Assembly (NCBI GenBank): GCA_964386865.1
Contig: CAYLUN010000011.1
Location: 12,058 to 76,057, forward strand
Source of the DNA: an uncultured Lentisphaeraceae bacterium
GTDB taxonomy: Bacteria; Verrucomicrobiota; Kiritimatiellia; RFP12; UBA1067
Direction: 5' to 3'
DNA: 64,000 nucleotides
Each line of letters starts with the position of its first letter. Positions within the stretch are counted from its first letter, which is position 1. Shown piece by piece: positions 1-64,000 of the stretch. A program made the position numbers and the translations under genes. Under the pieces are notes generated by a model that had not been told where the DNA came from, did no database searches, and saw only the letters and a list, made by a program, of their open reading frames with translations.

Positions 1-166
1 GATCATAGATTTTAGACGTGGGATTTGGGAGAATGGGAACTCGCGAGCGGGGAAGGTTCAAAGAGAGAGGAACGCTCGACGTTCAGGTTGGGAAGCGCCT
101 GACGGCGCCACTACGAACGAGAGAACGCACGAGGTTAAACGCGAGACGCAAGTGAGGGACGAAGCC

Positions 167-3022
167 ATGCGGAAGTGTGTGATTGGGGCGGTTGTCGGAT
201 TGCTTCAGGCGGGCGCCTTCGGCGCGCCGATCAGCACGGCGGTGACGAACAGCGCGGCGCCGATCGCGTTCGAGCGCGCGGGCGCGCTGGTGGGCGCGGC
301 GGTGTTCGGCCATCCCGGCACGTATGACGGGATCCCGTTCGCCGAGTGGCGCCCGTCGGGCCGGTCGCCGTTTGCTCTCGGCGACGGCGTGTACGTGGTC
401 ATGGACTCCAACGGGTACCCGGTGACCGACCTCGGCGGAGGCGGGCCGTATCAGACGGAGCTGTACGCGAGCGGGGACGGCGCGCAGACGCTGACCTTCA
501 CGGGCCTGGCGACCAACAAGACCTACGCCTTTCAGTTCGCGCACTTCGAGAAGCGCGCGGGCGACTGGTCCCGCTATGAAGGCGACCAAGTCTTCATGAC
601 CGCCGACAGCTGGTCAGCCAAGCAGCGGCTCGTGTTCGGGCCGGGCAAGACCGGCGAAGCGGCGTGCAACTACGCGCTGCTCACGGTCACCGTGACGGAC
701 ACGCCCAGCCTGTGCTACACGATGCCGAGGCCCGGCGCGCGCGGCCCGTCGATGAACGGGTTCAGCGTTCGCGTGGTCGGCGTGCAGCCGCCGTCCTCGG
801 CGGTGCCGCCGCGCGCGCTGCCCGCGCGTACGGCGAACCTGAAGCTGCCGGCCGACATCAGCGAGGTGCTGTTTGTCAAGCGCCTCACGTACTCGGCCAA
901 CCACTACTACACCGAGTATGTGAACAGCGCGTGGACGCCGGGCGGCAACCTGTGCCTGCTGGACGTGAAGAGCGGCGCGGTGCGCGAGCTGGTTCCGGCA
1001 ATGGCCTCGGGCGTGTTCGAGCGCTTCGACCTTTCGTTCGACGCCAAGCGCGTGGTGTTCGCCTGGAAGAAGGGGCCGCAGGACGGCTACCGGATCTACG
1101 AGGTCGGCGTGGACGGCAAGAACCTGCGGCAGCTCACGTTCCCGCCGCCGGAGGAGGCTGAGCTGGAGCGTCGGTATCGGGTCGACCCCAACTATCACCA
1201 CGGGACCGATGATTTGTCGCCCTGCTACGTGCCTGACGGCGGCATTGTCTTCATCTCCACGCGCTGCCAGTTCGGCATCCTGTGCGACGCGCCCGACAAT
1301 TTCACGACCACGGTGCTCTACCGCATGGACGGCGACGGCAAGAACCTGGTGAAACTGAGCAACAGTTCGGTCAGCGAGACCGGGCCGTCGATGCTGCCGG
1401 ACGGCCGCGTCCTGTACACGCGCTGGGAGTACGTGGACAAGGGGGCCGTCAGCGTGAAGGGGCTGTGGGCGATGCGGCCCGACGGGACGGCGTCGGTCGA
1501 GGTCTACGGCAACGACATCGCGCTGCCGCCGACGCTGAACTTCGGGCGGGCCATTCCGGGACTGTCGCAGGGCTACGTGGTGATGGGCGTGCCGCACTAT
1601 CCGCAGAGCAGCGTGGGCACCGTGATCCGGCTGGACCTCACCAAGCCGATCCGGTCGCGCGAGCCGATGACGTGGATGACGCCGTACGTGGACATCCGGA
1701 CTGAGGGCGGATTCCATTTCGAGGACGCGGCGGGCACGTGGGACAAGGACGCCAAGGGGGTCGGCCCGCTGTTCGCGGACGCGTATCCGCTTTCGGCCGC
1801 GCTCTTCCTCGTGGCGCACAAGCCGAAAGGGCCCGCGTGGAACGCCGCCGCCGGCTACGGCCTCTACCTGCTCGACGAGAGCGGCGCGGTGTGCGAGCTG
1901 TACCGCGACCCCGCGACCTCGTGCTGGCGGCCGGTGCCGCTGCGCGCGCGGCCGGTGCCGCCCGTGCCCTCGACGCCCGTGAACGCGGAGCTGGCGGCGC
2001 GCGGCGAGGCGGCGTGCATGGTGGCTGACGTGTACCACGGGCTCGAAGGCGTGCCGCCCGGCACGGTTAAGTACCTCCGCGTGCTGGAGCAGGTGCCGCG
2101 GCCGTGGGCGGCGCAGAACAAGGACAACAGCGACGAGTACGATCAGCAGCACATCGTGGTCTCCAAGGACACGCATCTGGGGCTCAAGGTCCAGCACGGG
2201 GTGGTGCCGGTCGAGGCCGACGGGTCGGCGCACTTCGTGGTTCCGGCCGACGCGAACATCGTCCTGCAGGCGCTCGATGAGAACGGGTTCGCGCTGCAGA
2301 CCGAGCGCACCTTCGTGAACTACCGGCCGGGCGAGGTGCGGGCGTGCATCGGCTGCCACGAGACGCCCGAGAGCGCGATGGCGCAGGGCGACAAGGTGCG
2401 CGAGAACCGGCTCGCGTTCCGGCGCGCGCCCTCGCGGCCCGGGCCGCAGGCGGGCGAGGCGCGGGGGCCGCGGCCGCTGCACTACGCGACGGACGTGCAG
2501 CCGCTCTTCGACCGGCGCTGCGTGTCGTGCCACGGCGGCGGAGAGAAGCTGGCGGGCGGGCTGGACTTGCGCGGCGCGCCGACGCAGAAGTTCTGCGTCT
2601 CGTACGAGTCGCTGGTGCCCGAGCGCCGCAAGGGCAAGGACAACCGCGACCGCGGCCTGCTGGGGCTGGTGATCGGCGAGAACCACCCCAAGACCGGCAA
2701 CGTCGACTACCTGCCGGCGGGCTCGCTCGGCGCGCGCACGAGCGTGCTGGGCGCGCTGCTGAGCCGGGGGCGGATCGCGCTGGCCGACCCGGCGCAGCGC
2801 GCGCGGGCGGAGCGGCTGGCCAAGGGCCACGCGCAGGTTTTGGCGAAGCTGACGGACGCCGAGACGCTGCCGGTGATGAATTGGATTGACACCAACTGCC
2901 AATATTACGGAAGCTATTGGGGAAGGCGGGACTTGCGCCATCAGGGCGCGCCGGATTTCAGGCGCGTGCCGACCTTCGAGGAGGCGCGGAGCCAGCGGCC
3001 GCCGGAATGGGCCGTTCGGTAG
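167..3022 (+). CDS. Secreted beta-propeller (TolB/PD40-like) protein with two C-terminal CxxCH heme-c motifs; hypothetical
   Basis: Long ORF 152..3022. ATG at 167 is preceded by GAGGGA, and MRKCVIGAVVGLLQAGAFGA reads as a signal peptide. Propeller-like repeats are present (WTPGGNLCLLDVKSG, DGKNLRQLT, DGDGKNLVKLS). Two CxxCH motifs occur (ACIGCHE, CVSCHGG), typical of planctomycete/verrucomicrobial cytochrome-like domain proteins. Confidence 0.6.
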   Translation: MRKCVIGAVVGLLQAGAFGAPISTAVTNSAAPIAFERAGALVGAAVFGHPGTYDGIPFAEWRPSGRSPFALGDGVYVVMDSNGYPVTDLGGGGPYQTELYASGDGAQTLTFTGLATNKTYAFQFAHFEKRAGDWSRYEGDQVFMTADSWSAKQRLVFGPGKTGEAACNYALLTVTVTDTPSLCYTMPRPGARGPSMNGFSVRVVGVQPPSSAVPPRALPARTANLKLPADISEVLFVKRLTYSANHYYTEYVNSAWTPGGNLCLLDVKSGAVRELVPAMASGVFERFDLSFDAKRVVFAWKKGPQDGYRIYEVGVDGKNLRQLTFPPPEEAELERRYRVDPNYHHGTDDLSPCYVPDGGIVFISTRCQFGILCDAPDNFTTTVLYRMDGDGKNLVKLSNSSVSETGPSMLPDGRVLYTRWEYVDKGAVSVKGLWAMRPDGTASVEVYGNDIALPPTLNFGRAIPGLSQGYVVMGVPHYPQSSVGTVIRLDLTKPIRSREPMTWMTPYVDIRTEGGFHFEDAAGTWDKDAKGVGPLFADAYPLSAALFLVAHKPKGPAWNAAAGYGLYLLDESGAVCELYRDPATSCWRPVPLRARPVPPVPSTPVNAELAARGEAACMVADVYHGLEGVPPGTVKYLRVLEQVPRPWAAQNKDNSDEYDQQHIVVSKDTHLGLKVQHGVVPVEADGSAHFVVPADANIVLQALDENGFALQTERTFVNYRPGEVRACIGCHETPESAMAQGDKVRENRLAFRRAPSRPGPQAGEARGPRPLHYATDVQPLFDRRCVSCHGGGEKLAGGLDLRGAPTQKFCVSYESLVPERRKGKDNRDRGLLGLVIGENHPKTGNVDYLPAGSLGARTSVLGALLSRGRIALADPAQRARAERLAKGHAQVLAKLTDAETLPVMNWIDTNCQYYGSYWGRRDLRHQGAPDFRRVPTFEEARSQRPPEWAVR

Positions 3023-3072
3023 GGACGTTGCCTCGTCGCGGGCGCGGACGGCAGGGGCTGCCGTCCCTACCG
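3017..3072 (+). terminator. GC-rich hairpin overlapping the stop codon of the upstream gene (putative intrinsic terminator, no T-run)
   Basis: CGGTAGGGACG (3017-3027) is the exact reverse complement of CGTCCCTACCG (3062-3072). An inner stem GACGGCAG/CTGCCGTC is also present. Confidence 0.3.
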
Positions 3073-3204
3073 GGCGGGGCTGGGGCGCTGCGGCTTCGGC
3101 TCGCGCTGGAGGGCCCGCCTCCGTGCGGGCCGCGGACGCGTCAGGCCGCCGGTTCTTGGAGCCGAGAAGACTGTGTGTAACGAACAAACAAAGGAAGAAC
3201 AGAG

Positions 3205-3906
3205 ATGAATACGAGAGCGATGATGGGTGCTTTGGGTGTGGCGGCGGCGCTGGCGCTGGCGGGCGGGTGCGCGTGCCCGATGAAGTCGTGTTGCCCGATG
3301 GCGGCGAAGAAGGGTTCGGTCGCCTTCGATAACGCCTCGTTCTACGGCAAGGACGGCAAGTTCGACGCCGAGAAGGGCAAGGACGCGGTGATGGCGCTGG
3401 CCGCCTATCACGGGTATCCGACCTTCCCGGGGATGCGCGAGCAGATCTGGGTCTCGGACTACAACACCGGGCAGTTTATGAAGCTCGGGCTCGCGGCGAT
3501 CATGTTCAAGAACAACGAGGAAGACCGCTACATGCTGATGGACCTGTTCCTGATGCCCGGGCAGATGCTGCCGGAGCACTGGCATGAGGACGGCGACAAG
3601 AATCCGGCCAAGCGCGAGGGCTGGCTGGTGCGTTGCGGGCTCTCGCACATCGTGGGCGAGGGCGAGCCGAACCTGGGCGCCGGCGTCACGGTTCCTGCGA
3701 TCCACATGAATGGGACGGTGACGGTGAAGCACGAGACCGTGGCTAAGGCGGGCACCTTCGTGCCGCTGTCGCGCGTCTACTCGCGCCACTGGCAGCTGGC
3801 CGGGCCCGAAGGCGCGATCATCACGGAGGTCGCGAACGTCCACACCGACAGCGCCGTGCGCCACTCGGACAAGGCGCTCAACGACTTCTTCCTCGGCAAG
3901 AAGTAG
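3205..3906 (+). CDS. Cupin-like lipoprotein, hypothetical
   Basis: RBS AAAGGAAG precedes the ATG. There is a lipoprotein signal (LALAGGCA). A cupin-like metal motif PEHWHEDGD...E is present. Confidence 0.5.
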   Translation: MNTRAMMGALGVAAALALAGGCACPMKSCCPMAAKKGSVAFDNASFYGKDGKFDAEKGKDAVMALAAYHGYPTFPGMREQIWVSDYNTGQFMKLGLAAIMFKNNEEDRYMLMDLFLMPGQMLPEHWHEDGDKNPAKREGWLVRCGLSHIVGEGEPNLGAGVTVPAIHMNGTVTVKHETVAKAGTFVPLSRVYSRHWQLAGPEGAIITEVANVHTDSAVRHSDKALNDFFLGKK

Positions 3907-3960
3907 GCGGCCTAGAAATGGGCGATTCTCTGGCGAGCGTCCACGCGAGCCGTATCGCTA

Positions 3961-4089
3961 CAGCAATTCTAAATTTGACCCGCCGCGCGCTGTGAGAAGG
4001 CTCTCACGAGCCCACAAACGGAAACGCCTCGCTTTCGCACGTTTGTAGTGGCGCCGTGAGGCGCTTTCTAGTCAAATTCAGAATTGCTG
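3961..4089. repeat. Structured intergenic element: 19-bp inverted repeat (1 mismatch) enclosing three internal hairpins, between convergent genes
   Basis: CAGCAATTCTAAATTTGAC (3961-3979) pairs with GTCAAATTCAGAATTGCTG (4071-4089). Internal stems are GTGAGA/TCTCAC, ACAAACG/CGTTTGT and GCGCC/GGCGC. Confidence 0.45.
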
Positions 4090-4213
4090 GTGTCGCAGGG
4101 CCATGCCGGCCGCACATCAGGTAAAACCGATTTCGCGTGTCGGCGGGCTCGTCGCGCCCGACGTACTGTGCGCGGGCCGTCCGTCCGATCGCCAACCTCC
4201 GGGTGCCCGATTC

Positions 4214-7200
4214 TCAGCGAAGCAAGAGCAGCGTGCGGGGCGAGGGCGGCCACTGGGTGCGGAGGAAGCCGGCGCCGGTCAGGTAGGGCGAGAGGCGGCT
4301 CGCGCCGTAGACGCCCTCCAGCTTCTGGTTGCCGTTGACCGTGAGCGTGTGGACGGTCTGCGTGCCGACGTAGGCGAGGTCGACGGAGGCTCCGCTTAGG
4401 ATCGACACGTTTGCGGCGGGCGGCAGGACGGCGGGGCCGGCGAGGCGCAGGACGCCGTTGCTGGCGACCGTCGTGCCGGTGTAGGCGTTCGTGCCGGCCA
4501 AGACGAGTGTGCCGACGCCGGTCTTGACGAGCGAGGCGCCGTTGTTAAACTGGCCCAGGTTCATCAGCGTGCCGGCGCGCGCGTTGAGGACGTCGATGCG
4601 CTGTGTGGCCGTGCCGATCACGTGGCCGGTCATGTCCAGCGTTCCGCCGTTGAGGTTGATCGTGCTGAGGCTGTTGCTGCCGAGGTCGCGTATGTCGGCG
4701 TTGCAGGCGAAGGTGCCTCCGTTGACATTGAGAGTGCCGGTAGCGGAGCCGCCCCCGCTTTGGGAGGCGAGCGAGAAGGAACCGCCGGAGAGCACCGTGA
4801 AGACGCCGCCGCTGACCGTCAGCGTAGCCGTGGCCGCACCGGTGCGGATGCCGCTCTTGGCCGCCATGAGGAGGTTGCTCGCGGTGAACGTGCCGCCGTC
4901 GAAGGAGAGGTTGCCGGTGGCTCCGCCGTTGTAGTTTGTCACCGACGTGTTGTTGTCTTCCTTGCCGAGGATCAGCGTTCCTGCAACGACCGTGGCGAGA
5001 TGACCCCGCAAGTCGAGCGTGCCGACCGGCGTGGCGGAGGTGCCGGTGGCGGTCTTGGCGCCGAGCGTGAGATCGGCGGCGGGCCTGGTGCGGCCAATGA
5101 GCGTCAGCGTGCCCGGCGAGCCGGCGGCCTGCGAGGCGAACTTGAGGGTGCCGCTCGACTTGGAGAGGCCGATGTTGACGGTGTTGGCGGCGATCACGTT
5201 CGCGCCCGCGCCGAGGACGACCGTGCTCGTGCCGCCATTGCTGCCGCTGGAGTGGCCGATCTGCACGGCGGTGGACGCGACGGCGTTGCTGGTGTCGGAG
5301 AGCGTGAGCTGGCCCGACGTCGTCTGCCCGAAGCCGACGCGCAGCTCGCTGAGCGGCGCGTCGGGGGTGCCGAACGACACGCAGGCGAGCCCCGCGAGGT
5401 CGAGCCAGCAGGCGTTGTAGTAGTTCTGCGTGGACTGGGCCTTGCCGACTGTGACCAGCGCGGCGGCGTTCGTCACGAGCAGGCTGCCGCCGCCGAAGAT
5501 GCGGCAGCGCGTGGTGCTGTTGGTGCCGGAGTCGGTGCCGACGGTGAGCCCGCCAAGGCCGGTGAGCGCAAGCGTCTGGCCGGGCGCGACGGAGACGAGG
5601 TTGGTGAGGGCCGCGTTGGTGCTGGCGACCAGGACGGTGGCGAGGGTCTGGCTGAAGGCGCCGAGCGCGAGGGCGCCCGCGCCGGCGGTGGTGCCGAGGG
5701 TCACGGCGCCGGACACGGGGAGGGCGTCGGTCGCGCCGAGCAGCAGCGTTCCGCCGCTGACGGTCGTCGCGCCGCTGTAGGTGCTCGCGCCGGAAAGGGT
5801 CAACGTGCCGCGCGTCTGCGCCAGCGCGAGGCGGCCGCCGTTCGGTCCGTCGGCGAGCGCGCCGCTGATCGTGCAGCCTGCGGCCGAGGCGGCGGTGCCC
5901 TGCGCGAGCGTCTGGGTGGCGCCGGTGCCGGCGGTGCCGGCGATGGGGCCGGTGAAGGTCGCGCCCGCCGCGTCGCCGGCGAGGGTGGTGTCGGCCAGCA
6001 GCGTGAGCGGGGCCGAAAGGGTGGCGGAGGCTGTGGCGAGGCGCAGGGCGCCGCGGCCTTCGGCGTTGCCGGAGCCCCGGACGGAGACGCCCGCGAAGCT
6101 GGCCGCCGCGTTGGAGAGCATGAGCGTGGTGCCAGCGTCGATCTGCACCGTCGCGGCGGGCGCGAGGACGCCGCCCGCGTCCCACTTGTCGCCGGTGGCG
6201 CCCGCGCCCGCGAGCTGGACAATGCCGGCGAAGCCAGTTGCGCCGGGCAGCGCGGTGGCGCGGGCCGTGGCGCCGGAGGAGAAGTTCAGGCGGAGCGTGC
6301 CGGTGCCGGAGAAAGCGTTTGTCTTTGCGACGAGGCCGGCGACGGTGCTGACGTTGTCCAACTGCAGGGTTGCGCCGGGGCCGATCGCGACGGGGCCGGT
6401 GCCGAGGCCGCTCTGGCTGGCGGAAAGGGTGGCGTAGGTGGTGCCGGCGCCGCTGGCGAGGGCGAGGCCGCCGCCGTAGGTGTTCGCGCCGGTGAGGCTG
6501 AGCGAGGCGGCGCCGGATTTGGCGAGCCCGCCGCCGCCCTGTAGCGGGCCGCTGAGGAGGAAGGCGGCCGAGCCGTCGCCCTCCACGGAAACGGTCGTGA
6601 CGAGCGTGGCGGCATTGGCGAGCGTGTAGGTGAGCCCGTCCGGGCCGGCTTCGGCGTCGAGCCTGAGCGCGGGCGCGACGGAGCCGTTGCCGAACGCGAG
6701 CGGCTGCCCGACGAGCGCGACGGCGGCCGCGCCGCTCGCGGGGCCTGTGCCCGCGAGGCGCAGGATCGCGAGCTGGAAGGTGCCTGCGTTGTTATTGGTG
6801 GCGGTGAGGGTGCCGGGCTCAAGGGCCTGGCCGGGCAAGAACTCCACGGCGCCATTGGTGTGCGAGAAGGCGGGCGTGCCGGCGAGCCAGCTTGCGCCTT
6901 GCGTCCACGGGAGCGCGGCGCCGGCGGCGGTGTTCGTCCAGACGCTTGAGGCGACGACGGAGAGGACGAACGAGTCGCTGGCGGTGTCGATGCCGTCGCT
7001 GACGGTGAGCGTGACGGTGGCGGTGCCGGTCTGGTTCGAGGCGGGTGTGAGCGTGACGGTGCGTTCCGCGCCGCTGCCGCCGAAGAGGATGCGGTTGGTG
7101 GGCATGAGCGTGGCGTTGGATGACGCGGCCGAGAGGGTCAGCGCGGCGGCGTCTGTCTCGGCGTCGCCGACGGTGAAGGGGATTGGCCCCGTGGAGGTGT

Positions 7201-10200
7201 TGGCCGCGACGGTTAGGTTTGTGACGTCGCTGAGCACGGGCAGCGACGCGAGCGCGAGCACGACGTCGTTGCCGGTGCCGCCTGCGTAGGTGATGCGCCA
7301 CCGGTAGCCGTCTTCGACAAAGGCGCTGTTGTTCGGCTTGTTCGTGAAGGTGCCGCTGACAGCGCCCGCGCCCGTGCTGTTGATGAGGGTGAAGGCGCTG
7401 GCGGAGGGAAGGCCCGTGCCGGCCTGGAGGTCGAGCGCGCCCGCGAGGGTGACGGCGCCTGCCACGGCGAGCGTGTCGTACTGCGTGCCCGCCGCGGGGC
7501 CGTCGATGCGGACGGAGAGCCGTCCGCCCGCGTGGACCGCGAGGCTGCCCGCGATGCTCGGTGCGCCAGAAGGCGCGAGGGTGCCTGTCGCGACGGTGAG
7601 GTTGCCCGCCAGGTTGCTGAGGAGCGCGAGGGTGCCGTTGCTGACGGTGGTCGCGCCGCTGTAGGTGTTGGTGCCGGCGAGCGCGAGCAGGCCTGCGCCG
7701 ACCTTGGTGAGGGCGTACGAGCCGGAGACCGGCGCGCCGATCTGGATGTCGCCGCTGCCGCCGACCACGGTGTTCGCGCCGAGGGCCATGCTGGAGAGGT
7801 GCGCCGTGGCAAGCGTGCCCGCGCCGCTGCCGAACGAGACGGAGGGGGCTGCTGTGTAGCCGGAGCCGGAGGAGGTGAGCTGGAGGCCGCTGACGGTGAA
7901 GTTCGTGGCGTTGCCGACGCCGCTCGGGGCGACGCCAGGGGTGAGGATTGTCCCGCCGGAGAAGGCGAGGGCGGGGGCGCTCGAGTAGCCGGTGCCTGCG
8001 CTGGTGATCGTGATGCCGCTGAGCACGCCGTTGGTGAGCGTGGCGGTGACGGCTGCGCCGCTGCCGCCGCCACCGCTGAGGGAGACGCTGGGGGCAGCCG
8101 AGTAGACGGTCGTGCCGGGCGAGAGGGTAAAGCTGGCGGCGGTGAGGCCGAGCGTGGCGACGGCGGACGCGCCCGAGCCGGGGCCGCTGAACGAGACGGA
8201 AGGCGCCGCGCTGTGCGTGCCGCCGGAGGTGACCGTCACAACCGAGACCGCGCCGCCGGCAAGGCTGGCGGGCTCTGCGGCCGTGTTCACCAAGGCGCCC
8301 GCGCCGCCGACGCCGCTGCCGCGCACGGTCAGGATCTCGGTGACGTCCGCCTGGCCGCCGAGGTCCAGCGTCGAGCCGGAGGCGAGCGTACAGGCGCCGT
8401 TGTTGTTGCCGTACACGAGGCCGCCGCGTCCGAGCGCAAAGGGGTGGCCGAGGGCGAGCGTGCCGGCGTTGAGCGAGGTCGCGCCGGAATACGTGTTGGA
8501 GCCTGCCAGCAGCCAGCGCCCCGCGTCGCTCTTCGAGGCCGAGAGCAAGTTGACGCCGCCGTTGGTGATCGCGCCAAAGATGGCGCCGTTGCCTGTGCCG
8601 GCGAGCTGCAGCGTGCGGCTCGTGGTGTTGGGCCCGAGCGTGCCGGTCAGGGTAAGCGTGCCCGCAGAGGACGTGATCTTCGTGTCGCCGCCGCCGCCGG
8701 TGAGGGTGATGTCGCCGCGCAGCGTGTTGTCGCCGGCCTCGTTGATGATCGCGCCGTCGGCGTGGCTGGTTCTGTACGTGATCGCGGCGGGCAGGTCGAT
8801 GGGCGTGGACGAGCCGTCAAGGCGCAGCTGCGGCGCGCCGGCGGTGCCGTTGTAGAGGCTGATCTGCTTTTCGCCGTCGCCGAGCGCGGCGCTCCCGGTG
8901 ATGCGCAGCGCGCCGGAGTTGACGGTCACACCGCCGGTGAACGTGTTGGTGCCGCTCAGCACGACGGTGCCGCCGTTCTTCGGGCAGTCGACGTAGAGGC
9001 TGCCCGCGCCGCTGATGGCGTTGGGCACCGCGAGCGTGCCGGTGCGGTCAAAGCGGAGCTGGCCGTCGTTTTCCACCGGCCCCGCGCCGAGCGTGCCGGT
9101 GGCGCCGTCAGCACCGATCTGAAGGGTGCCCTCTTGGATGACCGTGTCGCCGGAGTAGGTGTTGGTGCCGGACAGCGTGAGCGTCTTGTTGCCCGCCTTG
9201 ACGAGTCCACCGGGGCCGGAGACCGGCCCGCCGATGCGGAAGGTCGCGGTGCCGGCGCCGTCGACGGTCGTGTCGGCGCTGAGCGTAACGGGCATGGCCA
9301 GCAGGTAGGTCAGGCCGGAGCCGGCAGTGGCGTCCAGGCTCAGGCTGGGCGCGGTCAGCCCGTTGTTCTGGAAGGCCAGCGGGCCGCCCGTGAGCGTGAC
9401 GGTCGCAGCGGAGCTGGCCGTGCCGGCGAGCGAGAGCGCGTTCAGCGTGAAGTCGCCGGCGCTGTCGTTGCGCGAGGTGACCGCGCCGCCGGCCAGGGTC
9501 TTGGCGGTGAAGAACTGCAGCGTCGCGCCGCGGCTGGCGGTGGGGGTCGCGTTGCCGGACCAGCTTGAGGCCGTGCTCCACGGCAGGGTGGCGCCGGCCG
9601 CCGCGTTCGTCCACACGTAGGTGCTGGGCGCGCTGGCGAGCGTGATCGTGCCGGTTGCGGTGAGCCCGCCGAGGTGGCGGGCGGTGAGTCCGCTGGCCAG
9701 CGCGGCGATCTCGGTCGCGGTCAGTGCGGCCTTGTGGACGGCGAGATCGTCGAGCCGGCCGTCGAGCCAGCGCGGGGCGTAGGCCGCGTTCGTATCCGTG
9801 TGGCCGCCGAAGATGAGCGGGTACGTCTGGTTGAGCGACAGCGAGTAGGAGGCGTCTTCGCCGGCCAGCGCCCCGTTGAGGTAGAGCCTCATCGTCGTGC
9901 CGCTGCGGACCACGGCGACATGGTGCCATACGCCGGGCGCGGCGTTGGTGACGATGTTCACGTCAGGGCCGGGGAAGTGCTGGAGCGAGAGGGATGACGC
10001 GCCGTCCGCCACGAGATAGAGCTCCTCGTTCGTGCCGTAGCCATCGCCGTTGTTGAGGTGCCAAACCATGTCCTCGTTCGCGCTGTCGCGGCGTTTGAAC
10101 CAGCCGGAAATCGTCCAGTTTCCGGTACTGAAATTGAGTTCGTTGGAGGCCACGACACGGCTGAGCCGGGCCGCGTTGGCGCCACCGTTCTCGGCGAGGT

Positions 10201-13200
10201 CGAGGCTGCGCCCGTCGCGGGCGAAGGCCGCGGGGGTGTCGGCCTGGAGCGTCGCGGCGCCGGTGCCGACCGCGTCGAGCGTGCCGTCGCGGCCGAGGCC
10301 CGACGCGTCGGCGACCGCGTTGGTGGCTGTGGCGTCGGGCGGCTCGAAGTCGTACACGAGCAGCGTGCGCGTGTCGGGGCCGGCGTCGGTGGCGGCGAAG
10401 CTGAAGAGCGGCACCCCGGTGAAGCCGGGGGTGGGGGTGAAGCGGGCGGTGTGGCCGTCGGCCAGCAGGGCCACGGTGCCGTTGACGGCGCCTGAGACGG
10501 TGAAGCGCAGGTGTTCGGGCGGGGTGGCGTCGTCGGTGGCATAGCCGCGCAGATCGACGTCCACGTAGCCTGCGAGGTCGCCGAAGGCGTTGCCGTCCGC
10601 GGCGACGGGCGCGTCGTTGGCGGCCGCGAGGTTCCAGGCGCTCAGGGCGGTCAGAGCCGGCGGCGCGGCCGGGGCCGACTCTCCGCTGGCCAGCGGCACG
10701 AACCAGACGGCGAGCGTGGTGTTCGTCACGCCGGCCAGCTTGATCGCGAGCTTCTTGAAGCCCGTATTGGCGTTCTGGTTGGTCGGGTTCGGCGACGTAG
10801 CCAGCGGCACGGCGTTCGTGATCAGGAAGGTGCCGCCGCCGCTGAGGATCTTGCACCAGAGGCGGTCCGAGCCCTGGGTCATCATCGCCGAGGTGCCCCC
10901 GGGCTCGATCTCCACGGTGGTCGCGGGATAGGCGTAGTGCGCGAACCACCAGACGGTCTTGCCCGTGGACGCCTGGATCTCGTCCTGGAGCAGCATTTCG
11001 TTGCGTGCGCCGAGCAGGCGGGTGCCGCGCCAGACGCGCGTCATGCCGCTGTAGACGGGCGTGAGGTCGTGGATCGCGAAGCTGCCGGAGCCGCCGGGCT
11101 CGCTCGCGTAGGCGACGAGCGGCGCGACGGCGTTAAGCACCATGTCGGCGTTCGCGCTGGGATTGATGGTCAGCGTGTTTTGACCCTCGGGGCGCATGCG
11201 GTAATAGTCCCAGCGGTCGATGCCTGTGCTCGGCGTGTCGCTGAAGTAGCCGGGGAGCGCGTAGTTATCGCCGCCGAGGTCGTGGAACCAGCGCTTGCCG
11301 AGCGCGTCGAGCACGAAAGTTCCGGCGTCGAGGTTGCCGTGCGACGCGCCCATCTCGCCGCCCTTGCAGCCGATGAATGTCGTGCGGCTGCCGCTCCACG
11401 TGCCGCGCAGCGTGACCATCTCCTGCGGCTGGAAGGCGGTGCCCGACTCGCCGTGGAAAGCCATATCGGGCTGCGTGTCGAGGTCGGTGAGCGAGGCGGC
11501 CTGGCCGTCCCACCAGAGCGCGTCCAGCGCGCCGCCGCTGCCTTGGTTCTCCCACCACGCGTAGAGCGGCTGGCCATAACGCCGGGCGAACCACTGGTAG
11601 ACGGGGCCGCGCGAGGCGCCGCCCGCGCTGGCGTCGGCATAGTTGAAGATCTTGCCCGAGGGGCCGAGTGCGAAGATGGGGGCGAGGCCCGTCTCGGAGA
11701 GGTCGACGGTGGCGCCGATGCCGAAGTCGCTGCCCAGCGCCCACTCGAGCGCGGCCAGCATGCGGATGCCGTACTCGGTGGTGTAGCCCCAGTAGCCCGG
11801 GCCCTCGTACCACGCGCCGTTGTCGGTGGTGAAGTGCTTCCAGACGGGCCGCGTGGAGTTGATGGCGCGGTTGAGGATGTTCTCGACGAGGGACTCGCTC
11901 TCGGTGCCCAGCGCGAGCGCGCCCATGGAGAGGCCGCCGTTGCAGACCATGTTCCAGTTGTTGCCCGAGCTTTGCGACCAGCCGACGTTGGCGGTGTACT
12001 GGGATAGCCCCGCGTTGAGGCCGTTGGTGATGATCGCGCCGCGGATTACGGCGCGGCGGTCGGCGGTCCAGTAGTGGTAAAACCAGTCGTAGCCGATGGC
12101 GCAGGCGTGGGTCATCTCGGCCGTGTCGAGGAAGTGCGCGGGGTGCCAGTCCGGGAAGGCGGCGACCGCGCTCAGCTCCTCCCACGCGCGCTCGGCGTAC
12201 TGGCTGTCGCCGGTGAGCTGCCAGGCGACGCCGAGCTTGTATAGGCGGTCTTTCGCGGTGCGCGACTGGTCGAGGATGGTGTCCCGCACATCCTGCGTGT
12301 AGGTGACGGGGTCTTGCGTGAGGATCGTGTTCGCGCCGCTGATGGCGCTCTGCGCCCAGGTCTTGGGCTGGCTGGCGGCGGCGCTCTGCCAGGAGTCGCG
12401 GAGGCGCGCGAAGCGCTCGGTGGTGGCAAAGAGGCGGGGGTGCCCTTGCGCCAGGGTGTTCAGCAGCGCGGCCTCAGACGGCTGCGCGTTGGTCAGCCCC
12501 GGCTGCACGAGCGCGCTGCCGGGCACGACGCTGAACGCGGCGTCGCCGGGCTTCATCCAGCCCACGCTCCAGTGGTCGGAGCCGGTGCTCTCTTTGTGCA
12601 GCAGCTCCACGTAGTAGCGCTGGCCCTGCGTCAGCGTCCGCGGCGCGGACTGCTGCGAGGGTTGGGCGTCCCACACGCGGAAGCTGGTGGCGTTGGTCAC
12701 GCTGGCGATGAGAGCCTTGTTGTTCGTGGTCGAATCGGCGCTCAGGTAGAGCTGAGCGACGTCGTCGCCGCTGACGGCAAAGGTGTAGCTGCCCGACTCA
12801 GGCGGCACGATGTAGCCGGTGACGCGCGTGCCGTAGGCGTTGGTCCAGCTCTGCGCCAGGCACTCGAAGGTGGTGATGAACTCGCGGCCGCTAGGCTTGC
12901 TCGGGTAGTTCGCGTTGGCGGTGAGCGAGGTGATGGCGCCACCGGAGATCCCGGCCCAGTGCTCCTTGAGGAGCGCGCCGCCGGCCTTCTCGACGCGGGC
13001 GGAGAAGAGCCGCTCCGCTGGGATCACCTCGCGGGCGCGTGAGGCGCAGGACCACTCGAGTTTGGCTCTGGCGCTGCCGGACTGCTCCACGAGCTCGAGC
13101 CGAATGTTGACGCGCTGGCCGGCGTGGAGCGCGACCTGCCCGCGGAACTCCTGCGACGTGTAGAAGGTGCGCAGCGCGACGAGCTGGTCGTTCACCCAGA

Positions 13201-13534
13201 GGCGCGCGCTGTCGTCGGCCGCGACGATGAAGGTGTAGAGCTCGGAGAACGCCGGCTCGATCTGGCCAGACCACACAACGGAGAAGGTGTCGCCGCTGGT
13301 CAGGGCGGTGCCGGAGGGGATGGACGTGCCCCAGTCGAAGTTCACGGTTGCGTCGACGCGCGTGGTCTTCAGCGTTCCGAAGGTCGCGGTGTCGTAGTAC
13401 TGCCCAGTCAGGCCGCTCGCGGCGTGAAGGCGCGGCGCGGCAAGCAGGCACGCAGCAGCAAGCAGGAGTCGCGTGCAGCATACGAGCGCCGCGCACGTGG
13501 GGCGCGTCACAAATCGGTCGGATAACACTCTCAT
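4214..13534 (-). CDS. Giant (about 3100 aa) secreted surface/adhesin-like protein: 2x PA14, heparinase II/III-like domain, cadherin-like, LamG, long array of autotransporter-associated beta-strand (PATR) repeats
   Basis: ORF track 4214..13918. The signal peptide begins at internal Met (MRVLSDRF...LLAAPRLHAASG), which corresponds to the ATG at 13534. PA14 motifs are present (GLTGQYYDTATF..., SGSYTFAVSGDD). A heparinase II/III-like region is present (HACAIGYDWFYHYW, NNWNMVCNGG). LamG is present (NWTISGWFKR...VWHHVAVV...LYLNGA). Dozens of repeats follow of the form TLSGTNTYSGxT...GTL.L. Confidence 0.85.
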   Translation of the reverse strand: MRVLSDRFVTRPTCAALVCCTRLLLAAACLLAAPRLHAASGLTGQYYDTATFGTLKTTRVDATVNFDWGTSIPSGTALTSGDTFSVVWSGQIEPAFSELYTFIVAADDSARLWVNDQLVALRTFYTSQEFRGQVALHAGQRVNIRLELVEQSGSARAKLEWSCASRAREVIPAERLFSARVEKAGGALLKEHWAGISGGAITSLTANANYPSKPSGREFITTFECLAQSWTNAYGTRVTGYIVPPESGSYTFAVSGDDVAQLYLSADSTTNNKALIASVTNATSFRVWDAQPSQQSAPRTLTQGQRYYVELLHKESTGSDHWSVGWMKPGDAAFSVVPGSALVQPGLTNAQPSEAALLNTLAQGHPRLFATTERFARLRDSWQSAAASQPKTWAQSAISGANTILTQDPVTYTQDVRDTILDQSRTAKDRLYKLGVAWQLTGDSQYAERAWEELSAVAAFPDWHPAHFLDTAEMTHACAIGYDWFYHYWTADRRAVIRGAIITNGLNAGLSQYTANVGWSQSSGNNWNMVCNGGLSMGALALGTESESLVENILNRAINSTRPVWKHFTTDNGAWYEGPGYWGYTTEYGIRMLAALEWALGSDFGIGATVDLSETGLAPIFALGPSGKIFNYADASAGGASRGPVYQWFARRYGQPLYAWWENQGSGGALDALWWDGQAASLTDLDTQPDMAFHGESGTAFQPQEMVTLRGTWSGSRTTFIGCKGGEMGASHGNLDAGTFVLDALGKRWFHDLGGDNYALPGYFSDTPSTGIDRWDYYRMRPEGQNTLTINPSANADMVLNAVAPLVAYASEPGGSGSFAIHDLTPVYSGMTRVWRGTRLLGARNEMLLQDEIQASTGKTVWWFAHYAYPATTVEIEPGGTSAMMTQGSDRLWCKILSGGGTFLITNAVPLATSPNPTNQNANTGFKKLAIKLAGVTNTTLAVWFVPLASGESAPAAPPALTALSAWNLAAANDAPVAADGNAFGDLAGYVDVDLRGYATDDATPPEHLRFTVSGAVNGTVALLADGHTARFTPTPGFTGVPLFSFAATDAGPDTRTLLVYDFEPPDATATNAVADASGLGRDGTLDAVGTGAATLQADTPAAFARDGRSLDLAENGGANAARLSRVVASNELNFSTGNWTISGWFKRRDSANEDMVWHLNNGDGYGTNEELYLVADGASSLSLQHFPGPDVNIVTNAAPGVWHHVAVVRSGTTMRLYLNGALAGEDASYSLSLNQTYPLIFGGHTDTNAAYAPRWLDGRLDDLAVHKAALTATEIAALASGLTARHLGGLTATGTITLASAPSTYVWTNAAAGATLPWSTASSWSGNATPTASRGATLQFFTAKTLAGGAVTSRNDSAGDFTLNALSLAGTASSAATVTLTGGPLAFQNNGLTAPSLSLDATAGSGLTYLLAMPVTLSADTTVDGAGTATFRIGGPVSGPGGLVKAGNKTLTLSGTNTYSGDTVIQEGTLQIGADGATGTLGAGPVENDGQLRFDRTGTLAVPNAISGAGSLYVDCPKNGGTVVLSGTNTFTGGVTVNSGALRITGSAALGDGEKQISLYNGTAGAPQLRLDGSSTPIDLPAAITYRTSHADGAIINEAGDNTLRGDITLTGGGGDTKITSSAGTLTLTGTLGPNTTSRTLQLAGTGNGAIFGAITNGGVNLLSASKSDAGRWLLAGSNTYSGATSLNAGTLALGHPFALGRGGLVYGNNNGACTLASGSTLDLGGQADVTEILTVRGSGVGGAGALVNTAAEPASLAGGAVSVVTVTSGGTHSAAPSVSFSGPGSGASAVATLGLTAASFTLSPGTTVYSAAPSVSLSGGGGSGAAVTATLTNGVLSGITITSAGTGYSSAPALAFSGGTILTPGVAPSGVGNATNFTVSGLQLTSSGSGYTAAPSVSFGSGAGTLATAHLSSMALGANTVVGGSGDIQIGAPVSGSYALTKVGAGLLALAGTNTYSGATTVSNGTLALLSNLAGNLTVATGTLAPSGAPSIAGSLAVHAGGRLSVRIDGPAAGTQYDTLAVAGAVTLAGALDLQAGTGLPSASAFTLINSTGAGAVSGTFTNKPNNSAFVEDGYRWRITYAGGTGNDVVLALASLPVLSDVTNLTVAANTSTGPIPFTVGDAETDAAALTLSAASSNATLMPTNRILFGGSGAERTVTLTPASNQTGTATVTLTVSDGIDTASDSFVLSVVASSVWTNTAAGAALPWTQGASWLAGTPAFSHTNGAVEFLPGQALEPGTLTATNNNAGTFQLAILRLAGTGPASGAAAVALVGQPLAFGNGSVAPALRLDAEAGPDGLTYTLANAATLVTTVSVEGDGSAAFLLSGPLQGGGGLAKSGAASLSLTGANTYGGGLALASGAGTTYATLSASQSGLGTGPVAIGPGATLQLDNVSTVAGLVAKTNAFSGTGTLRLNFSSGATARATALPGATGFAGIVQLAGAGATGDKWDAGGVLAPAATVQIDAGTTLMLSNAAASFAGVSVRGSGNAEGRGALRLATASATLSAPLTLLADTTLAGDAAGATFTGPIAGTAGTGATQTLAQGTAASAAGCTISGALADGPNGGRLALAQTRGTLTLSGASTYSGATTVSGGTLLLGATDALPVSGAVTLGTTAGAGALALGAFSQTLATVLVASTNAALTNLVSVAPGQTLALTGLGGLTVGTDSGTNSTTRCRIFGGGSLLVTNAAALVTVGKAQSTQNYYNACWLDLAGLACVSFGTPDAPLSELRVGFGQTTSGQLTLSDTSNAVASTAVQIGHSSGSNGGTSTVVLGAGANVIAANTVNIGLSKSSGTLKFASQAAGSPGTLTLIGRTRPAADLTLGAKTATGTSATPVGTLDLRGHLATVVAGTLILGKEDNNTSVTNYNGGATGNLSFDGGTFTASNLLMAAKSGIRTGAATATLTVSGGVFTVLSGGSFSLASQSGGGSATGTLNVNGGTFACNADIRDLGSNSLSTINLNGGTLDMTGHVIGTATQRIDVLNARAGTLMNLGQFNNGASLVKTGVGTLVLAGTNAYTGTTVASNGVLRLAGPAVLPPAANVSILSGASVDLAYVGTQTVHTLTVNGNQKLEGVYGASRLSPYLTGAGFLRTQWPPSPRTLLLLR

Positions 13535-13898
13535 ATTTTGCAATCCTGTCGCAGGCCCTAAGCAGCAGCACACCCCGTCAACGCATACGTTACACCACGC
13601 GCGCGCGCGGCGTCCAGCGAAACAGCGATTCTCACCAGGGCCTAAATGCCAGAGACGGACTGAAGGCAGGCCTCCCCGCGTTTCATTCCGTGCTCGTAGT
13701 CCGGGCTTCGGCCCGCTTCTTCCGGAATCGGGCTGGCCAGAATGAGAATGGCGGCCCGCGAAGCCCTCGCGGCTCCAGCAGGTCGGCGCCACGAAACGCG
13801 GTGCGCCCGGGTGTTTCCTGCGTGTTTCCGTTGACGTTAGGCGTGCGGAGAGATAAACTATTATCACCTGACAAGATTCTATTGGAAAGGAACGCAAG

Positions 13899-14432
13899 AT
13901 GAAAAACCTGTTCTTCATAGCTGCCTGTATCGTCGGCGGTCTTCTGTCCGGCTGTGTGGTGTCCGATCCGTGGGCTCCGCAGTATACGAGTCCCGTTGTG
14001 GTGGATCCGACTCCGACTTATGTCACGCCGGCACCGCGCGCGCCGAAACCGATTGTGGTGGATCCGGTGCCGTTCATCGTTCCGCCGGTTGATCTCCGCC
14101 CGGGAAGGCCTGCCGATCCGATTCGTATTACGCCAAACCCGCACGGAACACCCCACTTTAACCCCGGCCGGGGCCAGCATGGGATTCCCCAGCATCAACC
14201 GTCGCCTCAGCTCCAGCATCAGCCCTCGCACCAGCCTGGGCATCAGCCCTCGCATCAGCCCTCGCATCAGCCTGGCCAGCAGCTCCAGAAGCAGCCTGGG
14301 CAGCAGATCCAGAAGCAGCCTGGGCAGCAGATCCAGAAGCAGCCTGGGCAGCAGCAACAGCAGCAGCAGCCTGGGCAGCAGCAAAAGCCTAAGCAGGAGC
14401 AGCAACTTCAGACGCAGCCGAAGCACCCCTGA
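13899..14432 (+). CDS. Pro/Gln-rich tandem-repeat lipoprotein, hypothetical
   Basis: RBS GGAAAGGA precedes the ATG. Lipobox LLSGC is present. The C-terminal half is made of HQPS/HQPG and QKQPGQQI peptide repeats, encoded by near-perfect nucleotide tandem repeats at about 14190-14400. Confidence 0.7.
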   Translation: MKNLFFIAACIVGGLLSGCVVSDPWAPQYTSPVVVDPTPTYVTPAPRAPKPIVVDPVPFIVPPVDLRPGRPADPIRITPNPHGTPHFNPGRGQHGIPQHQPSPQLQHQPSHQPGHQPSHQPSHQPGQQLQKQPGQQIQKQPGQQIQKQPGQQQQQQQPGQQQKPKQEQQLQTQPKHP

Positions 14433-14631
14433 TTCGTGCGAGGAGGGGGCGGTGGGCTGAAGCGCAGAGCCGCGACTGCATGCAGGCTCGTGACGAAACG
14501 CGCGTCGTCGTGCCGTCCGGTCATGCCGGCGGCGCGACGAGTTCGTTTGCGAGCGGGGGGCTGGGCGGCCGTGAAGAAGCGCGTTCTGAGGAATGTGAGC
14601 CAGTGACACTAAACCGTTGAATGGGGGGGAT

Positions 14632-16179
14632 ATGAAACAGTCCGCGTCTGCATCCGTCGTGTGTGCCCTGCTTCTCTGTTCAGCCGCTGTCCGTGCGGAC
14701 GTCATGCTTCCGCCGGCCATTTCCGACCACATGGTGATCCAGAGCGGGGCTGCCGCGCCGATCTGGGGCAAGGCTTCGCCGGGCGAGGCGGTAACGGTCT
14801 GCATCGCCGGACAGACGAAGACGGCGACCGCCGACGCGCAGGGCCAGTGGAAGGTGACGCTCGACCCGCTGAAAGTCGCCGAGGGGCTCACGCTCACCGT
14901 GAAGGGCAAGAACGCGATTGAGGTTCAGGACGTGCTGGTCGGCGAGGTGTGGCTGGGCTCCGGCCAGTCGAACATGGACATGCACGTCAACAGCTACACC
15001 AACAACGACCCCGTTCTGGCTCAGGCGGCCGCGACGAGCTATCCGAAGCTACGCCTGCTCCACAAGGGCCGCAAGGGGTGGGAAGAGGCTACGCCCGCTA
15101 ACAACGCCCAGTTCTCGGCGCTGCTCTTCGCGTTCGGGTTCCGCCTCCAGCAGGAGCTGGGCGTGCCGGTCGGCATCATGGTCGGCGCGGTGGGCGGCAC
15201 GCCGTCAGGCTACTGGCTGACGGAGGAGATGTACCGCGGCGACGCGGCCTGCCGCGCGCAGGCGGAGGAGTTCGCGAAGACGTATGATTTTGCCGCGGCT
15301 CAGAAGAAGTACGAGGAGCAGCTCGCCGCGTGGAAGGTGGAGGCGGGGAAGGCGAAGCAGGAGAAGGTCAAGGTGCCTCGGCAGCCCGCCGCTCCGGCGA
15401 AGGCGGGCGAGTCCTCCGGCCGCATCGGCAACCTCTACGAGGCCCACGTGCGACCCTACGCGCCCTACGCGATCCGCGGCGTGCTGTGGGACCAGGGCGA
15501 GAGCGGCACGGCCATCACGGGCGTGGACCAGTTCAACGTCATGGGCGCACTGATCAAGGGGTGGCGCAAGGAGTGGGGCCAGGAGTTTCCCTTCCTCTAT
15601 GTGCAGAAGACCAGCGGCGGCGGCGCGGCGTGGGATCCGGCAGACCCGGTGACGAAGAACGCGAGCACGTTCAGCCCGCTGCCCGCTCAGGTGCCCGGAG
15701 CGGGCGACGGCCTCTACCGCGAACTGCACATCAAGATCCAGCAGCATCCGAAGACCGCGATGGTCACAAGCACCGACCTCGGCAGCGGCGTGCACCCCAT
15801 CAGCAAGTCGGGGTACGGCGCGCGCGCCGTGCGCGTGGCGCTGGGCTTCGTCTACGGCAAGCCGGTCGAGATCAGCGGCCCGGCCTACGCGTCGCACGCG
15901 GTGGAGGGAAACAAGGTGCGCGTCAAGTTCGCGCATGTCGGCCAAGGCCTCGCGGCCCGCCACAGCGACAAGCTGCAGGGCTTCATGGTCGCGGGCGCGG
16001 ACAAGAAGTTCGTGTGGGCCGACGCGGCGATCGACGGCGACAGCGTGGTCGTGTCGAGCGCGGCGGTGCCGAGCCCGGTGGCGGTGCGCTACGCGTGGTC
16101 CGGCAACGCGCCGTGGGCGAACCTGTTCAACAAAGACGGCCTGCCCGCGCTCACCTTCCGCACCGACGACTGGAGGTGA
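14632..16179 (+). CDS. Sialate O-acetylesterase (SASA/DUF303 carbohydrate esterase family)
   Basis: Signal peptide present. The GDS-type motif VWLGSGQSNM is characteristic of SASA-family esterases. The ATG at 14632 follows a GGGGGGA RBS; the track start at 14617 is TTG. Confidence 0.8.
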   Translation: MKQSASASVVCALLLCSAAVRADVMLPPAISDHMVIQSGAAAPIWGKASPGEAVTVCIAGQTKTATADAQGQWKVTLDPLKVAEGLTLTVKGKNAIEVQDVLVGEVWLGSGQSNMDMHVNSYTNNDPVLAQAAATSYPKLRLLHKGRKGWEEATPANNAQFSALLFAFGFRLQQELGVPVGIMVGAVGGTPSGYWLTEEMYRGDAACRAQAEEFAKTYDFAAAQKKYEEQLAAWKVEAGKAKQEKVKVPRQPAAPAKAGESSGRIGNLYEAHVRPYAPYAIRGVLWDQGESGTAITGVDQFNVMGALIKGWRKEWGQEFPFLYVQKTSGGGAAWDPADPVTKNASTFSPLPAQVPGAGDGLYRELHIKIQQHPKTAMVTSTDLGSGVHPISKSGYGARAVRVALGFVYGKPVEISGPAYASHAVEGNKVRVKFAHVGQGLAARHSDKLQGFMVAGADKKFVWADAAIDGDSVVVSSAAVPSPVAVRYAWSGNAPWANLFNKDGLPALTFRTDDWR

Positions 16180-16185
16180 GAGGCT

Positions 16186-17076
16186 TTGGCTGACGGAAGT
16201 CCGAGAGCAGCTAGGCTTCTGGCCGCGTTAGCGGTTGCGTTCGCTTGTCCGCCCGTGCGTGAGGCCTGCGCGGATGATTTGACGTGCGGCGCGCAGCGCT
16301 CCGGGAAAGTTCCCGCGGAGGTTCGGATCGCCTACGGTCTGGGCGAGTTCTACCAGAAGCACGCGGCGGTCGGCGAGCTGTCGGTGGTGGCCTCCGCGCG
16401 GGTGTCGGACTTCGCGCTGCACGAGGCGGCGTGGATTCTGGGACGCGTGATGGACGGGCGGGGGGACTTGCTGCGGACGATGGCCAGCAACGGCTGCCTG
16501 GTGGCTGTGATGGCGTGGAGCGAGTACACGACCGACCTGCCGCAGCAGCGGGGCCTGAAGCCGAAGGCGTACTGGGACAAGCGTGCGCGCGGGCTGGGCG
16601 GGGCGCTGGTCAGTTGCGGCGAAGAGAACCTGCTGGCCTATCCAGGCGACCCCTATCCGGACGAGAACATTCTGATCCACGAGTTTGCGCACGCGGTCTA
16701 TGAGCAGGGGCTCCGCGCGGCCGATCCGACGTTCGACGCCCGGCTGAAGGCTGCCTACGCGCAGGCGATGGAGCGTGGCCTGTGGAAGGGCACGTATTCG
16801 GCGGAGAACCCCTCCGAGTATTGGGCTGCGGGGTCGCAGGACTGGTTCGGCCGCAAGCGGGAGAACGACGCCGCGACCAACCACGTCAACACCCGCGAGG
16901 AGCTGAAGGCGTACGACCCGTCGCTCGCCGCGCTGTGCAAGGAGGTGTACGGCGACCGCGCGTGGCGTTACCGCGCGCCTGCGGAGCGTGCGCCCGAGGG
17001 ACGCGCGCATCTGGTCGGCAATGACTCCGCGAAAGCGCCGCGCTTCCGCTGGCCCGAGGAGGGGCAAGATGAATAG
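16186..17076 (+). CDS. Secreted putative zinc metallopeptidase (HEXXH motif)
   Basis: TTG start 6 nt after GGAGGTGAG. Signal peptide AARLLAALAVAFA. HEFAH zincin motif (ILIHEFAHAVYEQG). Confidence 0.55.
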   Translation: MADGSPRAARLLAALAVAFACPPVREACADDLTCGAQRSGKVPAEVRIAYGLGEFYQKHAAVGELSVVASARVSDFALHEAAWILGRVMDGRGDLLRTMASNGCLVAVMAWSEYTTDLPQQRGLKPKAYWDKRARGLGGALVSCGEENLLAYPGDPYPDENILIHEFAHAVYEQGLRAADPTFDARLKAAYAQAMERGLWKGTYSAENPSEYWAAGSQDWFGRKRENDAATNHVNTREELKAYDPSLAALCKEVYGDRAWRYRAPAERAPEGRAHLVGNDSAKAPRFRWPEEGQDE

Positions 17077-18103
17077 ACTGCTGTTTGTGAGCATGGGCGT
17101 CATCTGCACGCTGGCAGCGGTAGAGACGCCCGGGCGCGAGGTTACCTTTCTCTCGACCTCGGATTGCCATTACCGCGAGCCGGATCATCCGCTCGGCTGT
17201 CATAACGACCAGAACCGCTTCACGATTGAGGCGATGAATAGCATCACGAATGTGGCGTGGCCTGCGTCGCTGGGCGGCGGGCTGGTCGCCGCGCCGCGCG
17301 GCGTGGTGGTGCTGGGCGACTGCATCGACGACGGCGACAAGAAGGTCGGCGGGCGGGTGTTCAGCCGGGAGCAGTACGACCTGTTTGTCGGCGATTTCGG
17401 TCTGGTCGGCAACGACGGCTTGCTGAAGTTCCCCGTCTTCGAAGGGTGGGGCAACCACGACGGGCCGCCCGAGGGAAAAGAGAAGTCGGGCTTCAGTTAT
17501 CAGGCGAACCTCAAGAAGCGCAACGTGATCCGCAAGGGCAAGGGGCTGATCTCCAACCTCGCGAACAACGGTTTGCACTATTCGTGGGAGTGGGACGACG
17601 TCCATTTCGTGCACCTGAATTTTTATCCGGCCGACTCGCAGCGGGCCGGTGTAAAGTACTCGCCGGTGTGGCATGACCCGCAGGCTGCCCTGAGCTTCCT
17701 GAAGAGCGATCTGGCTGAAAAGGTAGGTGCGAGCGGCCGGCCGGTCGTGCTGCTCAGCCACTGTGGGTTTGACACCGACTGGTGGACGGCCGAGGACTGG
17801 AAGGCGCTCTACGAGGCGGCGCGGCCTTACCGGGTGGTGCTGTATCTCTACGGGCATACGGGCACGGGGCTCGTTCAGTGGGCGCCTGCGGGCGAGCCGG
17901 CGAAGTGGACGTGCATCAACGACGGCCAGACCGAAGCCGGTTTCTTTGTGATCCAGATACAGGGCGACCGCCTCCGCGCCGCCTATCGCCGCAAGGCGGG
18001 GTCGACCGTCGTGAAAGATCCCGGCGGTAAGGCGCGCCGCGAGTGGGCGGGAAAATGGGAGTGGCAACACGCGATGGAGTGGCCGTTGCGGGCAGGTGAG
18101 TAG
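17069..18103 (+). CDS. Calcineurin-like metallophosphoesterase
   Basis: The internal ATG at 17069 is preceded by GAGGGG and overlaps the upstream stop. Motifs GDCIDDGD, GNHD and GHTG are present. Confidence 0.75.
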   Translation: MNRLLFVSMGVICTLAAVETPGREVTFLSTSDCHYREPDHPLGCHNDQNRFTIEAMNSITNVAWPASLGGGLVAAPRGVVVLGDCIDDGDKKVGGRVFSREQYDLFVGDFGLVGNDGLLKFPVFEGWGNHDGPPEGKEKSGFSYQANLKKRNVIRKGKGLISNLANNGLHYSWEWDDVHFVHLNFYPADSQRAGVKYSPVWHDPQAALSFLKSDLAEKVGASGRPVVLLSHCGFDTDWWTAEDWKALYEAARPYRVVLYLYGHTGTGLVQWAPAGEPAKWTCINDGQTEAGFFVIQIQGDRLRAAYRRKAGSTVVKDPGGKARREWAGKWEWQHAMEWPLRAGE

Positions 18104-18117
18104 GAGATCGGATTCTC

Positions 18118-19017
18118 ATGACGGGTACGATTTTCGACATCAAGCGGTTTTCGATGCATGACGGCCCCGGAATACGCACCACGGTTTTCCTGAAGGGCTG
18201 TCCGCTGTCGTGCGTCTGGTGCCACAATCCGGAGAGTCAGGCTGTTGCGCCTAGCCTGCTGTATCGGCCGGAGCTGTGCCTGCGGTGCGGGCGGTGCGTG
18301 GCGCAGTGCCCGCAGGGCGCGTGGGTGGCGGGTGAGGGTGAAGCGCCCGTGCGGGACGGGGCGCGCTGCCACGCCTGCGGCGGGTGTGCGGAGGCTTGCC
18401 CGGCGGAGGCGATCACCCGCGTGGGGCGCGAGATCGGTGCCGACGCGCTCGTCGAGGTTTTGGCCAAGGACCGGCTGTTCTTTGACGAGTCCGACGGCGG
18501 AGTGACGTTTTCGGGAGGCGAGCCGCTGGGCCAGCCGGCGTTCTTGAAAGCGGTGCTGGAGCGTTGCCGACAGATGGGTCTGCACAGCGCGGTGGATACG
18601 TGCGGGTTCGCGTCGCGGCAGACGATGCGAGAGGTGGCCGAGCGCGCCGACCTGCTGCTGTACGACCTGAAGCTGCTCGACCCGGAGGCACACCGCCGCT
18701 ACACGGGCGTTTCGAACGAGGACATCCTCGCGAATTTGCGCATGCTGGTCGCGGATGGCCAGCGCGTGGAGATCCGCATGCCGATGATCCCGGGCATCAC
18801 GGATACGGCGGAGAATGTGACGGCTGCTGCGGCGTTTGTCGCGTCTCTGCCGTCGCCGCCGCGCGTGCGGCTGCTGGGTCACCACCACGCGGCGATGTCG
18901 AAGTACCGGCGCTTCGGCATGGAGCACCAGCTGGGCGAGATGGAAGATCCCTCGCCCGACCATATGGCGGAACTCGCGGCGCGCATGCGGGGCCTGGGCG
19001 TTGATGCGTTTGTGTAG
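18118..19017 (+). CDS. Glycyl-radical enzyme activating enzyme (radical SAM, with extra ferredoxin-like clusters)
   Basis: N-terminal CPLSCVWCHN (CxxxCxxC) is present. Two additional clusters follow: CLRCGRCVAQCP and CHACGGCAEACP. RBS AGGAGA. Confidence 0.9.
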   Translation: MTGTIFDIKRFSMHDGPGIRTTVFLKGCPLSCVWCHNPESQAVAPSLLYRPELCLRCGRCVAQCPQGAWVAGEGEAPVRDGARCHACGGCAEACPAEAITRVGREIGADALVEVLAKDRLFFDESDGGVTFSGGEPLGQPAFLKAVLERCRQMGLHSAVDTCGFASRQTMREVAERADLLLYDLKLLDPEAHRRYTGVSNEDILANLRMLVADGQRVEIRMPMIPGITDTAENVTAAAAFVASLPSPPRVRLLGHHHAAMSKYRRFGMEHQLGEMEDPSPDHMAELAARMRGLGVDAFV

Positions 19018-19153
19018 GATTGCGGCGGCGATGGGCGCGGCATCCGCTTGACGGACAAGCCTCGACACTGCTGGGGCGGGTCAGTCAGCACGCGGGTAGC
19101 GCGTCGGGCGTCTTTAAGCGGAACCCGTTCACGGGGCCAAGAAGAGGCGCACA

Positions 19154-19179
19154 TTTCTCACACCTCCGGAGGTGTGAGA
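19154..19179. promoter_or_regulatory. Perfect 26-bp palindrome TTCTCACACCTCCGGAGGTGTGAGAA (copy 1), about 143 bp upstream of the GRE start
   Basis: Exact palindrome read directly from the sequence. An identical copy lies at 24962-24987, upstream of the 25115 gene. Confidence 0.5.
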
Positions 19180-19321
19180 ATGGGATACATCACGTCATGT
19201 GCAGAGGGAGTGGGGGCAACGGCCCTCCTGGTGTATTTCTCTCTTTCCGGCTTCGGCCGGGCGTTTACAAGCGGCGGCGAAACGTGTACTCTAGTGCTCC
19301 AGTTCAGAAAGAAGGTGTGTG

Positions 19322-21682
19322 ATGAATGATCGGGTTGCCAAGCTGCGCCAGGCCAGTTTCGAGGCCGAGCCGACTATTTCAACGGAGCGCGCCGTGTGGA
19401 TCACGCGCTTCTACCGCGAGCACATCGGTAAGCACTCCGTGCCGGTCATGCGGGCCAAGGCCTTCGAATATCTCTATGCGAACCAGAATCTGTACATAGG
19501 CGGCGGCGAGCTGATCGTCGGCGAGCGCGGGCCGAAGCCCAAGGCGGTCTCCACCTATCCTGAGCTGACCTGCCACAGCGAAGAGGATCTGCGCATCCTG
19601 GGCAGCCGTAAGAAGACGCACTATGGAACCACGGAGGAGGACGTGCGCGTCTACCGCGAGGAGGTCATCCCCTTCTGGCGCGGCCGCACCATGCGCGAGC
19701 GGCTCTTCGCGGGGCTCTCGGACGCGTGGAAGGCGGCTTACGAGGCCGGGCTCTTCACCGAGTTCATGGAGCAGCGAGCCCCGGGCCACACCACCTTCGA
19801 CGGCAAGTTCTACCAGAAGGGCCTGCTGGGCTTCAAGGCCGATATCGCCGCCGCGCGCGCCGCGCTCGACTTCCTGAGTGACCCCGAGGCCGCGCCCAAG
19901 CGCGAGGAGCTGACGGCCATGGCCATCGCCTGCGACGCGGTGATGACCTTCGCGCGGCGCCACGCCGAGCTGGCGGAGCGGATGGCCGCGGCCGAGCCCT
20001 GCCCGCAGCGTAAGGCCGAGCTGCTGCAGATCGCGGCGACCTGCCGCCGCGTGCCGGCCGAGGCCCCGCGCGATTTCCGCGAGGCGCTGCAGATGTACTG
20101 GTTCATGCACCTGGGCACCATCACGGAGCTGAATGGCTGGGACGCCATGAACCCCGGCCACCTCGACCGCTACTTCTATCCGTTCTATCAGCGCGACCTC
20201 GAGGCGGGCGCGCTGACGCGCGAGCAGGCCAAGGAGCTGCTGGAGTGCTTCTGGATCAAGTTCAACAACCACCCGGCTCCGCCCAAGGTGGGCGTGACGG
20301 CCGAGGAGAGCGGCACCTACAACGACTTCACCAACATCAACCTCGGCGGCATCCTGCCCGACGGCGGCGACGGCGTGAACGAGCTGTCCTACCTGATGCT
20401 CGAGGTCATCGACGAGATCCACCTGCTGCAGCCGCAGGCCAACCTCCAGCTCAGCCGCAAGAACCCGGATCGCTTCCTCAAAGCCGCCTGCGAGGTGATC
20501 CGCAAGGGCTACGGCTACCCCTCGGTCTTCAACGCCGACGGCGTGGTCGAGCAGATGGTGCGCTGCGGCAAGCGGATCGAGGACGCGCGCGAGGGTGGCA
20601 CCAGCGGCTGCGTCGAGACGGGCGCCTTCGGCAAAGAGGCGTACGTGCTGACCGGCTACCTCAACACGCCCAAAATCTTGGAGCTTGCGCTGAACAACGG
20701 GCGCGACCCGCGCACCGGCAAGCAACTGGGGCCCGAGACGGGCGACCCGCGGCAGTTCGCGTCGCTGGACGACGTCTTCGCGGCGTTTGAGCGCCAGCTG
20801 CGCCATGTCGTGGATCTGAAGGTGGCGGGCAACGCCTTCATCGAGAGGATGTACGCCGCAGAGATGCCCGCCGTCTTCCTCTCCGTGCTGATCGACGACT
20901 GCATCAAGACCGGCAAGGACTACAACGCGGGCGGCGCGCGCTACAACACGAGCTACATCCAGTGCGTGGGCATCGGCACCATCACGGACAGCCTGTCCGC
21001 CATCGGAAAGCATGTGTTTGAGACGCATGCGCTCACGATGGGGCAGATGGCAGACGCTCTGGTGGCTGATTTCGCCGGCAGCGAGCCGCTGCGCCTGACG
21101 CTTTGGAACAAGACGCCGCGCTACGGCAACGACGACGACGCGGCCGACGGGCTCATGAAGCGGGTTTTCGAGGCGCTCTACTCGGCCATCGACGGCCGCC
21201 CCAACCTGCGCGGGGGCCAGTACCATGTCGACATGCTGCCGACCACTTGCCACATCTACTTCGGCTCGGTCCTCGGCGCGACGCCGGACGGCCGCAAGGC
21301 GGGCACGCCGGTTTCGGAGGGCATTTCGCCGGTGCAGGGCGCGGATCGCCAGGGGCCCACGGCCGTGGTCAAGTCAGCCGCCAAGATAGATCAGCTCCGC
21401 ACGGGCGGGACGCTGCTGAATATGAAGTTCCTGCCCGGCACGCTGCGCGGGCAGGAGGGCATCGACAAGCTGACTAGCCTGGTGCGCAGCTACTTCCGCA
21501 TGGACGGCCACCACATCCAGTTCAACGTCGTGGACGCGGACACCCTGCGCGAGGCGCAGCGGCGACCGCAGGAGTACCGCGACCTGATCGTGCGCGTGGC
21601 GGGCTACAGCGACTACTTCTGCGACCTGGGTCGCGAGCTGCAGGACGAGATCATCTCCCGCACCGCGCAGAGCGAGTTCTGA
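19322..21682 (+). CDS. Glycyl radical enzyme, pyruvate formate-lyase family, 1,2-eliminase/dehydratase class (glycerol/propanediol/hydroxyproline dehydratase-, CutC- or IslA-like)
   Basis: C-terminal glycyl radical motif VRVAGYSDYF. Cys-loop GTSGCVETG carries the Glu two residues after Cys, as in the eliminase GREs. Length 786 aa. The ATG at 19322 follows GAAGG. Confidence 0.9.
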   Translation: MNDRVAKLRQASFEAEPTISTERAVWITRFYREHIGKHSVPVMRAKAFEYLYANQNLYIGGGELIVGERGPKPKAVSTYPELTCHSEEDLRILGSRKKTHYGTTEEDVRVYREEVIPFWRGRTMRERLFAGLSDAWKAAYEAGLFTEFMEQRAPGHTTFDGKFYQKGLLGFKADIAAARAALDFLSDPEAAPKREELTAMAIACDAVMTFARRHAELAERMAAAEPCPQRKAELLQIAATCRRVPAEAPRDFREALQMYWFMHLGTITELNGWDAMNPGHLDRYFYPFYQRDLEAGALTREQAKELLECFWIKFNNHPAPPKVGVTAEESGTYNDFTNINLGGILPDGGDGVNELSYLMLEVIDEIHLLQPQANLQLSRKNPDRFLKAACEVIRKGYGYPSVFNADGVVEQMVRCGKRIEDAREGGTSGCVETGAFGKEAYVLTGYLNTPKILELALNNGRDPRTGKQLGPETGDPRQFASLDDVFAAFERQLRHVVDLKVAGNAFIERMYAAEMPAVFLSVLIDDCIKTGKDYNAGGARYNTSYIQCVGIGTITDSLSAIGKHVFETHALTMGQMADALVADFAGSEPLRLTLWNKTPRYGNDDDAADGLMKRVFEALYSAIDGRPNLRGGQYHVDMLPTTCHIYFGSVLGATPDGRKAGTPVSEGISPVQGADRQGPTAVVKSAAKIDQLRTGGTLLNMKFLPGTLRGQEGIDKLTSLVRSYFRMDGHHIQFNVVDADTLREAQRRPQEYRDLIVRVAGYSDYFCDLGRELQDEIISRTAQSEF

Positions 21683-21700
21683 GGCGCGGCTGCGTGGGGG

Positions 21701-21866
21701 CGAACGCTGAACGGCAAAGTGAAGGCCAGGCTGGTCAGGCTCGCGCTGGGGGGCGAGGCTGCGCCGAGCCGCGGACCGAACGCTGAACGCCGAACGCCGA
21801 ACGGCGAAGTGATGTCCAGGCTGGTCAGGCTCGCGCTGGGGGGCGAGGCTGCGCCGAGCCGCGGAC
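21701..21866. repeat. Tandem duplication, about 90-bp unit x2, immediately downstream of the GRE stop
   Basis: Unit 21701-21776 and unit 21791-21866 share an identical 50-bp core CCAGGCTGGTCAGGCTCGCGCTGGGGGGCGAGGCTGCGCCGAGCCGCGGA. A partial third head copy GAACGCTGAACGC lies between them. Confidence 0.7.
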
Positions 21867-22432
21867 GGCGGAGACGCCGTCCATCTCCGCCTTTGCCTAA
21901 ATGGTGGCTGTCCATCAGCAGGCGGCCCGCACGGAGACGGGCCCTCCAACGCGAGAATAGCCGTTTCGAATCACCTCGCGCTGGAGGGACGACCTCCGTG
22001 ACGTCCTTGCGCTCCAGGCCAAATACATTTCGGCGGTGGTATGAGGGCGCACCGGCGTTCCGTTGTCCCGTCGCCAGATAACGTAAGGATAGCCGACCTG
22101 TAGCTCCGCCGCTTCTGTCGGCGGAGAGGAGGCGTGTTTCCGGCGACACCGGAACTACAGAGCCAGCGGCCCATGGTCTAAGGCTAGCGTAGCGAGGGTT
22201 CTCGCGCCATTTGATTCACAGACGCTTGATACATGAATAAGTGCGAGCACTTGGCGAATAGCGTGGGTGAAGTGCTGTGCTGACAAGAATTTAGACGCGT
22301 CGGCCCTGTAGCGAGGGCTTGACCCCGTACAGCTCCTCCGTGTACGCTTCTAAATATTGGTATCCTGCGCCAGTTCATCTGTCGGGCCGGTGGATTGCGT
22401 CTGGACGCCTATAGTCGTTGGCGGAAGAAGAA

Positions 22433-22837
22433 ATGATGGAAATCCGGATCAAAGGGAATGACCTTCCACAGACAGTCTTGGAGGAGATCGGCCGCGTGGC
22501 CGATCACGCAGGGCTTCAAGTGGACGAGGTCCTGCATGATCCCGTCACGGGAACAGTGACCATTCCGTTTAACCGTTTTCCCATCATAGGGAAGTCAGTG
22601 CTCGGTATCACGCGCCACACCGTTGCACCGGTCAGGAGCAGATTGACGATTCGCAAAGTAACTGATTGCCAGATTAATCAAACGCCAGAGCCCGGACTGA
22701 GAGTGACCATCATCTTCGGTCTGAAGGTCGAGAAGAACACGGTCTTCATGTGCTCTGCGGAGGAAGATAAAGGGCAGCAAATGTTCTCAATGACGTGCCG
22801 AGTCGCGGAACTCGACATCGAAATCAAAGATGAATGA
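22433..22837 (+). CDS. Hypothetical small protein (134 aa), atypically low GC, translationally coupled to the downstream MFS permease
   Basis: The ORF has roughly 50% GC against 68% for the window. It ends in ATGA, overlapping the start of the next gene. No recognisable motifs. The track start at 22418 is TTG; the ATG at 22433 is preferred. Confidence 0.5.
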   Translation: MMEIRIKGNDLPQTVLEEIGRVADHAGLQVDEVLHDPVTGTVTIPFNRFPIIGKSVLGITRHTVAPVRSRLTIRKVTDCQINQTPEPGLRVTIIFGLKVEKNTVFMCSAEEDKGQQMFSMTCRVAELDIEIKDE

Positions 22838-24303
22838 CAGCGCCAACCACCGTAGGCAGGGTACGCTGCGCGCCCCTGCTGCGGGACGTTCGCATGCCGA
22901 TTTGTTCTGAGAGACGGTTGAAGTCAAAAGACGAGGAAGGGCGGTTCTTGGATCGTGAGAACAATAGGCGCTGGTGGCACCCGCGCCATAACCTGCTGGC
23001 GACCCGGCGCGGGCGTCTGACGGCCTTTTTCCTGCTCTACGTGACCGAGGGCATTCCCAACGGTTTCGCGCTGGTGGCGATGGTGACGCAGATGAGGCGG
23101 TTGGGTGTCAGCCCCGAGAACATCGGGCTGTTCTCGGCGTCCTTTACGCTGCCATGGGCCTTCAAGTGGGCGATGGGCCCTTTTGTGGACCTGTTCTACA
23201 TCGACCGGTGGGGGCGGCGGCGGGTCTGGATCGTCGCGGCGCAAGTGCTGATGTGCCTGACGCTGATGGCCGCGCTGGCCGTTGACCTGAAAACGCAGAT
23301 CCAGACGCTCACGGCCCTGATCATTTTGCACAACGTGTTCGCGGCGACGCAGGACGTGGCCATCGACGCGCTGGCCTGCGGCACGCTGCCTGAGCATGAG
23401 CGTGGCACGGCCAACGGACTGATGTTCGGGGGCGCCTATCTGGGGCAGGCCGTGGGCGGAGCGGGCGTCTTGTGCTTGTTGGATTGGGGCGTGCCGCTAG
23501 CCTCCACCTACTTCTTCGTTACAGGGGCGATCCTGTCGGTCACGGTGCTCGTCAGTTTGCGTCTGCGCGAACCGCTACACGGTCACGCCTCTTATGCGGA
23601 AGGGCCGCGCTGGCGGGCGTTGGCGCAGGCTGTTCACGGGTATTGGAGAGACGCGCTGCGGGCTTTCTTTGGGCGGCGCGCGGCTGCCGTGGGCCTGCTT
23701 GTCGCGCTGTTCCCGCTGGGCCCCTATGCGCTGTCGCTGGCGCTTTGCAACAACCTGGCCGTCGAGATGGGGATGTCGGACGGACTGATCGGACGGCTGA
23801 TGCTGCTCGGAACCATACTGGCCGCCGTGTTCTGTGTGGTGGGCGGGTACGTGTCCGACCGGCTCGGGCGGCGTCAGACGCTGTCGTTCGCCGCAGTCGG
23901 AATGGCGCTCACGACGGTCGCGCTGGCGTGGGGCCTGCACCGGCAGGGCTGGCTGTTTCCGGTGGCGATGGATGCGGCGGTCAAGCCGGTGGCTTCGGCG
24001 TTCCTGCTGCATCTGTACATCGGAGCCGGGCTGGCGTATTCGGTCTTCCAGGGGCTGATGTACGGATCACGGACGGCGCTGTTCATGGACGTCTGCAACC
24101 CTGCGGTGGCGGCCACGCAATTCACGGCCTACATGGCCTTGCTGAACGTGGTCATCAGCTACTCGACGTACTGGCAGTGCCGGTTTGTTTCGACGCTGGG
24201 CTATCCGCTGACGCTCGTGCTAGACTCCTGTTTAGGCCTCGTGTGCCTGGCACTGTTGCCGTTCATGACGAAGCATACTGAGCATACGGTCGGGGGGGAT
24301 TAA
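22834..24303 (+). CDS. MFS transporter, AmpG/PAT-family-like permease
   Basis: 12 predicted TM segments. AmpG-like motifs are present (ILHNVFAATQDVAIDALA). The true start may be at an internal Met. Confidence 0.7.
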   Translation: MTAPTTVGRVRCAPLLRDVRMPICSERRLKSKDEEGRFLDRENNRRWWHPRHNLLATRRGRLTAFFLLYVTEGIPNGFALVAMVTQMRRLGVSPENIGLFSASFTLPWAFKWAMGPFVDLFYIDRWGRRRVWIVAAQVLMCLTLMAALAVDLKTQIQTLTALIILHNVFAATQDVAIDALACGTLPEHERGTANGLMFGGAYLGQAVGGAGVLCLLDWGVPLASTYFFVTGAILSVTVLVSLRLREPLHGHASYAEGPRWRALAQAVHGYWRDALRAFFGRRAAAVGLLVALFPLGPYALSLALCNNLAVEMGMSDGLIGRLMLLGTILAAVFCVVGGYVSDRLGRRQTLSFAAVGMALTTVALAWGLHRQGWLFPVAMDAAVKPVASAFLLHLYIGAGLAYSVFQGLMYGSRTALFMDVCNPAVAATQFTAYMALLNVVISYSTYWQCRFVSTLGYPLTLVLDSCLGLVCLALLPFMTKHTEHTVGGD

Positions 24304-24307
24304 TCCA

Positions 24308-24913
24308 ATGGCTGAGTCGTTCCTGTTTGTGGTTCGGGTGTGGCTGAAGATCCTGTTCATCTTCACGCCGTTTCTCATCCTATCGATCTTTCTCGGCATG
24401 ACGCGCGAGTTCGACACGGCTCGGCGCCGCGCGTTCGCGCTGCGGGCGACCGTCGCCGTGGCGGTCATCTGCTTCGTGGTCTACTTCTTCGGCTCGGTCA
24501 TCTTCGCGCTCTTCGGCATCACGCTTGACGCGTTCCGTATCGGCGCGGGCGCGCTGCTCTTCCTGTCGTCGATCGGCCTGGTGCAGGGAAAGGCTCCGCC
24601 GACGCCCAACGGACAGGAGGACCTTGTGGTCGTGCCGTTCGCCATGCCGATCATCGTCGGGCCGGCCGTGATGGGCGTGCTGTTCGTGCTCGGCGCCGAC
24701 GTGGCAAACCTGAAGGAGCGGCTGCTGGGCGCGCTCGCGCTCGGGCTGGCGGTCGCCTGTCTCGGCGCGCTTCTGCTGGTGGCGACGCAGGTGGAGCGCT
24801 GGGTCGGCAAGGACAAGTTGGAGATCATCAGCAAGGTGACCGGGCTGATCCTCGCCGCGCTGGCGGCCCAGATGATCTTCACCGGGGCGCGACACTTCCT
24901 CGTCGGCCCGTGA
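24308..24913 (+). CDS. MarC-family (UPF0056) integral membrane protein
   Basis: Six TM helices. The sequence is typical of the MarC/NAAT family (FTPFLILSIFLGMT...). Confidence 0.75.
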   Translation: MAESFLFVVRVWLKILFIFTPFLILSIFLGMTREFDTARRRAFALRATVAVAVICFVVYFFGSVIFALFGITLDAFRIGAGALLFLSSIGLVQGKAPPTPNGQEDLVVVPFAMPIIVGPAVMGVLFVLGADVANLKERLLGALALGLAVACLGALLLVATQVERWVGKDKLEIISKVTGLILAALAAQMIFTGARHFLVGP

Positions 24914-24961
24914 GGGCGCGGCAGTCGGGGTCACGGTATGGGCGGTATGGGCGTTTCGGCC

Positions 24962-24987
24962 TTCTCACACCTCCGGAGGTGTGAGAA
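24962..24987. promoter_or_regulatory. Perfect 26-bp palindrome TTCTCACACCTCCGGAGGTGTGAGAA (copy 2), about 128 bp upstream of the 25115 start
   Basis: Identical to copy 1 at 19154-19179. It lies in the non-coding leader, which the track mis-annotates as an N-terminal extension of ORF 24938. Confidence 0.5.
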
Positions 24988-25114
24988 CGTGTTGGCGAGC
25001 GCCGGGCAGCGGCAGGATAGGCTCGTCACGCAGCCGGTTCAGGAGCGCCGGGCGAGGGCTGCGGGGTCAAGCCGCCTGAGCGGGCCGGCGGAGTGTGTTC
25101 GAAAGGGGGCTCTG

Positions 25115-28100
25115 ATGGTTGAAGGAAGGCGACGCGACGGGCGGCGGGTTGTGGCTGCGACCGGGATGTGGCTGGCGCTATCCGGCGCCGGGCTGGCCCT
25201 GGAGAAAGAGGTCTCGCTGGTGACCGGGCAGCCGGTCGGCGAGCTGGCGGTGGCGGGACGGCTGTCCATCGACCTCCACGCGGTGTTCATGGTGTCGCGC
25301 ACGTACGACAAGGACACGGTGCTCAACTGGTACAGCTGCGGCTACTCAGGCGGCGGGCAAGGCGGCACGAAGGTGGGAGGCGCGTTCGGGGACTTCGGCT
25401 TTCAGGTGCCCTTCAAGGAGCGCGATGCGCGCTATCCGCACGCGGTGACCGTGGACAAGGTGCCCGTGGTGCGGTTCGACGGCAACGACGTGCTCAAGGG
25501 CAACATCGTCGCTGAAGCCGACGTGGCCGGGCGGCAGGACTGGGCGCTGGAGGTCTGGGTGCGCGCCGCCGGGCCGGACGCCGGCACGATTCTCGGGTGG
25601 CAGTCGAAGGATGGCCGCTCGGCCTCGGCGCCGCTGGCCTTCCCGAAGCGGGCGGCCTCAGGGGCGTGGCGCCACCTGGTGCTGAACTGCACGGCCGAGA
25701 GCGAGGCTTGCTACCTCGACGGCGCCAAGGTCTCAAGCGCCAGGCGCGAGACGGTCATCGGCGAGGGGCAGCTGATGGTGCTCGGCGGAGCGGCGGCGGA
25801 CAGGCCCTCGTTCAAGGGCGACCTGGCCGCCGTGCGCCTGCACGACCGGGCGATGACGGAGGCGGAGATCGCGCACAACTTCGCGGGCGGCGCAATGTTG
25901 GGTACGGAGATGCACAGCTGGTGGCGGACGGATCCGGGCACGTGGTGGAGCCAGGAGTCCGAGCACTTCCGGCACTGCGTCGGCCTCGCGGAGATGAAGA
26001 AGTGGGGCGAGCGGCAGCGCAAGGAGTTCGACGCGCGCGTTCCGCAGATGTTCGACATGGCTGAGCTGATCTACCGCACCTACTCGGAGCGGCTGGCGCT
26101 GAGGAGCTCGGTCGTGAGCCGGCGTCCGGAGAAGCGGGGCGACGGCATCAAGTACAAAACGCCGATCCAGCCGGCGGACGGCAGCTGGATGGGCGTGGAC
26201 GACGACTTCGGCTGGGCCTGCCAAGGGGCGGGCCACATCAACCCGCACGAGCTGGCTCACGGGTGGCAGGCGATGACTGGCGGCATGGCCGGTAACTGGT
26301 GGGAGGCGCACGCCAATTTCCCACAGACTTACAACGGCATCTACCAGACCGTCCCGATCATCCTGTCCGAGTGCTCGGCCTTTCCCGCCAGCGGCCGCAC
26401 CTACTACCACGACCGGCTGATGTTCGAGCACCTGGCCCAGACACCAGAGTACGGGCCGATGTTCATCTCCAAGCTCTGGTACGACGGCCCGACTGAAGCG
26501 GACAAAGATCCGTACCCGTGGGCGACGTTCGCGCGTATCAACCCGCTACCGGAGCGGACGCTGGCCGACGAGTACGCGCGCATGGCGATGCGGAACGTGA
26601 CGTGGGACTACACGACCTTCAAAGAGCGCCAGCCCGGCGAGCAGGGCAACACGCCGTACGGCAATGACGGCGCTGTCAGGGAGGAGAACCTCTATGCGGC
26701 GGCCGCCGCGAGCATGCGGGCGGAGATCGAGAGGTACTCGCGGATCCTGCTCGAGCCGATCGCCGGTGAGCCGGGCTGGTGGCGCGTGCCGAAGGAGCAG
26801 GCGCCCCAGCAGCTCGGCTGGAACATCTGCCCGCTGGCGTGCACGGCGGGCCGCGTGTCGGCTGCGCTCTCAGGGTACGTCAATCCGGCGCGCGGGCCGG
26901 ACTGGCGGGCCGCGTTCGTCGGCGTGGACGCAGGAGGAAAGCCGCGTTACGGGGAGATCTTTGCACCGGGCACGCTCAGTCGGTTTGAGGTGACGCGCGA
27001 CATCAAGGAGCTCTATCTCGTTGTCTGCGCCACGCCCACCAACATGCTCAACATCGACATGGTGGGCGACTTTCGCTCATTCGAGCAGGAGCCGTTCCCT
27101 TACCGAGTCAGGCTCGAGGGGTGCGCGCCGCTGGACCTGCTGACGCCGCAAAAGCCCACGGTGGCCGGCGCGCAGCACGCGAACGGCGGCGGCTTCGTCG
27201 AGAAGACGGCGCAGGTCGAGGCGAGCGCCTACGTAGGCCCGCACGCGCAGGTGCTGGGCCACTCCAAGGTGCTCGGAAGCGCGCGGGTTGAGGATTTCGC
27301 GGTCGTTCAGGACGCTACGGTGAAAGACCGCGCGGTGGTCTCGGGGCATGCGCGAGTCGCGGAAGCATCCACCGTGGCAGAGGACGCCAAGGTTCGCGAC
27401 TATGCGGTGGTAAAGGGGCAGACGACGGTGCGGGGGCGGGCCAAGATTCTCGAGCACGGCGCGATCTTTACCCATAAGACGTGCAAGGATCAGGTGGTGG
27501 TCAAAGGCGTGGCGTCCGTCTACGGCGGCAATCAGAGCGGCAGCGCCATGCTCGACGGGTACTATGCCAAAGGCAACGAAATCACCAAGGGCAAGTGGTT
27601 CACCTGGAGCTGGGGCCAGGGCAAGAACGTGGGCGAGGCGGATGAGGAGTTCGGCGGGCTCTACCTGCGGATGGACTTCGAGCGGCCACACCCCTGGATG
27701 GCGCCCGACGACTTCGGCGTCACGTGGGGGTGGCTGGCGGGCGGGGCGACGTGCGCCACCGAGCCTTCGCTGGTCAGCTACCGGAGCGCCCTGCTGCGCG
27801 CCGAGGAGGCGGCGCCGGCGCTGGAGAGCGGCCACCTCGACGACAAGCCGGTCGCGGAGCTGTTGGCCGGCTATCTGCGGCCGCCGGAGACGGGCGACTA
27901 CGTGTTCTGGATCTCGGCGGACGACGAGGGCGAATTCTGGCTGGGCCAGGCGGGCGGCACGACGGCCGACACGCTGCTGTGCGGCAACCCGTTCTGGGCG
28001 GGCCACAAGGAATTCACGCGCTTTCCGTCGCAGAAGTCCTCTCCGGTGCGCCTCGAGAAGGGGAGGTTCTACCCGCTCAAGGCGCTGCACGCCAACAGCC

Positions 28101-28753
28101 ACATGGCGGGCTCGCTGGCTGTCGCGTGGACGGCGCCCGGCGCGGCGGCGCCCGTGATCATCGGCGCGCCGCACCTGTGGGCGGACCGCGAGGGTCGGCG
28201 CCCGGGCGTGGCGCGCCGCATCTGGGGCGACGTGGCCAAAGTCGCTGACCTCGTGAAGCGCCCGGACTATCCTGAGGGCCGCGTGCGCACGGCGGGCGGC
28301 GCGCTGGCGCTGAACGGCAAGGACCAGTACGTGGAGCTTCAGAAGGATGTCGCCGACATGGCCGCTTGCACCTATACGGCCGCGTTCCGCTGGGACGGCG
28401 GAGAGGAAGGGGCCCGCGTGTTCGAGTTCGCCAATCCCAATGGCGATGCGCTGTGGCTAAGCCCCTCCGACAAGGGGCGCCTCGTGTTCGCTATCCGCAA
28501 GGGTCAGACCCTCGAGCAGGCGGCCGCCGCAAAGCCGCTCAAGCAGGGTGTCTGGGTCACCGTGCAGGTGTCGCTGAACGGGCCGGTCTGCTCGGTGTCC
28601 GTCAACGGGCAGGCGGTGGCGGAGAACCGTCGCATGACCTTGCGCCCCGACAGCGTCCGCGCCACGCGGTGCTACCTCGGGCGCGGCCTGCAAGGCCGGC
28701 ACTTCGGCGGCCGGGTCGATCAGTTCTCCGTACGCGTCGGCGCGGGCGGATAG
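25115..28753 (+). CDS. Large secreted multidomain protein (1212 aa): LamG-like, central HExxH-containing region with repetitive V/A-rich segment, PA14, LamG-like
   Basis: ATG 25115 follows AAAGGGGG, with signal peptide MWLALSGAGLA. LamG_3-like region (DLAAVRLHDRAMTEAEI). HELAHGWQ motif. PA14 (GDYVFWISADDEGEFWLG...). Second LamG (LNGKDQYVEL...VTVQVSLNG). Confidence 0.75.
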   Translation: MVEGRRRDGRRVVAATGMWLALSGAGLALEKEVSLVTGQPVGELAVAGRLSIDLHAVFMVSRTYDKDTVLNWYSCGYSGGGQGGTKVGGAFGDFGFQVPFKERDARYPHAVTVDKVPVVRFDGNDVLKGNIVAEADVAGRQDWALEVWVRAAGPDAGTILGWQSKDGRSASAPLAFPKRAASGAWRHLVLNCTAESEACYLDGAKVSSARRETVIGEGQLMVLGGAAADRPSFKGDLAAVRLHDRAMTEAEIAHNFAGGAMLGTEMHSWWRTDPGTWWSQESEHFRHCVGLAEMKKWGERQRKEFDARVPQMFDMAELIYRTYSERLALRSSVVSRRPEKRGDGIKYKTPIQPADGSWMGVDDDFGWACQGAGHINPHELAHGWQAMTGGMAGNWWEAHANFPQTYNGIYQTVPIILSECSAFPASGRTYYHDRLMFEHLAQTPEYGPMFISKLWYDGPTEADKDPYPWATFARINPLPERTLADEYARMAMRNVTWDYTTFKERQPGEQGNTPYGNDGAVREENLYAAAAASMRAEIERYSRILLEPIAGEPGWWRVPKEQAPQQLGWNICPLACTAGRVSAALSGYVNPARGPDWRAAFVGVDAGGKPRYGEIFAPGTLSRFEVTRDIKELYLVVCATPTNMLNIDMVGDFRSFEQEPFPYRVRLEGCAPLDLLTPQKPTVAGAQHANGGGFVEKTAQVEASAYVGPHAQVLGHSKVLGSARVEDFAVVQDATVKDRAVVSGHARVAEASTVAEDAKVRDYAVVKGQTTVRGRAKILEHGAIFTHKTCKDQVVVKGVASVYGGNQSGSAMLDGYYAKGNEITKGKWFTWSWGQGKNVGEADEEFGGLYLRMDFERPHPWMAPDDFGVTWGWLAGGATCATEPSLVSYRSALLRAEEAAPALESGHLDDKPVAELLAGYLRPPETGDYVFWISADDEGEFWLGQAGGTTADTLLCGNPFWAGHKEFTRFPSQKSSPVRLEKGRFYPLKALHANSHMAGSLAVAWTAPGAAAPVIIGAPHLWADREGRRPGVARRIWGDVAKVADLVKRPDYPEGRVRTAGGALALNGKDQYVELQKDVADMAACTYTAAFRWDGGEEGARVFEFANPNGDALWLSPSDKGRLVFAIRKGQTLEQAAAAKPLKQGVWVTVQVSLNGPVCSVSVNGQAVAENRRMTLRPDSVRATRCYLGRGLQGRHFGGRVDQFSVRVGAGG

Positions 28754-29718
28754 AAGCGCCTGGTGTACCAAAGGTAGCCAAGCAGCGCGGCGAACCAGAG
28801 GGCGCTCATGGCCGCGAAGTGGACGGAGTGGGCGTCCCAGACGGGCTTCATGAGTGCGACCTGCTCCTCGGGAATGTTCATCGACGCGTAATAGTCGAAC
28901 ACGCTGTGGCGCGTGAAGGTGGCGCCGATTGAAACCGCCCACGCGGTGACCACGGCGATCGAGCAGGCCCACGCCCGCCGGTCGAGCCGACAGGCGCCCC
29001 ACGCGAGGTAGGCGGTGAGGGCGGCAGTCGCAAGCGCCACGGCCGCGCCCGCCGGCCCGCTCACGATCGCGCCGAAGAACGGCAAGGCCCAGCCGTAGCA
29101 CCCGACAGCTGGCATGGAGATGGCCGACAGGCCGAACAGCAGGCTCACGCCCAGCACGGGCAGGGGGCAGGAATCGGTCCAAGAGGGGGCCGGGTTTCGG
29201 CTCTCGCAGGTCGCCTTGACGTTCTGGCCGCCGTAGAACAGCGCGAACGTCAAGGGCAGAGCCACGTAAATGATGGCCATGAAGCCTAGCATGAACACCT
29301 TGATCATCGTTACCATCGGCACGGGTAGCTGGCCTTGCGCGCTCAGTTGCGAAAACAGATCCGGCAGGGTGATCCACGTGGCGATGAGCGCGCTGACGCC
29401 GCACACGAGCCAGAGCCAGGAGGCGGCCACGGTCAGCGCACGCGCCCAGCGCCGCGCCAGCATGGATCCGACGCCCATCCAGATGAACCAGGCCGCGCCC
29501 GCCCCGTAAATCAAGAGGGCCGGTGCCAGCGCCTTCGTGTCCAGCTGCGGGCCGCCCTCGGCGCCGGCGGCACGCGACAGCGCGGCGCCCGCCCAGATGA
29601 GCGGCACAAAGAGGGCGCAGAGGCCTCCGATCGCCACCTGAAGCAGGCCGAACGCAATCAGGCCGGTCTTACGGTCGTGACAGGGCGCGGCGACTGCCGC
29701 GAAGGCTGTATCGCTCAT
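28720..29718 (-). CDS. Polytopic integral membrane protein, hypothetical
   Basis: About 9 hydrophobic helices. ATG at 29718. The 3' end overlaps the convergent 25115..28753 gene by 34 bp. Confidence 0.55.
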   Translation of the reverse strand: MSDTAFAAVAAPCHDRKTGLIAFGLLQVAIGGLCALFVPLIWAGAALSRAAGAEGGPQLDTKALAPALLIYGAGAAWFIWMGVGSMLARRWARALTVAASWLWLVCGVSALIATWITLPDLFSQLSAQGQLPVPMVTMIKVFMLGFMAIIYVALPLTFALFYGGQNVKATCESRNPAPSWTDSCPLPVLGVSLLFGLSAISMPAVGCYGWALPFFGAIVSGPAGAAVALATAALTAYLAWGACRLDRRAWACSIAVVTAWAVSIGATFTRHSVFDYYASMNIPEEQVALMKPVWDAHSVHFAAMSALWFAALLGYLWYTRRFYPPAPTRTEN

Positions 29719-29725
29719 GCCGGCC

Positions 29726-30400
29726 TCACTTCGACGTGATGGTGATTTTGCCGTCGCGCACAGAAACCGACTCCAGCTTTTCGAGAAGCGCGGCCGACTC
29801 CGGCTTCTCGGCGGCTTCCTCCGCCAGATTCTTGGCGCGAAGCCCCGCCATGAAGCTGTCGGGCACAGGCTTATCCCGCACGCTCAGCGAGTCCATGAAC
29901 ACGAGCAGCCTGCCCGCCGCCATCTCGACGCGGAAGGTGGCGGAACCGTTTAGCCAGCGGCCTTTGAACGACGCGAACATCTTCCCGAGCGCGTCCAGCG
30001 GGATGCTCGCGTCGCCTTTGATGCTGTCGCCTTCCACCGTGACATAGACTTTGCCGCTCATGGTCGACCACGAGGGGTGGTTCTGGATCAGCAGGTTGAT
30101 GTCGCGCGAGTCGAGCGACAGCACCTGTCCGCCTTGGCCCTCCTTAACCGCTTTTGCGAAGGCGCCGACACGCGCCTTGAGGTCGGAAACATCCTGCTCC
30201 GCGGCCTCGACCGTCGGCAGTTGGCTCGGCGCGTCCGTCGTGTATTCGGAGGTGACGACCGCGACGAGCTTCGAGATGTTTCGGTAGGCGACGAAACCGC
30301 CCACAGCGATCAGCAGGACGACCGCCAAACAGCCGATTCCTACGGCCTTGCCGCAGCCGCCCTTCTTTTTCCGCTCAACCTCGCAGGGATACTCGTTCAT
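29726..30400 (-). CDS. N-terminally membrane-anchored hypothetical protein
   Basis: The internal ATG (MNEYPCEVERKKKGG...LAVVLLIAVGG, a TM anchor) is the likely start. It sits immediately upstream of, and on the same strand as, the 28720..29718 gene. Confidence 0.5.
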   Translation of the reverse strand: MNEYPCEVERKKKGGCGKAVGIGCLAVVLLIAVGGFVAYRNISKLVAVVTSEYTTDAPSQLPTVEAAEQDVSDLKARVGAFAKAVKEGQGGQVLSLDSRDINLLIQNHPSWSTMSGKVYVTVEGDSIKGDASIPLDALGKMFASFKGRWLNGSATFRVEMAAGRLLVFMDSLSVRDKPVPDSFMAGLRAKNLAEEAAEKPESAALLEKLESVSVRDGKITITSK

Positions 30401-30594
30401 GCGTGCGCTCCTTTGCCAAGCTACGATCACTTCCGCTTTAAACAGCATTACGTTCGCACACTCTCCGTTCCCGGTCAAGATGGATAAACGACCACAGGTT
30501 TGGTTTTGCGAACGAGCAGGGCAAACGGCTATACTATGAGGTTGACTATGGCGTGCCGCGTGCGGAGACGCGTGCCGCGAGGGCGGTGACACGG

Positions 30595-33500
30595 ATGGCA
30601 GATATTCAGACAGGCGGGTTGGCGGGTTCTTGTCCGGCGCGTTGGACGGCGTTTGCGGCCGCGCTGACCCTGGTTCAGTTGGCCTGTGCGGCCCAGGCGC
30701 TTGAGCAGGTGACGCGGCAGGCGGAGGACGCGTCGCGGATCGCCGCGCCGGTCGAGACCGCTCTGGCCGGTTATCGCGGCTCGGGCTACGTGAACGTTCC
30801 CGCCAGCGGCGGCTCGGCCACCTGGACGGATTTCGACGGCGGGCCCGGCGGCGGGGTGAACATCCAGATCCGTTACCAGCTGGCGGGTACCCTCACGCGC
30901 GAGGCGCCGCTGACGGTTAACGGCGTGACGCGCCGCGTGCGTTTCGCGCCGACCGGCTCGGGCGTGTGGGGCACGGTCACGGCGTTCGGGTGGCTGGCGG
31001 CCGGCGAGACGAACGCCGTGACGCTCTCCACAGACGGCGCGGACATCGGCGCGGTCGACGAAATCACGGTGTCGCAGCCCGCGCCGGTGCGCGTCCCGGC
31101 GCGCGTGTACTGGGGCGGCTACAAGAACATGTCGCAGCTCGTCGGCGCGGGCACGTCGCAGTGGACGTGGGTGCAGGCGCACCAGGACGGGCTGCTGCTG
31201 CACGGCGCGTACTGGGGCAACCCGGCGATGTTGCCCGCGCCCTCCAACGTGGCGCCGGCGCTGGCGGCGCTGCTCGCGCCCCGCAAGCCCCACTACATCT
31301 ACGAGGCCGGTTTTCCGGGCGAGTACCCGCGCATCGACACGGCTCTCGGCACGAGCAACGCCGACGCCGCCATCCAGGACATCGACCAGCTGAAGGCGTG
31401 GGGCTTCTCGCAGCCGGACGTCTCGACGGACTATCACATGTTCGCGTGGCAGGAGTCCATGCGCTACCACCCGGAGTGGGGCCACGACGACTTCTTCGCT
31501 GCCCTCTGCGGCAACTGGTCGACCTACACCGGCGTCGTCGTCAGCGCAGGCACCTACGGGTGGTACCGGCAGTGGACGGAAAAGCTGGCGCAGCGTTACG
31601 CCGGCATCCGCGTGACCGCCTGCGATTCGCCGGTCTACTTCAGCTGGAACGACCTGCGCGAGCTGGGCGACGGCAACAACGCGTACGAGGCGTGGGTCAA
31701 GCTCGAGCGGCGCGGCACGAACGTCACGGCGCTGTGGTCGGCGACCGGCAAGTCGTGGCTGACGCTCGGCGTGACCACCTCCTCGCTGCCTGCGGCCGCC
31801 TACGCCGGGCTGGCGGTGACCAGCCGCAACAACGCGCGCCTCGCCGCGGCCGCGTTCGGCTCGGCCCAGGTCTACAACTACTTCTTCGACGACGTCGGCC
31901 GGCCCGGCCGCGGCGGCTCGCTGTCCACGGGCTCGGGCACCTTCACGCTCACGTCCTACGGCGACAACTCCAACGGCACCGACGAGGACGCGCACTTCTT
32001 CGTCTACCGCGAGCAGGCGGGCGACGGCGCCTTCGTGGCCCGCGTCGCGTCGCTGACCAACAACGCCAGCGCCACGCGCGCCGAGACGTCCGCCGGCCTC
32101 GAGCTGCGCGAGTCGCTCGCCGCCAACGCCCGGGTGGTCTCGCTGTCGCTGCGCAACGACAACAAGGTGCAGTTCCAGACGCGCACCAGCGCGGGCGGCG
32201 CCCTCGCTACAGTCGCCAGCCCTGCCGCCTCCGAGCCGGCCTGGCTCAAGCTGGTGCGCAGCGGCAACAGCTTCTCCGCCTGGATCTCCACCAACGGCAC
32301 GAGCTACGCGCAGGTCGGCACGACTCAGACCGTCGCGCTGGCCAGCGCCACAAAGCTCGGGCTCTTCTGCGACAGCGGCGTCTATTGGGAGGACGCCGCC
32401 GCCCAGTTCTCCCACGTGGACTTCTTGGACGCCACGGCCCACTCGGCCTCGTGGAGCGGGCGGGACATCGGCGCGCCCGGCGTGGCCGGCTCGCACAGCG
32501 GCACCTCGACGATCACAGTCGAGGCCAGCGGCGCGGATATCGGCGGCGCGTCCGACCAGTTCCGCTTCGTCTACAAGCCGCTGACGGGCGACGGCACCGT
32601 GCTCGGGCAATGTTCCACCTTCGCCGACAAGGCGAGCCCGGCGACGGCGCTGGACGCGCTCGCGAAGATGGGCGTGATGCTGCGCGCCTCCACGAACGCG
32701 AACGCGCGGCACGCCGCCGCCGTCTTCACGCCGCAGCAGGGCATCCGCCACCTGAGCCGCGCCGCGGACGGCGCGCCGACGGCCACCGGCGGCGTCTGGG
32801 GCGTCGGCGAGGCGGCGATCGTGCCCAGCCTGACCGGCGCCCGCCGCGCGCTGGCGCACTACCTGACGGGCAACGATTTCTTCGCCGCGCTGCGCGACGC
32901 CTTCCCCAGCACCTACAAGACAAACGGCGTGGGCTTCACCACCGACTCGCCCTACCGCAGCTACATGTGCTGGGGCGGCAGCGAGACGCACGGCGACGCG
33001 CAGAAACACCGGCAGAAGATCCGGCTCTACGAAGCGTGGCTGCAGGCAAACGGGATGGAGCACCAGCTCATCGCCAACAGTAACGTCGGCGGCGCGACCG
33101 GCACGCAGGCCGAGCGCGACGCGTGGGACTCGGACTACGCCGACGAGTCGCTGCGCAGCATCGCGCTGCACCAGCTCGAGGGCGGCCGGCCCGACCGCGT
33201 GATCTTCGAGTCGTGGTACGACGGGCCCTACACGCTGGTGCCAGAGACGAAGTCCGGCTCGTTCGCCAACCTCGCCCTGCGCGGCCTCAAGTATCTGAAA
33301 GGCGAGGGGCAGACGCTGGATCTGACGGTGAAGGCCAATCCGGCCTCATTCTTCTTCGGCGGCGGCCTCCAGCAGAGCGTGCCTGCGGGCGAGCAGGCGC
33401 GGAGCTGGCGCGCCGCCACGACCAACGCCGCGCAGACCTTCACGGTCCGCCTCAGGAACGCCGGCGAGGTCGAGGCGCTGCCCGTGCTGCACGCGTACGC

Positions 33501-36111
33501 CAGCGGCGGCGAAGGCTGGACGGTCTCCTACTTCAGGGGCACGACCAACGTGACCGCCCTGATGACCGCCTCGGAGGGCTACGCGCTGACGGACTCCGCA
33601 GTTCAGGGCCAGGAGCTGATCGCCTCCAACGCGGCCGTCGAGCTGACGGTGCAGGTGGCGGCCGCATCGCCGGTGGCCGCGCGGACGCTCCTGCTCCGCG
33701 CCTTCTGGAACCCGCAGGATCCGAACCTCGAGGTGAAAGACGCGCTGCGCCTCGACCTACTGCCGCCGAACACCGCACCCAGCGCCACGAACAGCTTCGC
33801 GACCGTCGCGCCCGGCGGCAGCGTGGACGTGGATCTGTGGCCGTTGGCGTCGGACACCGAAACGCCGGCGTCCAACCTCTGGTTCGCGGTAACGGGCGCC
33901 GCGAACGGCACCGCCGTGCTGCTGGCCGACGGGCACACGGTGCGCTTCACGCCCGCCGCCGGCTACAACGGCCCTGCGACGTTCAGCTATACGGCGCGCG
34001 ACGAGTCGGACGACGCACGCCTGCTGAGGCATTACGACTTCGAGCCGCCGGACACCGTCGCGGACGCGCTGGCCACGGATCAGGCGGGCCGCAGCGACGG
34101 CGCGCTGCTGCGCGTCGGCGCGGGGGCTTACGCGTACGAGGCGAACGCGCCGCTGCGGCGGCAGGCGCAGAGCCTGCGCCTGGTCGAGGTCAGCGCGGGG
34201 ACGAACGCGGAGCTGCGGACCGCGCTGCCGGTCGCCGAGTTGAATCTGACGAACGCGTCCTGGACGATGTCGATGTGGCTCAAGCGGGCGGCGCGGAACA
34301 CGACCGACATGGCCTTCTACATCGGGAGCGGCAACGGGTCGAGCGGCGACGGCCACGAGCTGGAGCTGTGGGGCGGCGCCAACGAAGACCGGCTGAACCT
34401 GCGCTATTGGGATGCGGCGAACACGCAGCGCGCGATGTTCAGTTCCCCCGCCACCGTGACCACGGGCACGTGGCATCACGCGTCCGTCGTCTGGGCTGCC
34501 GCCGGCGGGGGTGCCGGCACCCTCGCGCTCTACGCGGACGGCTCGGCCTGCGGCAGCACGAACCTGACGGCGGGGTTCAAGCAGGCCCAGGATCTGATTT
34601 GGGGGGGCATCGCCTCCTCGGCGGCCGACGCGAGGGAGCTCAGCGGCTGGGTGGACGAATGCGCGCTCTACTCGGCGGCCCTGGGCGCAGACGAGGTCGC
34701 GCGGCTGGCCCAGATGCCCGTCCGCCACAACGCCGGCCTCGCGTGCGGTGGCAGCGTCACGATCAACGTCGACGATTCCGCAAACGAGTTGCTGGCCCGC
34801 TGGCCCTTCGACGGCGTGCTGGCCGATGTGACGGGCCACGGCTGGAACCTGGCCTCTGCGGGGGACGCCGCGCCGACGGCCGCCGCTTACAAGCAGGGCT
34901 CTCACAGCCTGGCGCTCGACGGCGCCGGCGACTACGTCTACACCGCGCCGCTGCCGCTCGGCAGCGCCTTCACGCTGGCCACGTGGATCTACGTGCCCTC
35001 CAACGCGCCCAACATTCAGACTGTGGCGGCGAACTCGGGCGGGGGCAACGCGAGCGGGTTCCGGTTCTATGTGAACGGCTACAACAGCAACCCCGGCGAC
35101 GGCAAGCTCGTGCTCGAAACGGCCAACGGCTCGGTCAGGCTCGACGTCGCCAGCGCAGCGGGGGCGGTGGCCAAAGACCGGTGGCAGCACGTCGCGGCGG
35201 TCGTCAACCGCGCCGCAGGGACGGCTACGCTCTACCGGAACGGGACGGCCGTGGGCGGGGGCAGCATCCGCACGGACTTCACCAACACCACGGCGCTCTA
35301 TCTGGGCGGCATGAGCGGCAACACGTATCCGTTCCGCTCGAACCTCGACGACGTCCGCGCCTACGGCCGCGCGCTCACCTCCAACGAACTGGCGGTGATC
35401 GTCAACGCCGTCAACGCGCCGCCGGCCCTCGGCGACGTGACGAACCGCGCGGTCGCGGTCAACGCCGGGACGGGGGCCGTCGGGTTCACCGTCTCCGACG
35501 ACGAGACCGCTCCGCAGCACCTGGCGCTCGCCGCGAACTCGTCCGACACCGGGCTCGTGCGGCAGGCGGCCATCGTGTTCGGCGGCAGCGGAGCGAACCG
35601 CACGGTGACGGTTACGCCCGTGAGCAACCGCCTCGGCAGCGCCGTCATCACGCTGACTGTGAGCGACGGCACGCGCGCCGCGAACGACGCCTTTACGGTG
35701 ACCGTCGCGGGAACGTCCCAAGAGGCGTGGCGCTTCGACCGCTTCGGCACGACCGCAAACAGCGGGGCTGCGGCTGACGGCGCGAACCCCGACGGCGACG
35801 ACTGGGACAACGCGCAGGAGTACGTGCTCGGCACCGACCCGTGGACGCTCAGCCCCGGCCTGACGGTAGATTCGGCCACGGTGACGGGGGGCTGCCTGCG
35901 GGTGACCTTCTATACGCGCCAGGCGTCGGGCGTGGGGTACGCCGGCCTCTCGCGCCGCTACGACGTGGAGTCAGCCGCCGCCCTGAGCGACTCTCCATGG
36001 TTCAGCGTGGCCGGCCTCACCGGCCTCGTGGGCAGCAACCGGACGGTTACGGTCAACGTGCCCTTCGACGGCCCCCGCCGCTTCTACCAGCTCAAGGTGC
36101 GGCTGCAGTAA
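30595..36111 (+). CDS. Giant (1838 aa) secreted surface protein: N-terminal beta-sandwich/glycan-binding-like regions, cadherin-like, 2x LamG, cadherin-like, C-terminal possible sorting domain
   Basis: Signal peptide after Met 30595 (track start 30553 is GTG). Two LamG_3 domains (WTMSMWLKR...TWHHASVVW...LYADGS and FTLATWIYV...WQHVAAVVN...LYRNGT). Cadherin-like modules are homologous to those in the 4214..13534 protein. The C-terminal 90 aa ends ...RRFYQLKVRLQ. Confidence 0.8.
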   Translation: MADIQTGGLAGSCPARWTAFAAALTLVQLACAAQALEQVTRQAEDASRIAAPVETALAGYRGSGYVNVPASGGSATWTDFDGGPGGGVNIQIRYQLAGTLTREAPLTVNGVTRRVRFAPTGSGVWGTVTAFGWLAAGETNAVTLSTDGADIGAVDEITVSQPAPVRVPARVYWGGYKNMSQLVGAGTSQWTWVQAHQDGLLLHGAYWGNPAMLPAPSNVAPALAALLAPRKPHYIYEAGFPGEYPRIDTALGTSNADAAIQDIDQLKAWGFSQPDVSTDYHMFAWQESMRYHPEWGHDDFFAALCGNWSTYTGVVVSAGTYGWYRQWTEKLAQRYAGIRVTACDSPVYFSWNDLRELGDGNNAYEAWVKLERRGTNVTALWSATGKSWLTLGVTTSSLPAAAYAGLAVTSRNNARLAAAAFGSAQVYNYFFDDVGRPGRGGSLSTGSGTFTLTSYGDNSNGTDEDAHFFVYREQAGDGAFVARVASLTNNASATRAETSAGLELRESLAANARVVSLSLRNDNKVQFQTRTSAGGALATVASPAASEPAWLKLVRSGNSFSAWISTNGTSYAQVGTTQTVALASATKLGLFCDSGVYWEDAAAQFSHVDFLDATAHSASWSGRDIGAPGVAGSHSGTSTITVEASGADIGGASDQFRFVYKPLTGDGTVLGQCSTFADKASPATALDALAKMGVMLRASTNANARHAAAVFTPQQGIRHLSRAADGAPTATGGVWGVGEAAIVPSLTGARRALAHYLTGNDFFAALRDAFPSTYKTNGVGFTTDSPYRSYMCWGGSETHGDAQKHRQKIRLYEAWLQANGMEHQLIANSNVGGATGTQAERDAWDSDYADESLRSIALHQLEGGRPDRVIFESWYDGPYTLVPETKSGSFANLALRGLKYLKGEGQTLDLTVKANPASFFFGGGLQQSVPAGEQARSWRAATTNAAQTFTVRLRNAGEVEALPVLHAYASGGEGWTVSYFRGTTNVTALMTASEGYALTDSAVQGQELIASNAAVELTVQVAAASPVAARTLLLRAFWNPQDPNLEVKDALRLDLLPPNTAPSATNSFATVAPGGSVDVDLWPLASDTETPASNLWFAVTGAANGTAVLLADGHTVRFTPAAGYNGPATFSYTARDESDDARLLRHYDFEPPDTVADALATDQAGRSDGALLRVGAGAYAYEANAPLRRQAQSLRLVEVSAGTNAELRTALPVAELNLTNASWTMSMWLKRAARNTTDMAFYIGSGNGSSGDGHELELWGGANEDRLNLRYWDAANTQRAMFSSPATVTTGTWHHASVVWAAAGGGAGTLALYADGSACGSTNLTAGFKQAQDLIWGGIASSAADARELSGWVDECALYSAALGADEVARLAQMPVRHNAGLACGGSVTINVDDSANELLARWPFDGVLADVTGHGWNLASAGDAAPTAAAYKQGSHSLALDGAGDYVYTAPLPLGSAFTLATWIYVPSNAPNIQTVAANSGGGNASGFRFYVNGYNSNPGDGKLVLETANGSVRLDVASAAGAVAKDRWQHVAAVVNRAAGTATLYRNGTAVGGGSIRTDFTNTTALYLGGMSGNTYPFRSNLDDVRAYGRALTSNELAVIVNAVNAPPALGDVTNRAVAVNAGTGAVGFTVSDDETAPQHLALAANSSDTGLVRQAAIVFGGSGANRTVTVTPVSNRLGSAVITLTVSDGTRAANDAFTVTVAGTSQEAWRFDRFGTTANSGAAADGANPDGDDWDNAQEYVLGTDPWTLSPGLTVDSATVTGGCLRVTFYTRQASGVGYAGLSRRYDVESAAALSDSPWFSVAGLTGLVGSNRTVTVNVPFDGPRRFYQLKVRLQ

Positions 36112-36230
36112 GCGCTCGCCTGGCCCCGCGAGGGAAACGCCCAACAAAGGCCGGCTGCGGGCGCTGCGGGTGGGCGCGGCGAGCTGCCCGCCTGCCACCT
36201 GACGACCCGCGCAAAAAAATAGGAGTTGGC

Positions 36231-36266
36231 GTGGGTTGACCACAGGCAGTCCGTGTGATATTCTGA
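36231..36266 (+). promoter_or_regulatory. Putative sigma70-like promoter for rpmH-rnpA-yidD-yidC
   Basis: TTGACC, then 17 nt, then TATTCT, about 40 nt upstream of the rpmH RBS. Confidence 0.3.
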
Positions 36267-36304
36267 AATACTCTTTTTTGACGAGAAAGGTAGGAGATTC
36301 CGAA

Positions 36305-36442
36305 ATGAAGATGATGTGGCAGCCTTCGAAGATCAAGCGCGTTCGCAAGATCGGTTTCCGCGCGCGCATGTCCACCAAGGGTGGCCGCGCGTTGCTCAAC
36401 GCCCGCCGCCGTAAGGGCCGTCTGCGCCTGACTCAGGTGTAA
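36305..36442 (+). CDS. rpmH: 50S ribosomal protein L34
   Basis: [45 protein letters not shown] matches the L34 consensus. RBS AGGAGA. The track ORF starts at an upstream non-conserved Met. Confidence 0.95.
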
Positions 36443-36454
36443 CGGCAGGCTCCG

Positions 36455-36871
36455 GTGCATGACGTCATGAACGGTTCTGCCCAGATCCGGGATGGCGGCG
36501 AGCTGTTGCCGGGCCCTTTCCGGCTCGACTCTTCCAAATACAAAGCCGTATTTGCCGAAAAGACGTCGTTCTACGGGCAGACCTTGGTGATCTGGGTAGC
36601 GATCACGCCCGACGCCGGCCGCAGGGCCGGCGTTGTCGTTTCCAAGCGGACGTTCCGGCGGGCGGTGGATCGCAACCGCGCCAAGCGGCTGATGCGCGAG
36701 GCGTTCCGCCTGAGCCGGCACCGGCTCAAGCCGGACGTGGCCCTGATTCTGATCGCCCGCGGCGGCATCGCGGGCAAGCGGTGTCAGGACGTGAAGATCG
36801 ATTTCGAGCGGATCTGCCGGCGGGCCAAGGTCTGGCAGACGGCGGCGGCTCCCGGCGCGGCGCCGGCCTGA
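36455..36871 (+). CDS. rnpA: Ribonuclease P protein component
   Basis: RNase P protein motif VSKRTFRRAVDRNRAKRLMREAFR. The start is ambiguous: GTG at 36455 or ATG at 36467. Confidence 0.85.
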   Translation: MHDVMNGSAQIRDGGELLPGPFRLDSSKYKAVFAEKTSFYGQTLVIWVAITPDAGRRAGVVVSKRTFRRAVDRNRAKRLMREAFRLSRHRLKPDVALILIARGGIAGKRCQDVKIDFERICRRAKVWQTAAAPGAAPA

Positions 36872-36882
36872 CGGAGGTGAGG

Positions 36883-37140
36883 ATGCGGCGGATCGTGGCC
36901 CTCGTCAGCCGGGCCGTGTGCGGCGTGCTGATTCTGTTTGTGCGGGCTTATCAGGTGACGCTCTCGCCGCACATCGGAAGCTGCTGCAGGTTCGAGCCGA
37001 CCTGCTCGGCTTACTGCATCGAGGCGCTGAAGACGCACGGCGCGTGGCGGGGCGGCTGGCTGACGCTTCGGCGCATCCTGCGCTGCCGCCCCTTCGGGCC
37101 TTCGGGCTACGATCCGGTGCCGCCCAGGAAAGGCTGTTAG
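36883..37140 (+). CDS. yidD: Membrane protein insertion efficiency factor YidD
   Basis: Conserved CRFEPTCSAY motif. RBS GGAGGTGA precedes the ATG at 36883. 85 aa. Confidence 0.9.
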   Translation: MRRIVALVSRAVCGVLILFVRAYQVTLSPHIGSCCRFEPTCSAYCIEALKTHGAWRGGWLTLRRILRCRPFGPSGYDPVPPRKGC

Positions 37141-37222
37141 GCAGAAGGCTGTTAGACTGTTAGGCAACCTCGCAACCGCTGAACCGTGAACCGTAGAACC
37201 TTTTCAACCTGAGCATTTACCC

Positions 37223-39046
37223 ATGAATAAACAAGAAAAACTCATTGCGATCCTGCTCGGCGCCCTGCTGGTCGGGTGGATGTTCTATACGCAGCGCCAA
37301 GCGGCGAAACAGGCGGCCGCACAGGCCGAGGCCCGTTCCGCCACACAGGCCGAAATCGCCGGGCCTTCTGTGAAGGATGCGGTTCTCACGGCGCCCACGC
37401 GCGAGCCCGCGCAGCCGGAGCCAGCCCAGCCCGCCGTGGAGGCGCAGGCGGCCGCGCTGCCGGAGACACCCGAAGAGGTGGTCGAGCTGGCGAGCGACGA
37501 CATGACGCTCGCCGTGTCCTCCCACGGCGCGGTGCTCAAGCGCGCGACGCTCAGCGGGTACACGTCCCTTCCCGGCAAGCCGGGCGAGGGCAACCCGCCC
37601 GTGACGTTCGACTTCGCCGCCGCGCCGGGGCTTGAGCTGACCGGGCTCCCCGGCCTTGCCGCAAATGCGGCGTACCGCGTCGAGCGCGACCCCGCGGGCC
37701 GCGCGGTCACGCTGACCGCCTCCACGGCGCAGGGGCTGACCATCGTGCGCCGCATCGAGCTGCTGAAGGACTACCAGGTCAAGGTCTCGGACGCCGTCAA
37801 GAACGCCAGCGACAACGTGGTCGTGCTCGGCACCAACGCCGTCTGCCTCGGCGCGATGGCCAAGGGCGCCTCGAAGAACGAGGTGCTTTCCGTCGACTCG
37901 CTGCCCGCCGTCGCCGGCGCGAAGGCCCGCTATTGGGGCTCCGAGAAGGCGACCAAGCAGTACCTCGTGGGCGGGAACGCCACGGGCATGGGCTGCGGGG
38001 GGGCGCCGGCGGCGACCGGGATGCCGGACCACATGACCCTGCCGGTCTTCGAGCCCCAGGCGTGGGTCGCGCTGAAGTCGCGCTTCTTCGTTGCCGCCCT
38101 CTCCTCGTCGGAGACCAACTGCGGGTTCACGGTTCGCACCACGCGCGACACCTCGAAGCCGATCTACGAGCTTAGCTGCGTTTCGGCTCGCGTCCTCTTC
38201 CCCGGCCGCGTGCTGGCCCAGGGCGAGACCCTGAGCCGCGACTACTCGCTCTTCGTGGGGCCGAAGAAGCTCTCGCTCTTGCAGGAGATGGGCAACGGCA
38301 TGGACGCCGTGATGGAGTTCGGCTTCTTCGCCTGGTTCTGCAAGCTGCTGGTGCCGACGCTCAACTTCTTCCACCGGCTCCTGCCCAGCTACGGCGTCGC
38401 GATCATCCTGCTGACCTTCCTCGTGCGCATCATCTTCTGGCCGCTGACCCACAAGAGCACGGTGAGCATGCGGAAGATGCAGGAGCTGCAGCCCAAGCTG
38501 AAGGAGATCCAGGCCAAGTTTAAGGACAATCCGCAGAAGATGCAGCAGGAGACGTGGGCCGTCTACCGCGAGAACAAAGTCAACCCGATGTCGAGCTGCC
38601 TGCCGATGCTGATCCAAATACCGGTCTTCATCGCGCTCTTCACGGTTCTGCGCAGCGCGGTGGAGCTGCGCTACGCGCCGTTCCTGTGGATCGCCGACCT
38701 GAGCGAGCCGGAGAACCTGTTCGCCGGCGTGCTGCCGATGCCGCTGAACATCCTGCCGTTCCTGATGTCCGGCACCATGGCGCTGCAGAGCTATCTCACG
38801 CCGTCGATGGGCGACCCGGCGCAGCAGAAGATGATGATGATCATGATGCCGATCATGATGCTCTTCATGTTCTACAGCTTCCCGGCGGCGCTCTCGCTCT
38901 ACTGGACGGTGAGCCAGGTGCTGTCGATCGTGCAGATGCTGATGATACGTCAGAAGATCGCGCACAAGCACGACTCGGACGGAAGCGTGACGGTTGAGGC
39001 GCCTCAGACCCGCCAGCAGCGCCGCTCGGCCGCCCGCACCGATTGA
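37223..39046 (+). CDS. yidC: Membrane protein insertase YidC
   Basis: N-terminal TM segment with a large periplasmic domain. A conserved C-terminal 5-TM core is present (PLTHKSTVSMRKMQELQPKLKEIQAKFKDNPQKMQQE...). Confidence 0.95.
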   Translation: MNKQEKLIAILLGALLVGWMFYTQRQAAKQAAAQAEARSATQAEIAGPSVKDAVLTAPTREPAQPEPAQPAVEAQAAALPETPEEVVELASDDMTLAVSSHGAVLKRATLSGYTSLPGKPGEGNPPVTFDFAAAPGLELTGLPGLAANAAYRVERDPAGRAVTLTASTAQGLTIVRRIELLKDYQVKVSDAVKNASDNVVVLGTNAVCLGAMAKGASKNEVLSVDSLPAVAGAKARYWGSEKATKQYLVGGNATGMGCGGAPAATGMPDHMTLPVFEPQAWVALKSRFFVAALSSSETNCGFTVRTTRDTSKPIYELSCVSARVLFPGRVLAQGETLSRDYSLFVGPKKLSLLQEMGNGMDAVMEFGFFAWFCKLLVPTLNFFHRLLPSYGVAIILLTFLVRIIFWPLTHKSTVSMRKMQELQPKLKEIQAKFKDNPQKMQQETWAVYRENKVNPMSSCLPMLIQIPVFIALFTVLRSAVELRYAPFLWIADLSEPENLFAGVLPMPLNILPFLMSGTMALQSYLTPSMGDPAQQKMMMIMMPIMMLFMFYSFPAALSLYWTVSQVLSIVQMLMIRQKIAHKHDSDGSVTVEAPQTRQQRRSAARTD

Positions 39047-39278
39047 TCGTTCGTTTTGTGTCAGCTTGCTGATCGTTCACAAACCCGCCCGTCACGCTCG
39101 GTGCGAACGCACGAGTCATGTGTAAAGCGGACGCGCAGACGCGCGTCCCTCCCCGCGACAGCTGTGTCAGCAGGGCGGGGGCGAGCGTCTGCCCGCCACA
39201 CTGTGTATTGCGTGCAGAGGCCCGCTGAGCGTATAATCCCGCCACAGTTACAGAATACGAGGCGGAGGGAGACTGTCT

Positions 39279-41561
39279 ATGCATAGGGCGTTCTGGGCGG
39301 CGGTCGGTGTCTGCGTGGCAGGAGCGGTTGCGGCGGAGCCGGTGGGCGACCCGGTCGCGTACGCGCTGCCGCTGATGGGCACGGACAGCAGCCACAAGCT
39401 GTCCGCGGGCAACGTCTACCCCGCGATCGCCCGGCCGTGGGGCATGAACGTCTGGACGCCGCAGACGGGCAAGATCGGCGACGGCTGGGCCTACTCCTAC
39501 GACGCCGACAAGATCGCGGGCATCAAGCAGACGCACCAGCCCAGCCCGTGGATCAACGACTACGGCCAGTTCGCCGTGCTGCCCGTGGCGGGCAAGCGCG
39601 TCTTCCATCAGGACGACCGGCCGAGCTGGTTCTCGCACAAGGCCGAGCAGGCCCTGCCGCACTACTACCGCGTCTACCTGGCGGACTACGACACCACGGT
39701 AGAGGTTACGCCGACCGAGCGCGCCGCGCTCTTCCGCGTGACCTATCCCGCGACCGACCAGGCCTACGTGGTCATCGACGCCTTCGACAAGGGCTCGTAC
39801 GTCAAAGTCATCCCCGAGCAGCGCAAGGTGGTCGGCTGGACCACGCGCAACAGCGGCGGCGTGCCAGCGAACTTCAAGAACTACTTCGTGCTGGTGTTCG
39901 ACCAGCCCTTTGTCTCGGCGCACGTCTGGAAGGACAAGGAGCTGCGGGAAGGCCAGCTCGAGATTCAGGACAACCACGTCGGCGCGCTGGTGCAGTTTAT
40001 GGCCGCCGCGCGCGGCGACCGCGTCCACTTCCGCGTCGCGTCGTCGTTCATCAGCCCCGAGCAGGCCGAGCTGAACCTGAAGGAGCTCGGCGGCGATTCG
40101 TTCGACGCGCTCTGCGAGAAGGGGCGGCAGGCGTGGAACCAGACCCTTGGCCGCGTCGCGGTCGAGGGCGGCACGCTCGACCAGACCCGCGTCTTCTATA
40201 CCTGCCTCTACCGCTCGCTGCTCTTTCCCCGGGCGTTCTACGAGATCGACGCGGCGGGCAAGCCCGTCCACTACAGCCCGCACACGGGCGAGGTGAATCC
40301 CGGCTACTATTTTACCGACAGCGGCTTTTGGGACACCTTCCGCTCGCTCTTCCCGCTGCTGAACTTCCTCTACCCCTCGATGAACGCCAAGATGACCGCC
40401 GGCCTGGAGGCCTGCTACCGCGAGAGCGGCTGGCTGCCGGAGTGGGCGAGTCCGGGCCACCGCGGCTGCATGGTCGGCAACAACTCCGCGTCGGTCGTGG
40501 CGGACGCGTGGCTGAGCGGCGCGCGCGGCGGGTACGACATGGCCGCGCTCTACGAGGCCGTCGTGCACGGCGCGGAGAACGCGCACCCGAGCATCCAGTC
40601 GGTCGGCCGCGCGGGCGCCAAGGAGTACCTCGAGCTCGGCTACGTGCCGCGCGACATCGGGATCAACGAGAGCGCCGCACGCACGCTGGAGTACGCCTAC
40701 GACGACTGGTGCGCGTGGCGGCTGGCGGTCGACCTCAAGCGGCCGCAGGCGGAGGTCGACCGCTTCGCCACGCGCTGCCAGAACTACCGCAACCTCTTCA
40801 ATCCGGCCGCCGGCCTGATGTGCGGGCGCAACAAGGACGGCTCGTTCGACAAGGACTTCAACCCCTTCAAGTGGGGCGGCGACTTCACCGAGGGCAACAG
40901 CTGGCACTACTCGTGGTCGGCCTTCCACGACGTGCAGGGGCTGATCGGCCTGATGGGCGGACGGCAGGCCTTCGCGGCCAAGCTGGACGAGGTCTTCACG
41001 CTGCCGCCGGTCTTCGACGAGAGCTACTACCGCGCGGTGATCCACGAGATCCGCGAAATGCAGATCATGAACTTCGGGCAGTACGCGCACGGCAACCAGC
41101 CGATCCAGCACATGATCTACCTCTACGCCTACGCGGGCGAGCCGTGGAAGACGCAGCGCTGGGTGCGCGAGGTGATGGACCGGCTCTACGCGCCCGCGCC
41201 GGACGGCTACTGCGGCGACGAGGACAACGGCCAGACCTCGGCGTGGTACGTCTGGTCCGCGCTCGGCTTCTATCCGGTCTGCCCCGGCAGCGGCGAGGTC
41301 GTGCTCGGCGCGCCGCTCTTCAAGAAGGCCACGGTGACTTTCGAGAACGGCCAGGTGCTCGTGATCCGCGCCCCGCAGAACAACGCCGCAAACCGCTACA
41401 TCGGCAAGATGGAGCTGAACGGCAAGACGTACACGAAGAATTTCCTCGTGATCGACGCGCTGAAGAAGGGTGCGGAGATCGACCTCGACATGGCCGACGT
41501 GCCCAACGCGACGCGCGGCGCGGCGGCCGGCGACGCGCCGTACTCGTTCTCGCGGAAATGA
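39279..41561 (+). CDS. Glycoside hydrolase family 92-like alpha-mannosidase
   Basis: Signal peptide present. GH92-like motifs include PLMGTD...GNVYPAIARPWGM and GDEDNGQTSAWYVWSALGFYPVCPG. 760 aa, RBS GGAGGGA. Confidence 0.75.
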   Translation: MHRAFWAAVGVCVAGAVAAEPVGDPVAYALPLMGTDSSHKLSAGNVYPAIARPWGMNVWTPQTGKIGDGWAYSYDADKIAGIKQTHQPSPWINDYGQFAVLPVAGKRVFHQDDRPSWFSHKAEQALPHYYRVYLADYDTTVEVTPTERAALFRVTYPATDQAYVVIDAFDKGSYVKVIPEQRKVVGWTTRNSGGVPANFKNYFVLVFDQPFVSAHVWKDKELREGQLEIQDNHVGALVQFMAAARGDRVHFRVASSFISPEQAELNLKELGGDSFDALCEKGRQAWNQTLGRVAVEGGTLDQTRVFYTCLYRSLLFPRAFYEIDAAGKPVHYSPHTGEVNPGYYFTDSGFWDTFRSLFPLLNFLYPSMNAKMTAGLEACYRESGWLPEWASPGHRGCMVGNNSASVVADAWLSGARGGYDMAALYEAVVHGAENAHPSIQSVGRAGAKEYLELGYVPRDIGINESAARTLEYAYDDWCAWRLAVDLKRPQAEVDRFATRCQNYRNLFNPAAGLMCGRNKDGSFDKDFNPFKWGGDFTEGNSWHYSWSAFHDVQGLIGLMGGRQAFAAKLDEVFTLPPVFDESYYRAVIHEIREMQIMNFGQYAHGNQPIQHMIYLYAYAGEPWKTQRWVREVMDRLYAPAPDGYCGDEDNGQTSAWYVWSALGFYPVCPGSGEVVLGAPLFKKATVTFENGQVLVIRAPQNNAANRYIGKMELNGKTYTKNFLVIDALKKGAEIDLDMADVPNATRGAAAGDAPYSFSRK

Positions 41562-41865
41562 GCGCACGCTCCACGGCTGAACAGGTGTTTGGGCAGGGAC
41601 GCCGCCCCGTCGGCGTCCGCCCTTCGGCTGGCTCGGGACTGGCGGATGGCAGGGGCTGCCTTCCCGACCACGCCATGCGCGATCACGGGTCTCATGCCGC
41701 GGCCGAAAAGTATCTAGACCCTGTGACAGGCACAATACACACGGGAGGGCCGGGTTCCACCCCGGCCGCGGACGGCGTGGAAGGCGTCCTTCCCTGTGTG
41801 TGTGGCGCCCGTTTAGTCCATTTACTTTTCGGCAGCGGTATTATATTAGGACAGGAGGTAATCGA

Positions 41866-43902
41866 ATGATGCGTTTGTTTGCGTTTTCTCTAACGGTTGC
41901 GCTCGCAGGTGCTCTCCCGGCGGCGTCTCGGGAGCGTCTGTCATATGCGGACTTGGTCGGGCGCATGACCGACCTCGAGCATTTAGCCGTGCTTCCGGAG
42001 CCGGGCGAGCGCGCCGCGATGTGGTCCAGCTGGGACCGCAGGGCGCGCTACGACGAGCAGGCTGCCCAGTACGTCGACTGGTCTGCGAACGGCGACGGAG
42101 ACGGTAAGATCCGCATGGAGGGCGAAGCGCAGGTGCTCGCCGAGATGGACGGCCCCGGCGTCATTTGGCGCATCTGGTCGGCCAAGCCCGAGCAGGGGCA
42201 GCTCAAGGTCATTCTCGACGGACAGGTCGCAATCGATATGCCCTTCGCGCACTACTTCGACGCCCAGCACGCGCCGTTCCTCTACCCGGCGCTCGGGTAC
42301 GAGTCGGCCCGCGGCAAGAATCTGTACGTTCCCATTCCGTATCAGAAGTCCTGCAAGGTTCTCGCCGAGAAGGGCTGGGGCAAGTACTACCAGATCACCT
42401 ACACGACCTATCCCAAAGACGCCGCGCTGCCGACATTCAACGTCGCGCTGTCGGAGGAGTCCGCTGCGGCGCTGAAGCGCGCGAACGAGTTTTTCGGCGC
42501 GCGTCTCGGAAACGACCCCGCCGGCGCCCGGGACGGCGAGAAGACCCTGCGCGCGAGCGTGAAGGTTAAGCCCGGAGCGGCCGTGACGGTCCTTGAACTC
42601 GGCGGACCGCGCGCAGTCACGGCGCTTCGCGTGAAAGCGTCCTTCGCCGGCCGCGAGGACGAGATGGCGGCCCTCCGGCAGATGGTTCTGCGCATCACGT
42701 GGGACGGGGCGGACACGCCCGCAGTCTGGTGCCCGCTCGGCGACTTCTTCGGGTCGGCGCCGGGCGTCAACCCGTACCTGTCGCTTCCGGCGGGGATGAC
42801 GCCGACGGGCGGGTACGCGCTCTGGTACATGCCCTTCGCCAAGCAGGCGCGGATCGAGCTGCTCAACGAGGGTGACGCGGAGCGCGAGGTCAGCTTCGCC
42901 ATCACCCACGCGCCGCTGGCGCGCCCCGTCGAAACCTACGGCCGCTTCCACGCCAAGTGGCACCGCGACGTGATGCCCGTGGCCCCCGCGCGCTGGCCCG
43001 ATTGGACGGTCGTGAAGACCGAAGGCCGCGGGCGGTTCTGCGGCATGATGGTGCATGTCTGGAGCCCGCGCGGCGGACAGTGCGAGCGCGTGAAAGAGGC
43101 CCACGGGCACTACTGGTGGGGCGAGGGCGACGAGAAGTTCTTCGTCGACGGCGAGAAATATCCGTCCACCTTCGGCACGGGCACGGAGGACTACTTCGGG
43201 TACGCCTGGGGCAACGGCACGCTTTTCGCCAAGCCCTACCACAGCCAGACCGTGTGCGAGGGTAACGCCGGGCACATTTCGCTGAACCGCTGGCAGATCG
43301 CGGACCAGGTGCCGTTCCAGACGTCGTTCGAAGGGTGCTTGGAGAAGTACTGGCCGAACGACTGGCCGGCCCTCTACGCGGCCGTGGCGTACTGGTATCT
43401 GTCTGCGGACGGCGAGGATCCGCACGGCGCGACGCCGGCGGCAGACCGCCACGGCTACTACTACCGCCCGCCGCAGTCTGCGGCCGGCTTCACCGTGCTC
43501 AAGAAGACCAAGGGCAACGTTCAGGGACAGGGGATGGGGCAGTACGGCGCTTCCACGTGGTCCAACGACGACCAGCTCTGGTGGACCGGCGCGGCGCCGG
43601 GCGACAAGCTGGATCTGGCTGTGAAAGTCGAGAAGGCTGGGCGGTACGCCGTCGGCGTGAACCTGACCCGGGCCGCCGACTACGCCGTCGTGCAGTTCCA
43701 CGTGGACGGCAAGGCGCTGGGCGAGCGGGCCGACCTCTTCAACAACGGCGTGATCCGCACGCCGCTCCTGCCGCTCGGCACGCTGGACCTTGCCGCCGGC
43801 GACCACGTGCTGACGGTCGAGATCGTCGGCGCGAACGACCAAGCGAAGAAGGCCTACATGTTCGGGATCGACGAGCTGTCGCTGAAGCCGTCCGAGCAGT
43901 AG
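41866..43902 (+). CDS. DUF2961 / GH172-like secreted glycoside hydrolase
   Basis: RBS AGGAGGT precedes the ATG at 41866, followed by a signal peptide. The N-terminal region (WDRRARYDEQAAQYVDWSANGDGDGKIRMEGEAQVLAEMDGPGVIWRIWSA) matches the DUF2961 consensus. Confidence 0.65.
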   Translation: MMRLFAFSLTVALAGALPAASRERLSYADLVGRMTDLEHLAVLPEPGERAAMWSSWDRRARYDEQAAQYVDWSANGDGDGKIRMEGEAQVLAEMDGPGVIWRIWSAKPEQGQLKVILDGQVAIDMPFAHYFDAQHAPFLYPALGYESARGKNLYVPIPYQKSCKVLAEKGWGKYYQITYTTYPKDAALPTFNVALSEESAAALKRANEFFGARLGNDPAGARDGEKTLRASVKVKPGAAVTVLELGGPRAVTALRVKASFAGREDEMAALRQMVLRITWDGADTPAVWCPLGDFFGSAPGVNPYLSLPAGMTPTGGYALWYMPFAKQARIELLNEGDAEREVSFAITHAPLARPVETYGRFHAKWHRDVMPVAPARWPDWTVVKTEGRGRFCGMMVHVWSPRGGQCERVKEAHGHYWWGEGDEKFFVDGEKYPSTFGTGTEDYFGYAWGNGTLFAKPYHSQTVCEGNAGHISLNRWQIADQVPFQTSFEGCLEKYWPNDWPALYAAVAYWYLSADGEDPHGATPAADRHGYYYRPPQSAAGFTVLKKTKGNVQGQGMGQYGASTWSNDDQLWWTGAAPGDKLDLAVKVEKAGRYAVGVNLTRAADYAVVQFHVDGKALGERADLFNNGVIRTPLLPLGTLDLAAGDHVLTVEIVGANDQAKKAYMFGIDELSLKPSEQ

Positions 43903-43933
43903 CCCCTGATGGGCGTGCCTCGCTGAGCAGGCT

Positions 43934-44338
43934 CTAAGCCGCGAAGGCTTTCTTGATGCGTGCGACGAGCTGCCGGTTCGTCATCTTGTCCGCCGTCAGC
44001 ACGGCGAAGACCCGCTTGGCCAGATGCCGTTTCTCCAGGCGCTTCATCAGCTCCTTCTTGGCCTCTCCGGGGCCCAAGACCACGATCTCGTCGGCCTGGG
44101 CGAGGCCGGCGATAACCGCATCGTAGAACGCGTTCAGGTGATTCTGGAAGGCTCGCAGGCGAACGCCGTCGGCGGGCACTTGATAGTCGTCGAAGGCGCC
44201 TTTGCGGGGCGCAGCTCCTGAGCGGCTCGGGTGTCTTTCCGTGGCCGAGATCGTCAGGCGGGCGCCGACCTCGTGACCCGTGGCGGACACGATGAGCGCT
44301 TTGCGATGATCGATCCACAAACCGACTCGGTTGTTCAT
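43934..44338 (-). CDS. Host-attachment-protein-like (PF10116) hypothetical protein
   Basis: AGGAGG RBS precedes the ATG at 44338. 134 aa. The family assignment (PF10116) is tentative and rests on overall resemblance only. Confidence 0.5.
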   Translation of the reverse strand: MNNRVGLWIDHRKALIVSATGHEVGARLTISATERHPSRSGAAPRKGAFDDYQVPADGVRLRAFQNHLNAFYDAVIAGLAQADEIVVLGPGEAKKELMKRLEKRHLAKRVFAVLTADKMTNRQLVARIKKAFAA

Positions 44339-44460
44339 GGGCTCCTCCTTTCCGAAGGTCACCACAGCGGTGGCCCATGATTAACGACTCACTTGACAGA
44401 TGATAGTGTAGGGCGCGGCGCCGGTTTCGTCAAGGAAACACGGCCTGAATAGGGGCATTC

Positions 44461-44692
44461 GGGTGCGATTGCAAACTATTGCAATCGCACAGAATTCAGA
44501 AGCCAGAAGCCAGAATTCAGGAGTTGGATGCCAACGAGTTATGTCCGATTCGCGCGAGATTCTTCCTGTCTCCTCTTTGGGAGACACCTTTTTGGGCGGC
44601 GCTTTCGTATGTAAGTCGTTGCGAAGCAATTCTGAATTCTGACTCCTGAATTCTGACTTCTGGGTGCGATGCAACGAAGTAAAATCGCACCC
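44461..44692. mobile_element. MITE-like element copy A (232 bp) with 10-bp terminal inverted repeats GGGTGCGATT/AATCGCACCC and 9-bp target-site duplication GGGGCATTC
   Basis: Near-identical to 45667-45898. The flanking 9-mer GGGGCATTC appears at 44452-44460 and again at 44693-44701. Internal palindromes are GCGATTGCAAACTATTGCAATCGC and GTCTCCTCTTTGGGAGAC. Confidence 0.75.
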
Positions 44693-44767
44693 GGGGCATT
44701 CTTGGCGCGCGGCCGGTTTTCGGCAAAAGGCTGTTCGGCGCCCCGGCCGCCTTGCGCCCGCTCCGCT

Positions 44768-45604
44768 CTACTCTGAGCCTGAGAGGTAGAGGAGCAGGCT
44801 GGTGGCGTTGAAGAGGGCGTGCATGACGATCGGCGTGAGGAGGGAGCCGGTTGAGGCGTAGGCGGCGGAGAGGGCGGCGCTGAGCGCCAGCAGCGGCAGC
44901 AGCGAAATCGCGTGGAGGTGAACGAGGCCGAAGTAGAGGCCCGTCAGCAGGGCGGCAGAGGCGAAGGCGCGGCCTTTGAGCAGCGCCGGAAAGAGGATGC
45001 CGCGAAAGAGGGTCTCCTCCACCAGCGGCGCGACGACTATCGCCGTGGCCATCAGGAACAGCCGCGTGCCGTTCGACACGCCGCTGTCGCTGAGCCAGTC
45101 GAACACCTCCTGCATCTTGGGCGCGTAGCCCAGGCCGTCGGCGACCGCGGCCATCACATGCGAGAGCAGCATCACCGGCGGGATGACCGCCAGCCCGTAG
45201 AGGACGCCCTTGCCCACCGCCCGGCGCGCCGTGCACGCCGCCGAGCCGAAGGCCTCCCGGACGGTCGACCGCGCGAGGTAGAGGCAGAGCGAAGCGGTCA
45301 GCAGTCCGGCCAGCGCGTAGACCACCGGCCCGAGGACGAGGGCCGTCTCCGTGGGAGTCGGCGGGTTCGGCTTCTGGAACAGCGCGGGCAGCACGAAGAA
45401 CAGCGTCGTGAACAGCGTCAGCTGGACGTGCGGGGCGGCGAAGGGCCGGCGCTCCAGTTCGGCGCGGGCCGGCAGGCTGGGATTCGTCAGGCGGCGCTGG
45501 AACAGGAACGCGAGGTAGAGGTCGATGGTTGCGCCCGCGAGCAGGATGAGCCCGGCCGTGGCGAAGGCCAAGAGGCGCAGCAGGTCGTGAGCGGTGTCGG
45601 TCAT
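44768..45604 (-). CDS. CPBP-family intramembrane metalloprotease (CAAX protease/Abi, PF02517)
   Basis: Motifs EETLFRG, FGLVHL and MHALFN sit in TM helices. The start is at the internal Met 45604 (MTDTAHDLL...). The upstream part of track ORF 44768..45907 runs through the MITE and is non-coding. Confidence 0.8.
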   Translation of the reverse strand: MTDTAHDLLRLLAFATAGLILLAGATIDLYLAFLFQRRLTNPSLPARAELERRPFAAPHVQLTLFTTLFFVLPALFQKPNPPTPTETALVLGPVVYALAGLLTASLCLYLARSTVREAFGSAACTARRAVGKGVLYGLAVIPPVMLLSHVMAAVADGLGYAPKMQEVFDWLSDSGVSNGTRLFLMATAIVVAPLVEETLFRGILFPALLKGRAFASAALLTGLYFGLVHLHAISLLPLLALSAALSAAYASTGSLLTPIVMHALFNATSLLLYLSGSE

Positions 45605-45666
45605 GCGGGTATTGTGCCCGGAGCGGGCGCGCGGGGCAATCAAAAACCGCAGGGGCGCATTTGCAA

Positions 45667-45898
45667 GGGTGCGATTGCAAACTATTGCAATCGCACAGAA
45701 TTCAGAAGCCAGAAGCCAGAATTCAGGAGTTGGATGCCAACGAGTTATGTCCGATTCGCGCGAGATTCTTCCTGTCTCCTCTTTGGGAGACACCTTTTTG
45801 GGCGGCGCTTTCGTATGTAAGTCGTTGCGAAGCAATTCTGAATTCTGACTCCTGAATTCTGACTTCTGGGTGCGATGCAACGAAGTAAAATCGCACCC
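45667..45898. mobile_element. MITE-like element copy B (232 bp), same TIRs, different 9-bp TSD CATTTGCAA
   Basis: Essentially identical to copy A. The TSD appears at 45658-45666 and 45899-45907. It lies in the divergent promoter region between the CPBP gene and the phosphomannomutase gene. Confidence 0.75.
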
Positions 45899-45963
45899 CA
45901 TTTGCAAGAGCCTGCCGTTTAGGCTACAATTGAGCTTTCAACAGACAACAAAGGAGCTGACGC

Positions 45964-47289
45964 ATGGCCGGTATTTTTAAGGCATACGACATCCGGGGAA
46001 TTTACGGCAAGGACCTGACCGACGAGATCGCCTACAAGATCGGCCGGGCCTTCGCGACCTTCACGGGCTGCAAGAAGGTGGTCGTGGCCCGCGACATCCG
46101 CCCGCACTCGGAGCCGCTCTTCGCGGCGCTGGCCAAAGGGCTGGCCGAGCAGGGCGCGGACGTGATCGACATCGGCTACGGCTCGACGCCCATGTCGTAC
46201 TTCGCCAACGGCACGCTCGGCGCGGACGGGAGCGTGATGATCACCGCGTCGCACAATACGGCCGAGTGGAACGGCTTCAAGCTCTGCCGCGCGCAGGCCG
46301 TGCCCATCAGCGGCGCGACCGGCATCCTGGATATTGAGAAGATCGTGGCCGAGGGCAGCTTCGCGCCCGCGGCCGCGAAGCCGGGCACGGTCTCGAAGGT
46401 CGACGTTCTGGCGCAGTACGCGCAGCACGTGGCGACCTTCGCGCATCTGAAGCACCCCGTGCACGTGGCGATCGACTTCGCGAACGGCATGGGCATCTGG
46501 GAGGTCAAGGCGCTCAAGGGCCTCATCACGTGGGACGGGCTCTTCGAGGAGCCGGACGGACGCTTCCCGAACCACGAGGCGAACCCGCTGCACCACGCGA
46601 CGCTGAGGGATCTGCAGGAGAAGGTGCGGGCGGGCACGTACGCGTTCGGCGTGGCGTACGACGGCGACGCGGACCGCGCGGGGTTCATCGACGAGAGGGG
46701 CGAGATCATTCCCATGGACCTGATCACGGCGCTGATCGCTCAGGACGTGCTGGCCACGCGCAAGGGCGCGATCTTCTACGACCTGCGCAGCAGCTGGGTG
46801 GTGAAGGAGGTCATCGAGGCCGCCGGCGGCACGCCGCTGATGAGCCGCGTGGGCCACGCCTTCATCAAGCAGCAGATGCGCGCGCACGACGCGCTCTTCG
46901 CGGGCGAGCTGAGCGGCCACTACTACTTCAAGGACAACTTCACGGCCGAGAGCTCCGCCCTGGCGATCCTCTCGCTGGCGAACATCGTCAGCAAGTCCGA
47001 CAAGCCCCTCTCGGCGCTGATCGCCCCGCTGCGCAAGTACTTCGCAAGCGGCGAGATCAACACGCACGTGCGCCGCGACCCCCAGACGATCCTGGACGAG
47101 ATCCGGGCGAAGTACACGGACGGCCGGATGTTCGAGCTGGACGGCGTGAGCGTCGAGTACGCGGACTGGTGGTTTAACGTGCGCTGCTCCAACACGGAGC
47201 CGCTGGTGCGCCTGAACCTAGAGGCGAAGACGAAGGCGACGATGGAAGCCAAGCGCGACGAACTGCTCGCGATCATCCGGAGGGGATAG
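45964..47289 (+). CDS. Phosphomannomutase/phosphoglucomutase (alpha-D-phosphohexomutase)
   Basis: N-terminal FKAYDIRG. Active-site loop TASHNTAEWNGFK. RBS AAGGAG. Confidence 0.85.
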   Translation: MAGIFKAYDIRGIYGKDLTDEIAYKIGRAFATFTGCKKVVVARDIRPHSEPLFAALAKGLAEQGADVIDIGYGSTPMSYFANGTLGADGSVMITASHNTAEWNGFKLCRAQAVPISGATGILDIEKIVAEGSFAPAAAKPGTVSKVDVLAQYAQHVATFAHLKHPVHVAIDFANGMGIWEVKALKGLITWDGLFEEPDGRFPNHEANPLHHATLRDLQEKVRAGTYAFGVAYDGDADRAGFIDERGEIIPMDLITALIAQDVLATRKGAIFYDLRSSWVVKEVIEAAGGTPLMSRVGHAFIKQQMRAHDALFAGELSGHYYFKDNFTAESSALAILSLANIVSKSDKPLSALIAPLRKYFASGEINTHVRRDPQTILDEIRAKYTDGRMFELDGVSVEYADWWFNVRCSNTEPLVRLNLEAKTKATMEAKRDELLAIIRRG

Positions 47290-47291
47290 CC

Positions 47292-48461
47292 ATGGTTAAC
47301 GAGAGCGTGTATAACGAGCTGCTGAAGAAGTACCGCGCGCACTTCGGCCGCGACCCGGAGGTCGTGTCGTATGCGCCGGGTCGCATCGAGGTGCTGGGCA
47401 ACCACACCGACTACAACGAGGGCTTCGTCTTCTCGGCGGCGATCAACTTCGGCACCTTCTTCGCGGCGTCGAAGAGCGCGTCGAACGCCTGCCGCCTCGT
47501 GGCGGGCGACCTGATGAAGGAGGTCGCCTTCGACGTCGCGGGCATCGAGGCCTCGACGAGTGACACCTGGCAGAACTATGTCAAGGGCACGCTGGCCGGA
47601 CTCTCGGCGGTCAAGGCGCCCGCGTGCGGGTTCGACGGCATGTTCTTGGGCAACATTCCCCTCGGCAGCGGGCTCTCCAGCTCGGCCGCGCTCGAGATGT
47701 GCACGGGCCTCGCGCTCAGCAAGCTTTACGGCATATCGGTCGACACCGTGACGCTGGCGAAGATCGGCCAGAAGGCGGAGCACGTCTACGCGGGCTGCAA
47801 GTGCGGCCTGCTCGACCAGATTTCGAGCCTCGCGGGCCAGGCCGGCAAGCTGGTCAAAACCGATTTCCGCTCCGTGGTCTACGAGACCGTCGAGATGGGC
47901 GCGGACGCCTGCTTCCTGATGTGCAACACGCACGCGAAGCACGCGCTGGTGGACGGCGCGTACAACAAGCTGCGCGAGGCGTGCGAGACCGCGGCCGCGC
48001 ACTTCGCCAAGGCCCTGCGCCACCCGGTGACCGCGCTGCGCGACGTGAGCATGGCCGAGTGGGCGATTTACAAGCGCGGCTTGCCCGAAGCGGTGGCGAA
48101 CCGCGCGGCGCATCCGATCGGCGAGGACGAGCGCGTGCTCAAGGGCGCGGAGCTGCTGGCCGCGGGCGACCTCGCGGGCTTCGGCCTGCTGATGTTCGAC
48201 TCGCACGAAAGCTCGCGCACGCTGTTCGAGAACTCCTGCGAGGAGCTGGACGCGGTGGTCGACGCGGCGAAGAAGATTCCCGGCGTGCTCGGCGCGCGCC
48301 TCTCGGGCGGCGGCTTCGGCGGCTCGGTGGTGGTGCTGGTGCACCCGCGCGACGCGGAGACGGCCTCGGCCGCGCTGGCCAACGCCTACGCCGCGAGGTT
48401 CGGCAAGCCGTGCGACGTGAGCGTGATCAAGCCCGCGGCCGGTGCGCACATCGTGAAGTGA
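47292..48461 (+). CDS. galK: Galactokinase (GHMP kinase)
   Basis: Galactokinase signature APGRIEVLGNHTDYN. GHMP ATP-binding motif PLGSGLSSSAA. Confidence 0.85.
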   Translation: MVNESVYNELLKKYRAHFGRDPEVVSYAPGRIEVLGNHTDYNEGFVFSAAINFGTFFAASKSASNACRLVAGDLMKEVAFDVAGIEASTSDTWQNYVKGTLAGLSAVKAPACGFDGMFLGNIPLGSGLSSSAALEMCTGLALSKLYGISVDTVTLAKIGQKAEHVYAGCKCGLLDQISSLAGQAGKLVKTDFRSVVYETVEMGADACFLMCNTHAKHALVDGAYNKLREACETAAAHFAKALRHPVTALRDVSMAEWAIYKRGLPEAVANRAAHPIGEDERVLKGAELLAAGDLAGFGLLMFDSHESSRTLFENSCEELDAVVDAAKKIPGVLGARLSGGGFGGSVVVLVHPRDAETASAALANAYAARFGKPCDVSVIKPAAGAHIVK

Positions 48462-48483
48462 GCGCGTCAGCGTCCGCAGGACG

Positions 48484-48550
48484 GTATGTTGTGCCGCCTT
48501 CAGGCGGCCCGAAGCTGTGACCGGGGCCGGCTGAAGGCGGTACAACATAC
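48484..48550 (+). terminator. Very long GC-rich hairpin (20-bp stem with one G-U pair, about 27-nt loop) downstream of galK; putative terminator/RNA structure (no T-run)
   Basis: GTATGTTGTGCCGCCTTCAG (48484-48503) pairs with CTGAAGGCGGTACAACATAC (48531-48550). Confidence 0.4.
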
Positions 48551-48595
48551 AGAGTCGCACGTGAGCGAAGACGTTCTGTTTGTTCAACAAAGGGA

Positions 48596-50035
48596 ATGGG
48601 GGCTGGCATGGGGCGTCGGGCATTGGGGGTCTGCTGCCTGCTGGCGGCGTGGGTCGCGGGCGCGGCGGATGCGCCGTTCATGGCTCTGCGTTTGGATGGC
48701 GGCCTCGCCGACAAACCCGAGTCGCTCAAGCCGGTTCTCGATGCGCTGGCGCGGTATCCGGCCTGTTTCGACGCGGTCGGGTTCGCCAAGGCGCCGGATA
48801 AGCCGGCCGTCGACGCCCTCCAGAAGCTGGGCCTGGCGACCGTGACGGCTGCAAGCCGTGCGAAGCCGGCCTTCCCGTTCAGCGACGATCATGCTCCGCG
48901 CGGCATGATCGGCAGCGCGCTGCTCTTCGCCGCAGGCCCGTCGCAGGACGTCGCGGCGCTCGGAGTCGGCCGCCAGTGCGCGTCGGGCAAGAGCGCCCAC
49001 GGGCTGTGCGTGGAGTCGATGCTGTCGCTGGCTTACGGTGCGGTCGGCCTCGAGTACGACTTGCTCTCCTACGGGCACGAGCCGGCGTCGTGGGTGGCGA
49101 ACACCTACCTGAGCGAGCTGACGCTGTGGCGGCCGTTCTATCTGGCGTACGCCCGGTACAATGCTGAGACCAAGCCCGGCGGCGTCTTGCCGTTCTGCGG
49201 CAAGCAGGGCCAGCCCGAACTCGCGGGCACGCTCAAGGCGGCCGACGCGCTCGCGCCGTCCGGGATGCCGCTGTGTCCCGGCTCGCCGTGGCCGGTGTGT
49301 TACATCCTGAATGCGGCGTCGGCGCAGAGCATGACCGCGGTGGACGTCCAGCGCGTGCTGTCGGGCGGCGTGCTGCTCGACGGCGGGGCGGTGGCGACGC
49401 TCCAGGCGCGCGGCTTCGGCGCGGCGCTGCAGCTGACCGCCGCGGCGCGCGAGCCGGACGTGTGCGAGGTCTTCACGGACGACGAGCTGAACCTCAACCG
49501 GGTCAACTACGTGTGGCGTCCGGATGCGCCGAAGGAGGAGACGTTCGCGCTCTGCCCGTCCAACGAGTCGGCGCGGGTGATCGGGCGCTACCAGCGGGCG
49601 GACGGCAGCTCGGCCGAGGCCGCGTCGGTGGTGTACGAAACCCCGGCGGGCGGCCGCATCGCGGCGTTCGGGTTCGCGGGGTTCGGCGCGGAGGTCAGCG
49701 CGGCTCGGCGCCGGCAGCTGCTGCTGGCGGCGGACTGGGTGGCGCAGAACCGGCTGCCGGTGTTCGTCGAGACCGCGTCGCAGGCGGTCGTGGTGCCGCG
49801 CGTGACCCTGGCGGGCGACCTGCGGAGCGTGACGGTGCTGAACGCGAGCATCGACGCGCAGCAGCCGGTGACCCTGCGCCTGCGCGGCTGTCCCGAGGGC
49901 CTCGAGCGCATGGAGTGGCTGATGCCCAAGGAGAAGCCGGTCACGGTCGCCGTGCGCTGGGAGGCGAAGGACGCGCTGGTGACCCTGCCCGCGGTCGGCC
50001 CGTGGCAGATCGGCTGGCTCCGCGCGGCGGAGTGA
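48596..50035 (+). CDS. Secreted hypothetical protein
   Basis: Signal peptide RRALGVCCLLAAWVAGAADA. No recognised motifs. The alternative start ATG 48608 has better RBS spacing. Confidence 0.5.
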   Translation: MGAGMGRRALGVCCLLAAWVAGAADAPFMALRLDGGLADKPESLKPVLDALARYPACFDAVGFAKAPDKPAVDALQKLGLATVTAASRAKPAFPFSDDHAPRGMIGSALLFAAGPSQDVAALGVGRQCASGKSAHGLCVESMLSLAYGAVGLEYDLLSYGHEPASWVANTYLSELTLWRPFYLAYARYNAETKPGGVLPFCGKQGQPELAGTLKAADALAPSGMPLCPGSPWPVCYILNAASAQSMTAVDVQRVLSGGVLLDGGAVATLQARGFGAALQLTAAAREPDVCEVFTDDELNLNRVNYVWRPDAPKEETFALCPSNESARVIGRYQRADGSSAEAASVVYETPAGGRIAAFGFAGFGAEVSAARRRQLLLAADWVAQNRLPVFVETASQAVVVPRVTLAGDLRSVTVLNASIDAQQPVTLRLRGCPEGLERMEWLMPKEKPVTVAVRWEAKDALVTLPAVGPWQIGWLRAAE

Positions 50036-50182
50036 GCGCGTGCGCGGGCTGAAAGCTGAACGCAAGGGCGCTAGGATGCAAGGGTGCTAGGGGTGCGGTT
50101 TAGGCGGGATTCGACAGGGCATGATTCTTGACGGGGTACGGGCGATCTGATATTTTTTGACATGTTAAAAACGGGGGTCAAG

Positions 50183-53100
50183 ATGGCGCGACAGATCGGG
50201 TGGGGCGTGGCGGTTCTGCTGGGGGTTGTGGCTGCGTATGCGCAAGAGCGGCGCGAGACGGCGCTGGAAGGCGCCTGCGCGTCGGTTGCCTATACCGGCG
50301 GCGGCGAGGTCGACGCGCTCAAGCCGGGCGCGGTGCTCTTCACGGACAGGGCGTACACCCTCAAGGAGTGTCCCGCGTGGCTGGTCGGCAAGCCGTTCCT
50401 GCGCAGCAGCATCGAGTCGGGCAGCCTGCGCATAACGGCCGACGGCGTGCTCACCGTGCTCACGCCCGAGCCCGTGCACCCGCGCGCGGCCACGCAGGCC
50501 AAGTCGCTGGAGCGGCGCGGGTTCGCGTGGATCGCCAGCCCCGAGCGCTTCCAGCTCTTCGGGGCGCAGCCGTTCGACCTGACCCGCGCCTATCAGAGGC
50601 ACGTCAAGAAGGGCGAGCGCCTGCGGCTGGGCAAGTGGGCCGTGGTCGCTGGTTTCGCGCAGGCCGAGCCGCTCGCGCCGCCCGCACAGGCCTGGGGTGC
50701 GAACACCGGCGAGCGCCTCTACAACGGCATCGTGCTGCCCGAGGAGTGGCCGCCGTCAGACATCGACCCGCGCGACGCCGCGCCCATGGCCGTTCCGTAT
50801 TTGGCCTGCCCGCCCCCGGTCATCCCCATCGACGTCGGCCGCCAGCTCTTCGTGGACGACTTCCTGATCGCGACCAGCACGCTGGCGCGCGTCTTCCACC
50901 TGCCCAAGAAATACGCGGGCAACCCGGTTCTCAAGCCGGAGACCAAACTGGAGCTGAACGGAGAGAAGAACGACGCGGCCGTGCCCAAGAGCGGCGGCGT
51001 GTGGTGGGATCCGGCCGAGAAGCTCTTCAAGATGTGGTACGAGGCGGGGTGGATCCACACCATCTGCTACGCCACGAGCAAAGACGGGCTCACGTGGGAG
51101 CGGCCGACGCTGGACGTGGTGCCCGGCACGAACCAGGTGCTGCCTCCGGATCTTACGCCCGACTCCTGGACCGTCGTGCCCGACTGGGAGGCGGCTGACC
51201 CGCAGCAGCGCTACAAGATGTACATGCGCCCGCCGGGCGGCCAGATGCCAGGAATCAGTATGACGTCGCCAGACGGCGTCCACTGGACGAACCGCGTGAT
51301 GAGCGGCGACACGGGCGACCGCAGCACGATGTTCTATAATCCGTTCCGCAAGAAGTGGGTCTACAGCTTGCGCTCGGGCTTCCGCGGCCGCTCGCGCCAC
51401 TACTGGGAGTGCGACGACTTCCTCGCCGGAGCGACGTGGAGCCCGGACGGCCCCGTGGTGTGGGCGGCGGCAGACCGCGACGACCCGAAGGACTGGGTGA
51501 CGCGGCGCATGCCGCAGCTCTACAACCTCGACGCCGTGGCCTACGAGAGCCTTCTGCTCGGCTTCTACCAGATCCACCACGGCCCGGAGAACGACGTGTG
51601 CGAGAAGACCGGCATCCCGAAGATCACGGAGCTGAACTTCGCCTACAGCCGCGACGGGTTCCACTGGAACCGGCCCGACCGCCGCATCGCCATCACGTCC
51701 GAGCGGCGCGACGTGTGGGACCGCGGCTACGTGCAGTCCATCGGCAACCTCTGTTGCGTGCGCGGCGACACCCTGTGGTTCTACTACACGGGCTTTCAGG
51801 GTGACACCGCCGCGACCAACCGCAACTGGATGACGAACGGCATGTACCACCGCGGCGCGACGGGCGTCGCCTTCCTGCGGCGCGACGGCTTCGCCTCGCT
51901 GGAGGCCGGCGCCGAGGGCGGCGAGCTGACCACGCGCCCCGTGACGTTCGGCGGCAGCCGTGTCTTCGTGAACGCCGCCGCCGCTGGCGGCGAAGTGCGC
52001 GTCGAGATTCTGGACGAGGCCGGTCAGGCGATCGCCCCGTACACGCTCGCGAACTGCCGTCCGGTGGCGGCGGACAGCGCGCTCGCGCCGGTCGCGTGGG
52101 AAGGCGCCGAGGACGTGTCGGCGCTGCGCGGCCGCACGGTGCGCTTCCGCTTCGCGCTGCGCCAGGCCGCGCTCTACGCCTTCTGGGTCAGCCGCGACGC
52201 GACGGGTCGCAGCGACGGCTACGTGGCGGGCGGCGGGCCGGGCTTCACCGGTCCGCGCGACACCGTGGGGCGCGCGGCGCTGGAGGCCGAGACGAGCGCC
52301 TTCGGCGGCGCCGCGCAAAGCGTGTTGCCGGCGGGCTGGAGCGCGCAGGCGGCCGGCGACCGGGTGCTGGCGGGGCTGGTGGCGGCGACCGCGCCGCAGG
52401 TGAGGGGCGCGCACGACGCCGAAATGGCGCTGGTCGGTGACCGCGCCTACGTCGTGGCCGAGGTGAACGACCTCCGTCCGGGCGAGGGGGCGGGGTGGCC
52501 GGAGATCTACTCCGCACTGTCGGTCGTGAACCTCAAGACGCTGGCCGTCGAGACGGTCATCCCCTTCGCCCGGGGCGGGCAGGCCTTTGAGAACGAGACC
52601 CTGCCGACGGGAGCCTGCTTCGTGCCGCGCATCCTCCAGAAGGACGCGTCTACGCTGCGCTGCTACTTCGCCAGCGAGCAGCCGGGGAAGCGGCAGGCGC
52701 AGACGTGGTTCCTCGACTTCGACCTCGCGTCGCAGACCTTCGGGAAGCAGCTCCAGCGCGCCAAGCTCAAGACGGCGGCGGGCGTGTTCGACATGCAGCC
52801 GCAATACCTTCATGCTGACGCGGCTGCGCAGGGCTTCGCGCGCAAGCCGGAGGATTTCGGCCTCTACGTTTTCGATTCGTTCAAGGTTTTCGACGGCAAG
52901 ACCTACGTGGCGCTCAACAACTATCCAGGCGGGCAGAACGCGCTGGCGGCGGTGAACGACGCGAAGGACACCTTCGAGGTGCTGGGACATTATAACGGCT
53001 CGGCCGAAACGAAGCTGACGGAGTCGGCGGTGAACCGCCTGCCCGACGGCACGTGGCTGGCGGTGTGCCGCCAGGAGGGAGGCACGCGCAACTACGCGTT

Positions 53101-53437
53101 CACGCAAAGCAAGGACGGGCGGGTCTGGACGCCCGGCGAGACTCGCAACGTGATCCCCAACGGCACGTCGTCCAAGCCCACCTTCGACAGGATCGGCGGG
53201 CTCTACTGGCTCGGGTGGCAAGAGGCCGAGGGGACGGGCATGGTGAGCCGCTCGGTCTTCAATGTCGAGGTCTCGCGCGACGGAGCGAACTGGGAGCGCA
53301 AGTACCGGTTCGTTACAGACAAGTCGTTCCAGTATCCGACTTTCCGCGAGCACGGCGGGCGCGTCTATGTGTGCGTGACGCAGGGCGACAGCTCCCCGTG
53401 CCGCAAGGAGCGGATCATGTTCGGGCGCGTGGAGTAG
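50183..53437 (+). CDS. BNR/Asp-box repeat protein, putative exo-glycosidase (sialidase-like beta-propeller) with N-terminal accessory domain
   Basis: Signal peptide present. There are at least five Asp-box motifs of the form SxDxGxTW (SKDGLTWERP, SPDGVHWTN, SRDGFHWNRP, SKDGRVWTP, SRDGANWERK). RBS GGGGG precedes the ATG at 50183. Confidence 0.7.
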   Translation: MARQIGWGVAVLLGVVAAYAQERRETALEGACASVAYTGGGEVDALKPGAVLFTDRAYTLKECPAWLVGKPFLRSSIESGSLRITADGVLTVLTPEPVHPRAATQAKSLERRGFAWIASPERFQLFGAQPFDLTRAYQRHVKKGERLRLGKWAVVAGFAQAEPLAPPAQAWGANTGERLYNGIVLPEEWPPSDIDPRDAAPMAVPYLACPPPVIPIDVGRQLFVDDFLIATSTLARVFHLPKKYAGNPVLKPETKLELNGEKNDAAVPKSGGVWWDPAEKLFKMWYEAGWIHTICYATSKDGLTWERPTLDVVPGTNQVLPPDLTPDSWTVVPDWEAADPQQRYKMYMRPPGGQMPGISMTSPDGVHWTNRVMSGDTGDRSTMFYNPFRKKWVYSLRSGFRGRSRHYWECDDFLAGATWSPDGPVVWAAADRDDPKDWVTRRMPQLYNLDAVAYESLLLGFYQIHHGPENDVCEKTGIPKITELNFAYSRDGFHWNRPDRRIAITSERRDVWDRGYVQSIGNLCCVRGDTLWFYYTGFQGDTAATNRNWMTNGMYHRGATGVAFLRRDGFASLEAGAEGGELTTRPVTFGGSRVFVNAAAAGGEVRVEILDEAGQAIAPYTLANCRPVAADSALAPVAWEGAEDVSALRGRTVRFRFALRQAALYAFWVSRDATGRSDGYVAGGGPGFTGPRDTVGRAALEAETSAFGGAAQSVLPAGWSAQAAGDRVLAGLVAATAPQVRGAHDAEMALVGDRAYVVAEVNDLRPGEGAGWPEIYSALSVVNLKTLAVETVIPFARGGQAFENETLPTGACFVPRILQKDASTLRCYFASEQPGKRQAQTWFLDFDLASQTFGKQLQRAKLKTAAGVFDMQPQYLHADAAAQGFARKPEDFGLYVFDSFKVFDGKTYVALNNYPGGQNALAAVNDAKDTFEVLGHYNGSAETKLTESAVNRLPDGTWLAVCRQEGGTRNYAFTQSKDGRVWTPGETRNVIPNGTSSKPTFDRIGGLYWLGWQEAEGTGMVSRSVFNVEVSRDGANWERKYRFVTDKSFQYPTFREHGGRVYVCVTQGDSSPCRKERIMFGRVE

Positions 53438-53477
53438 CGAAGGGCGAAAGGTCGGATAAGTTCAGCGGGAGGGTCTC

Positions 53478-54323
53478 ATGCGTGTGGCTCGGGTTGCTGC
53501 TGCGGCTGCGGTTCTTGTGGCGGCGATGATCGTGGGTGGATGCGCGTACCTGCGCGTGCCGAAGACGTCGTGGGGCGGCGGCGAGGTGTCTGCTGCCGAC
53601 GATCTAAAGGCCAAAGCCGAGGCGGGCGAGGCGGCGGCGCAGTATGCGTTCGGCTTTTCGCTGCTCTACGGCGAGGGCCTGCCGCGCAACGTGCCGGCAG
53701 GGCTGGAGTGGCTGCGCCAGTCGGCCGAGGGCGGCTATGTTCAGGCGCAGGCGGCGCTGGCGATCATGTATCGCAAAGGCCACGTGGTCGCGCAGAACGA
53801 CGAGGAGAGCGTTCGCTGGTACCGCAAGGCCTCCGAGCAGGGCCATGCGGACGCGCTGACCCAGCTCGGCATCGCGTACTACCGCGGCAAAGGCGTCGCA
53901 CAGTCGTTTGACGAAGCCAGGCGGTTCTTCGAGGCCGCCGCAGCGAAGGGCGATGCGCTGGCGATGGCGAATCTGGGTGTGCTGGCTAGTCGCGGCGAGG
54001 GCCTGCCCAAGGACGAGGCGCAGGCGGCGGCATGGTTCCGTAAATCCGCCGAACTCGGCAACGGCGACGGGCAGAGCAACCTCGGCACCGCCTACTACAA
54101 GGGCAGCGGGGTGAAGCAAGACTACGTCGAGGCGCTAAAGTGGTTTCAGGCCGCGGCCGCGCAGGGGAACGCAGCCGCCCAGTTCCGCGTGGGCTACATG
54201 TATGCGCACGGACAAGGCGTCGCGGCGGACGAGGCCAAGGCCGCCGAGTGGATCGGCAAGGCGGCGGCGCAAGGCCAGCCGCTGGCGGTCAAATGGCTGC
54301 AGGAGCGCGAGAAGCATCCCTAG
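53478..54323 (+). CDS. Sel1-repeat (TPR-like) lipoprotein
   Basis: Lipobox IVGGC. Seven Sel1-like repeats are present (AQYxxGxxYxxGxGVxxDxxxAxxWxxKAA). Confidence 0.8.
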   Translation: MRVARVAAAAAVLVAAMIVGGCAYLRVPKTSWGGGEVSAADDLKAKAEAGEAAAQYAFGFSLLYGEGLPRNVPAGLEWLRQSAEGGYVQAQAALAIMYRKGHVVAQNDEESVRWYRKASEQGHADALTQLGIAYYRGKGVAQSFDEARRFFEAAAAKGDALAMANLGVLASRGEGLPKDEAQAAAWFRKSAELGNGDGQSNLGTAYYKGSGVKQDYVEALKWFQAAAAQGNAAAQFRVGYMYAHGQGVAADEAKAAEWIGKAAAQGQPLAVKWLQEREKHP

Positions 54324-54343
54324 ACGACGGGCTCAAGTTCCGC

Positions 54344-54370
54344 TTTACAGACCGCCTCGGATTTTATAAT
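54344..54370 (+). promoter_or_regulatory. Putative sigma70-like promoter of the sulfur-assimilation operon
   Basis: TTTACA, then about 15 nt, then TATAAT (54365-54370), upstream of the AAGGAGGG RBS at 54414-54421. Confidence 0.3.
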
Positions 54371-54509
54371 CTACTCTCTCCATCGACTAAGTTTAGTTTA
54401 CGTGGGCTGAGTCAAGGAGGGCGCTTTCATCACACCGACACACACACGACTGACGACGCTGCTCGCGCAGGCGGGTAACCGCTGCGACCCCGCGACCGGC
54501 GCCATCTCG

Positions 54510-55577
54510 GTGCCAATCTACCAGACCGCCTCGTTCGGCCATCCGGCGCTGGGGCAGAGCACCGGGTTCGACTACTCGCGCTCCTCCAACCCGACGCGCC
54601 TCGCCCTGGAGCAGACCCTGGCGGCGGCCGACGGCGGCCACCGGGGCTTCGCCTTCGCCTCCGGCATGGCGGCCATCGACTGCGCGCTGCGGCTTTTCGC
54701 GCCCGGCGAGCGCATGGCGGTGACCGAAGACCTCTACGGCGGCACGTTCCGGCTCTTTGACAAGGTGTTCCGGCCGCTCGGAATCGAGGCGGTCTATGTG
54801 GACACGTCGGACGCAGAGGAGGTGCGCCGCGCCCTGGCAGACCCGCGCGTGAAAGGGCTCTTCGTCGAGTCGCCCACGAACCCGCTGCTCAAGGTCGCCG
54901 ACCTGCGCGCCCTGTCGGAGCGGGCGCGCGCGGCGGGCGCGCTGCTGATCGTGGACAACACCTTCCTGACGCCCGTCCTGCAGCGGCCTTTGGAGCAGGG
55001 GGCCGACCTCGTGGTCTACAGCGCCACCAAGTACCTCGCGGGCCACAACGACGTGGTTGCGGGCGCGGTGGTCACCCGCACCCCGGAGCTGTCGGAGCGG
55101 GTCGGTTTTCTCCAGAACGCGGTCGGCGGCATCCTCGGCCCGCAGGACGCCTGGCTCACCTTGCGCGGCCTCAAGACGCTGGCCTTGCGCGTCGAGCGGC
55201 AGCAGGCGAACGCGCAGGTCATCGCGGAGTGGCTGTGTCGCCACCCGCACGTGCGCCGCGTCTTCTACCCCGGTCTGCCCGGCCACGCGGGCCGCGACAT
55301 TCTCTTGCGCGAAAAGAGCGGCTTCGGCGGCATGATCGCGTTCGAGGTCGACGAGCCGGGACGCATTCCCGGCATCCTTTCGGGCGTGCGCGTCTTCCTG
55401 TTCGCCGAGAGCCTCGGCGGCGTGGAGTCGCTCATCACCTATCCCGCGGTGCAGACCCACGCGGACCTCGACGCGGCGACGCGCGAGCGCCTCGGCATCA
55501 ACGGACGCCTGCTGCGCCTCTCGGTCGGCATCGAGGACGTGCGGGATCTGATCGGCGATTTGGAGGGCGTGCTGTGA
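54510..55577 (+). CDS. PLP-dependent Cys/Met-metabolism enzyme (O-acetylhomoserine sulfhydrylase / cystathionine gamma-synthase family, PF01053); true start probably upstream at a non-canonical codon near 54429
   Basis: The conserved N-terminal motif (T..LLAQAGN..DPATGAISVPIYQTASF) is encoded in-frame upstream of the first canonical start (GTG 54510), back to the stop at 54408. A strong RBS AAGGAGGG lies 7 nt before ATC 54429. Downstream PLP-enzyme motifs are present (SATKYLAGHND). Confidence 0.8.
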   Translation: MPIYQTASFGHPALGQSTGFDYSRSSNPTRLALEQTLAAADGGHRGFAFASGMAAIDCALRLFAPGERMAVTEDLYGGTFRLFDKVFRPLGIEAVYVDTSDAEEVRRALADPRVKGLFVESPTNPLLKVADLRALSERARAAGALLIVDNTFLTPVLQRPLEQGADLVVYSATKYLAGHNDVVAGAVVTRTPELSERVGFLQNAVGGILGPQDAWLTLRGLKTLALRVERQQANAQVIAEWLCRHPHVRRVFYPGLPGHAGRDILLREKSGFGGMIAFEVDEPGRIPGILSGVRVFLFAESLGGVESLITYPAVQTHADLDAATRERLGINGRLLRLSVGIEDVRDLIGDLEGVL

Positions 55578-56710
55578 ACGACTGGACACGCGTGATACAC
55601 AGCGGGCGCGACCGCGACCCGCACACGGGCGCGTCGAGCGTCCCGATCTACCAGGTCTCGACCTTCGACCAGCCCGACCCCGAGCACCTCGGCGCGTACG
55701 ACTACGCCCGCAGCGACAACCCGACGCGCGAGGCGCTGGAGCACACCGTTGCGCAGCTCGAGGGCGGCGCGCGCGGGCTGGCCTTCGCCTCGGGCATGGC
55801 GGCCACCTCGTCGGCGCTGCTGCTCTTTCAGGCGGGCGACCACCTCGTCGTCGGCCGCGACATCTACGGCGGCACCTACCGCGTGCTGACCACGATCTTC
55901 AAGCGCTGGGGGCTCGACGTGACCTTCGCCGACAGCGCCGACCCCGAGGCGGTTCGCCGCGCGATCAAGCCGTCGACGCGCGGGCTCTTCGTGGAGAGCC
56001 CGGCCAACCCGCTGCTGCAGGTCACCGACCTGCGCACCATGGCCGAGATCGCCCGCGCGCACGGGCTGCTGGCCGTCACGGACAACACCTTCATGACGCC
56101 GCACCTGCAGCGTCCGCTCGACCTTGGCTTCGACCTCGTGGTTCACAGCGCCACCAAGTTCCTGGGCGGCCACAGCGACCTGATCGCCGGCGTGGCGGTG
56201 GCGCGCGACGCCGAGCTGGGCAAGCGGCTCAAGGCGATCCAGAACAGCTTCGGCGCGATCCTCGGGCCGCAGGACGCGTGGCTCGTGCTGCGCGGCATCA
56301 AGACCCTCGCCGTGCGGCTGGAGGCTCAGCAGCTGACGGCGGGCGTGCTTGCCCGCTGGCTGCACGCGCGCCCGGAGGTCCGGCGCGTGTTCTATCCCGG
56401 ACTCGACTCGCATCCCGGCCACGCCGTGCACGCGCGGCAGGCGCGCGGGGCGGGAGCCGTGCTATCGTTCGAGTTGGCGGACGGCCCGACAGCCGTGGCG
56501 TTCATGAAGCGCGTCAAGCTCCCGCTCGTGGCGGTGAGTCTCGGCGGCGTGGAGAGCATCCTCTCCTACCCCGTGACGATGTCTCACGCGGCCATGCCGC
56601 GCGAGGAGCGCTTGGCGCGCGGCATCACGGACGGGCTGGTGCGGCTCTCCGTCGGGCTCGAGAGCGCCGACGACCTGATGGCGGATTTGAAGCAGGCGCT
56701 GGAGGAGTGA
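55574..56710 (+). CDS. Second PLP-dependent Cys/Met-metabolism enzyme (MetB/MetC/MetY family paralogue)
   Basis: GTG start overlaps the upstream stop (GTGA) and is preceded by GGAGGG. Motifs DPHTGASSVPIYQVSTF and SATKFLGGHSD are present. Confidence 0.8.
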   Translation: MNDWTRVIHSGRDRDPHTGASSVPIYQVSTFDQPDPEHLGAYDYARSDNPTREALEHTVAQLEGGARGLAFASGMAATSSALLLFQAGDHLVVGRDIYGGTYRVLTTIFKRWGLDVTFADSADPEAVRRAIKPSTRGLFVESPANPLLQVTDLRTMAEIARAHGLLAVTDNTFMTPHLQRPLDLGFDLVVHSATKFLGGHSDLIAGVAVARDAELGKRLKAIQNSFGAILGPQDAWLVLRGIKTLAVRLEAQQLTAGVLARWLHARPEVRRVFYPGLDSHPGHAVHARQARGAGAVLSFELADGPTAVAFMKRVKLPLVAVSLGGVESILSYPVTMSHAAMPREERLARGITDGLVRLSVGLESADDLMADLKQALEE

Positions 56711-56714
56711 GCAC

Positions 56715-58298
56715 ATGCAGAGACAGTTGACGATGTTACGGCTGAGCGAGGAGGAGGAGGTCAAGGCCGCAGGCCTGCACCTCGACTTCGACGAGATGGC
56801 CAAGCGCGGCGGCATGACCCGCGAAGAGGGCCTGATCGCCAAGTGGTACGGCATCTACGGGTCGCGCCAGCCGGGCAGCAACATGGCGCGGGTGGTCATT
56901 CCCGGCGGTGTCTTCACGGCGGTCCAGGCGCGGCGCATCGCGGACGTCGCCGACCGCTACGGGCGCGGGCTCATCTGCGTCACGACCCGGCAGGCGCTCC
57001 AGTTCCACCACCTGAAGGTGGCCGACCTGCCCGGCCTGCTGCGCGAGCTGGCGCTGGACGGCGTCTCGACCTTCCACGGCTGCGGCGATGTGACGCGCAC
57101 CGTCGCCGCCTGCCCCTGCGCCGAGGAGTGCCCGCACCGGCGGTTGGACGTGCGCCCCTACGCCCGCGAGACGGCCCGCGCGCTGACCGCCATGCGCGAC
57201 CTCGACAACCTGCCGCGCAAATACAAAATCACCTTCTCGGGCTGCGAGGCCGGTTGCGCGCAGCCGTGGATGAACTGCGTGGGCGTCATGGCCGTGCGGG
57301 CCGCGGTCGCGGGCGCGGAGCGCGCCGGATTTCGCATCGTGATCGGCGGCGGCATGGGCTGGAAGGCCTTTGTGGCGCAGCCGCTCTTCTCCTTTGTTCC
57401 GGCCGAGCGCGTGGCGGCGGTCTGCCGCGCGATCGGCCTGCTTTTCCGCGACCACGGCGACCGCTTCAACCGCGCCAAGTCGCGCCTGAAGTTCGTGGTC
57501 GACCGGCTGGGTGTCGAGGCCTGCCGCGAGCTGGTGCTCGGCTACCTGTGGCAGGAGGGCGTGCCCGTCGCGGATTTGAAGTGGGGCGAGCTGGCTTACG
57601 CCGGACGCCCTGTGCCGGAGCGCCCCCTGACGGACAGCGAAGTCGCAGGCTGGAAGGACGGCGGAGGAGTCGTCCGCATCCGCATCCCCAAGGGAGAGCT
57701 GAGCGGCGCGCAGCTGCGGCGCATCGCCGAACTGTCCGAGCTGTTCGGCAGCCAGCGCGTCTACTCCACCAACCGGCAGAACCTCGAGCTGCACGGCGTG
57801 GCGCCGGACAAGCTCGCTGAGGCGCGGGCCGAAGTCGAGCGGCTGGGGTTCGCCACCGACGGCGTCCACGGCCTGCGCGACATGGTCTGTTGCGTCGGCA
57901 CGGAGCATTGCCCTAAGGCGGTCTCCTCGACGCGCACGCTGTTCGACCTCCTGCAGCCCGTGGTCGGAAGCCCCGCGTACCGCGCGGTCGAGGAGCGGGC
58001 CGCGATCCACATCACCGGCTGCCCCAACTCCTGTTCGCCGTACCGCATCGCGGACATCGGTTTCCGCGGCTTGCGGCTGCGGCTGGAGCAAGGCTCGGCC
58101 GAGGGCTTCGAGGTGCTGATCGGCGGCGACCAGCGCGCGCACGGCCACACGCTCGGCGAGTTTCGCAAGGAGGACTGCCCCGCCGTTGTGGCGGCTATTC
58201 TGGACACGTTCCTCGCGCGGCGCTGCGGCGACGAGACGCTGGCCGCCTGCGTGGCCCGCGTCGGCGTGGAGCCCTTCAAACAGGCGGTGTTCGCATGA
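56715..58298 (+). CDS. Sulfite/nitrite reductase hemoprotein (siroheme-[4Fe-4S], NIR_SIR domains)
   Basis: Two pseudo-symmetric halves. Siroheme/4Fe-4S cysteine motifs are present (CGDVTRTVAACPC and TGCPNSCSPYRIADIGFRG). RBS GGAGGAG. Confidence 0.8.
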   Translation: MQRQLTMLRLSEEEEVKAAGLHLDFDEMAKRGGMTREEGLIAKWYGIYGSRQPGSNMARVVIPGGVFTAVQARRIADVADRYGRGLICVTTRQALQFHHLKVADLPGLLRELALDGVSTFHGCGDVTRTVAACPCAEECPHRRLDVRPYARETARALTAMRDLDNLPRKYKITFSGCEAGCAQPWMNCVGVMAVRAAVAGAERAGFRIVIGGGMGWKAFVAQPLFSFVPAERVAAVCRAIGLLFRDHGDRFNRAKSRLKFVVDRLGVEACRELVLGYLWQEGVPVADLKWGELAYAGRPVPERPLTDSEVAGWKDGGGVVRIRIPKGELSGAQLRRIAELSELFGSQRVYSTNRQNLELHGVAPDKLAEARAEVERLGFATDGVHGLRDMVCCVGTEHCPKAVSSTRTLFDLLQPVVGSPAYRAVEERAAIHITGCPNSCSPYRIADIGFRGLRLRLEQGSAEGFEVLIGGDQRAHGHTLGEFRKEDCPAVVAAILDTFLARRCGDETLAACVARVGVEPFKQAVFA

Positions 58299-60058
58299 AA
58301 TACGACTATCCCCAAGCGCCCGCGTTCCGCGAGTACAGCACGCTCGACGGCGTCGGTCACACGGACAAAGACCGCAAGGCCATCGCCCGCCACATCCCCT
58401 GCCAGGAGGCCTGCCCGGCAGCCACGAACGTGCCGCTCTACATCGAGCGGGTTGCGCAGGGCGACTGGGCCGGCGCGTACGCGGTCAACCTGGCGTGCAA
58501 CGTCTTTCCCGGCGTGCTCGGCCGCATCTGCACGCGGCCCTGCCAGGCGCGCTGCCGCCACCAGTGGACCAACACCAGCGGCCCGGTCACGATCTGCCAC
58601 CTCAAGCGCGCGGCTGCAGACCGCGCGGCGGGCGCGGCAGCAGCGCCCAAGCCGTGGTTCGGCCCGACGGGCAAGCGCGTGGCCGTCGTCGGCGGCGGGC
58701 CGGCCGGGCTGGCCGCCGCGCGCGACCTGCGCCGCCTCGGCCACAGCGTGACGCTGTTCGAGCGCGAGTCGCACCTCGGCGGCATGCTGGTCGACGGCAT
58801 CCCGCGCTTCCGGCTGCCGCTTTCGGTCGTAGAGCGCGAGATCGGCTTCGTCGTGGACACGGGCGTAGACGTGCGCCTCGGCGAGGAGGTCGGCGCGGCC
58901 AGGCTTCGCGAGCTCTCCGCCGCGTTCGACGCCGTGCTCGTCGCGGCGGGCAACGCCGTCGAGGGGCGGGTCTCGATTCCCGGCGTGCCGGAGGAGGCCA
59001 TGCTCTCCGGCCTCGCCTTCATGCGGCGCTACAACGCGGGCGAGGTCGGCCAGCTCGAGGGCGACGTGATCGTGCTCGGCGGCGGGTTCACGGCGGTGGA
59101 CTGCGCCCGCGCCTCGGCGCGCGCCGCGCGCAAGCTGCTCGGCGCGGAGGGCTCGGTCAGCGTGATGTACCGCCGCACCGAGCAGTACATGGCCGCGCAC
59201 CCCGAGGAGCTGGAGGAGATGGAGCGCGAGCGCATCGGCGTGCGCACGCTCGTGACTGCGGTGTCGGGGACGGCGCGGGACGGTCGGCTGGAGTCGGTGA
59301 CGTTTCGCCGCAACGTGCTCGCATCCGGCGGCGCGTCGGGCAAGCCCGCCATCGAGCCGGTGCCGGGCAGCGAGTTCACGGTGCCGTGCTCGACGCTGAT
59401 CATCGCGGTCGGACAGTCGCGCGACGCCGCGCTGCTGCCGCCCGAGGGGTTGCCGAATCTCTTCGAAGCGGGCGACTTCGCCGGAGGCGCGAATGTGATT
59501 GAGGCCGTGGCGAGCGGCAAGCGCGCCGCGCGCGCGATCGACGAGCGCCTCATGGGCGCGCGCCGGCTCGAAGACGCCGTGGCGGTCGAAACCGTTGAGC
59601 GCGACGGCGAGACCGGGCGCGTGCGCGACCACGACCTGGTCGCGCCGGCGGCCATGCCGGTGATCCCCGTGGCCGCGCGCGCGGCGGGCGACGCCGAGGT
59701 CGAGGCTGGGCTGGACGACGCGCAGGCTGCGGCCAACGCCCGCCGCTGCTACCTCTGCCACTACACCTTCGAGATCGACCCCGACGCCTGCATCCAGTGC
59801 GGCTGGTGCATCGACGCTGCGCCGCGCCGCTGCATCAAGCGCCTGTCCCGTGTGAGCTTCGACGCCGACGGCGCCGTGGCGGAGACCGTCGAGGCCGCGG
59901 CGTCCGACGACACGACCTACATCTGGATCGACCCCGACGCGTGCATCCGCTGCGGCAAGTGCCTGCGCGTGTGCCCAACCGGCGCGATCAGCATGAAGCG
60001 CTCGGAGCGCGTGACGCGGCCCTGCGGCGGGAGCACGTGCGAGGCTTCACCGATTTGA
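58295..60058 (+). CDS. GltD-like NAD(P)H-dependent FAD/Fe-S oxidoreductase with C-terminal 2x[4Fe-4S] ferredoxin domain
   Basis: ATGA overlap with the upstream gene. N-terminal Cys cluster (CQEACPAAT, CTRPCQARC). Rossmann motif VAVVGGGPAGLAAA. C-terminal CIQCGWC and CIRCGKCLRVCP motifs. Confidence 0.8.
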   Translation: MKYDYPQAPAFREYSTLDGVGHTDKDRKAIARHIPCQEACPAATNVPLYIERVAQGDWAGAYAVNLACNVFPGVLGRICTRPCQARCRHQWTNTSGPVTICHLKRAAADRAAGAAAAPKPWFGPTGKRVAVVGGGPAGLAAARDLRRLGHSVTLFERESHLGGMLVDGIPRFRLPLSVVEREIGFVVDTGVDVRLGEEVGAARLRELSAAFDAVLVAAGNAVEGRVSIPGVPEEAMLSGLAFMRRYNAGEVGQLEGDVIVLGGGFTAVDCARASARAARKLLGAEGSVSVMYRRTEQYMAAHPEELEEMERERIGVRTLVTAVSGTARDGRLESVTFRRNVLASGGASGKPAIEPVPGSEFTVPCSTLIIAVGQSRDAALLPPEGLPNLFEAGDFAGGANVIEAVASGKRAARAIDERLMGARRLEDAVAVETVERDGETGRVRDHDLVAPAAMPVIPVAARAAGDAEVEAGLDDAQAAANARRCYLCHYTFEIDPDACIQCGWCIDAAPRRCIKRLSRVSFDADGAVAETVEAAASDDTTYIWIDPDACIRCGKCLRVCPTGAISMKRSERVTRPCGGSTCEASPI

Positions 60059-60068
60059 GGATGCCGCC

Positions 60069-60311
60069 ATGAAACGCTTCTGGCCCCTGTTATTGCTGGT
60101 TGCCGGTGTGCTGCTCGTCCTGGGCGGCTTCGCTTACGATGTGCTGTGCGCCGGCATTCCCTATCAGGATCCCACGCCGGAGCAGTCGGCGCGCTACGCG
60201 TACCATGCCCGCGTCGCGTCGTGCCTTCGCGGCGCAGGCCTAGCCGCCTTGCTGGCCGGGGCCGTCGCGGGTCTCGTCCGCCGCATGACCCGCAAGCCGC
60301 GCGGCGGATGA
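60069..60311 (+). CDS. Small two-TM membrane protein, hypothetical
   Basis: RBS GAGGA. 80 aa, with two hydrophobic helices. Confidence 0.45.
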   Translation: MKRFWPLLLLVAGVLLVLGGFAYDVLCAGIPYQDPTPEQSARYAYHARVASCLRGAGLAALLAGAVAGLVRRMTRKPRGG

Positions 60312-60523
60312 CGACAGCGCGGGCGGACGAGCCTCGTCCGGCTCGTAGCGCCGGACGTACTGTTTCATCTCGGATGCCGCGGCTTATCTGCTTCCGAACG
60401 TCGGTCCGCGCGCAGGTGAGTTCCCCGTCACGAACCGAAGGCTACGCGCCGGCTGAACGGCATGGACAGAAGCAGAACGGCGTGCTACGGTATCCTGTGC
60501 GTACGGTATACGGGAGGTGCGGC

Positions 60524-61522
60524 ATGCGTGTGATGAACTGGACGGTCGTTGTTTGGGGTGCGGCGTTTGCGCTGGCGGCGGCGGGAGCGGAGCCCGCGAT
60601 GAAGTGGGCGGATGAGACGCGGCTCGGGCGGCCGTTCTCGAAAGACCCGTCGGTGATCCGCTTCAAAGACCGCTACCTGATGTATTTCTCGCTGCCGCCG
60701 TTCGACGCGAAGCTCGCGCCGACGAACGCGCCCAAGGGCTGGTCGATCGGCATTGCCGAAAGCAAAGACCTGCTGGCCTGGAGCAAGGTCACCGAGCTGC
60801 GCCCGGAGCAGCCGTGCGACGCGAAAGGCCTGTGCGCGCCCGGCGCGCTGGTGCTGGAGGGCCGCGTGCACATCTTCTACCAGACCTACGGCAACGGCCC
60901 CAAGGACGCGCTCTGCCACGCGGTGTCTGACGACGGCGTGACCTTCACGCGGCACCCGCAGAACCCGGTTTTCCGCCCGCACGGCGCGTGGACCTCGGGC
61001 CGAGCGATCGACGCCGAGGCCTTCCCGCTCAACGGCAAGCTGCTGCTCTACTTCGCGACGCGCGACCCCAACATGGTCACGCAGATGGTCGGCGTGGCGT
61101 CGGCCGACCTGACGTCGGACTTCGGCCCCGCGGCGTGGACGCAGCTGCGCGACGGGCCGGTGCTGCGGCCCGAGCTGCCGTGGGAGAAGAAGTGCATCGA
61201 GGCTCCGACCGTGCTCCGGCGCGGCGACACGCTCTTCATGTTCTACGCGGGCGGCTACAACAACGAGCCGCAGCAGGTGGGCGTGGCCTCCAGCGCGGAC
61301 GGCGTCACGTGGGCGCGCCTCTCGGCCGAGCCGCTGCTGCCGAACGGCAAGCCGGGGGAGTGGAACGCCTCCGAGTCGGGCCACCCCGGCATCTTCGGCG
61401 AAGCCGACGGCCAGACGTGGCTCTTCTTCCAGGGCAACGCCGACAAGGGCAAGACCTGGTTCCTCTCGCGCGTCGGCATCGAGTGGAAGGCAGGCCGTCC
61501 GGCGGTGAAGAGGGGTCGTTAG
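60524..61522 (+). CDS. Secreted 5-bladed beta-propeller glycoside hydrolase (GH43/GH130/GH32-clan-like)
   Basis: RBS GGGAGGTG precedes the ATG at 60524, followed by a signal peptide. The motifs SKDPSVIRFKDRYLMYFS and ESKDLLAWSKV are typical of this propeller clan. Confidence 0.6.
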   Translation: MRVMNWTVVVWGAAFALAAAGAEPAMKWADETRLGRPFSKDPSVIRFKDRYLMYFSLPPFDAKLAPTNAPKGWSIGIAESKDLLAWSKVTELRPEQPCDAKGLCAPGALVLEGRVHIFYQTYGNGPKDALCHAVSDDGVTFTRHPQNPVFRPHGAWTSGRAIDAEAFPLNGKLLLYFATRDPNMVTQMVGVASADLTSDFGPAAWTQLRDGPVLRPELPWEKKCIEAPTVLRRGDTLFMFYAGGYNNEPQQVGVASSADGVTWARLSAEPLLPNGKPGEWNASESGHPGIFGEADGQTWLFFQGNADKGKTWFLSRVGIEWKAGRPAVKRGR

Positions 61523-61619
61523 CCGGTGACAAATACATTTGACTAGTGCTAGGTTATTATAGAAACTAGAATGCAATAGTGGGTTTGTATTGTTTTGGGT
61601 TAGATAAGGAGTCGGAAAC

Positions 61620-63758
61620 ATGCCTCAGAGAACTGCCGTTGTCAATGGAATGACGCTCACGTTCGATGCCCGCCCGGATCGGCTCGACCTGCGGGATTTG
61701 CCGTATCGTCCGCCGGTCGAAAACCTGCCGCCCGCATATCCCGATGACGAGCTTGTGAAGGATTTGCTTCCCGGTTATCTGAAGGCGGGGCTGATCCTCG
61801 ATCAGGGAAAGGAGGGCGCCTGCACGGGTTTCGGCCTGTCGGCGGTCGTCAACTTCCTGCGCTGGACGACCGCGTTCGAGAACAAGCAGCCGATGAGTTC
61901 GGCGGATCTGGTGAGCCCCCGTATGCTCTACCACCTGGCCCGCTTCTACGACGAGTGGCCCGGCGAGGATTACGACGGGTCGAGCTGCCGGGGGGCGCTG
62001 AAGGGGTGGCAGCGGCACGGCGTCTGCCTGGAGAGGCTCTGGCCGTACAACAGAGGCCGCTTTGTGCGGCCTTCCGAAGGCTGGGAGGTAGATGCCGTCG
62101 CCCGCCCGCTCGGTGTGTATTACCGGATCCAGCGGGATTCTGTTGTGGACATGCAGTCGGCCATCCTTCAGGCGGGCGCGATCTACGTCTCGGCCGACGT
62201 TCACGCAGGGTGGACGATCGACGGGAGGGCGAGGGGGCTACCCACGCATGCGAAGCTGCCGGTGATCAAGCCCAGCACGAAGATACTGGGCGGGCACGCC
62301 TTCGCGATCATCGGCTATAACGATGTCGGCTTTGTCGTCCAGAATTCGTGGGGTGCCGACTGGGGCTGGTCGGGCTTCGCCGTGTTGCCCTATGAGGACT
62401 GGGTGGCCCACGGGACGGACGCGTGGGTTGCCGGGCTGGGGGCGCCGGTCACCCGCACGGTGCCGGTTGCGCAAGGGAGCAAGGTGCACAAGGCGCCGCA
62501 GTACTTCGTTCGACACGGGGGGCGCGTTGCGGCGGCCGGTCAGCTGCCGGGCTGGACCGGGTCGGCAGGCGATCCATTAGGACATCGCGCAGGCGTATGG
62601 GACGAGCAAGCCGCCTATTGGCATACCTTGGTGTCCGGCAATGACGGCTGCGTGCTCAATCGTCTGCCTCAGGCGGAGAATGAGAGAGACAACCTGAAGA
62701 TCGTTGCCTTGGAACAGCCGCAGGCGTGGTTCAAGGCGCGAGGGCAGGCGGAGCCGGCTCGGGTTGTGATCTATGCTCACGGGGGGCTGAATTCGGAGCA
62801 AGCGTCCGTCTCGCGGATACGGGTTCTCGGCCCCAACTTCGAGGCAAACGGCATCTATCCGATCTTTGTGACGTGGAAGAGCGGCTGGGCGGAAACGCTC
62901 GGCAATATGGTCGAGGATGCCGCGAAAGAGGTCTTTGGCGGGGCCTTGCCGCCGGCCAAAGGGTTGGGCGACGTCATCGCCGAGGCGACGGACCGCGCGC
63001 TGGAGGCCATCAGCCGCACCGTCCTTGTGCGCGGCATGTGGTCGGAGATGAAGGAGAACGTCTCCCGGTCCTCCGGCACGGGCCGGGGCGTCGACGGTCT
63101 GGCCGAGCAGCTGAAGCGGCTCTCCGTCGCCCTGGGCGGCAAGCTCGAGATTCATCTGGCCGGGCATTCGGCCGGTTCGTTTGTCTGCGGCCACCTGCTG
63201 AGCGAGTTCAAGGGTCGGAGGCTTGCGGCCTCCAGCTGCACGCTGTTTGCGCCGGCTTGCGATCTGGGCTTCGCGTTGGAGCACTATGCGGCCGCGATTC
63301 GCGCTGGACGCCTCGACCGGAGCCGCTTCCACATTCACGCCCTCGCCGACTCCTTGGAGCAGGGCGATACGGTTGGGCCTTATCGGAAATCGCTGCTCTA
63401 CCTCGTGAGCCGCGCGCTGGAGCGCTGGCACAAGACCCCCTTGCTCGGGCTGGCCACGGCGTTCGACCCCCGCTACGCGTCCGACGAGTTTTGGCACAAG
63501 GACGCCTTGGCGGATATCAAGGCCTGGCAGAAGTTCTTTTGGCAGGGCCAGACCCCGCCGAGCGGCTTTGCCAAGGCGGGGCAGGCTGCCGGGCTCCGGA
63601 CGCTGGCGGTTTGGAGTAAGCCGCAGATCGACACGGGGGCGGGGCCCGCCAAGAGCACGCATGGCTCGTTTGACAACAGCGTCGCCCATATCACGGGCGC
63701 GATCGCGTCCATTCGCGGCGGCCCCTTGACAAAGAAGGTCTCGCCTCTCAACTACTGA
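61620..63758 (+). CDS. Cytoplasmic two-domain protein: N-terminal papain-like C1 cysteine peptidase fused to C-terminal alpha/beta-hydrolase (GHSAG nucleophile elbow)
   Basis: C1 catalytic residues are present: QGKEGAC (Gln/Cys), GGHAFAIIGY (His), QNSWGADWGWSGF (Asn). The C-terminal half carries VVIYAHGGLN and HLAGHSAGS. No signal peptide. An AT-rich 80-bp leader with a TAAGGAG RBS precedes it. Confidence 0.75.
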   Translation: MPQRTAVVNGMTLTFDARPDRLDLRDLPYRPPVENLPPAYPDDELVKDLLPGYLKAGLILDQGKEGACTGFGLSAVVNFLRWTTAFENKQPMSSADLVSPRMLYHLARFYDEWPGEDYDGSSCRGALKGWQRHGVCLERLWPYNRGRFVRPSEGWEVDAVARPLGVYYRIQRDSVVDMQSAILQAGAIYVSADVHAGWTIDGRARGLPTHAKLPVIKPSTKILGGHAFAIIGYNDVGFVVQNSWGADWGWSGFAVLPYEDWVAHGTDAWVAGLGAPVTRTVPVAQGSKVHKAPQYFVRHGGRVAAAGQLPGWTGSAGDPLGHRAGVWDEQAAYWHTLVSGNDGCVLNRLPQAENERDNLKIVALEQPQAWFKARGQAEPARVVIYAHGGLNSEQASVSRIRVLGPNFEANGIYPIFVTWKSGWAETLGNMVEDAAKEVFGGALPPAKGLGDVIAEATDRALEAISRTVLVRGMWSEMKENVSRSSGTGRGVDGLAEQLKRLSVALGGKLEIHLAGHSAGSFVCGHLLSEFKGRRLAASSCTLFAPACDLGFALEHYAAAIRAGRLDRSRFHIHALADSLEQGDTVGPYRKSLLYLVSRALERWHKTPLLGLATAFDPRYASDEFWHKDALADIKAWQKFFWQGQTPPSGFAKAGQAAGLRTLAVWSKPQIDTGAGPAKSTHGSFDNSVAHITGAIASIRGGPLTKKVSPLNY

Positions 63759-63804
63759 GCCCCCCCCCCGCCCGCTGAAAGCAGAGGGCGATGAAAACGA
63801 GCGA

Positions 63805-63838
63805 GGCGTCGCGCCACAGGCGCCACGCCTCGCCTCTG
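63805..63838. terminator. Bidirectional hairpin between convergent genes (12-bp interrupted stem, 3-nt loop), preceded by a C10 homopolymer tract
   Basis: GAGGCGT-C-GCGCC-ACA-GGCGC-C-ACGCCTC. The poly-C tract lies at about 63769-63780. Confidence 0.4.
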
Positions 63839-63843
63839 CCACG

Positions 63844-64000
63844 ATAGCGGCGACTACTCGCCGTACACGGTCGTGATGGTCTCGTTATAGATGAACAGAA
63901 TGTTCTTCACGTTGTAGTCCACATGGTGGACTTTGTTGATTCCGCCGTTGCGCATGGCGGCGCCGATGGAGGCGTCTCCCGTGTTGAAGCAGATGATGCC
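63844..64000 (-). CDS. Partial CDS (C-terminal 52 codons, runs off window end); product unknown
   Basis: The open minus-strand frame ends with a TAG stop at 63844-63846. It translates ...GIICFNTGDASIGAAMRNGGINKVHHVDYNVKNILFIYNETITTVYGE. Confidence 0.35.

Follow-up and report, generated by a model that had tools for sequence, protein, structure and literature searches.

The window (the whole stretch of DNA that was analysed, 64 kb in length) carries two copies of a 232-bp element which we consider, with a probability of roughly 85%, to be a non-autonomous MITE bounded by terminal inverted repeats (TIRs), generating a duplication of its target site and moved by a transposase acting in trans. 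The element is small, lacks a transposase ORF, carries TIRs, shows for each copy a duplication of fixed length and is present in multiple dispersed copies. It represents a previously uncatalogued family in Kiritimatiellia, Lentisphaerae and Verrucomicrobia genomes.

Two identical copies with distinct target-site duplications

Copies A and B share one orientation, at a distance of 1206 bp (Table 1). Described as near-identical in the first-pass annotation, they are in fact identical at 232 of 232 positions, according to both direct comparison and repeat-family analysis. Homology between the two copies ends at the element boundaries, the repeat family in the window being exactly 232 nt long. Both start with GGGTGCGATT and end with AATCGCACCC, a terminal motif for which zero chance matches are expected in the window. 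The distinct 9-bp duplications that had been attributed to the two copies, GGGGCATTC for copy A and CATTTGCAA for copy B, are both perfect, and the sequences beyond them show no match between A and B. The element also differs in composition from its surroundings, with a GC content of ~0.49-0.53 vs. 0.65-0.74 in the flanks, a composition that looks foreign. The copy number given here for the source genome (two) was counted within the 64-kb window. Predicted empty sites are CCTGAATAGGGGCATTCTTGGCGCG for copy A and CAGGGGCGCATTTGCAAGAGCCTGC for copy B.

As the two copies are identical, yet located within different duplications and different flanks, they correspond to two separate and recent insertions. 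The independence of these insertions, already claimed on first reading, is further supported by the presence of the same family at other PVC loci.

Table 1. Positions of the element copies, their structural parts and neighbouring genes in the window.
Feature	Position	Copy B position	Strand	Remark
Left target-site duplication, copy A (GGGGCATTC)	44452-44460		.	Read directly; same as 44693-44701
MITE copy A, 232 bp	44461-44692		+	100% identical to copy B; 76 bp downstream of CPBP stop codon
Left terminal repeat = left hairpin (GTGCGATTGCAA-ACTA-TTGCAATCGCAC)	44461-44490	45667-45696	+	End alignment
Left heptamer arm (CAGAATT CAGAAGC CAGAAGC CAGAATT CAGGAGT)	44490-44524	45696-45730	+	Inverted repeats, family alignment
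Central hairpin (TGTCTCC-TCTTTG-GGAGACA then CCTTTTTGGG)	44567-44586	45773-45792	+	Terminator-like on + strand
Right heptamer arm (AATTCTG AATTCTG ACTCCTG AATTCTG ACTTCTG)	44628-44663	45834-45869	+	Complementary to left arm
Right terminal repeat = right hairpin (GGGTGCGAT-GCAACGAAGTAAA-ATCGCACCC)	44662-44692	45868-45898	+	Most conserved block of the family
Right target-site duplication, copy A (GGGGCATTC)	44693-44701		.	Read directly
CPBP/Rce1-like intramembrane protease gene	44768-45604		-	Host gene between the copies; PF02517, E = 4.5e-19
Left target-site duplication, copy B (CATTTGCAA)		45658-45666	.	Read directly; same as 45899-45907
MITE copy B, 232 bp		45667-45898	+	100% identical to copy A; divergent CPBP-PMM intergenic region
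Right target-site duplication, copy B (CATTTGCAA)		45899-45907	.	Read directly; contains TTGCAA hexamer
Phosphomannomutase (PMM) ORF	45964-47289		+	Neighbour of copy B

Structure of the element

The first-pass annotation described the TIR as a perfect 10-bp repeat. Such a perfect core does exist, but it is included in a longer, imperfect TIR of ~30 bp, conserved in all copies, in which the left end reads GGGTGCGATTGCAAACTA-TTGCAATCGCAC and the right end, once reverse-complemented, GGGTGCGATTTTACTTCGTTGCA-TCGCAC. Each terminal repeat also forms a hairpin by itself. On the left, 16 distinct variants of the end retain this 12+4+12 hairpin, with inner stems such as GCAA/TTGC, CAAC/GTTG and TTAC/GTAA, i.e. 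the left end preserves its hairpin through compensatory changes, whereas the right end is nearly invariant across the family.

Between the two ends, tandem CAGNANN heptamers form a foldback, at the centre of which lies a small, conserved hairpin. The structured interior noticed at the outset is thus present in all its parts, namely the left hairpin, the inverted heptamer arms (31 nt) and the central hairpin. The number of heptamer units differs between copies by steps of 7 bp. Across the family, the central stem is maintained as GTCYYC-N6-GRGGAC, some of the changes affecting both of its sides, and the T-run which follows it in the window copies is not conserved in the family. Folding is far more stable than that of shuffled sequence on both strands (z = -8.6 and -9.0), which bears out the expectation of a highly structured element. 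In an Rfam search of the region (E up to 10), only chance-level matches were obtained (E above 3).

The element is non-coding, in agreement with the initial claim that it has no coding capacity: ORFs across it are short and, because copies differ by 7-bp indels, any reading frame is broken. A conserved ATG and a conserved TAA in the interior were considered as relics of a transposase ORF, a possibility which we rejected as translations from the ATG differ between copies.

A family dispersed among PVC genomes

We scanned genome contigs and metagenome contigs for the end pattern of the element. In genome contigs, 60 loci were detected, distributed over 21 species-representative genomes from PVC bacteria (Kiritimatiellia, Lentisphaeraceae, Victivallales and Verrucomicrobiota), and 54 metagenome contigs carry element ends. 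The same scan of viral contigs returned 0 matches. Copies may be numerous within a genome, with at least 11 loci in the metagenome-assembled genome (MAG) ELA067 (JBAWXQ01), 8 in JBIJDW01 and 7 each in CAYRKB01 and JAQWAM01, and many of the loci are found at contig ends, as repeats would give.

Elements range from 152 to 237 bp, full elements being about 210-235 bp long, and the full-length architecture is conserved across the 21 species in the family alignment. Full-length copies from other PVC genomes are 68-81% identical to the window copies. Compared with these values, the 100% identity of the two window copies suggests recent activity of the family.

The interpretation of the two window copies as a MITE, made initially from the window, finds independent support at the other loci. 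When all loci and the window are taken together, the flanking 9-mers of 27 elements match at at least eight of nine positions, with a perfect duplication in 20 of them, while the probability of such a match by chance is ~1e-4 for one pair. Further 9-mers match across contig breaks (L009/L036, L018/L035, L029/L055 and L025/L019). Every well-preserved copy sits inside a 9-bp host duplication, and no target consensus is evident among insertion sites.

Partner transposase and proposed movement

A transposase gene flanked by the same TIR, which the first-pass annotation proposed to look for, was not found in the 114 loci or in the window, and neither was any transposase in or beside the element ends. 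Searching for pairs of ends 0.4-8 kb apart, with or without duplication, yielded no autonomous element. Pfam scans of 30 ORFs located beside orphan or solo ends identified only ordinary host genes, without any Y1 (RAYT) transposase gene among these neighbours of the copies. Finally, all-vs-all clustering of the ORFs near ends revealed no transposase cluster: the sole large group was an artefact, combining translations of the element with ABC and OEP host genes.

The 9-bp duplication, together with the TIRs, leads us to infer an enzyme that would act in trans and would be of the DDE type. Its family, called likely undescribed in the first-pass annotation, may likewise be approached from these two features. 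After binding to the terminal repeats, such a transposase, supplied in trans, would attach the element ends to a target opened by staggered cuts 9 bp apart, and repair of the gaps would yield the duplication. Its gene would be located elsewhere in the genome, either in an unassembled region or between ends too different to be caught by our searches. The interior, with its heptamer foldback and small hairpin, would be a passenger structure, owing to which single-stranded DNA of the element, or a read-through transcript, would fold as a long hairpin.

Solo hairpins

In addition to full elements, solo hairpins of 31-32 bp are dispersed in intergenic DNA, some of them within 9-bp duplications (for example L032, L033, L051 and L060). 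Seven solos have flanking 9-mers that match at 8 or 9 positions, and a single MAG contains the same solo at several sites (L030, L032 and L033). Their sequences are either nearly identical to the right hairpin or equal to the left hairpin plus CC.

The element contains internal direct repeats, namely GGGTGCGAT at positions 1-9 and 202-210, and ATCGCAC at positions 24-30 and 224-230. The solos are most simply explained by deletion between these repeats, of which they would be the remnants, in a manner akin to the 'nearly precise excision' of Tn10. In the latter process, deletion between short direct repeats inside the inverted ends results in a palindromic remnant flanked by a 9-bp duplication, an anatomy which is also that of the 31-32-bp solos (the likeness is one of anatomy). 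Both solo types exactly match the product predicted by direct-repeat deletion, which supports this reading. In orthologue comparisons, we found no site occupied by a full element in one genome and by a solo hairpin in another.

Neighbouring genes and the site of copy B

The first-pass annotation placed a CPBP protease gene between the two copies and a phosphomannomutase gene beyond copy B, and both identifications are upheld. Copy B is located upstream of both start codons, 62 bp from the ATG of CPBP and 65 bp from that of PMM. A promoter-like site for PMM is present at 45902-45930 (TTGCAA-17-TACAAT), with its -35 hexamer within the right duplication of copy B. Copy B would have inserted on the TTGCAA hexamer between the divergent genes, the duplication leaving one hexamer on each side, and the predicted -35 of PMM would thereby be retained. 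By inference, copy B may have an effect on the expression of CPBP or PMM, as was originally suggested.

Genomes of relatives provide some information on this site. In L122, the CPBP gene adjoins PMM, and the homologue of the copy B insertion site carries no element. Similarly, in both L122 and L115, a single TTTGCA(A) motif and a -10-like hexamer are found upstream of PMM, without any element, in a comparison where PMM shows ~91% amino-acid identity and intergenic DNA barely aligns with the window, being too diverged to display an exact empty site. Elsewhere, orthologue pairs L033 vs. L042 and L010 vs. L056/L077/L099 have no intergenic context in common.

Alternative explanations

The identity of the two window copies, their direct orientation and their distance of just 1.2 kb could suggest that they arose by duplication of a local segment, or by recombination of repeats already in place, instead of transposition. 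We give this explanation practically no chance, because homology stops exactly at the boundaries, where a 9-bp duplication specific to each copy follows, and because the element is found with other duplications at unrelated loci in 21 species. The larger segmental duplication with matching flanks that the first-pass annotation had in mind is not observed: homology ends at the element and the outer flanks of the A and B pair have 0 of 9 positions in common, which speaks against a segmental duplication as well as a composite transposon. A composite of A, CPBP and B was also rejected on the ground that CPBP lies beside PMM in L122, whose homologous site is without the element. Alternatively, the element might mainly be a functional structured RNA or a regulatory cassette (terminator, insulator or mRNA stabiliser) maintained by selection, its mobility being secondary. 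The very stable folding (z about -9), the conserved central hairpin with some changes on both sides (a modest covariation of local hairpins), the terminator-like hairpin with its T-run in the window copies and the excess of G-T over A-C mismatches in the long stem (87 vs. 44 on the + strand, although these counts come from related, non-independent copies) would all fit such a role. However, stable folding is general to foldback MITEs, the T-run is not a constant of the family, there is no Rfam match, the RNAalifold covariation term is unfavourable, and mismatches, including many transversions, affect ~28% of the positions in the long stem. A primarily RNA-based or regulatory role is therefore quite improbable.

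Two other explanations involve the terminal hairpins. REPINs and IS200/IS605 elements insert without target duplication, beside a specific short motif, and HUH enzymes recognise them in single-stranded form; the palindromes derived from IS200/IS605 have subterminal hairpins and lack TIRs. Like the palindromes of REP/REPIN-RAYT and IS200/IS605 systems, the family includes short, dispersed extragenic hairpins (the ~31-bp solos) and inverted hairpin doublets. The left hairpin of the element is preserved by compensatory substitutions, and one may imagine a REP/REPIN-like palindrome moved by a RAYT or IS200/IS605-type transposase recognising the terminal hairpins. This scenario is very hard to sustain, as the element, unlike these systems, has true TIRs and a 9-bp duplication as a rule, shows no target consensus, and has no Y1 transposase gene among the neighbouring ORFs scanned with Pfam. 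Moreover, the GTAG or CGTC tetranucleotide head, given for REP superfamilies in PMC3733652, is absent, the ends being GGGTGCGAT and ATCGCACCC. It is also conceivable that what actually moves is the 31-32-bp hairpin GGGTGCGAT-N13/14-ATCGCACCC, the 232-bp element being a composite in which two hairpins have captured an independently occurring heptamer foldback and carry it along by means of their outer ends. The seven solos with 9-bp duplications, the identical solos at different sites of one MAG and the presence of both terminal motifs in each hairpin would be accounted for in this way, as would heptamer foldbacks devoid of terminal hairpins in PVC loci (L048, positions 4200-4311, and L104) and in Nostocales plasmids. 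We nevertheless regard a mobile hairpin as unlikely: a conventional transposase could not pair two ends on a duplex as short and rigid as 31 bp, both solo types are the very products that internal direct-repeat deletion would give, a route favoured by long palindromes, and conservation of the architecture in 21 species argues against repeated independent assembly. A more specific version, in which the palindrome itself would be transposed with a 9-bp duplication by an undescribed PVC hairpin-end transposase, and the foldback would be a separate module shared with Nostocales, implying inter-phylum exchange of repeat modules, seems distinctly doubtful. If true, the 31-32-bp palindrome would be about the smallest duplication-forming mobile DNA known.

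Relationship to known elements

The MITE interpretation can be set against described systems. QMITE2 of Coxiella burnetii, as presented in a 2024 MITE review (PMC10969869), has direct repeats of 7-9 bp, TIRs of 23-29 bp and a core of 113-145 bp. The element described here resembles prokaryotic MITEs, and QMITE2 in particular, in its size class, lack of ORF, ~30-bp TIRs, ~9-bp duplication, multiple copies, stable hairpin and intergenic location. In contrast with QMITE2, to which it has no sequence similarity, it resides in PVC hosts, its TIRs are themselves hairpins, its arms are made of tandem heptamers, and its parent IS was not found. Verrucomicrobia, Planctomycetes and Lentisphaerae are not mentioned in the same review (PMC10969869). 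A full-text search of the literature brought up no article that connects MITEs to PVC taxa. Queries with the long terminal and arm sequences returned nothing relevant, and 10-mers matched unrelated papers only. MITE families are commonly without a known matching autonomous IS, which is not required for the label.

Duplications of 8-9 bp are produced by several IS families, including IS1, IS4 (IS10, IS50), IS5/IS903, IS256, ISKra4 and ISLre2. The 9-bp duplication and the TIRs beginning with GG or GGG fit several of them. When the element was compared by BLAST with 72,556 plasmids, no match to its TIRs was obtained. Tn3-derived miniature elements (TIMEs) have a 5-bp duplication and a ~38-bp GGGG TIR, and membership in this group is ruled out by the 9-bp duplication.

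Nostocales cyanobacteria possess heptamer-repeat elements and very small dispersed repeats, as described in the STRR and SDR literature. The heptamers CAGAATT, CAGGAGT and CAGAAGC also form inverted arms, ~170 bp apart, in Nostocales plasmid repeats (L123-L128). These elements differ from the PVC element by their core and by the absence of GGGTGCGAT terminal hairpins, and an Rfam search of the Nostoc elements returned nothing.

Significance

As the evidence stands, the element is a solid yet ordinary sort of mobile element, which would gain greater weight if its partner enzyme proved to be new, or if the 31-bp hairpins proved to be independently mobile. A superphylum in which we found no MITE described gains a well-defined family of wide host range, whose ends and 9-bp duplication are clear and which explains many contig breaks in PVC MAGs. 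The family also marks sites with insertions adjoining promoters, and the two identical copies of the window are a marker of recent transposase activity.

Two identical copies around the CPBP protease gene

The two 232-bp sequences that the first-pass annotation had described as near-identical MITE-like copies agree at 232 of 232 positions, are spaced 1206 bp apart (see table), and both begin with GGGTGCGATT and end with AATCGCACCC. The match stops exactly at the element boundaries, and each copy is bracketed by its own 9-bp target duplication, as had been proposed. Compared with each other, the outer flanks match at 0 of 9 positions, so that the pair is neither a larger segmental duplication with matching flanks nor a composite transposon made of copy A, the CPBP gene and copy B. 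Zero chance occurrences of the terminal motif are expected in the window. The element has about 50% G+C, against 65-74% in its surroundings, and folds far better than shuffled sequence on both strands (z = -8.6 and -9.0). The gene assignments (CPBP between the copies, phosphomannomutase, PMM, beyond them) agree with those first made.

Locations of the element copies, neighbouring genes and related repeats (L-numbers are loci outside the window)
Feature	Location	Strand or orientation	Remarks
MITE copy A	window 44461-44692	same as copy B	232 bp
Copy A target duplication	window 44452-44460 and 44693-44701		GGGGCATTC
MITE copy B	window 45667-45898	same as copy A	232 bp
Copy B target duplication	window 45658-45666 and 45899-45907		CATTTGCAA
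CPBP/Rce1-like protease gene	window 44768-45604	-	PF02517; between the copies
Phosphomannomutase gene	window 45964-47289		right of the copies; then galactokinase gene
174-aa ORF	window 43854-44378	-	between DUF2961 gene and copy A; no Pfam match
Perfect 26-bp palindrome	window 19155-19180 and 24962-24987		TTCTCACACCTCCGGAGGTGTGAGAA
76-nt tandem duplication	window 21701-21776 and 21791-21866		95% identical
34-nt complementary stretch	window 3100-3133 and 21922-21955		94% complementary
12/24-nt tandem repeats	window 14193-14419		CAGCAGATCCAGAAGCAGCCTGGG-type
Stretches at 1127-bp offset	window 54855-55103/55982-56230 and 55404-55464/56531-56591		~72% identical
9-mer pairs across contig edges	L009/L036, L018/L035, L029/L055, L025/L019		
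Solo hairpins, examples	L033; L032; L060		duplications CGGGCCGCA; AATACCGCA; CTATCGAAC
Left element halves	L083 359-438 and 1191-1264	direct	flank ~750 bp
Orthologous insertion	L014, L062, L087, L101		duplication GCGCCGGTC/GTGCCGGTC
Nostocales elements, examples	L123 1500-1682; L124 1500-1672; L125-L128		
PVC heptamer-arm foldbacks	L048 1987-2180 and 4200-4311; L104 3585-3680; L002 downstream of 783-811		no terminal GGGTGCGAT hairpins

Anatomy and conservation of the element

The left end reads GGGTGCGATTGCAAACTA-TTGCAATCGCAC and the right end, reverse complemented, GGGTGCGATTTTACTTCGTTGCA-TCGCAC. The two can be aligned over about 30 bp, and the terminal inverted repeat (TIR) is longer than the 10 bp originally assigned to it. 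Each end is itself a hairpin (a 12-bp stem on the left; on the right, a stem of 9 bp closing a 13-nt loop), with the result that every element contains GGGTGCGAT, a 9-mer, or its complement at four places. The inverted-repeat arms and the central hairpin that had been claimed for the structured interior were found: two complementary arms of tandem heptamers (CAGAATT, CAGAAGC, CAGGAGT) enclose another imperfect stem and, inside it, a small hairpin, TGTCTCC-N6-GGAGACA, making the whole element a foldback.

When 14-15 distinct full-length copies are aligned, hardly any variation is seen in the right-end block GGTGCGATGCAACGAAGTRAAATCGCACCC, and conservation also covers the first 10 bases at the left end. 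The heptamer arms keep their type but vary in unit number, and 7-bp indels separate even orthologous copies (224 versus 231 bp). One orthologous insertion is 231 bp long in two genomes but 224 bp long in two more, which indicates that the arrays lengthen or shorten in situ by whole units. The centre varies except for the small hairpin GTCYYC-N6-GRGGAC. The left hairpin is kept in 16 sequence variants (inner stems GCAA/TTGC, CAAC/GTTG, TTAC/GTAA); over the three local hairpins, 85% of alignment cells are paired and four pairs are altered on both sides.

Could the element be a functional RNA? The central hairpin and T-run of the window copies obtain a terminator-like score on the + strand. On the + strand, G-T mismatches exceed A-C mismatches 2:1 (87 versus 44, counts which are not independent because the copies are related), a hint of selection on one strand that favours the RNA reading. 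However, the RNAalifold covariation term is unfavourable, about 28% of long-stem positions are mismatched and the T-run is confined to the window copies, making a functional RNA a weak alternative. No Rfam match to the element was found.

A family of elements in PVC genomes

A pattern for both kinds of end, run over bacterial and archaeal genomes with each species represented once, matched 60 loci in 21 assemblies. The same pattern matched 54 metagenome contigs and was not found in viral contigs. All taxon-labelled carriers belong to the PVC group (Kiritimatiellia, Lentisphaeraceae, Victivallales, Verrucomicrobiota, "PVC group bacterium"); the window, too, comes from a Kiritimatiellia-like organism, its PMM sharing 86% identity with a protein labelled Kiritimatiellia and about 91% with its nearest neighbours. 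Several MAGs hold 7-11 loci apiece, which are lower bounds as the pattern requires 21 exact bases. BLAST against the scanned loci showed that full-length relatives are 68-81% identical to the window element and that many copies are interrupted by contig ends. Sizes are mostly 209-237 bp, with one element of 152 bp, a few of 324-386 bp with additional internal sequence, and a 31-32-bp class.

Pairs of the form GGGTGCGAT...ATCGCACCC were sought in the window and in all loci, the requirement being that their flanking 9-mers be the same at ≥8 positions (chance about 1e-4 per pair). This recovered 27 elements, 20 of them with perfect 9-bp duplications. Orthologous sites excepted, the duplicated 9-mers are all distinct, and no target consensus was found among them. 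In fragmented MAGs, the 9-mer at a left end on one contig edge recurs beside a right end on another. Family-wide 9-bp duplications, together with the different ones at copies A and B, bear out the independent transposition events first suggested.

Solo hairpins

About one quarter of the loci consist of nothing but a 31-32-bp hairpin, and seven such solos are flanked by 9-bp duplications whose two copies agree at 8 or 9 positions. Their sequence is that of the right hairpin, or of the left hairpin plus CC. The full element contains internal direct repeats (GGGTGCGAT at 1-9 and 202-210, ATCGCAC at 24-30 and 224-230), and the solos are the exact products predicted from interior deletion between them. 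Long palindromes promote deletion between direct repeats, which is the basis of Tn10 "nearly precise excision". From this match we infer that solos are deletion remnants of full elements, while the hairpin may alternatively be mobile itself; the orthologue comparisons yielded no site at which one genome has the full element and another a solo.

At L083, two left element halves suggest a rearrangement at element copies; by eye, the interval between them may encode two small reverse-strand ORFs.

Heptamer arms outside the family and other repeats

BLAST matches in plasmids were confined to Nostocales cyanobacteria (56 records, 223 places) and comprise both heptamer arms, about 170 bp apart and 82-95% identical among the matches listed. 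These ~170-bp repeats, in Nostoc, Tolypothrix, Microchaete and Calothrix plasmids, have inverted arms of CAGAATT, CAGGAGT and CAGAAGC but no GGGTGCGAT hairpins, and the core between the arms is not that of the PVC element. This core is structured; its copies differ by compensatory changes (CCACTAAATCGGAGATTTAGTGG, CCACCAAATCGTAGATTTGGTGG, CCACAAAATTGAAAATTTTGTGG), and it has no Rfam match. The likeness between PVC and Nostocales arms may stem from a mobile module common to both groups or from convergent evolution of slippage-prone repeats. Some PVC foldbacks also have heptamer arms without the terminal hairpins; at L048 an inverted arm pair lies on both sides of a 714-aa ORF, and another variant is built of CAGGGTT units.

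The window holds further repeats. The 26-bp palindrome, present twice 5.8 kb apart in unrelated flanks, resembles the operator of a dimeric regulator. The 76-nt tandem duplication is followed by a GC-rich hairpin, and the two complementary 34-nt stretches lie 18.8 kb apart. The 12/24-nt repeats would encode a low-complexity Gln/Pro/Ala-rich segment, if within a gene, and the stretches at constant offset would fit two paralogous genes in tandem.

Probable consequences for the neighbouring genes

Copy A lies 76 bp beyond the CPBP stop codon, and copy B inside the divergent CPBP-PMM spacer. The copy B target includes the palindromic hexamer TTGCAA, and its duplication places one hexamer beside each gene. 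The right-hand TTGCAA forms part of a predicted PMM promoter-like site (TTGCAA-17-TACAAT), and in element-free relatives the corresponding place shows one TTTGCA(A) motif together with a -10-like hexamer; the insertion thus probably left the predicted PMM promoter intact. As identical direct repeats lie on both sides of it, the CPBP gene would be prone to loss by homologous recombination. The 174-aa ORF overlaps the end of the DUF2961 ORF and is a doubtful gene; were it genuine, its promoter-like site (44433-44405) would have copy A immediately upstream.

Affiliation and mobilization

The element is a prokaryotic MITE in every structural respect, as first proposed. QMITE2 of Coxiella has a similar layout (direct repeats of 7-9 bp, TIRs of 23-29 bp; PMC10969869), and none of the host phyla is mentioned in the 2024 MITE review. 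REP/REPIN-RAYT elements carry a GTAG or CGTC head, according to PMC3733652, and make no duplication; Tn3-derived miniature elements make one of 5 bp, against 9 bp here. These identities were rejected, as was that of IS200/IS605-derived palindromes, whose defining features are likewise absent from the PVC element. Literature searches on the terminal and arm sequences gave no relevant match, a search pairing MITE with PVC taxa brought up no paper on the topic, and we found no previous description of the element. The family is new, although MITEs as such are ordinary elements, and its structure is well characterised.

No autonomous element was found, end pairs 0.4-8 kb apart lacking a convincing duplication, and the window contains no further end-like sequence in inverted pairs. 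Clustering of ORFs near all ends returned only host gene families and one artefact (the element itself translated). The 30 ORFs adjoining orphan or solo ends are all ordinary genes, with no transposase (among them ZnuA, NAD synthase, glycosidases, ABC ATPases, a SNF2 helicase, an aminotransferase and TPR proteins). Judging from the TIRs, the 9-bp duplication and the absence of target specificity, the element would be moved by a DDE-type transposase making 9-bp staggered cuts; several IS families would be compatible with this (IS1, IS4, IS903, IS256, ISKra4, ISLre2). As the window copies are 100% identical, against 68-81% between genomes, the sequences imply that such an enzyme would have been active recently in the window lineage.

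Follow-up and report, generated by a model that had tools for sequence, protein, structure and literature searches.

In Escherichia coli and Salmonella, the NADPH-dependent reduction of sulfite for cysteine synthesis is carried out by CysJI, the product of two adjacent, translationally coupled genes. The donor, CysJ, is a diflavin (FMN/FAD) protein of the flavodoxin-FNR type; its partner CysI has the siroheme-[4Fe-4S] fold, with four cluster cysteines and an R/R/K/K anion site. Enzymes of the NirA type usually take their electrons from free ferredoxin. Mycobacterium tuberculosis NirA (1zj8), maize sulfite reductase (SiR; 5h8v) and the plant nitrite reductases (NiR) are all monomeric two-repeat proteins served by a separate small ferredoxin. 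In AsrABC, a dissimilatory system, electrons from NADH reach the siroheme subunit through flavin and Fe-S subunits that are separate proteins specified by the same operon.

Other donors have been described. DsrL is an NAD(P)H:acceptor oxidoreductase that works with dissimilatory DsrAB, and its definition demands that the organism possess dsrAB (PMC7596348). It begins with an Fe-S domain, continues with an FAD domain into which an NAD(P) domain is inserted, and ends, after a linker, in a 2x[4Fe-4S] ferredoxin; a YRR motif, found in DsrL-2, is tied to NADP(H) preference (PMC7596348). Mutant fitness led to the proposal that DUF2849 is an alternative donor to CysI (bioRxiv 10.1101/072470); in that case cysJ is absent, and the electrons are inferred to come from the product of a neighbouring gene, which is fused in some instances.

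Here we analyse an operon in a 64,000-nucleotide stretch of DNA from an uncultured Lentisphaeraceae bacterium (the window). Its hemoprotein is encoded next to a flavoprotein that is not CysJ. How does such a hemoprotein obtain its electrons? The best reading of the sequences is that a SiR with a partner of the NfnB/GltD/DsrL type replaces the textbook CysJ arrangement. We consider it probable that the operon specifies a self-contained NADPH-dependent assimilatory sulfite reductase together with two transsulfuration enzymes of methionine and cysteine metabolism. A literature search found no paper describing the pairing of a SiR with a GltD-like flavoprotein.

Results

Organization of the operon

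All five genes of the operon lie on the plus strand, between positions 54429 and 60311. They had been described as a tight operon with short gaps or overlaps, and the junctions read from the sequence bear this out: genes 1 and 2 overlap by GTGA, genes 2 and 3 are separated by 4 nt, genes 3 and 4 overlap by ATGA, and 10 nt separate genes 4 and 5. The genes are translationally coupled. Third-position GC is 0.92-0.95 in genes 1-4 and 0.80, in frame, in gene 5.

A promoter-like element precedes the operon on the plus strand (54344-54370). Position 54344, given earlier as the start of the operon, is not a codon but begins a -35-like hexamer (TTTACA, 54344-54349) that is followed after a 15-nt spacer by TATAAT (54365-54370). 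Both hexamers of this putative promoter are shared with the closest homologous operon, L050, despite diverged flanks; our consensus scan missed it because the scan demands a spacer of 16-18 nt. Downstream lies a leader box, ATCGACTAAGTTTAGTTT (54382-54399, plus strand), which may be an operator or an element of the 5'-UTR. The window holds a single copy where 0 would be expected (up to three mismatches allowed); L050 has the box with one change, and it was not found in the remaining 84 loci. Its region matched no Rfam family at E <= 1, and no S-box or other riboswitch was detected upstream of the operon.

The start of gene 1 is unusual. Its frame opens at 54411 and holds no ATG, GTG or TTG ahead of codon 54510. 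The apparent start is the ATC at 54429, which in the alignment stands opposite the ATG of the closest homologue, from L050, and lies 8 nt downstream of a Shine-Dalgarno-like AAGGAGG read from the sequence (54414-54420, plus strand). At the other end, a terminator-like plus-strand hairpin (60335-60357), identified by consensus match only, may close the operon; its stem of eight pairs, seven of them G-C, is followed by TACTGTTTCA.

Gene 5, an 80-aa ORF with two hydrophobic stretches (60069-60311, plus strand), had been counted as a member of the unit, a small membrane protein. It falls outside the conserved unit: it has no Pfam or NCBIfam match, and a tblastn search of 80 related loci found no relative even with the threshold relaxed to E = 10. 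The ORF downstream of the pair in locus L088 is unrelated to it, and exact copies turned up on 8 contigs only. We regard it as lineage-specific and of doubtful relevance.

A conserved pair in a sulfur-assimilation neighbourhood

The conserved core of the operon is formed by genes 3 and 4, the SiR hemoprotein and the flavoprotein. This pair, sometimes as one protein, is conserved in more than 170 bacterial species. We surveyed 80 genomes from about ten phyla, with loci from Verrucomicrobiota, Kiritimatiellia, Lentisphaerae, Planctomycetota, Spirochaetia, Fibrobacterota/Chitinivibrionales, Desulfuromonadales, Myxococcota, Hydrogenedentes and Eubacteriales. In every locus that could be tested (78 of 78), the SiR gene is followed immediately on its 3' side by the flavoprotein gene, and all three independently picked flavoprotein homologues have PALP and SiR genes upstream.

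What surrounds the pair? Neighbour clusters were counted around the pair loci and then identified with Pfam. A cysK-like PALP gene lies directly 5' of the pair in 44 loci. PAPS_reduct (cysH) is nearby in 26 loci, PF01053 genes in 17, a CysN-like GTPase in 16, a siroheme-synthase N-domain gene in 12, and MetK and AhcY in 9 each. The assimilatory role proposed in the first-pass annotation is backed by these neighbours (cysK, cysH, cysN, metK and ahcY). The same annotation had suggested sulfated glycans as a source of the sulfur, a speculative link that gained no support: the window ORFs scanned contained no sulfatase domain.

Could the pair instead be a fermentative sulfite reductase, an AsrABC-like electron sink or detoxification system for sulfite from organosulfonates or the environment? 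The organism looks fermentative, as pyruvate formate-lyase and its activase are present in the window, and proteins of the NfnB/SudA family, to which the partner belongs, often serve redox balancing in anaerobes. As in AsrABC, a siroheme subunit would be fed by a flavin/Fe-S partner from the same operon. The window operon carries no sulfate-activation genes; cysK, cysH and cysDN are all missing from it. In relatives, however, ordinary sulfate-activation genes adjoin the pair, with the cysteine-synthase-type gene so often directly upstream, and the window operon itself opens with two enzymes of cysteine and methionine biosynthesis. The hemoprotein matches the AsrC model poorly (89.8 bits against a cut-off of 324); AsrC is of a different, shorter branch, and AsrB is an FNR-type rather than a GltD-type flavoprotein. 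Genes for sulfonates or sulfoquinovose did not turn up in the window. Together these findings make a fermentative role unlikely, and argue for assimilation.

The flavoprotein

Gene 4 (58295-60058, plus strand) has a start codon that overlaps the stop of the SiR gene and encodes a 587-aa GltD/NfnB/DsrL-like iron-sulfur flavoprotein, predicted to use NADPH. Pfam places Fer4_20 at residues 33-111, Pyr_redox_2 at 128-381 and a Fer4 dicluster, the C-terminal 2x[4Fe-4S] ferredoxin domain, at 493-567. Across 58 sequences the motif YRR (292-294) is invariant, as are six N-terminal cysteines (C36, C40, C79, C83, C87 and C101) and ten C-terminal ones (C485, C488, C499, C502, C505, C513, C550, C553, C556 and C560). 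The AF2 model (pLDDT 87.7) places the ferredoxin domain confidently, and the top fold matches are the large subunits of NfnABC and StnABC, followed by NfnB and GltD. In the alignment with Thermotoga maritima NfnB, YRR matches the NfnB YRR and five of the eight NfnB cluster-ligand positions are kept in the N-terminal domain. NfnB C39 and C42 have no counterparts in the flavoprotein, and its K104 stands opposite NfnB E117, close to the invariant C101, so that the domain may hold one cluster or more.

We infer that this flavoprotein is the electron donor to the hemoprotein. The proposal that the hemoprotein is partnered not by CysJ but by an NAD(P)H iron-sulfur flavoprotein of the GltD/NfnB/SudA family holds up, on its domains, strict gene order, fusions and co-evolution. 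It might be argued that the flavoprotein is a general Nfn-like NADPH:ferredoxin oxidoreductase, or a donor to some other acceptor, merely co-transcribed with a ferredoxin-dependent SiR: its nearest solved relatives in sequence and fold, which share its FAD and NADPH domains, are GltD and subunits of the electron-bifurcating NfnABC, StnABC and NfnAB, and free ferredoxin would be the expected donor to a NirA-type enzyme. Against this, the two proteins are naturally fused into one polypeptide of about 1120 aa in 17 loci from several phyla, one representative (P0245) having been confirmed domain by domain. Pairwise distances of SiR and flavoprotein correlate with r = 0.91 over 71 loci, a value reached by none of 999 Mantel permutations, and the gene order has no exception. 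No NfnA-, NuoF- or GltB-like partner gene was found among the recurrent neighbours, and the flavoprotein differs from the NfnB/GltD family in its additional C-terminal ferredoxin domain. We see no reason to expect electron bifurcation, and consider mere co-transcription very unlikely; a dedicated donor would account for the pairing.

The hemoprotein

Gene 3 (56715-58298, plus strand) encodes a predicted siroheme-[4Fe-4S] sulfite reductase hemoprotein of 527 aa and of the NirA/Sir type. It holds two copies each of NIR_SIR (3.4e-50) and NIR_SIR_ferr (9.6e-36), making up two repeats. Its R92, R128, K169 and K171 are invariant, and so are the cluster ligands C393x5C399...C436x3C440. The N-terminal repeat contains a full C-x5-C...C-x3-C motif of its own, which tobacco NiR and CysI lack. 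The AF2 model (pLDDT 93.5) matches best the fold of M. tuberculosis NirA (TM 0.86), which is biochemically a sulfite reductase, followed by NiR (0.80), maize SiR (0.79) and CysI (0.69-0.76). The score against the NCBIfam CysI model is 154 bits, with a cut-off of 457.

Grouping with NirB or NirA nitrite reductases, together with a separate canonical cysJI in the genome, had been named in advance as refuting evidence. By sequence the protein is indeed placed in the NirA family, but its active-site motif is RKYK, close to the RKFK of CysI, as opposed to RKWN in tobacco NiR. Judged by these residues, the active site is of the SiR type (R-K-x-K), not the K-x-N of plant NiR. Placement in the NirA family is not diagnostic against a SiR because the family includes true sulfite reductases. 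Among 150 representatives, K-x-N goes with NirB-like or Rieske fusions and K-x-K with TusA or rhodanese fusions. A role in nitrite assimilation, with the hemoprotein making ammonium from nitrite and NADPH as the source of electrons via the GltD-like protein, is very unlikely, although the strongest PDB sequence matches are tobacco and spinach nitrite reductases (E = 4.6e-52 to 1.7e-46), 'ferredoxin--nitrite reductase' stands second in the NCBIfam list and JGI names some homologues ferredoxin-nitrite reductase, since the active site, the fusions, the top fold match and the neighbours, which include no nitrate or nitrite genes, all point to sulfite.

The PLP enzymes

Genes 1 and 2 encode two PF01053 paralogues. 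Enzyme 1 (382 aa; 54429-55577, plus strand; Pfam E = 9.8e-134) is of the MetI/MetB/MccB-like cystathionine gamma-synthase (CGS) or gamma-lyase (CGL) type. Its top NCBIfam models are MccB-type (463 bits), MetB CGS (440) and MetI (437), all under their cut-offs, and its top PDB matches are 7d7o (CGL/homocysteine desulfhydrase) and 4l0o (CGS). Enzyme 2 (378 aa; 55574-56710, plus strand; Pfam E = 8.1e-145), which starts with the GTG that overlaps the stop of gene 1, is of the MetC-like cystathionine beta-lyase type: its top model is PRK08064, a cystathionine beta-lyase (549 bits, cut-off 627; the runner-up scores 485), and its top PDB match is the cystathionine beta-lyase 8jui.

The enzymes had been taken as MetY-like, acting by direct sulfhydrylation. 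This was not supported: both score highest against gamma-synthase/gamma-lyase and beta-lyase models and structures, and the models for O-acetyl- and O-succinyl-homoserine sulfhydrylases come far behind. In sequence they resemble the transsulfuration enzymes MetI/MetB and MetC, respectively. The metI-metC operon of Bacillus subtilis likewise has two adjoining PF01053 paralogues; the best model of enzyme 2 is of the B. subtilis type, and enzyme 1 falls among the gamma-synthase/gamma-lyase models. The window enzymes, however, all score under the equivalog cut-offs, and their genes are co-transcribed with a sulfite reductase. Because MetI of the B. subtilis type has a side thiolyase activity, direct thiolysis by enzyme 1 is possible.

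Discussion

We propose the following path for electrons and sulfur. Hydride from NADPH would reduce the FAD of the flavoprotein, from which single electrons would pass to the N-terminal Fe-S cluster(s) and on to the protein's own ferredoxin domain. Tethered by a linker of roughly 70-100 residues, this domain would dock on the NirA/Sir-type hemoprotein as a built-in ferredoxin and feed its [4Fe-4S]-siroheme, where sulfite would be reduced to sulfide in six one-electron steps. The flavoprotein would therefore replace both the CysJ of the E. coli type and the free ferredoxin and reductase of the plant and mycobacterial type. CysK, encoded elsewhere, would convert the sulfide to cysteine, and the MetI/MetB-like and MetC-like enzymes would carry the sulfur on to homocysteine.

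With CysJI this system shares the proposed overall reaction, the arrangement of adjacent, coupled genes, and the fold, cluster cysteines and anion site of the hemoprotein. It differs in its donor, FAD and multi-[4Fe-4S] rather than diflavin, and in a hemoprotein nearer to the NirA/Sir type than to CysI. The ferredoxin-dependent enzymes are the closest family of the hemoprotein in fold and sequence, but here the ferredoxin domain is built into an NADPH flavoprotein, and in every testable locus the flavoprotein gene adjoins the SiR gene or is fused to it. The case of CysI with DUF2849 is similar in its logic; DUF2849, however, is small, proteobacterial and unrelated to GltD-like flavoproteins, and its proposed role comes from fitness data.

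A further parallel is DsrL. Compared with its published description, the window flavoprotein has the defining domain order and YRR, and the role proposed for both is to connect pyridine nucleotide with a sulfite reductase that carries siroheme. The partner here, in contrast, is not DsrAB but a monomeric hemoprotein of assimilatory type found in cys/met clusters. On our reading, the flavoprotein/SiR pair would be the assimilatory counterpart of DsrL with DsrAB. If this is true, a tethered ferredoxin domain stands in for CysJ or free ferredoxin in sulfur assimilation.

Results

A compact operon around a siroheme hemoprotein

The window is rich in G+C (~68%), and its long ORFs were ranked by third-position GC. 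A single compact unit on the + strand spans 54344-60357. Genes 1 (54429-55577) and 2 (55574-56710) both encode PF01053 PLP enzymes (Pfam E = 9.8e-134 and 8.1e-145). Gene 3 (56715-58298) encodes a 527-aa hemoprotein in which Pfam finds the NIR_SIR_ferr plus NIR_SIR repeat twice, and gene 4 (58295-60058) a 587-aa flavoprotein with Fer4_20, Pyr_redox_2 and a C-terminal 4Fe-4S dicluster domain. Gene 5 (60069-60311) is an 80-aa ORF with no Pfam family match. Genes 1 and 2 overlap by GTGA and genes 3 and 4 by ATGA, whereas 4 nt separate genes 2 and 3 and 10 nt separate genes 4 and 5; a terminator-like hairpin (60335-60357) lies 3' of the operon genes. The gene list and the compact operon proposed in the first-pass annotation therefore stand: Pfam sees all of the domains, and the overlaps and short gaps can be read directly.

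The apparent start of gene 1 is unusual. No canonical start was found 5' of the first position of the PF01053 profile. An ATC at 54429-54431 lies 8 nt past AAGGAGG and lines up exactly with the start ATG of its counterpart (79% identical) in L050, the closest homologous operon. Either this ATC is a non-canonical start, which would be rare, or the assembly has a wrong base here. Upstream, an AT-rich leader (54344-54399) is kept in L050 (244-301), with a -35-like TTTACA, a TATAAT and an 18-nt box, ATCGACTAAGTTTAGTTT. This leader may be a lineage-specific promoter and operator. We rejected the box as the signal of a shared regulon, since it occurs once in the window and otherwise only in L050, and is missing from 84 other loci. 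A riboswitch was also rejected, as an Rfam scan of 53000-61000 at E <= 1 gave no match. No inverted repeats were found in the leader.

The hemoprotein and flavoprotein genes travel together

How general is the pairing of genes 3 and 4? Searches at E <= 1e-20 give over 1400 homologues for each protein, and the same contigs recur in both lists. Searching one genome per species, we found a hemoprotein relative in 172 species. The neighbourhood counts that follow rest on the best 80 of these 172 relatives, which are 52-80% identical to the window hemoprotein and come from Verrucomicrobiota/Opitutales, Kiritimatiellia, Lentisphaerae, Planctomycetota, Spirochaetia, Fibrobacterota/Chitinivibrionales, Desulfuromonadales/Geobacter, Myxococcota, Hydrogenedentes and Eubacteriales. 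The closest plasmid-borne match has 32% identity.

The flavoprotein gene lies directly 3' of the hemoprotein gene in 78 of the 80 loci; the contig ends in the remaining two. The gap from one HSP to the next ranges from -1 to 192 nt, and in 17 loci one ORF of ~1120 aa joins the two proteins. A representative at the 50%-identity level, P0245, carries two NIR_SIR domains, Fer4_20, Pyr_redox_2 and Fer4 on a single chain. The association also holds from the other side: three flavoprotein homologues picked without regard to the hemoprotein all have PALP-SiR immediately 5'. Finally, pairwise distances within the two families correlate across 71 loci (r = 0.91), a value reached in none of 999 permutations. 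Fixed gene order, fusion and co-evolution are classically seen between subunits of a single enzyme, which the hemoprotein and flavoprotein probably are.

The 80-aa membrane ORF does not share this history. We rejected it as a conserved part of the system: it has zero relatives in the 80 loci even at E = 10 and no counterpart in the 80%-identical locus L005, and the downstream ORF in locus L088 is unrelated. Some loci hold additional genes of the same kinds. Fused-pair Geobacter/Desulfuromonadales loci also have a short second SiR-like ORF (L020 5468-5890, L038 6162-6680, L043 4218-4997 and L044 6272-6700), and three of them (L020, L043 and L044) have in addition a longer MetY-like PF01053 gene 5' of cysH-cysN. 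A Kiritimatiellia locus has, besides the pair, a second SiR paralogue, 33% identical, 3' of cysH-cysN (L017 17299-18747).

The hemoprotein has a sulfite-type active site

PF01077 and PF03460 each match the hemoprotein twice, as expected of the tandem repeats of the siroheme SiR/NiR family. The C-terminal repeat carries the ligands of the siroheme-coupled [4Fe-4S] cluster (C-x5-C...C-x3-C): C393, C399, C436 and C440 occur without exception in 59 sequences, in register with the cluster cysteines of E. coli CysI. R92, R128, K169 and K171, also invariant, form the sulfite-type Arg/Arg/Lys/Lys anion site; we take R83, R153, K215 and K217 of E. coli as the reference positions and Lys-x-Asn as the nitrite type. 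The motif reads RKYK here, RKFK in E. coli CysI and RKWN in tobacco nitrite reductase.

Among 150 representatives, K-x-N occurs with NirB-like or Rieske fusions and K-x-K with TusA or rhodanese fusions. In NirA-like representatives, then, the signature follows whether the fusion partner belongs to sulfur or to nitrogen metabolism; P0255, P0268, P0349, P0376 and P0340 are such fusions, to TusA, rhodanese, a NirB-like reductase plus BFD/2Fe-2S, or Rieske.

The AlphaFold model of the hemoprotein (pLDDT 93.5) matches M. tuberculosis NirA best (TM 0.86), followed by plant NiR (0.80), maize ferredoxin-SiR (0.79) and E. coli SiRHP (0.69-0.76). We understand M. tuberculosis NirA to be, biochemically, a sulfite reductase. 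Identity to the window protein is 51% or more among representatives of the hemoprotein family and falls to 40% in the next nearest; by sequence identity, the family is a distinct clade.

The N-terminal repeat has a full C-x5-C...C-x3-C motif of its own (C133, C139, C177 and C181), which lines up with the C-terminal ligands when the two repeats are aligned to each other (score 156 vs 42 +/- 7 for shuffles). To judge from this motif, the N-terminal repeat may bind a second [4Fe-4S] cluster. The motif is missing in tobacco NiR and E. coli CysI. We rejected it as a family hallmark, because it is common among bacterial NirA-like representatives.

The flavoprotein is a probable NADPH-dependent donor

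The flavoprotein consists of an N-terminal Fe-S domain (residues 33-111), a FAD/NAD(P) domain (128-381), a linker (~420-490) and a C-terminal ferredoxin domain (493-567) with two complete cluster motifs. An extra invariant C485-x2-C488 lies just ahead of these motifs. Among solved structures, the flavoprotein is closest to the NfnB-like modules of NfnABC and StnABC and next to NfnB, GltD and DPD, and its model (pLDDT 87.7) matches NfnB/GltD-family folds with TMt 0.71-0.75.

The N-terminal domain of the NfnB/GltD family carries two [4Fe-4S] clusters; of the eight NfnB ligand positions, the flavoprotein keeps five, lacks two and has another residue at one. In the alignment, C36, C40, C79, C83 and C87 correspond to C47, C51, C90, C96 and C100 of T. 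maritima NfnB; NfnB C39 and C42 have no counterpart; and NfnB E117 stands opposite K104, with an invariant C101 three residues earlier.

The flavin and NADPH domains are conserved, and the YRR motif (292-294) is invariant; this motif was tied to NADP(H) in a study of DsrL (PMC7596348). Domain order and YRR motif therefore point to an NADPH:ferredoxin-domain reductase that feeds a ferredoxin-type sulfite reductase. Electrons would pass from NADPH to the flavoprotein's own ferredoxin domain and from there to the sulfite reductase.

Many members of the flavoprotein family are labelled 'formate dehydrogenase major subunit' by JGI, which their domain content marks as a mis-annotation.

The pair sits among genes of sulfur assimilation

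Recurrent neighbour genes were grouped by clustering and then named by Pfam. In 44 loci a 309-aa PALP gene of the cysteine synthase type lies directly 5' of the hemoprotein gene. Other neighbours are PAPS_reduct (26 loci), a CysN-like GTPase (16), the siroheme-synthase N-terminal domain (12), and MetK and AhcY (9 each); PF01053 genes lie near the pair in 17 loci. Because of these neighbours, we regard the setting of the pair as an assimilatory sulfur neighbourhood. No flavodoxin or FNR gene was found among the recurrent neighbours in the 80 loci.

What do the two PLP enzymes contribute? The first-pass annotation had read them as MetY-like, implying direct sulfhydrylation, but this is not the best-supported assignment: O-acyl-homoserine sulfhydrylase models score far below CGS/CBL models. 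Gene 1 scores 437-463 bits with gamma-lyase/gamma-synthase models (cut-offs 513-594). Gene 2 is best matched by PRK08064, the B. subtilis-type cystathionine beta-lyase (549 bits vs a cut-off of 627), with the next model at 485. The sulfhydrylase models reach only 286 and 325 bits, in two split stretches (TIGR01326), and 320 and 336 bits (TIGR01325); no model reaches its cut-off. The proteins are also shorter, 378-382 aa vs the ~430-aa MetY/MetZ architecture. The best PDB matches of both have mixed names (CGS, CGL, CBL), consistent with the profile scores. From scores and PDB matches together, the operon therefore appears to link sulfite reduction to transsulfuration towards methionine.

The surrounding window

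Elsewhere in the window lie genes for glycan degradation and for surface proteins, for PFL and its activase and for a phosphoglucomutase, as well as rnpA, yidC and galK. No other cys genes and no sulfatase domains were found among the window ORFs scanned; the earlier suggestion of a link to sulfated glycans is not supported. The closest genomes are labelled Verrucomicrobia MAGs, and the source is an uncultured PVC-type bacterium.

Pyruvate formate-lyase activase and pyruvate formate-lyase (18118-21682; PFL-like, E = 1.4e-227) indicate that the organism lives as an anaerobic fermenter. A 3234-aa protein on the - strand (4214-13918) combines PA14, GLEYA, DUF4962/heparinase II/III-like, LamG and autotransporter passenger repeats, and two further giant LamG/PA14 proteins lie at 24938-28753 and 30553-36111. 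The middle domain of hydrazine synthase alpha (PF18582, E = 2e-23) is found in a 956-aa protein (152-3022), whose context does not look like anammox. Two ORFs just 5' of a Sel1-repeat gene, 48596-50035 (479 aa) and 50162-53437 (1091 aa), show strong coding GC3 and no Pfam match. The rnpA-yidC pair, usually found near the chromosomal origin, lies at 36455-39046; cumulative GC skew climbs over most of the window but levels off and dips slightly at ~30-40 kb.

Discussion

Sulfite reduction is the committing step of sulfur assimilation, and to our knowledge its textbook electron donors are only CysJ and free ferredoxin. In CysJI, the donor is the diflavin protein CysJ (flavodoxin plus FNR), encoded beside cysI, whereas the gene adjoining the window SiR encodes Fer4_20, Pyr_redox_2 and a Fer4 dicluster. 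The initial view that the partner is GltD-like and other than CysJ is supported, and is considerably strengthened by gene order, fusions and co-evolution. Unlike NfnB and GltD, the flavoprotein has the hemoprotein as its constant partner; no NfnA, NuoF-like subunit or GltB occurs among the recurrent neighbours. AsrABC differs as well: TIGR02912 (sulfite_red_C) gives the hemoprotein 89.8 bits vs a cut-off of 324, and the partner comes from a different family.

A further likeness is to DsrL, the NAD(P)H partner of DsrAB. DsrL is defined by an N-terminal Fe-S domain, a FAD domain with an embedded NAD(P) domain, a linker of ~100 aa and a C-terminal 2x[4Fe-4S] ferredoxin, and the definition requires dsrAB in the organism (PMC7596348). 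Judged against this published definition, the flavoprotein has the defining domain order. Its neighbour in all 80 loci, however, is a monomeric NirA-type hemoprotein; the DsrA and DsrB models reach only 52 bits.

The donors that we found described for sulfite reductases are CysJ, free ferredoxin and DUF2849 (bioRxiv 10.1101/072470). In the open-access papers searched, no GltD/DsrL-like protein was described as the electron donor of an assimilatory sulfite reductase, an absence that is no proof. The SiR-flavoprotein pair is widespread and apparently unstudied. A bolder proposal, which we put forward only tentatively and think rather unlikely to hold, is that it constitutes a third class of pyridine-nucleotide-dependent assimilatory sulfite reductase, widespread but so far overlooked, with a DsrL-type donor and a second, DsrA-like Fe-S site in the N-terminal repeat. 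If so, DsrL-type electron input would be older than the divergence of the assimilatory siroheme sulfite reductases from the dissimilatory ones, and many 'incomplete' sulfate-assimilation pathways in PVC bacteria, spirochaetes, Fibrobacterota and Geobacter would in fact be complete.

Annotation could be corrected both for the flavoprotein, now called 'formate dehydrogenase major subunit', 'glutamate synthase small subunit' or 'FAD-dependent oxidoreductase', and for the hemoprotein, often called 'ferredoxin-nitrite reductase'. Electron transfer between DsrL and DsrAB is poorly understood, and the pair would offer a simple, soluble model of it on the assimilatory side; the natural SiR-flavoprotein fusions are ready constructs for structural work. 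A strictly conserved, sometimes fused NfnB/DsrL-like donor would add a third donor type, present in more than 170 species, and the pair would account for sulfite reduction in many anaerobic glycan degraders, spirochaetes and Geobacter relatives that have no annotated CysJ.

What the first reader, a model, noticed from the sequence alone, without database searches (positions are those of the whole stretch)
61540..63758. Cytoplasmic papain-like C1 peptidase fused to an alpha/beta-hydrolase, behind an AT-rich islet
The 712-aa protein has a complete C1A catalytic tetrad in its N-terminal half. The Gln and Cys are in DQGKEGAC, the His is in GGHAFAIIGY, and the Asn is in NSWGADWGW. The C-terminal half is a serine-hydrolase fold with a GHSAG nucleophile elbow and a VVIYAHGGLN oxyanion region. 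There is no signal peptide, although bacterial C1 peptidases are usually exported. The gene is preceded by an approximately 80-bp AT-rich stretch (about 35% GC in a 68% GC genome). It is followed by a C10 homopolymer tract and a bidirectional terminator, which suggests a horizontally acquired single-gene module. A protease-esterase/lipase fusion of this kind could be an effector, a toxin or a defence protein. I do not recognise it as a described system.
Basis: partly seen in the sequence, partly recalled or inferred. Interest (0 to 1): 0.6.

Follow-up and report, generated by a model that had tools for sequence, protein, structure and literature searches.

The report
Cytoplasmic papain-type protease fused to lipase-like hydrolase
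This is a real, intact gene for a signal-less enzyme that joins a papain-type cysteine protease to a lipase-like serine hydrolase; the family is widespread and unstudied, and relatives that add cell-wall-cutting domains or swap in a caspase suggest, but do not prove, that it breaks down the cell envelope.

Summary
ORF 61620-63758 (+) encodes 712 aa, with a xylellain-type papain (C1) domain at aa ~18-276 and an alpha/beta-hydrolase at aa ~329-712. Both catalytic sets are invariant in 49 homologues: Gln62/Cys68/His226/Asn242, and HGG387-389/Ser517/Asp583/His681. The start is firm and no homologue has a signal peptide.

It is not a one-off. At least 584 species genomes carry a relative, all labelled only "C1 family peptidase". 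The gene always stands alone: 44 independent contexts share no partner, immunity gene, defence island, secretion system or phage. Composition evidence for recent transfer here is weak.

The C-half is DUF900-like. The only characterised DUF900-bearing enzyme I found is a phospholipase A.

The most informative result is that the same hydrolase domain also occurs fused to a caspase in place of the papain domain. It also occurs with endolysin-type wall hydrolases (PG_binding_1+GH19, Amidase_2) added at the N-terminus.

My best reading, at about 0.4, is a self-contained protease-plus-lipase effector that degrades the cell envelope, with unknown trigger and target. A housekeeping hydrolase for substrates with both ester and amide bonds remains a serious rival. 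I rate it a new variant of a known kind, of moderate interest.

The parts
60524..61522 (+). Upstream neighbour: exported GH43/GH32-like glycoside hydrolase (332 aa). No evidence links it functionally to the target gene.
   Evidence: The gene call and Pfam hits come from the identical metagenome contig L091. The translation shows a signal-peptide-like N-terminus.
61523..61619 (+). AT-rich intergenic leader (37% GC), probably the promoter region. It is not conserved in relatives.
   Evidence: Searches show it is the lowest-GC intergenic region of the window. It has no sigma-70 match, no Rfam match and no stable fold (z +0.44). The closest homologue, L094, has a GC-rich upstream region instead.
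61606..61611 (+). Shine-Dalgarno AAGGAG, 8 nt before the ATG.
   Evidence: Read directly from the sequence. Most homologues have GGAG-type sites at the same distance.
61620..63758 (+). Complete ORF of 712 aa: C1 peptidase fused to an alpha/beta-hydrolase.
   Evidence: The AF2 model has pLDDT 82.4 and pTM 0.83.
61671..62447 (+). Papain-fold (C1A, xylellain-type) cysteine peptidase domain, aa ~18-276. Catalytic codons: Gln62 at 61803-05, Cys68 at 61821-23, His226 at 62295-97, Asn242 at 62343-45.
   Evidence: Pfam PF00112. PDB 3ois matches by sequence at E 8.6e-14 and by Foldseek at E 5e-14, TM 0.73. All four residues are invariant in 49 sequences. Cys68 sits at the N-end of helix 68-87 and His226 in strand 222-233, as in papain.
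62448..62603 (+). Interdomain linker, aa ~277-328, low confidence and poorly conserved.
   Evidence: pLDDT is below 50 at aa 280-287 and 300-316. The consensus is mostly 'x' in this stretch.
62604..63755 (+). Alpha/beta-hydrolase domain (DUF900/cutinase-like, probably lipolytic), aa ~329-712. Oxyanion His387-Gly-Gly at 62778-86, Ser517 at 63168-70, Asp583 at 63366-68, His681 at 63660-62. A helical insert at aa ~423-504 may act as a lid.
63760..63769 (+). C10 homopolymer, starting 1 nt after the stop codon (63756-63758). Its length varies between samples.
   Evidence: Two other metagenome assemblies have C9 here, although the gene and its leader are otherwise 100% identical.
63769..63790 (+). 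Small hairpin directly after the gene.
   Evidence: RNA fold.
63801..63833 (.). Strong GC-rich hairpin between the convergent genes. A U-run follows it only on the minus strand.
   Evidence: Inverted repeat I19: 15-nt arms, 93% complementary, 3-nt loop. The fold has z -4.0 on the + strand and -2.6 on the - strand.
63854..64000 (-). Convergent downstream gene, a TRL-domain protein of 107 aa. It runs off the window end.
   Evidence: Gene call and PF13146 on the identical contigs L091-L093.

Best explanation
Shown. The gene encodes an intact, signal-less protein of two domains. The first is a short xylellain-type papain-fold cysteine peptidase (Gln62/Cys68/His226/Asn242). The second is a DUF900/cutinase-like alpha/beta-hydrolase (oxyanion HGG387-389, Ser517, Asp583, His681). 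Both active sites have been kept intact across a large family that always occurs as a stand-alone gene.

Inferred. The C-half is a lipolytic esterase, most likely of the phospholipase A type. The two catalytic heads work as one unit on the cell envelope, with the esterase attacking membrane lipid or lipid anchors and the peptidase attacking envelope or anchoring proteins. On this reading the protein is a self-contained lytic effector. It would be made in the cytoplasm and kept harmless until some trigger acts, for example release of an occluding N-terminal or linker segment, or loss of membrane integrity. It could be used for self-lysis in conflict or stress, or against another cell.

Basis for the inference. 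The same hydrolase domain recurs with three different wall-cutting modules added: PG_binding_1+GH19 endolysin-like, Amidase_2, and a weak lysozyme-like one. It also recurs with a caspase replacing the papain domain. That matches the published caspase/alpha-beta-hydrolase effector pairing of bacterial conflict systems. The trigger, the substrates and the target cell are unknown.
For: - Both enzymes look active. All catalytic residues are 49/49 invariant and sit at the canonical secondary-structure positions in a confident model. A pTM of 0.83 for the whole chain suggests a fixed arrangement of the two domains.
- The N-half is closest to xylellain.
- Fusion evidence comes from an exhaustive search with the C-half, which gave 159 clusters at E<=1e-30. 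P0259 is hydrolase+caspase and P0265 is Amidase_2+hydrolase+caspase. P0194, P0193, P0239, P0216 and P0229 share one N-terminal module placed ahead of C1+hydrolase (P0229 is a 702-aa entry carrying only part of that module). In P0194 that module matches PG_binding_1 and phage GH19 endolysins such as 4ok7 at E 1.6e-9. P0154 adds a weak lysozyme-like domain.
- Kaur et al. 2020 (PMC7159879) report that caspase domains in vWA-MoxR conflict systems always come with a neighbouring alpha/beta-hydrolase.
- On rhizobial plasmids, distant relatives lie beside GDSL-lipase+caspase fusions, CHAP+PG_binding_1 and Amidase_2+PG_binding_1 proteins.
Against: - The window protein itself has no wall-hydrolase domain. 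Only about 7 of the 150 best clusters do.
- Neighbourhoods of the close family are ordinary housekeeping genes. There is no holin, immunity gene, sensor NTPase, secretion system or phage.
- The gene is syntenic within genera and matches host GC. That pattern fits a resident metabolic gene better than a fast-turning conflict gene.
- No activity, substrate or regulation has been tested.
- The geometry and accessibility of the two active sites could not be measured, because model coordinates are not exposed.
Confidence: 0.4

Rival explanations
1. Housekeeping or niche catabolic enzyme. A cytoplasmic bifunctional hydrolase that degrades or recycles molecules carrying both ester (or thioester) and amide bonds, such as lipopeptides, depsipeptides, acylated peptides or mislocalised lipoproteins. 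It would have no role in conflict.
For: The gene is embedded among housekeeping genes in 44 independent contexts, and no neighbour family recurs more than twice. It keeps a conserved syntenic position within Pseudoduganella and Undibacterium. Gene GC tracks host GC. There are no immunity or mobile-element genes. There is no signal peptide. Intracellular short C1A peptidases are common.
Against: This reading does not explain why the same hydrolase is repeatedly fused to endolysin-type wall hydrolases or to caspases. It does not explain why distant relatives sit among lipase-caspase and wall-hydrolase genes. No gene of a metabolic pathway is conserved next to it. The distribution across phyla is patchy.
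Confidence: 0.27
2. Dedicated single-gene anti-phage (abortive infection) system. The protease senses or is activated by a phage component, then unleashes the phospholipase to kill the infected cell.
For: It is a single gene with two degradative heads and no signal peptide. Protease-plus-hydrolase effector pairs are known in conflict systems. One homologue sits beside toxin-antitoxin modules. The AT-rich leader and low-end GC3 here are compatible with acquisition by transfer.
Against: No PADLOC model matches the protein. Of 145 neighbour ORFs from 44 contexts, only isolated methyltransferase- or cyclase-like hits appear, with no defence-island signature. Stable synteny within genera is atypical for defence genes.
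Confidence: 0.12
3. Exported toxin or effector delivered to other cells (bacterial or eukaryotic) by a signal-peptide-independent route such as a type VI secretion system (T6SS), a contractile injection system or vesicles.
For: It has no signal peptide but carries lytic-type domains. T6SS cargo typically includes lipases and wall amidases or glycosidases (established knowledge of Tle/Tae/Tge effectors). Relatives carry endolysin-like domains. Secreted bacterial C1 enzymes such as Legionella Lpg2622 are structural neighbours.
Against: No adjacent immunity gene, vgrG/PAAR/Hcp, adaptor or secretion gene appears in any of 44 contexts. The carriers include taxa of very different lifestyles.
Confidence: 0.1
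4. One or both domains are catalytically dead and the protein has a structural or regulatory role.
For: Some distant rhizobial paralogues appear to lack the Gln...Cys motif or the GxSxG motif. This rests on a regex check only.
Against: In the window protein and 48 relatives, every catalytic and oxyanion residue of both domains is invariant.
Confidence: 0.03

Closest known systems
Xylellain (Xylella fastidiosa cysteine protease, PDB 3OIS) and other short 'xylellain-type' bacterial C1A peptidases
   Same: It is the best sequence and structure match for aa 18-260 (E 8.6e-14; Foldseek E 5e-14, TM 0.73). It shares the catalytic tetrad. Neither has a classical I29 prodomain or a signal peptide.
   Different: Xylellain is a single-domain protein of about 290 aa. 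Here the domain is permanently fused to a hydrolase of roughly 385 aa. From memory of Leite et al. 2013 (not checked here), the N-terminal segment of xylellain blocks the active site. This protein has only about 17 residues ahead of the domain.
DUF900 (PF05990) alpha/beta hydrolases, including the archaeal bactericidal phospholipase 'cinquedea'
   Different: The window's own C-half does not reach the DUF900 model. Cinquedea is secreted, single-domain and archaeal. DUF900 proper is described as mainly rhizobial and possibly lipoprotein-anchored. No direct sequence comparison with cinquedea was possible.
Caspase / alpha-beta-hydrolase effector pairing in vWA-MoxR (VMAP) and GTPase-centred conflict systems (Kaur, Burroughs, Iyer, Aravind, eLife 2020, PMC7159879)
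   Same: A cysteine endopeptidase is obligatorily coupled to an alpha/beta-hydrolase. Relatives of this hydrolase are fused directly to caspase domains (P0259, P0265).
   Different: Here the protease has the papain fold, not the caspase fold. The two are fused rather than neighbouring. No vWA, MoxR, VMAP, STAND or GTPase component lies nearby. Whether their hydrolase belongs to the same family was not tested.
Phage lysis enzymes: GH19/amidase endolysins and the cutinase-like esterase LysB of mycobacteriophages (the LysB comparison is from general knowledge)
   Same: These are signal-less lytic enzymes. Relatives carry a bona fide endolysin-like PG_binding_1+GH19 module. The C-half has cutinase-like structural neighbours.
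   Different: The gene is not in phages. Only 1 full-length copy was found in 2.9 million viral contigs, and none in 50,697 phage genomes. There is no holin or spanin context. The window protein lacks a wall-hydrolase domain.
MARTX toxins carrying an alpha/beta-hydrolase (PLA1) effector domain and cysteine protease domains (from general knowledge)
   Same: One polypeptide combines a cysteine protease with an alpha/beta-hydrolase lipase module. The protease processes and releases effector domains, which offers a possible model for regulation here.
   Different: MARTX toxins are giant secreted toxins with repeat regions. Their protease belongs to family C80, not C1. No homology was shown here.

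Membership tests
Peptidase family C1 (papain family, subfamily C1A) | Match to the family profile above the curated threshold | tested here: met
   PF00112 scores 29.9 bits against a cut-off of 20.7, over aa 59-255.
Peptidase family C1 (papain family, subfamily C1A) | Catalytic Gln, Cys, His and Asn in papain order and spacing | tested here: met
   Gln62 lies six residues before Cys68, followed by His226 and then Asn242-Ser-Trp. All are 49/49 invariant.
Peptidase family C1 (papain family, subfamily C1A) | Papain fold | tested here: met
   The AF2 model matches 3ois at E 5e-14 (TM 0.73) and papain or cathepsins at about E 1e-7 to 1e-8.
Peptidase family C1 (papain family, subfamily C1A) | Classical zymogen layout (signal peptide plus I29-type prodomain) | tested here: not met
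   Only about 17 residues precede the domain, there is no I29 hit, and no hydrophobic N-terminus occurs in 118 homologues. The protein therefore belongs to the short, intracellular xylellain-type group.
Peptidase family C1 (papain family, subfamily C1A) | Peptidase activity | not testable with these tools
   This needs enzymology, for example E-64-sensitive cleavage of peptide substrates.
Alpha/beta-hydrolase fold serine hydrolases | Alpha/beta-hydrolase core fold | tested here: met
Alpha/beta-hydrolase fold serine hydrolases | Nucleophile elbow G-x-S-x-G after a strand, then the acid and the His in canonical order, plus an oxyanion loop | tested here: met
   GHSAG (Ser517) follows strand 509-516, Asp583 comes after strand 570-575, His681 after strand 676-678, and HGG387-389 after strand 380-387. 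All are invariant.
DUF900 (PF05990) | Match to the Pfam model above the gathering score | tested here: not met
   The window's C-half gives no DUF900 hit even at E<=10. Homologues P0053 (25.6 bits) and P0086 (24.8 bits) pass the 20.5 cut-off, and 10 of 36 C-halves match at E<=0.01. The domain is a divergent relative, not a certified member.
Known anti-phage defence systems (PADLOC-DB v2) | Match to any defence-protein model | tested here: not met
   0 families matched at E<=1.
Known anti-phage defence systems (PADLOC-DB v2) | Location in defence islands | tested here: not met
   Among 145 neighbour ORFs from 44 contexts there were only sporadic methyltransferase- or cyclase-like hits. Pfam shows housekeeping families.
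Caspase/alpha-beta-hydrolase pairs of NTP-dependent conflict systems (Kaur et al. 2020) | The protease partner belongs to the caspase superfamily | tested here: not met
   The window protein has a papain-fold domain. Only the relatives P0259 and P0265 carry Peptidase_C14.
Caspase/alpha-beta-hydrolase pairs of NTP-dependent conflict systems (Kaur et al. 2020) | Linkage to a vWA-MoxR-VMAP, STAND or GTPase core | tested here: not met
   No such genes occur in the window or in homologue contexts.
Type VI secretion system (T6SS) lipase effectors and polymorphic toxins | Adjacent immunity gene and/or vgrG, PAAR or adaptor genes | tested here: not met
   No neighbour is conserved outside genus-level synteny, and no secretion families appear among the neighbours.
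Phage lysis enzymes | Encoded in a phage or prophage lysis cassette | tested here: not met
   No full-length match in 50,697 phage genomes. One was found in 2.9 million viral contigs, about 5 kb from an integrase and without lysis genes.

The most novel reading that the evidence does not exclude
The gene represents a widespread, unrecognised class of one-protein 'envelope demolition' enzymes of Gram-negative bacteria. A cysteine endopeptidase, interchangeably papain-fold or caspase-fold, is hard-wired to a phospholipase-like alpha/beta-hydrolase, sometimes with an endolysin module added. The protein would be made in the cytoplasm without a holin or an immunity partner, and would carry out programmed self-lysis or membrane-vesicle release on an unknown trigger. 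That would make it a chromosomal analogue of a phage lysis cassette, and the free-standing ancestor or derivative of the caspase/alpha-beta-hydrolase effector pair of conflict systems.
Probability: 0.2. Interest if true: 0.75.

Novelty: new variant of a known kind. Interest (0 to 1): 0.5.

Why it matters
Both domains are familiar folds, and the family is already in databases under the uninformative name "C1 family peptidase". No paper I could find describes the fixed pairing of a cytoplasmic papain-type protease with a DUF900-like lipolytic hydrolase, although at least 584 species carry it.

Three observations together give a concrete hypothesis that can be tested by mutation. The same hydrolase swaps its protease partner for a caspase. 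It picks up three kinds of wall hydrolase. It resembles the one characterised DUF900-bearing phospholipase. The hypothesis is that a protease-lipase pair acts as an envelope-degrading module.

If correct, it would do three things. It would assign a function to DUF900-type hydrolases in bacteria. It would explain the obligatory caspase/alpha-beta-hydrolase pairing reported for bacterial conflict systems. It would add a holin-independent route to cell lysis. If instead the protein is a housekeeping hydrolase, it is still a new bifunctional enzyme, but of ordinary interest.

Tried and rejected
- Known defence or named family: PADLOC and NCBIfam gave nothing for the protein.
- Conserved partner gene: all-against-all comparison of flank ORFs from 88 loci, plus Pfam and PADLOC on 145 neighbours, found nothing shared beyond genus-level synteny. 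My greedy ORF calls in GC-rich flanks are rough, but five look-ups with proper gene calls agree.
- Regulatory RNA or promoter in the AT-rich leader: no Rfam hit, no sigma-70-like site, no stable fold and no conservation in the closest homologue.
- Insertion scars: no direct repeats flank the gene.
- Mis-called start or hidden signal peptide: rejected.
- Phage origin: rejected.
- Close solved structure for the C-half: none by sequence profile (best E 0.092) or by Foldseek (best E 1.8e-3).
- The AlphaFold-database fold library was not installed, so named structural relatives outside the PDB could not be sought.
- The alpha/beta hydrolase next to the S. fredii relative is unrelated to this C-half (hhalign probability 0.9%).
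- NCBIfam on neighbours of the caspase-fused relative gave nothing useful.
- Literature searches found no description of this fusion. Terms tried were DUF900, xylellain, Peptidase_C1+defense+phage, and caspase/SGNH/conflict. One search failed on syntax.
- Direct measurement of catalytic geometry, interdomain contacts and active-site occlusion was not possible, because model coordinates and PAE are not exposed.
Full report
1. THE OBSERVATION

The ORF at 61620-63758 (+) encodes 712 aa from an ATG.
- DQGKEGAC (Gln62, Cys68)
- GGHAFAIIGY (His226)
- NSWGADWGW (Asn242, Trp244)
- VVIYAHGGLN (His387-Gly-Gly)
- GHSAG (Ser517)

The start call is firm. The ATG is the first possible start of the ORF, and AAGGAG lies 8 nt upstream at 61606-61611. 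An independent gene caller produced the identical 712-aa product on seven metagenome contigs.

The flanking features mostly hold up:
- The 97-nt intergenic region 61523-61619 is 37% GC, the lowest in a 68.2% GC window.
- C10 at 63760-63769 is the only homopolymer of 8 or more bases.
- A strong hairpin lies at 63801-63833. Only the minus strand has a U-run after it, so it reads as the terminator of the convergent TRL gene rather than a clearly bidirectional one.

2. WHAT THE PROTEIN IS

N-terminal half. Pfam places aa 59-255 in Peptidase_C1 above its threshold. The nearest solved protein is xylellain, PDB 3ois, by sequence (E 8.6e-14) and by structure (Foldseek E 5e-14, TM 0.73).

Models. An AlphaFold2 model built on 49 homologues is confident, with pLDDT 82.4 and pTM 0.83. 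The C-half modelled alone reaches pLDDT 88.4.

Catalytic residues. In 49 aligned homologues of 48-73% identity, all of the following are invariant: Gln62, Cys68, His226, Asn242, His387-Gly-Gly, Ser517, Asp583 and His681. They also sit where the canonical folds put them. Cys68 is at the N-end of helix 68-87. Ser517 is between strand 509-516 and helix 519-531. His681 follows strand 676-678.

Both enzymes are therefore very probably active. I could not measure the geometry directly, because model coordinates are not exposed.

DUF900 link. The window's own C-half misses Pfam's DUF900 model. However, 10 of 36 family C-halves hit it, and two full-length homologues pass its threshold.

3. NO SIGNAL PEPTIDE, AND THAT IS NOT UNUSUAL

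None of 118 full-length homologues has a hydrophobic N-terminus. The conserved RPDxxDxRD motif starts at 0-based offset 15-18 in 108 of the 118 (Arg is residue 18 in the window protein).

The premise that bacterial C1 peptidases are usually exported is too strong. A 2023 survey describes widespread short xylellain-type prokaryotic C1A enzymes. It notes that signal peptides are absent from the intracellular ones, and it left multidomain forms unanalysed (PMC10380794).

4. DISTRIBUTION AND CONTEXT

Distribution. More than 7000 database proteins match. Carriers are mostly Pseudomonadota: Burkholderiales such as Undibacterium, Pseudoduganella and Roseateles, plus Steroidobacteraceae and some Pseudomonas. 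Nitrospirales, Binatia, Geobacter, Desulfobulbaceae, Magnetococcales, Vicinamibacterales and a Verrucomicrobia MAG also carry it.

Host of the window. The window carries giant PATR/PA14/LamG proteins, GH92 and GH43-like genes. I infer a PVC-type glycan degrader.

Neighbours. I clustered all flank ORFs from 88 loci and found 44 independent context groups among 83 usable loci. No neighbour family is shared beyond genus-level synteny. Pfam on 145 neighbour ORFs shows no family in more than two of them, and they are ordinary metabolic and regulatory genes. PADLOC shows no defence-island signal. Five look-ups with proper gene calls agree. In two Pseudoduganella species the gene sits at the same site, between a FemAB-like gene and pyrophosphatase.

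Phages. The fusion is essentially absent from phages. None of 50,697 phage genomes carries it, and only the C1 domain alone appears in four of them. One full-length copy was found in 2.9 million viral contigs, about 5 kb from an integrase.

5. HORIZONTAL ACQUISITION

At family level, the patchy spread across phyla argues for transfer. In this genome the evidence is weak:
- GC3 is 0.82, fifth lowest of 32 genes whose range is 0.77-0.955.
- No flanking repeats are present.
- The AT-rich leader is not conserved. The 73%-identical homologue has a GC-rich leader.
- The leader has no Rfam match, no sigma-70-like site and no stable fold.
- Across 83 loci, gene GC tracks host GC, with a mean difference of +0.015.

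6. CLUES TO FUNCTION

(b) Domain fusions in relatives. I ran an exhaustive phmmer search of 1.84 billion cluster representatives with the C-half. It found 159 clusters at E<=1e-30, 956 at <=1e-10 and 1740 at <=1e-3. Of the 145 newly returned proteins:
- 86 carry C1+hydrolase.
- 57 are short entries (150-558 aa) with the hydrolase near their N-end, probably mostly gene fragments.
- 2 carry a caspase: P0259 is hydrolase+caspase (C14), and P0265 is Amidase_2+hydrolase+caspase.

Among the 86 C1+hydrolase proteins, several carry an extra N-terminal module:
- P0194, P0193, P0239, P0216 and P0229 share one N-terminal module ahead of C1+hydrolase (P0229 is a 702-aa entry carrying only part of it).
- In P0194 that module matches PG_binding_1 and phage GH19 endolysins, with 4ok7 at E 1.6e-9.
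- P0154 has a weak lysozyme-like N-terminus.

None of these has a signal peptide. P0194 is again a lone gene among housekeeping genes.

(c) A published pairing. Kaur et al. [quoted passage not shown]

(d) Rhizobial neighbourhoods. On rhizobial megaplasmids, distant relatives (27-37% identity) lie beside several relevant genes:
- proteins of about 636 aa that are GDSL-lipase+caspase fusions
- CHAP+PG_binding_1 proteins
- Amidase_2+PG_binding_1 proteins
- a trypsin-like protease

7. MOST LIKELY MECHANISM

Shown: an intact two-headed hydrolase, made in the cytoplasm and encoded as a stand-alone gene.

Inferred: the hydrolase is lipolytic, of the phospholipase A type. The protease and the esterase form one functional module acting on the cell envelope, on membrane lipid or lipid anchors together with envelope proteins. 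This is why evolution repeatedly adds wall hydrolases to the module and can exchange the protease fold.

Because such an enzyme would be dangerous in the cytoplasm, I expect autoinhibition or a need for access to its substrate. The short N-terminal segment, the low-confidence linker (aa 277-328) and the helical insert (aa ~423-504) are candidate regulatory elements. This is speculation.

I put about 0.4 on this reading. The main rival, at about 0.27, is a housekeeping hydrolase for substrates with both ester and amide bonds. It fits the quiet, syntenic, compositionally native contexts better, but it does not explain the fusions. Dedicated anti-phage defence (0.12) and an exported toxin (0.10) lack any support from context.

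8. COMPARISON WITH KNOWN SYSTEMS AND NOVELTY

- The N-half is a member of peptidase family C1A, of the short xylellain type. Profile, tetrad and fold were all tested and met. The classical prodomain and signal peptide are absent.
- The C-half is an alpha/beta-hydrolase (fold and triad met). It is DUF900-like but not a certified member.
- The protein is not a member of any PADLOC system, of the caspase/alpha-beta-hydrolase conflict systems (wrong protease fold, no NTPase core), of T6SS effector loci, or of phage lysis cassettes.
- It may nevertheless work like the protease-hydrolase effector pairs, or like a lysis enzyme.
- I found no paper describing this architecture.

I rate it a new variant of a known kind, with interest 0.5.

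Noticed in passing
L096:7801-9714 (S. meliloti pSymA) and L095:78-1985 (R. leguminosarum pRle248d): Proteins annotated 'caspase family' that lie next to distant C1-hydrolase relatives are themselves GDSL/SGNH-lipase + caspase fusions of about 636 aa. This is a second, non-homologous lipase + cysteine-protease architecture in the same neighbourhood. CHAP+PG_binding_1, Amidase_2+PG_binding_1, TIGR02594 (CHAP) and trypsin-like genes lie close by.
   Followed up: partly
P0194, P0193, P0239, P0216, P0229, P0154, P0265, P0259: Relatives carry alternative architectures around the same hydrolase domain. Some add a PG_binding_1+GH19 endolysin-like module or a weak lysozyme-like domain ahead of C1+hydrolase. 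Others are Amidase_2+hydrolase+caspase or hydrolase+caspase. None has a signal peptide.
   Followed up: partly
L095:5680-7707, L099:5686-7725, L096:5824-7773: Some rhizobial paralogues seem to have lost one active site. L095 and L099 show no Gln...Cys motif, and L096 shows no GxSxG. This rests on a simple pattern check only.
   Followed up: no
window 63760-63769; L092 and L093 at the same place: The poly-C tract just after the stop codon is C10 in the window and in one metagenome assembly, but C9 in two others. The 2139-nt gene and the 97-nt leader are otherwise 100% identical. This is either real length variation or a homopolymer sequencing error, and it has no coding consequence.
   Followed up: partly
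window 4214-13918 (-), 24938-28753 (+), 30553-36111 (+): Three giant surface-type proteins of 3234, 1271 and 1852 aa carry various combinations of PATR, PA14, GLEYA, Laminin_G_3, Big_9, cadherin-like and DUF6055 domains. With GH92 (39279-41561), DUF2961 (41800-43902) and a GH43-like gene, they suggest a glycan-degrading bacterium of the PVC type.
   Followed up: no
window 152-3022 (+): A 956-aa protein with a hydrazine-synthase alpha-subunit middle domain (HZS_alpha, E 2e-23). The rest of the protein has no Pfam match.
   Followed up: no
window 50162-53437 (+): A 1091-aa ORF with strong coding composition (GC3 0.92) has no Pfam match at E<=1e-5.
   Followed up: no
L104:7758-10151 (IMG/VR contig 3300046458_000134): This is the only full-length C1-hydrolase fusion found in 2.9 million viral contigs. 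It lies about 5 kb downstream of a tyrosine integrase, separated by PHROG families of unknown function. It could be cargo of an integrative element or simply host flank.
   Followed up: partly
L001:10254-13079 (Acidoferrales MAG): In this one homologue context the gene is followed directly by a small toxin-antitoxin cluster: PhdYeFM antitoxin + PIN toxin, DUF4926, and a second PhdYeFM. Other contexts do not show this.
   Followed up: no
window ORF aa 123, 136, 540, 547: Four non-catalytic cysteines are invariant or nearly so: Cys123 and Cys136 in the peptidase, and Cys540 and Cys547 (SCTLFAPAC) in the hydrolase. The classical papain disulfide partners are missing, which fits a cytoplasmic protein. 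The role of these cysteines (redox switch, metal site) is unknown.
   Followed up: no
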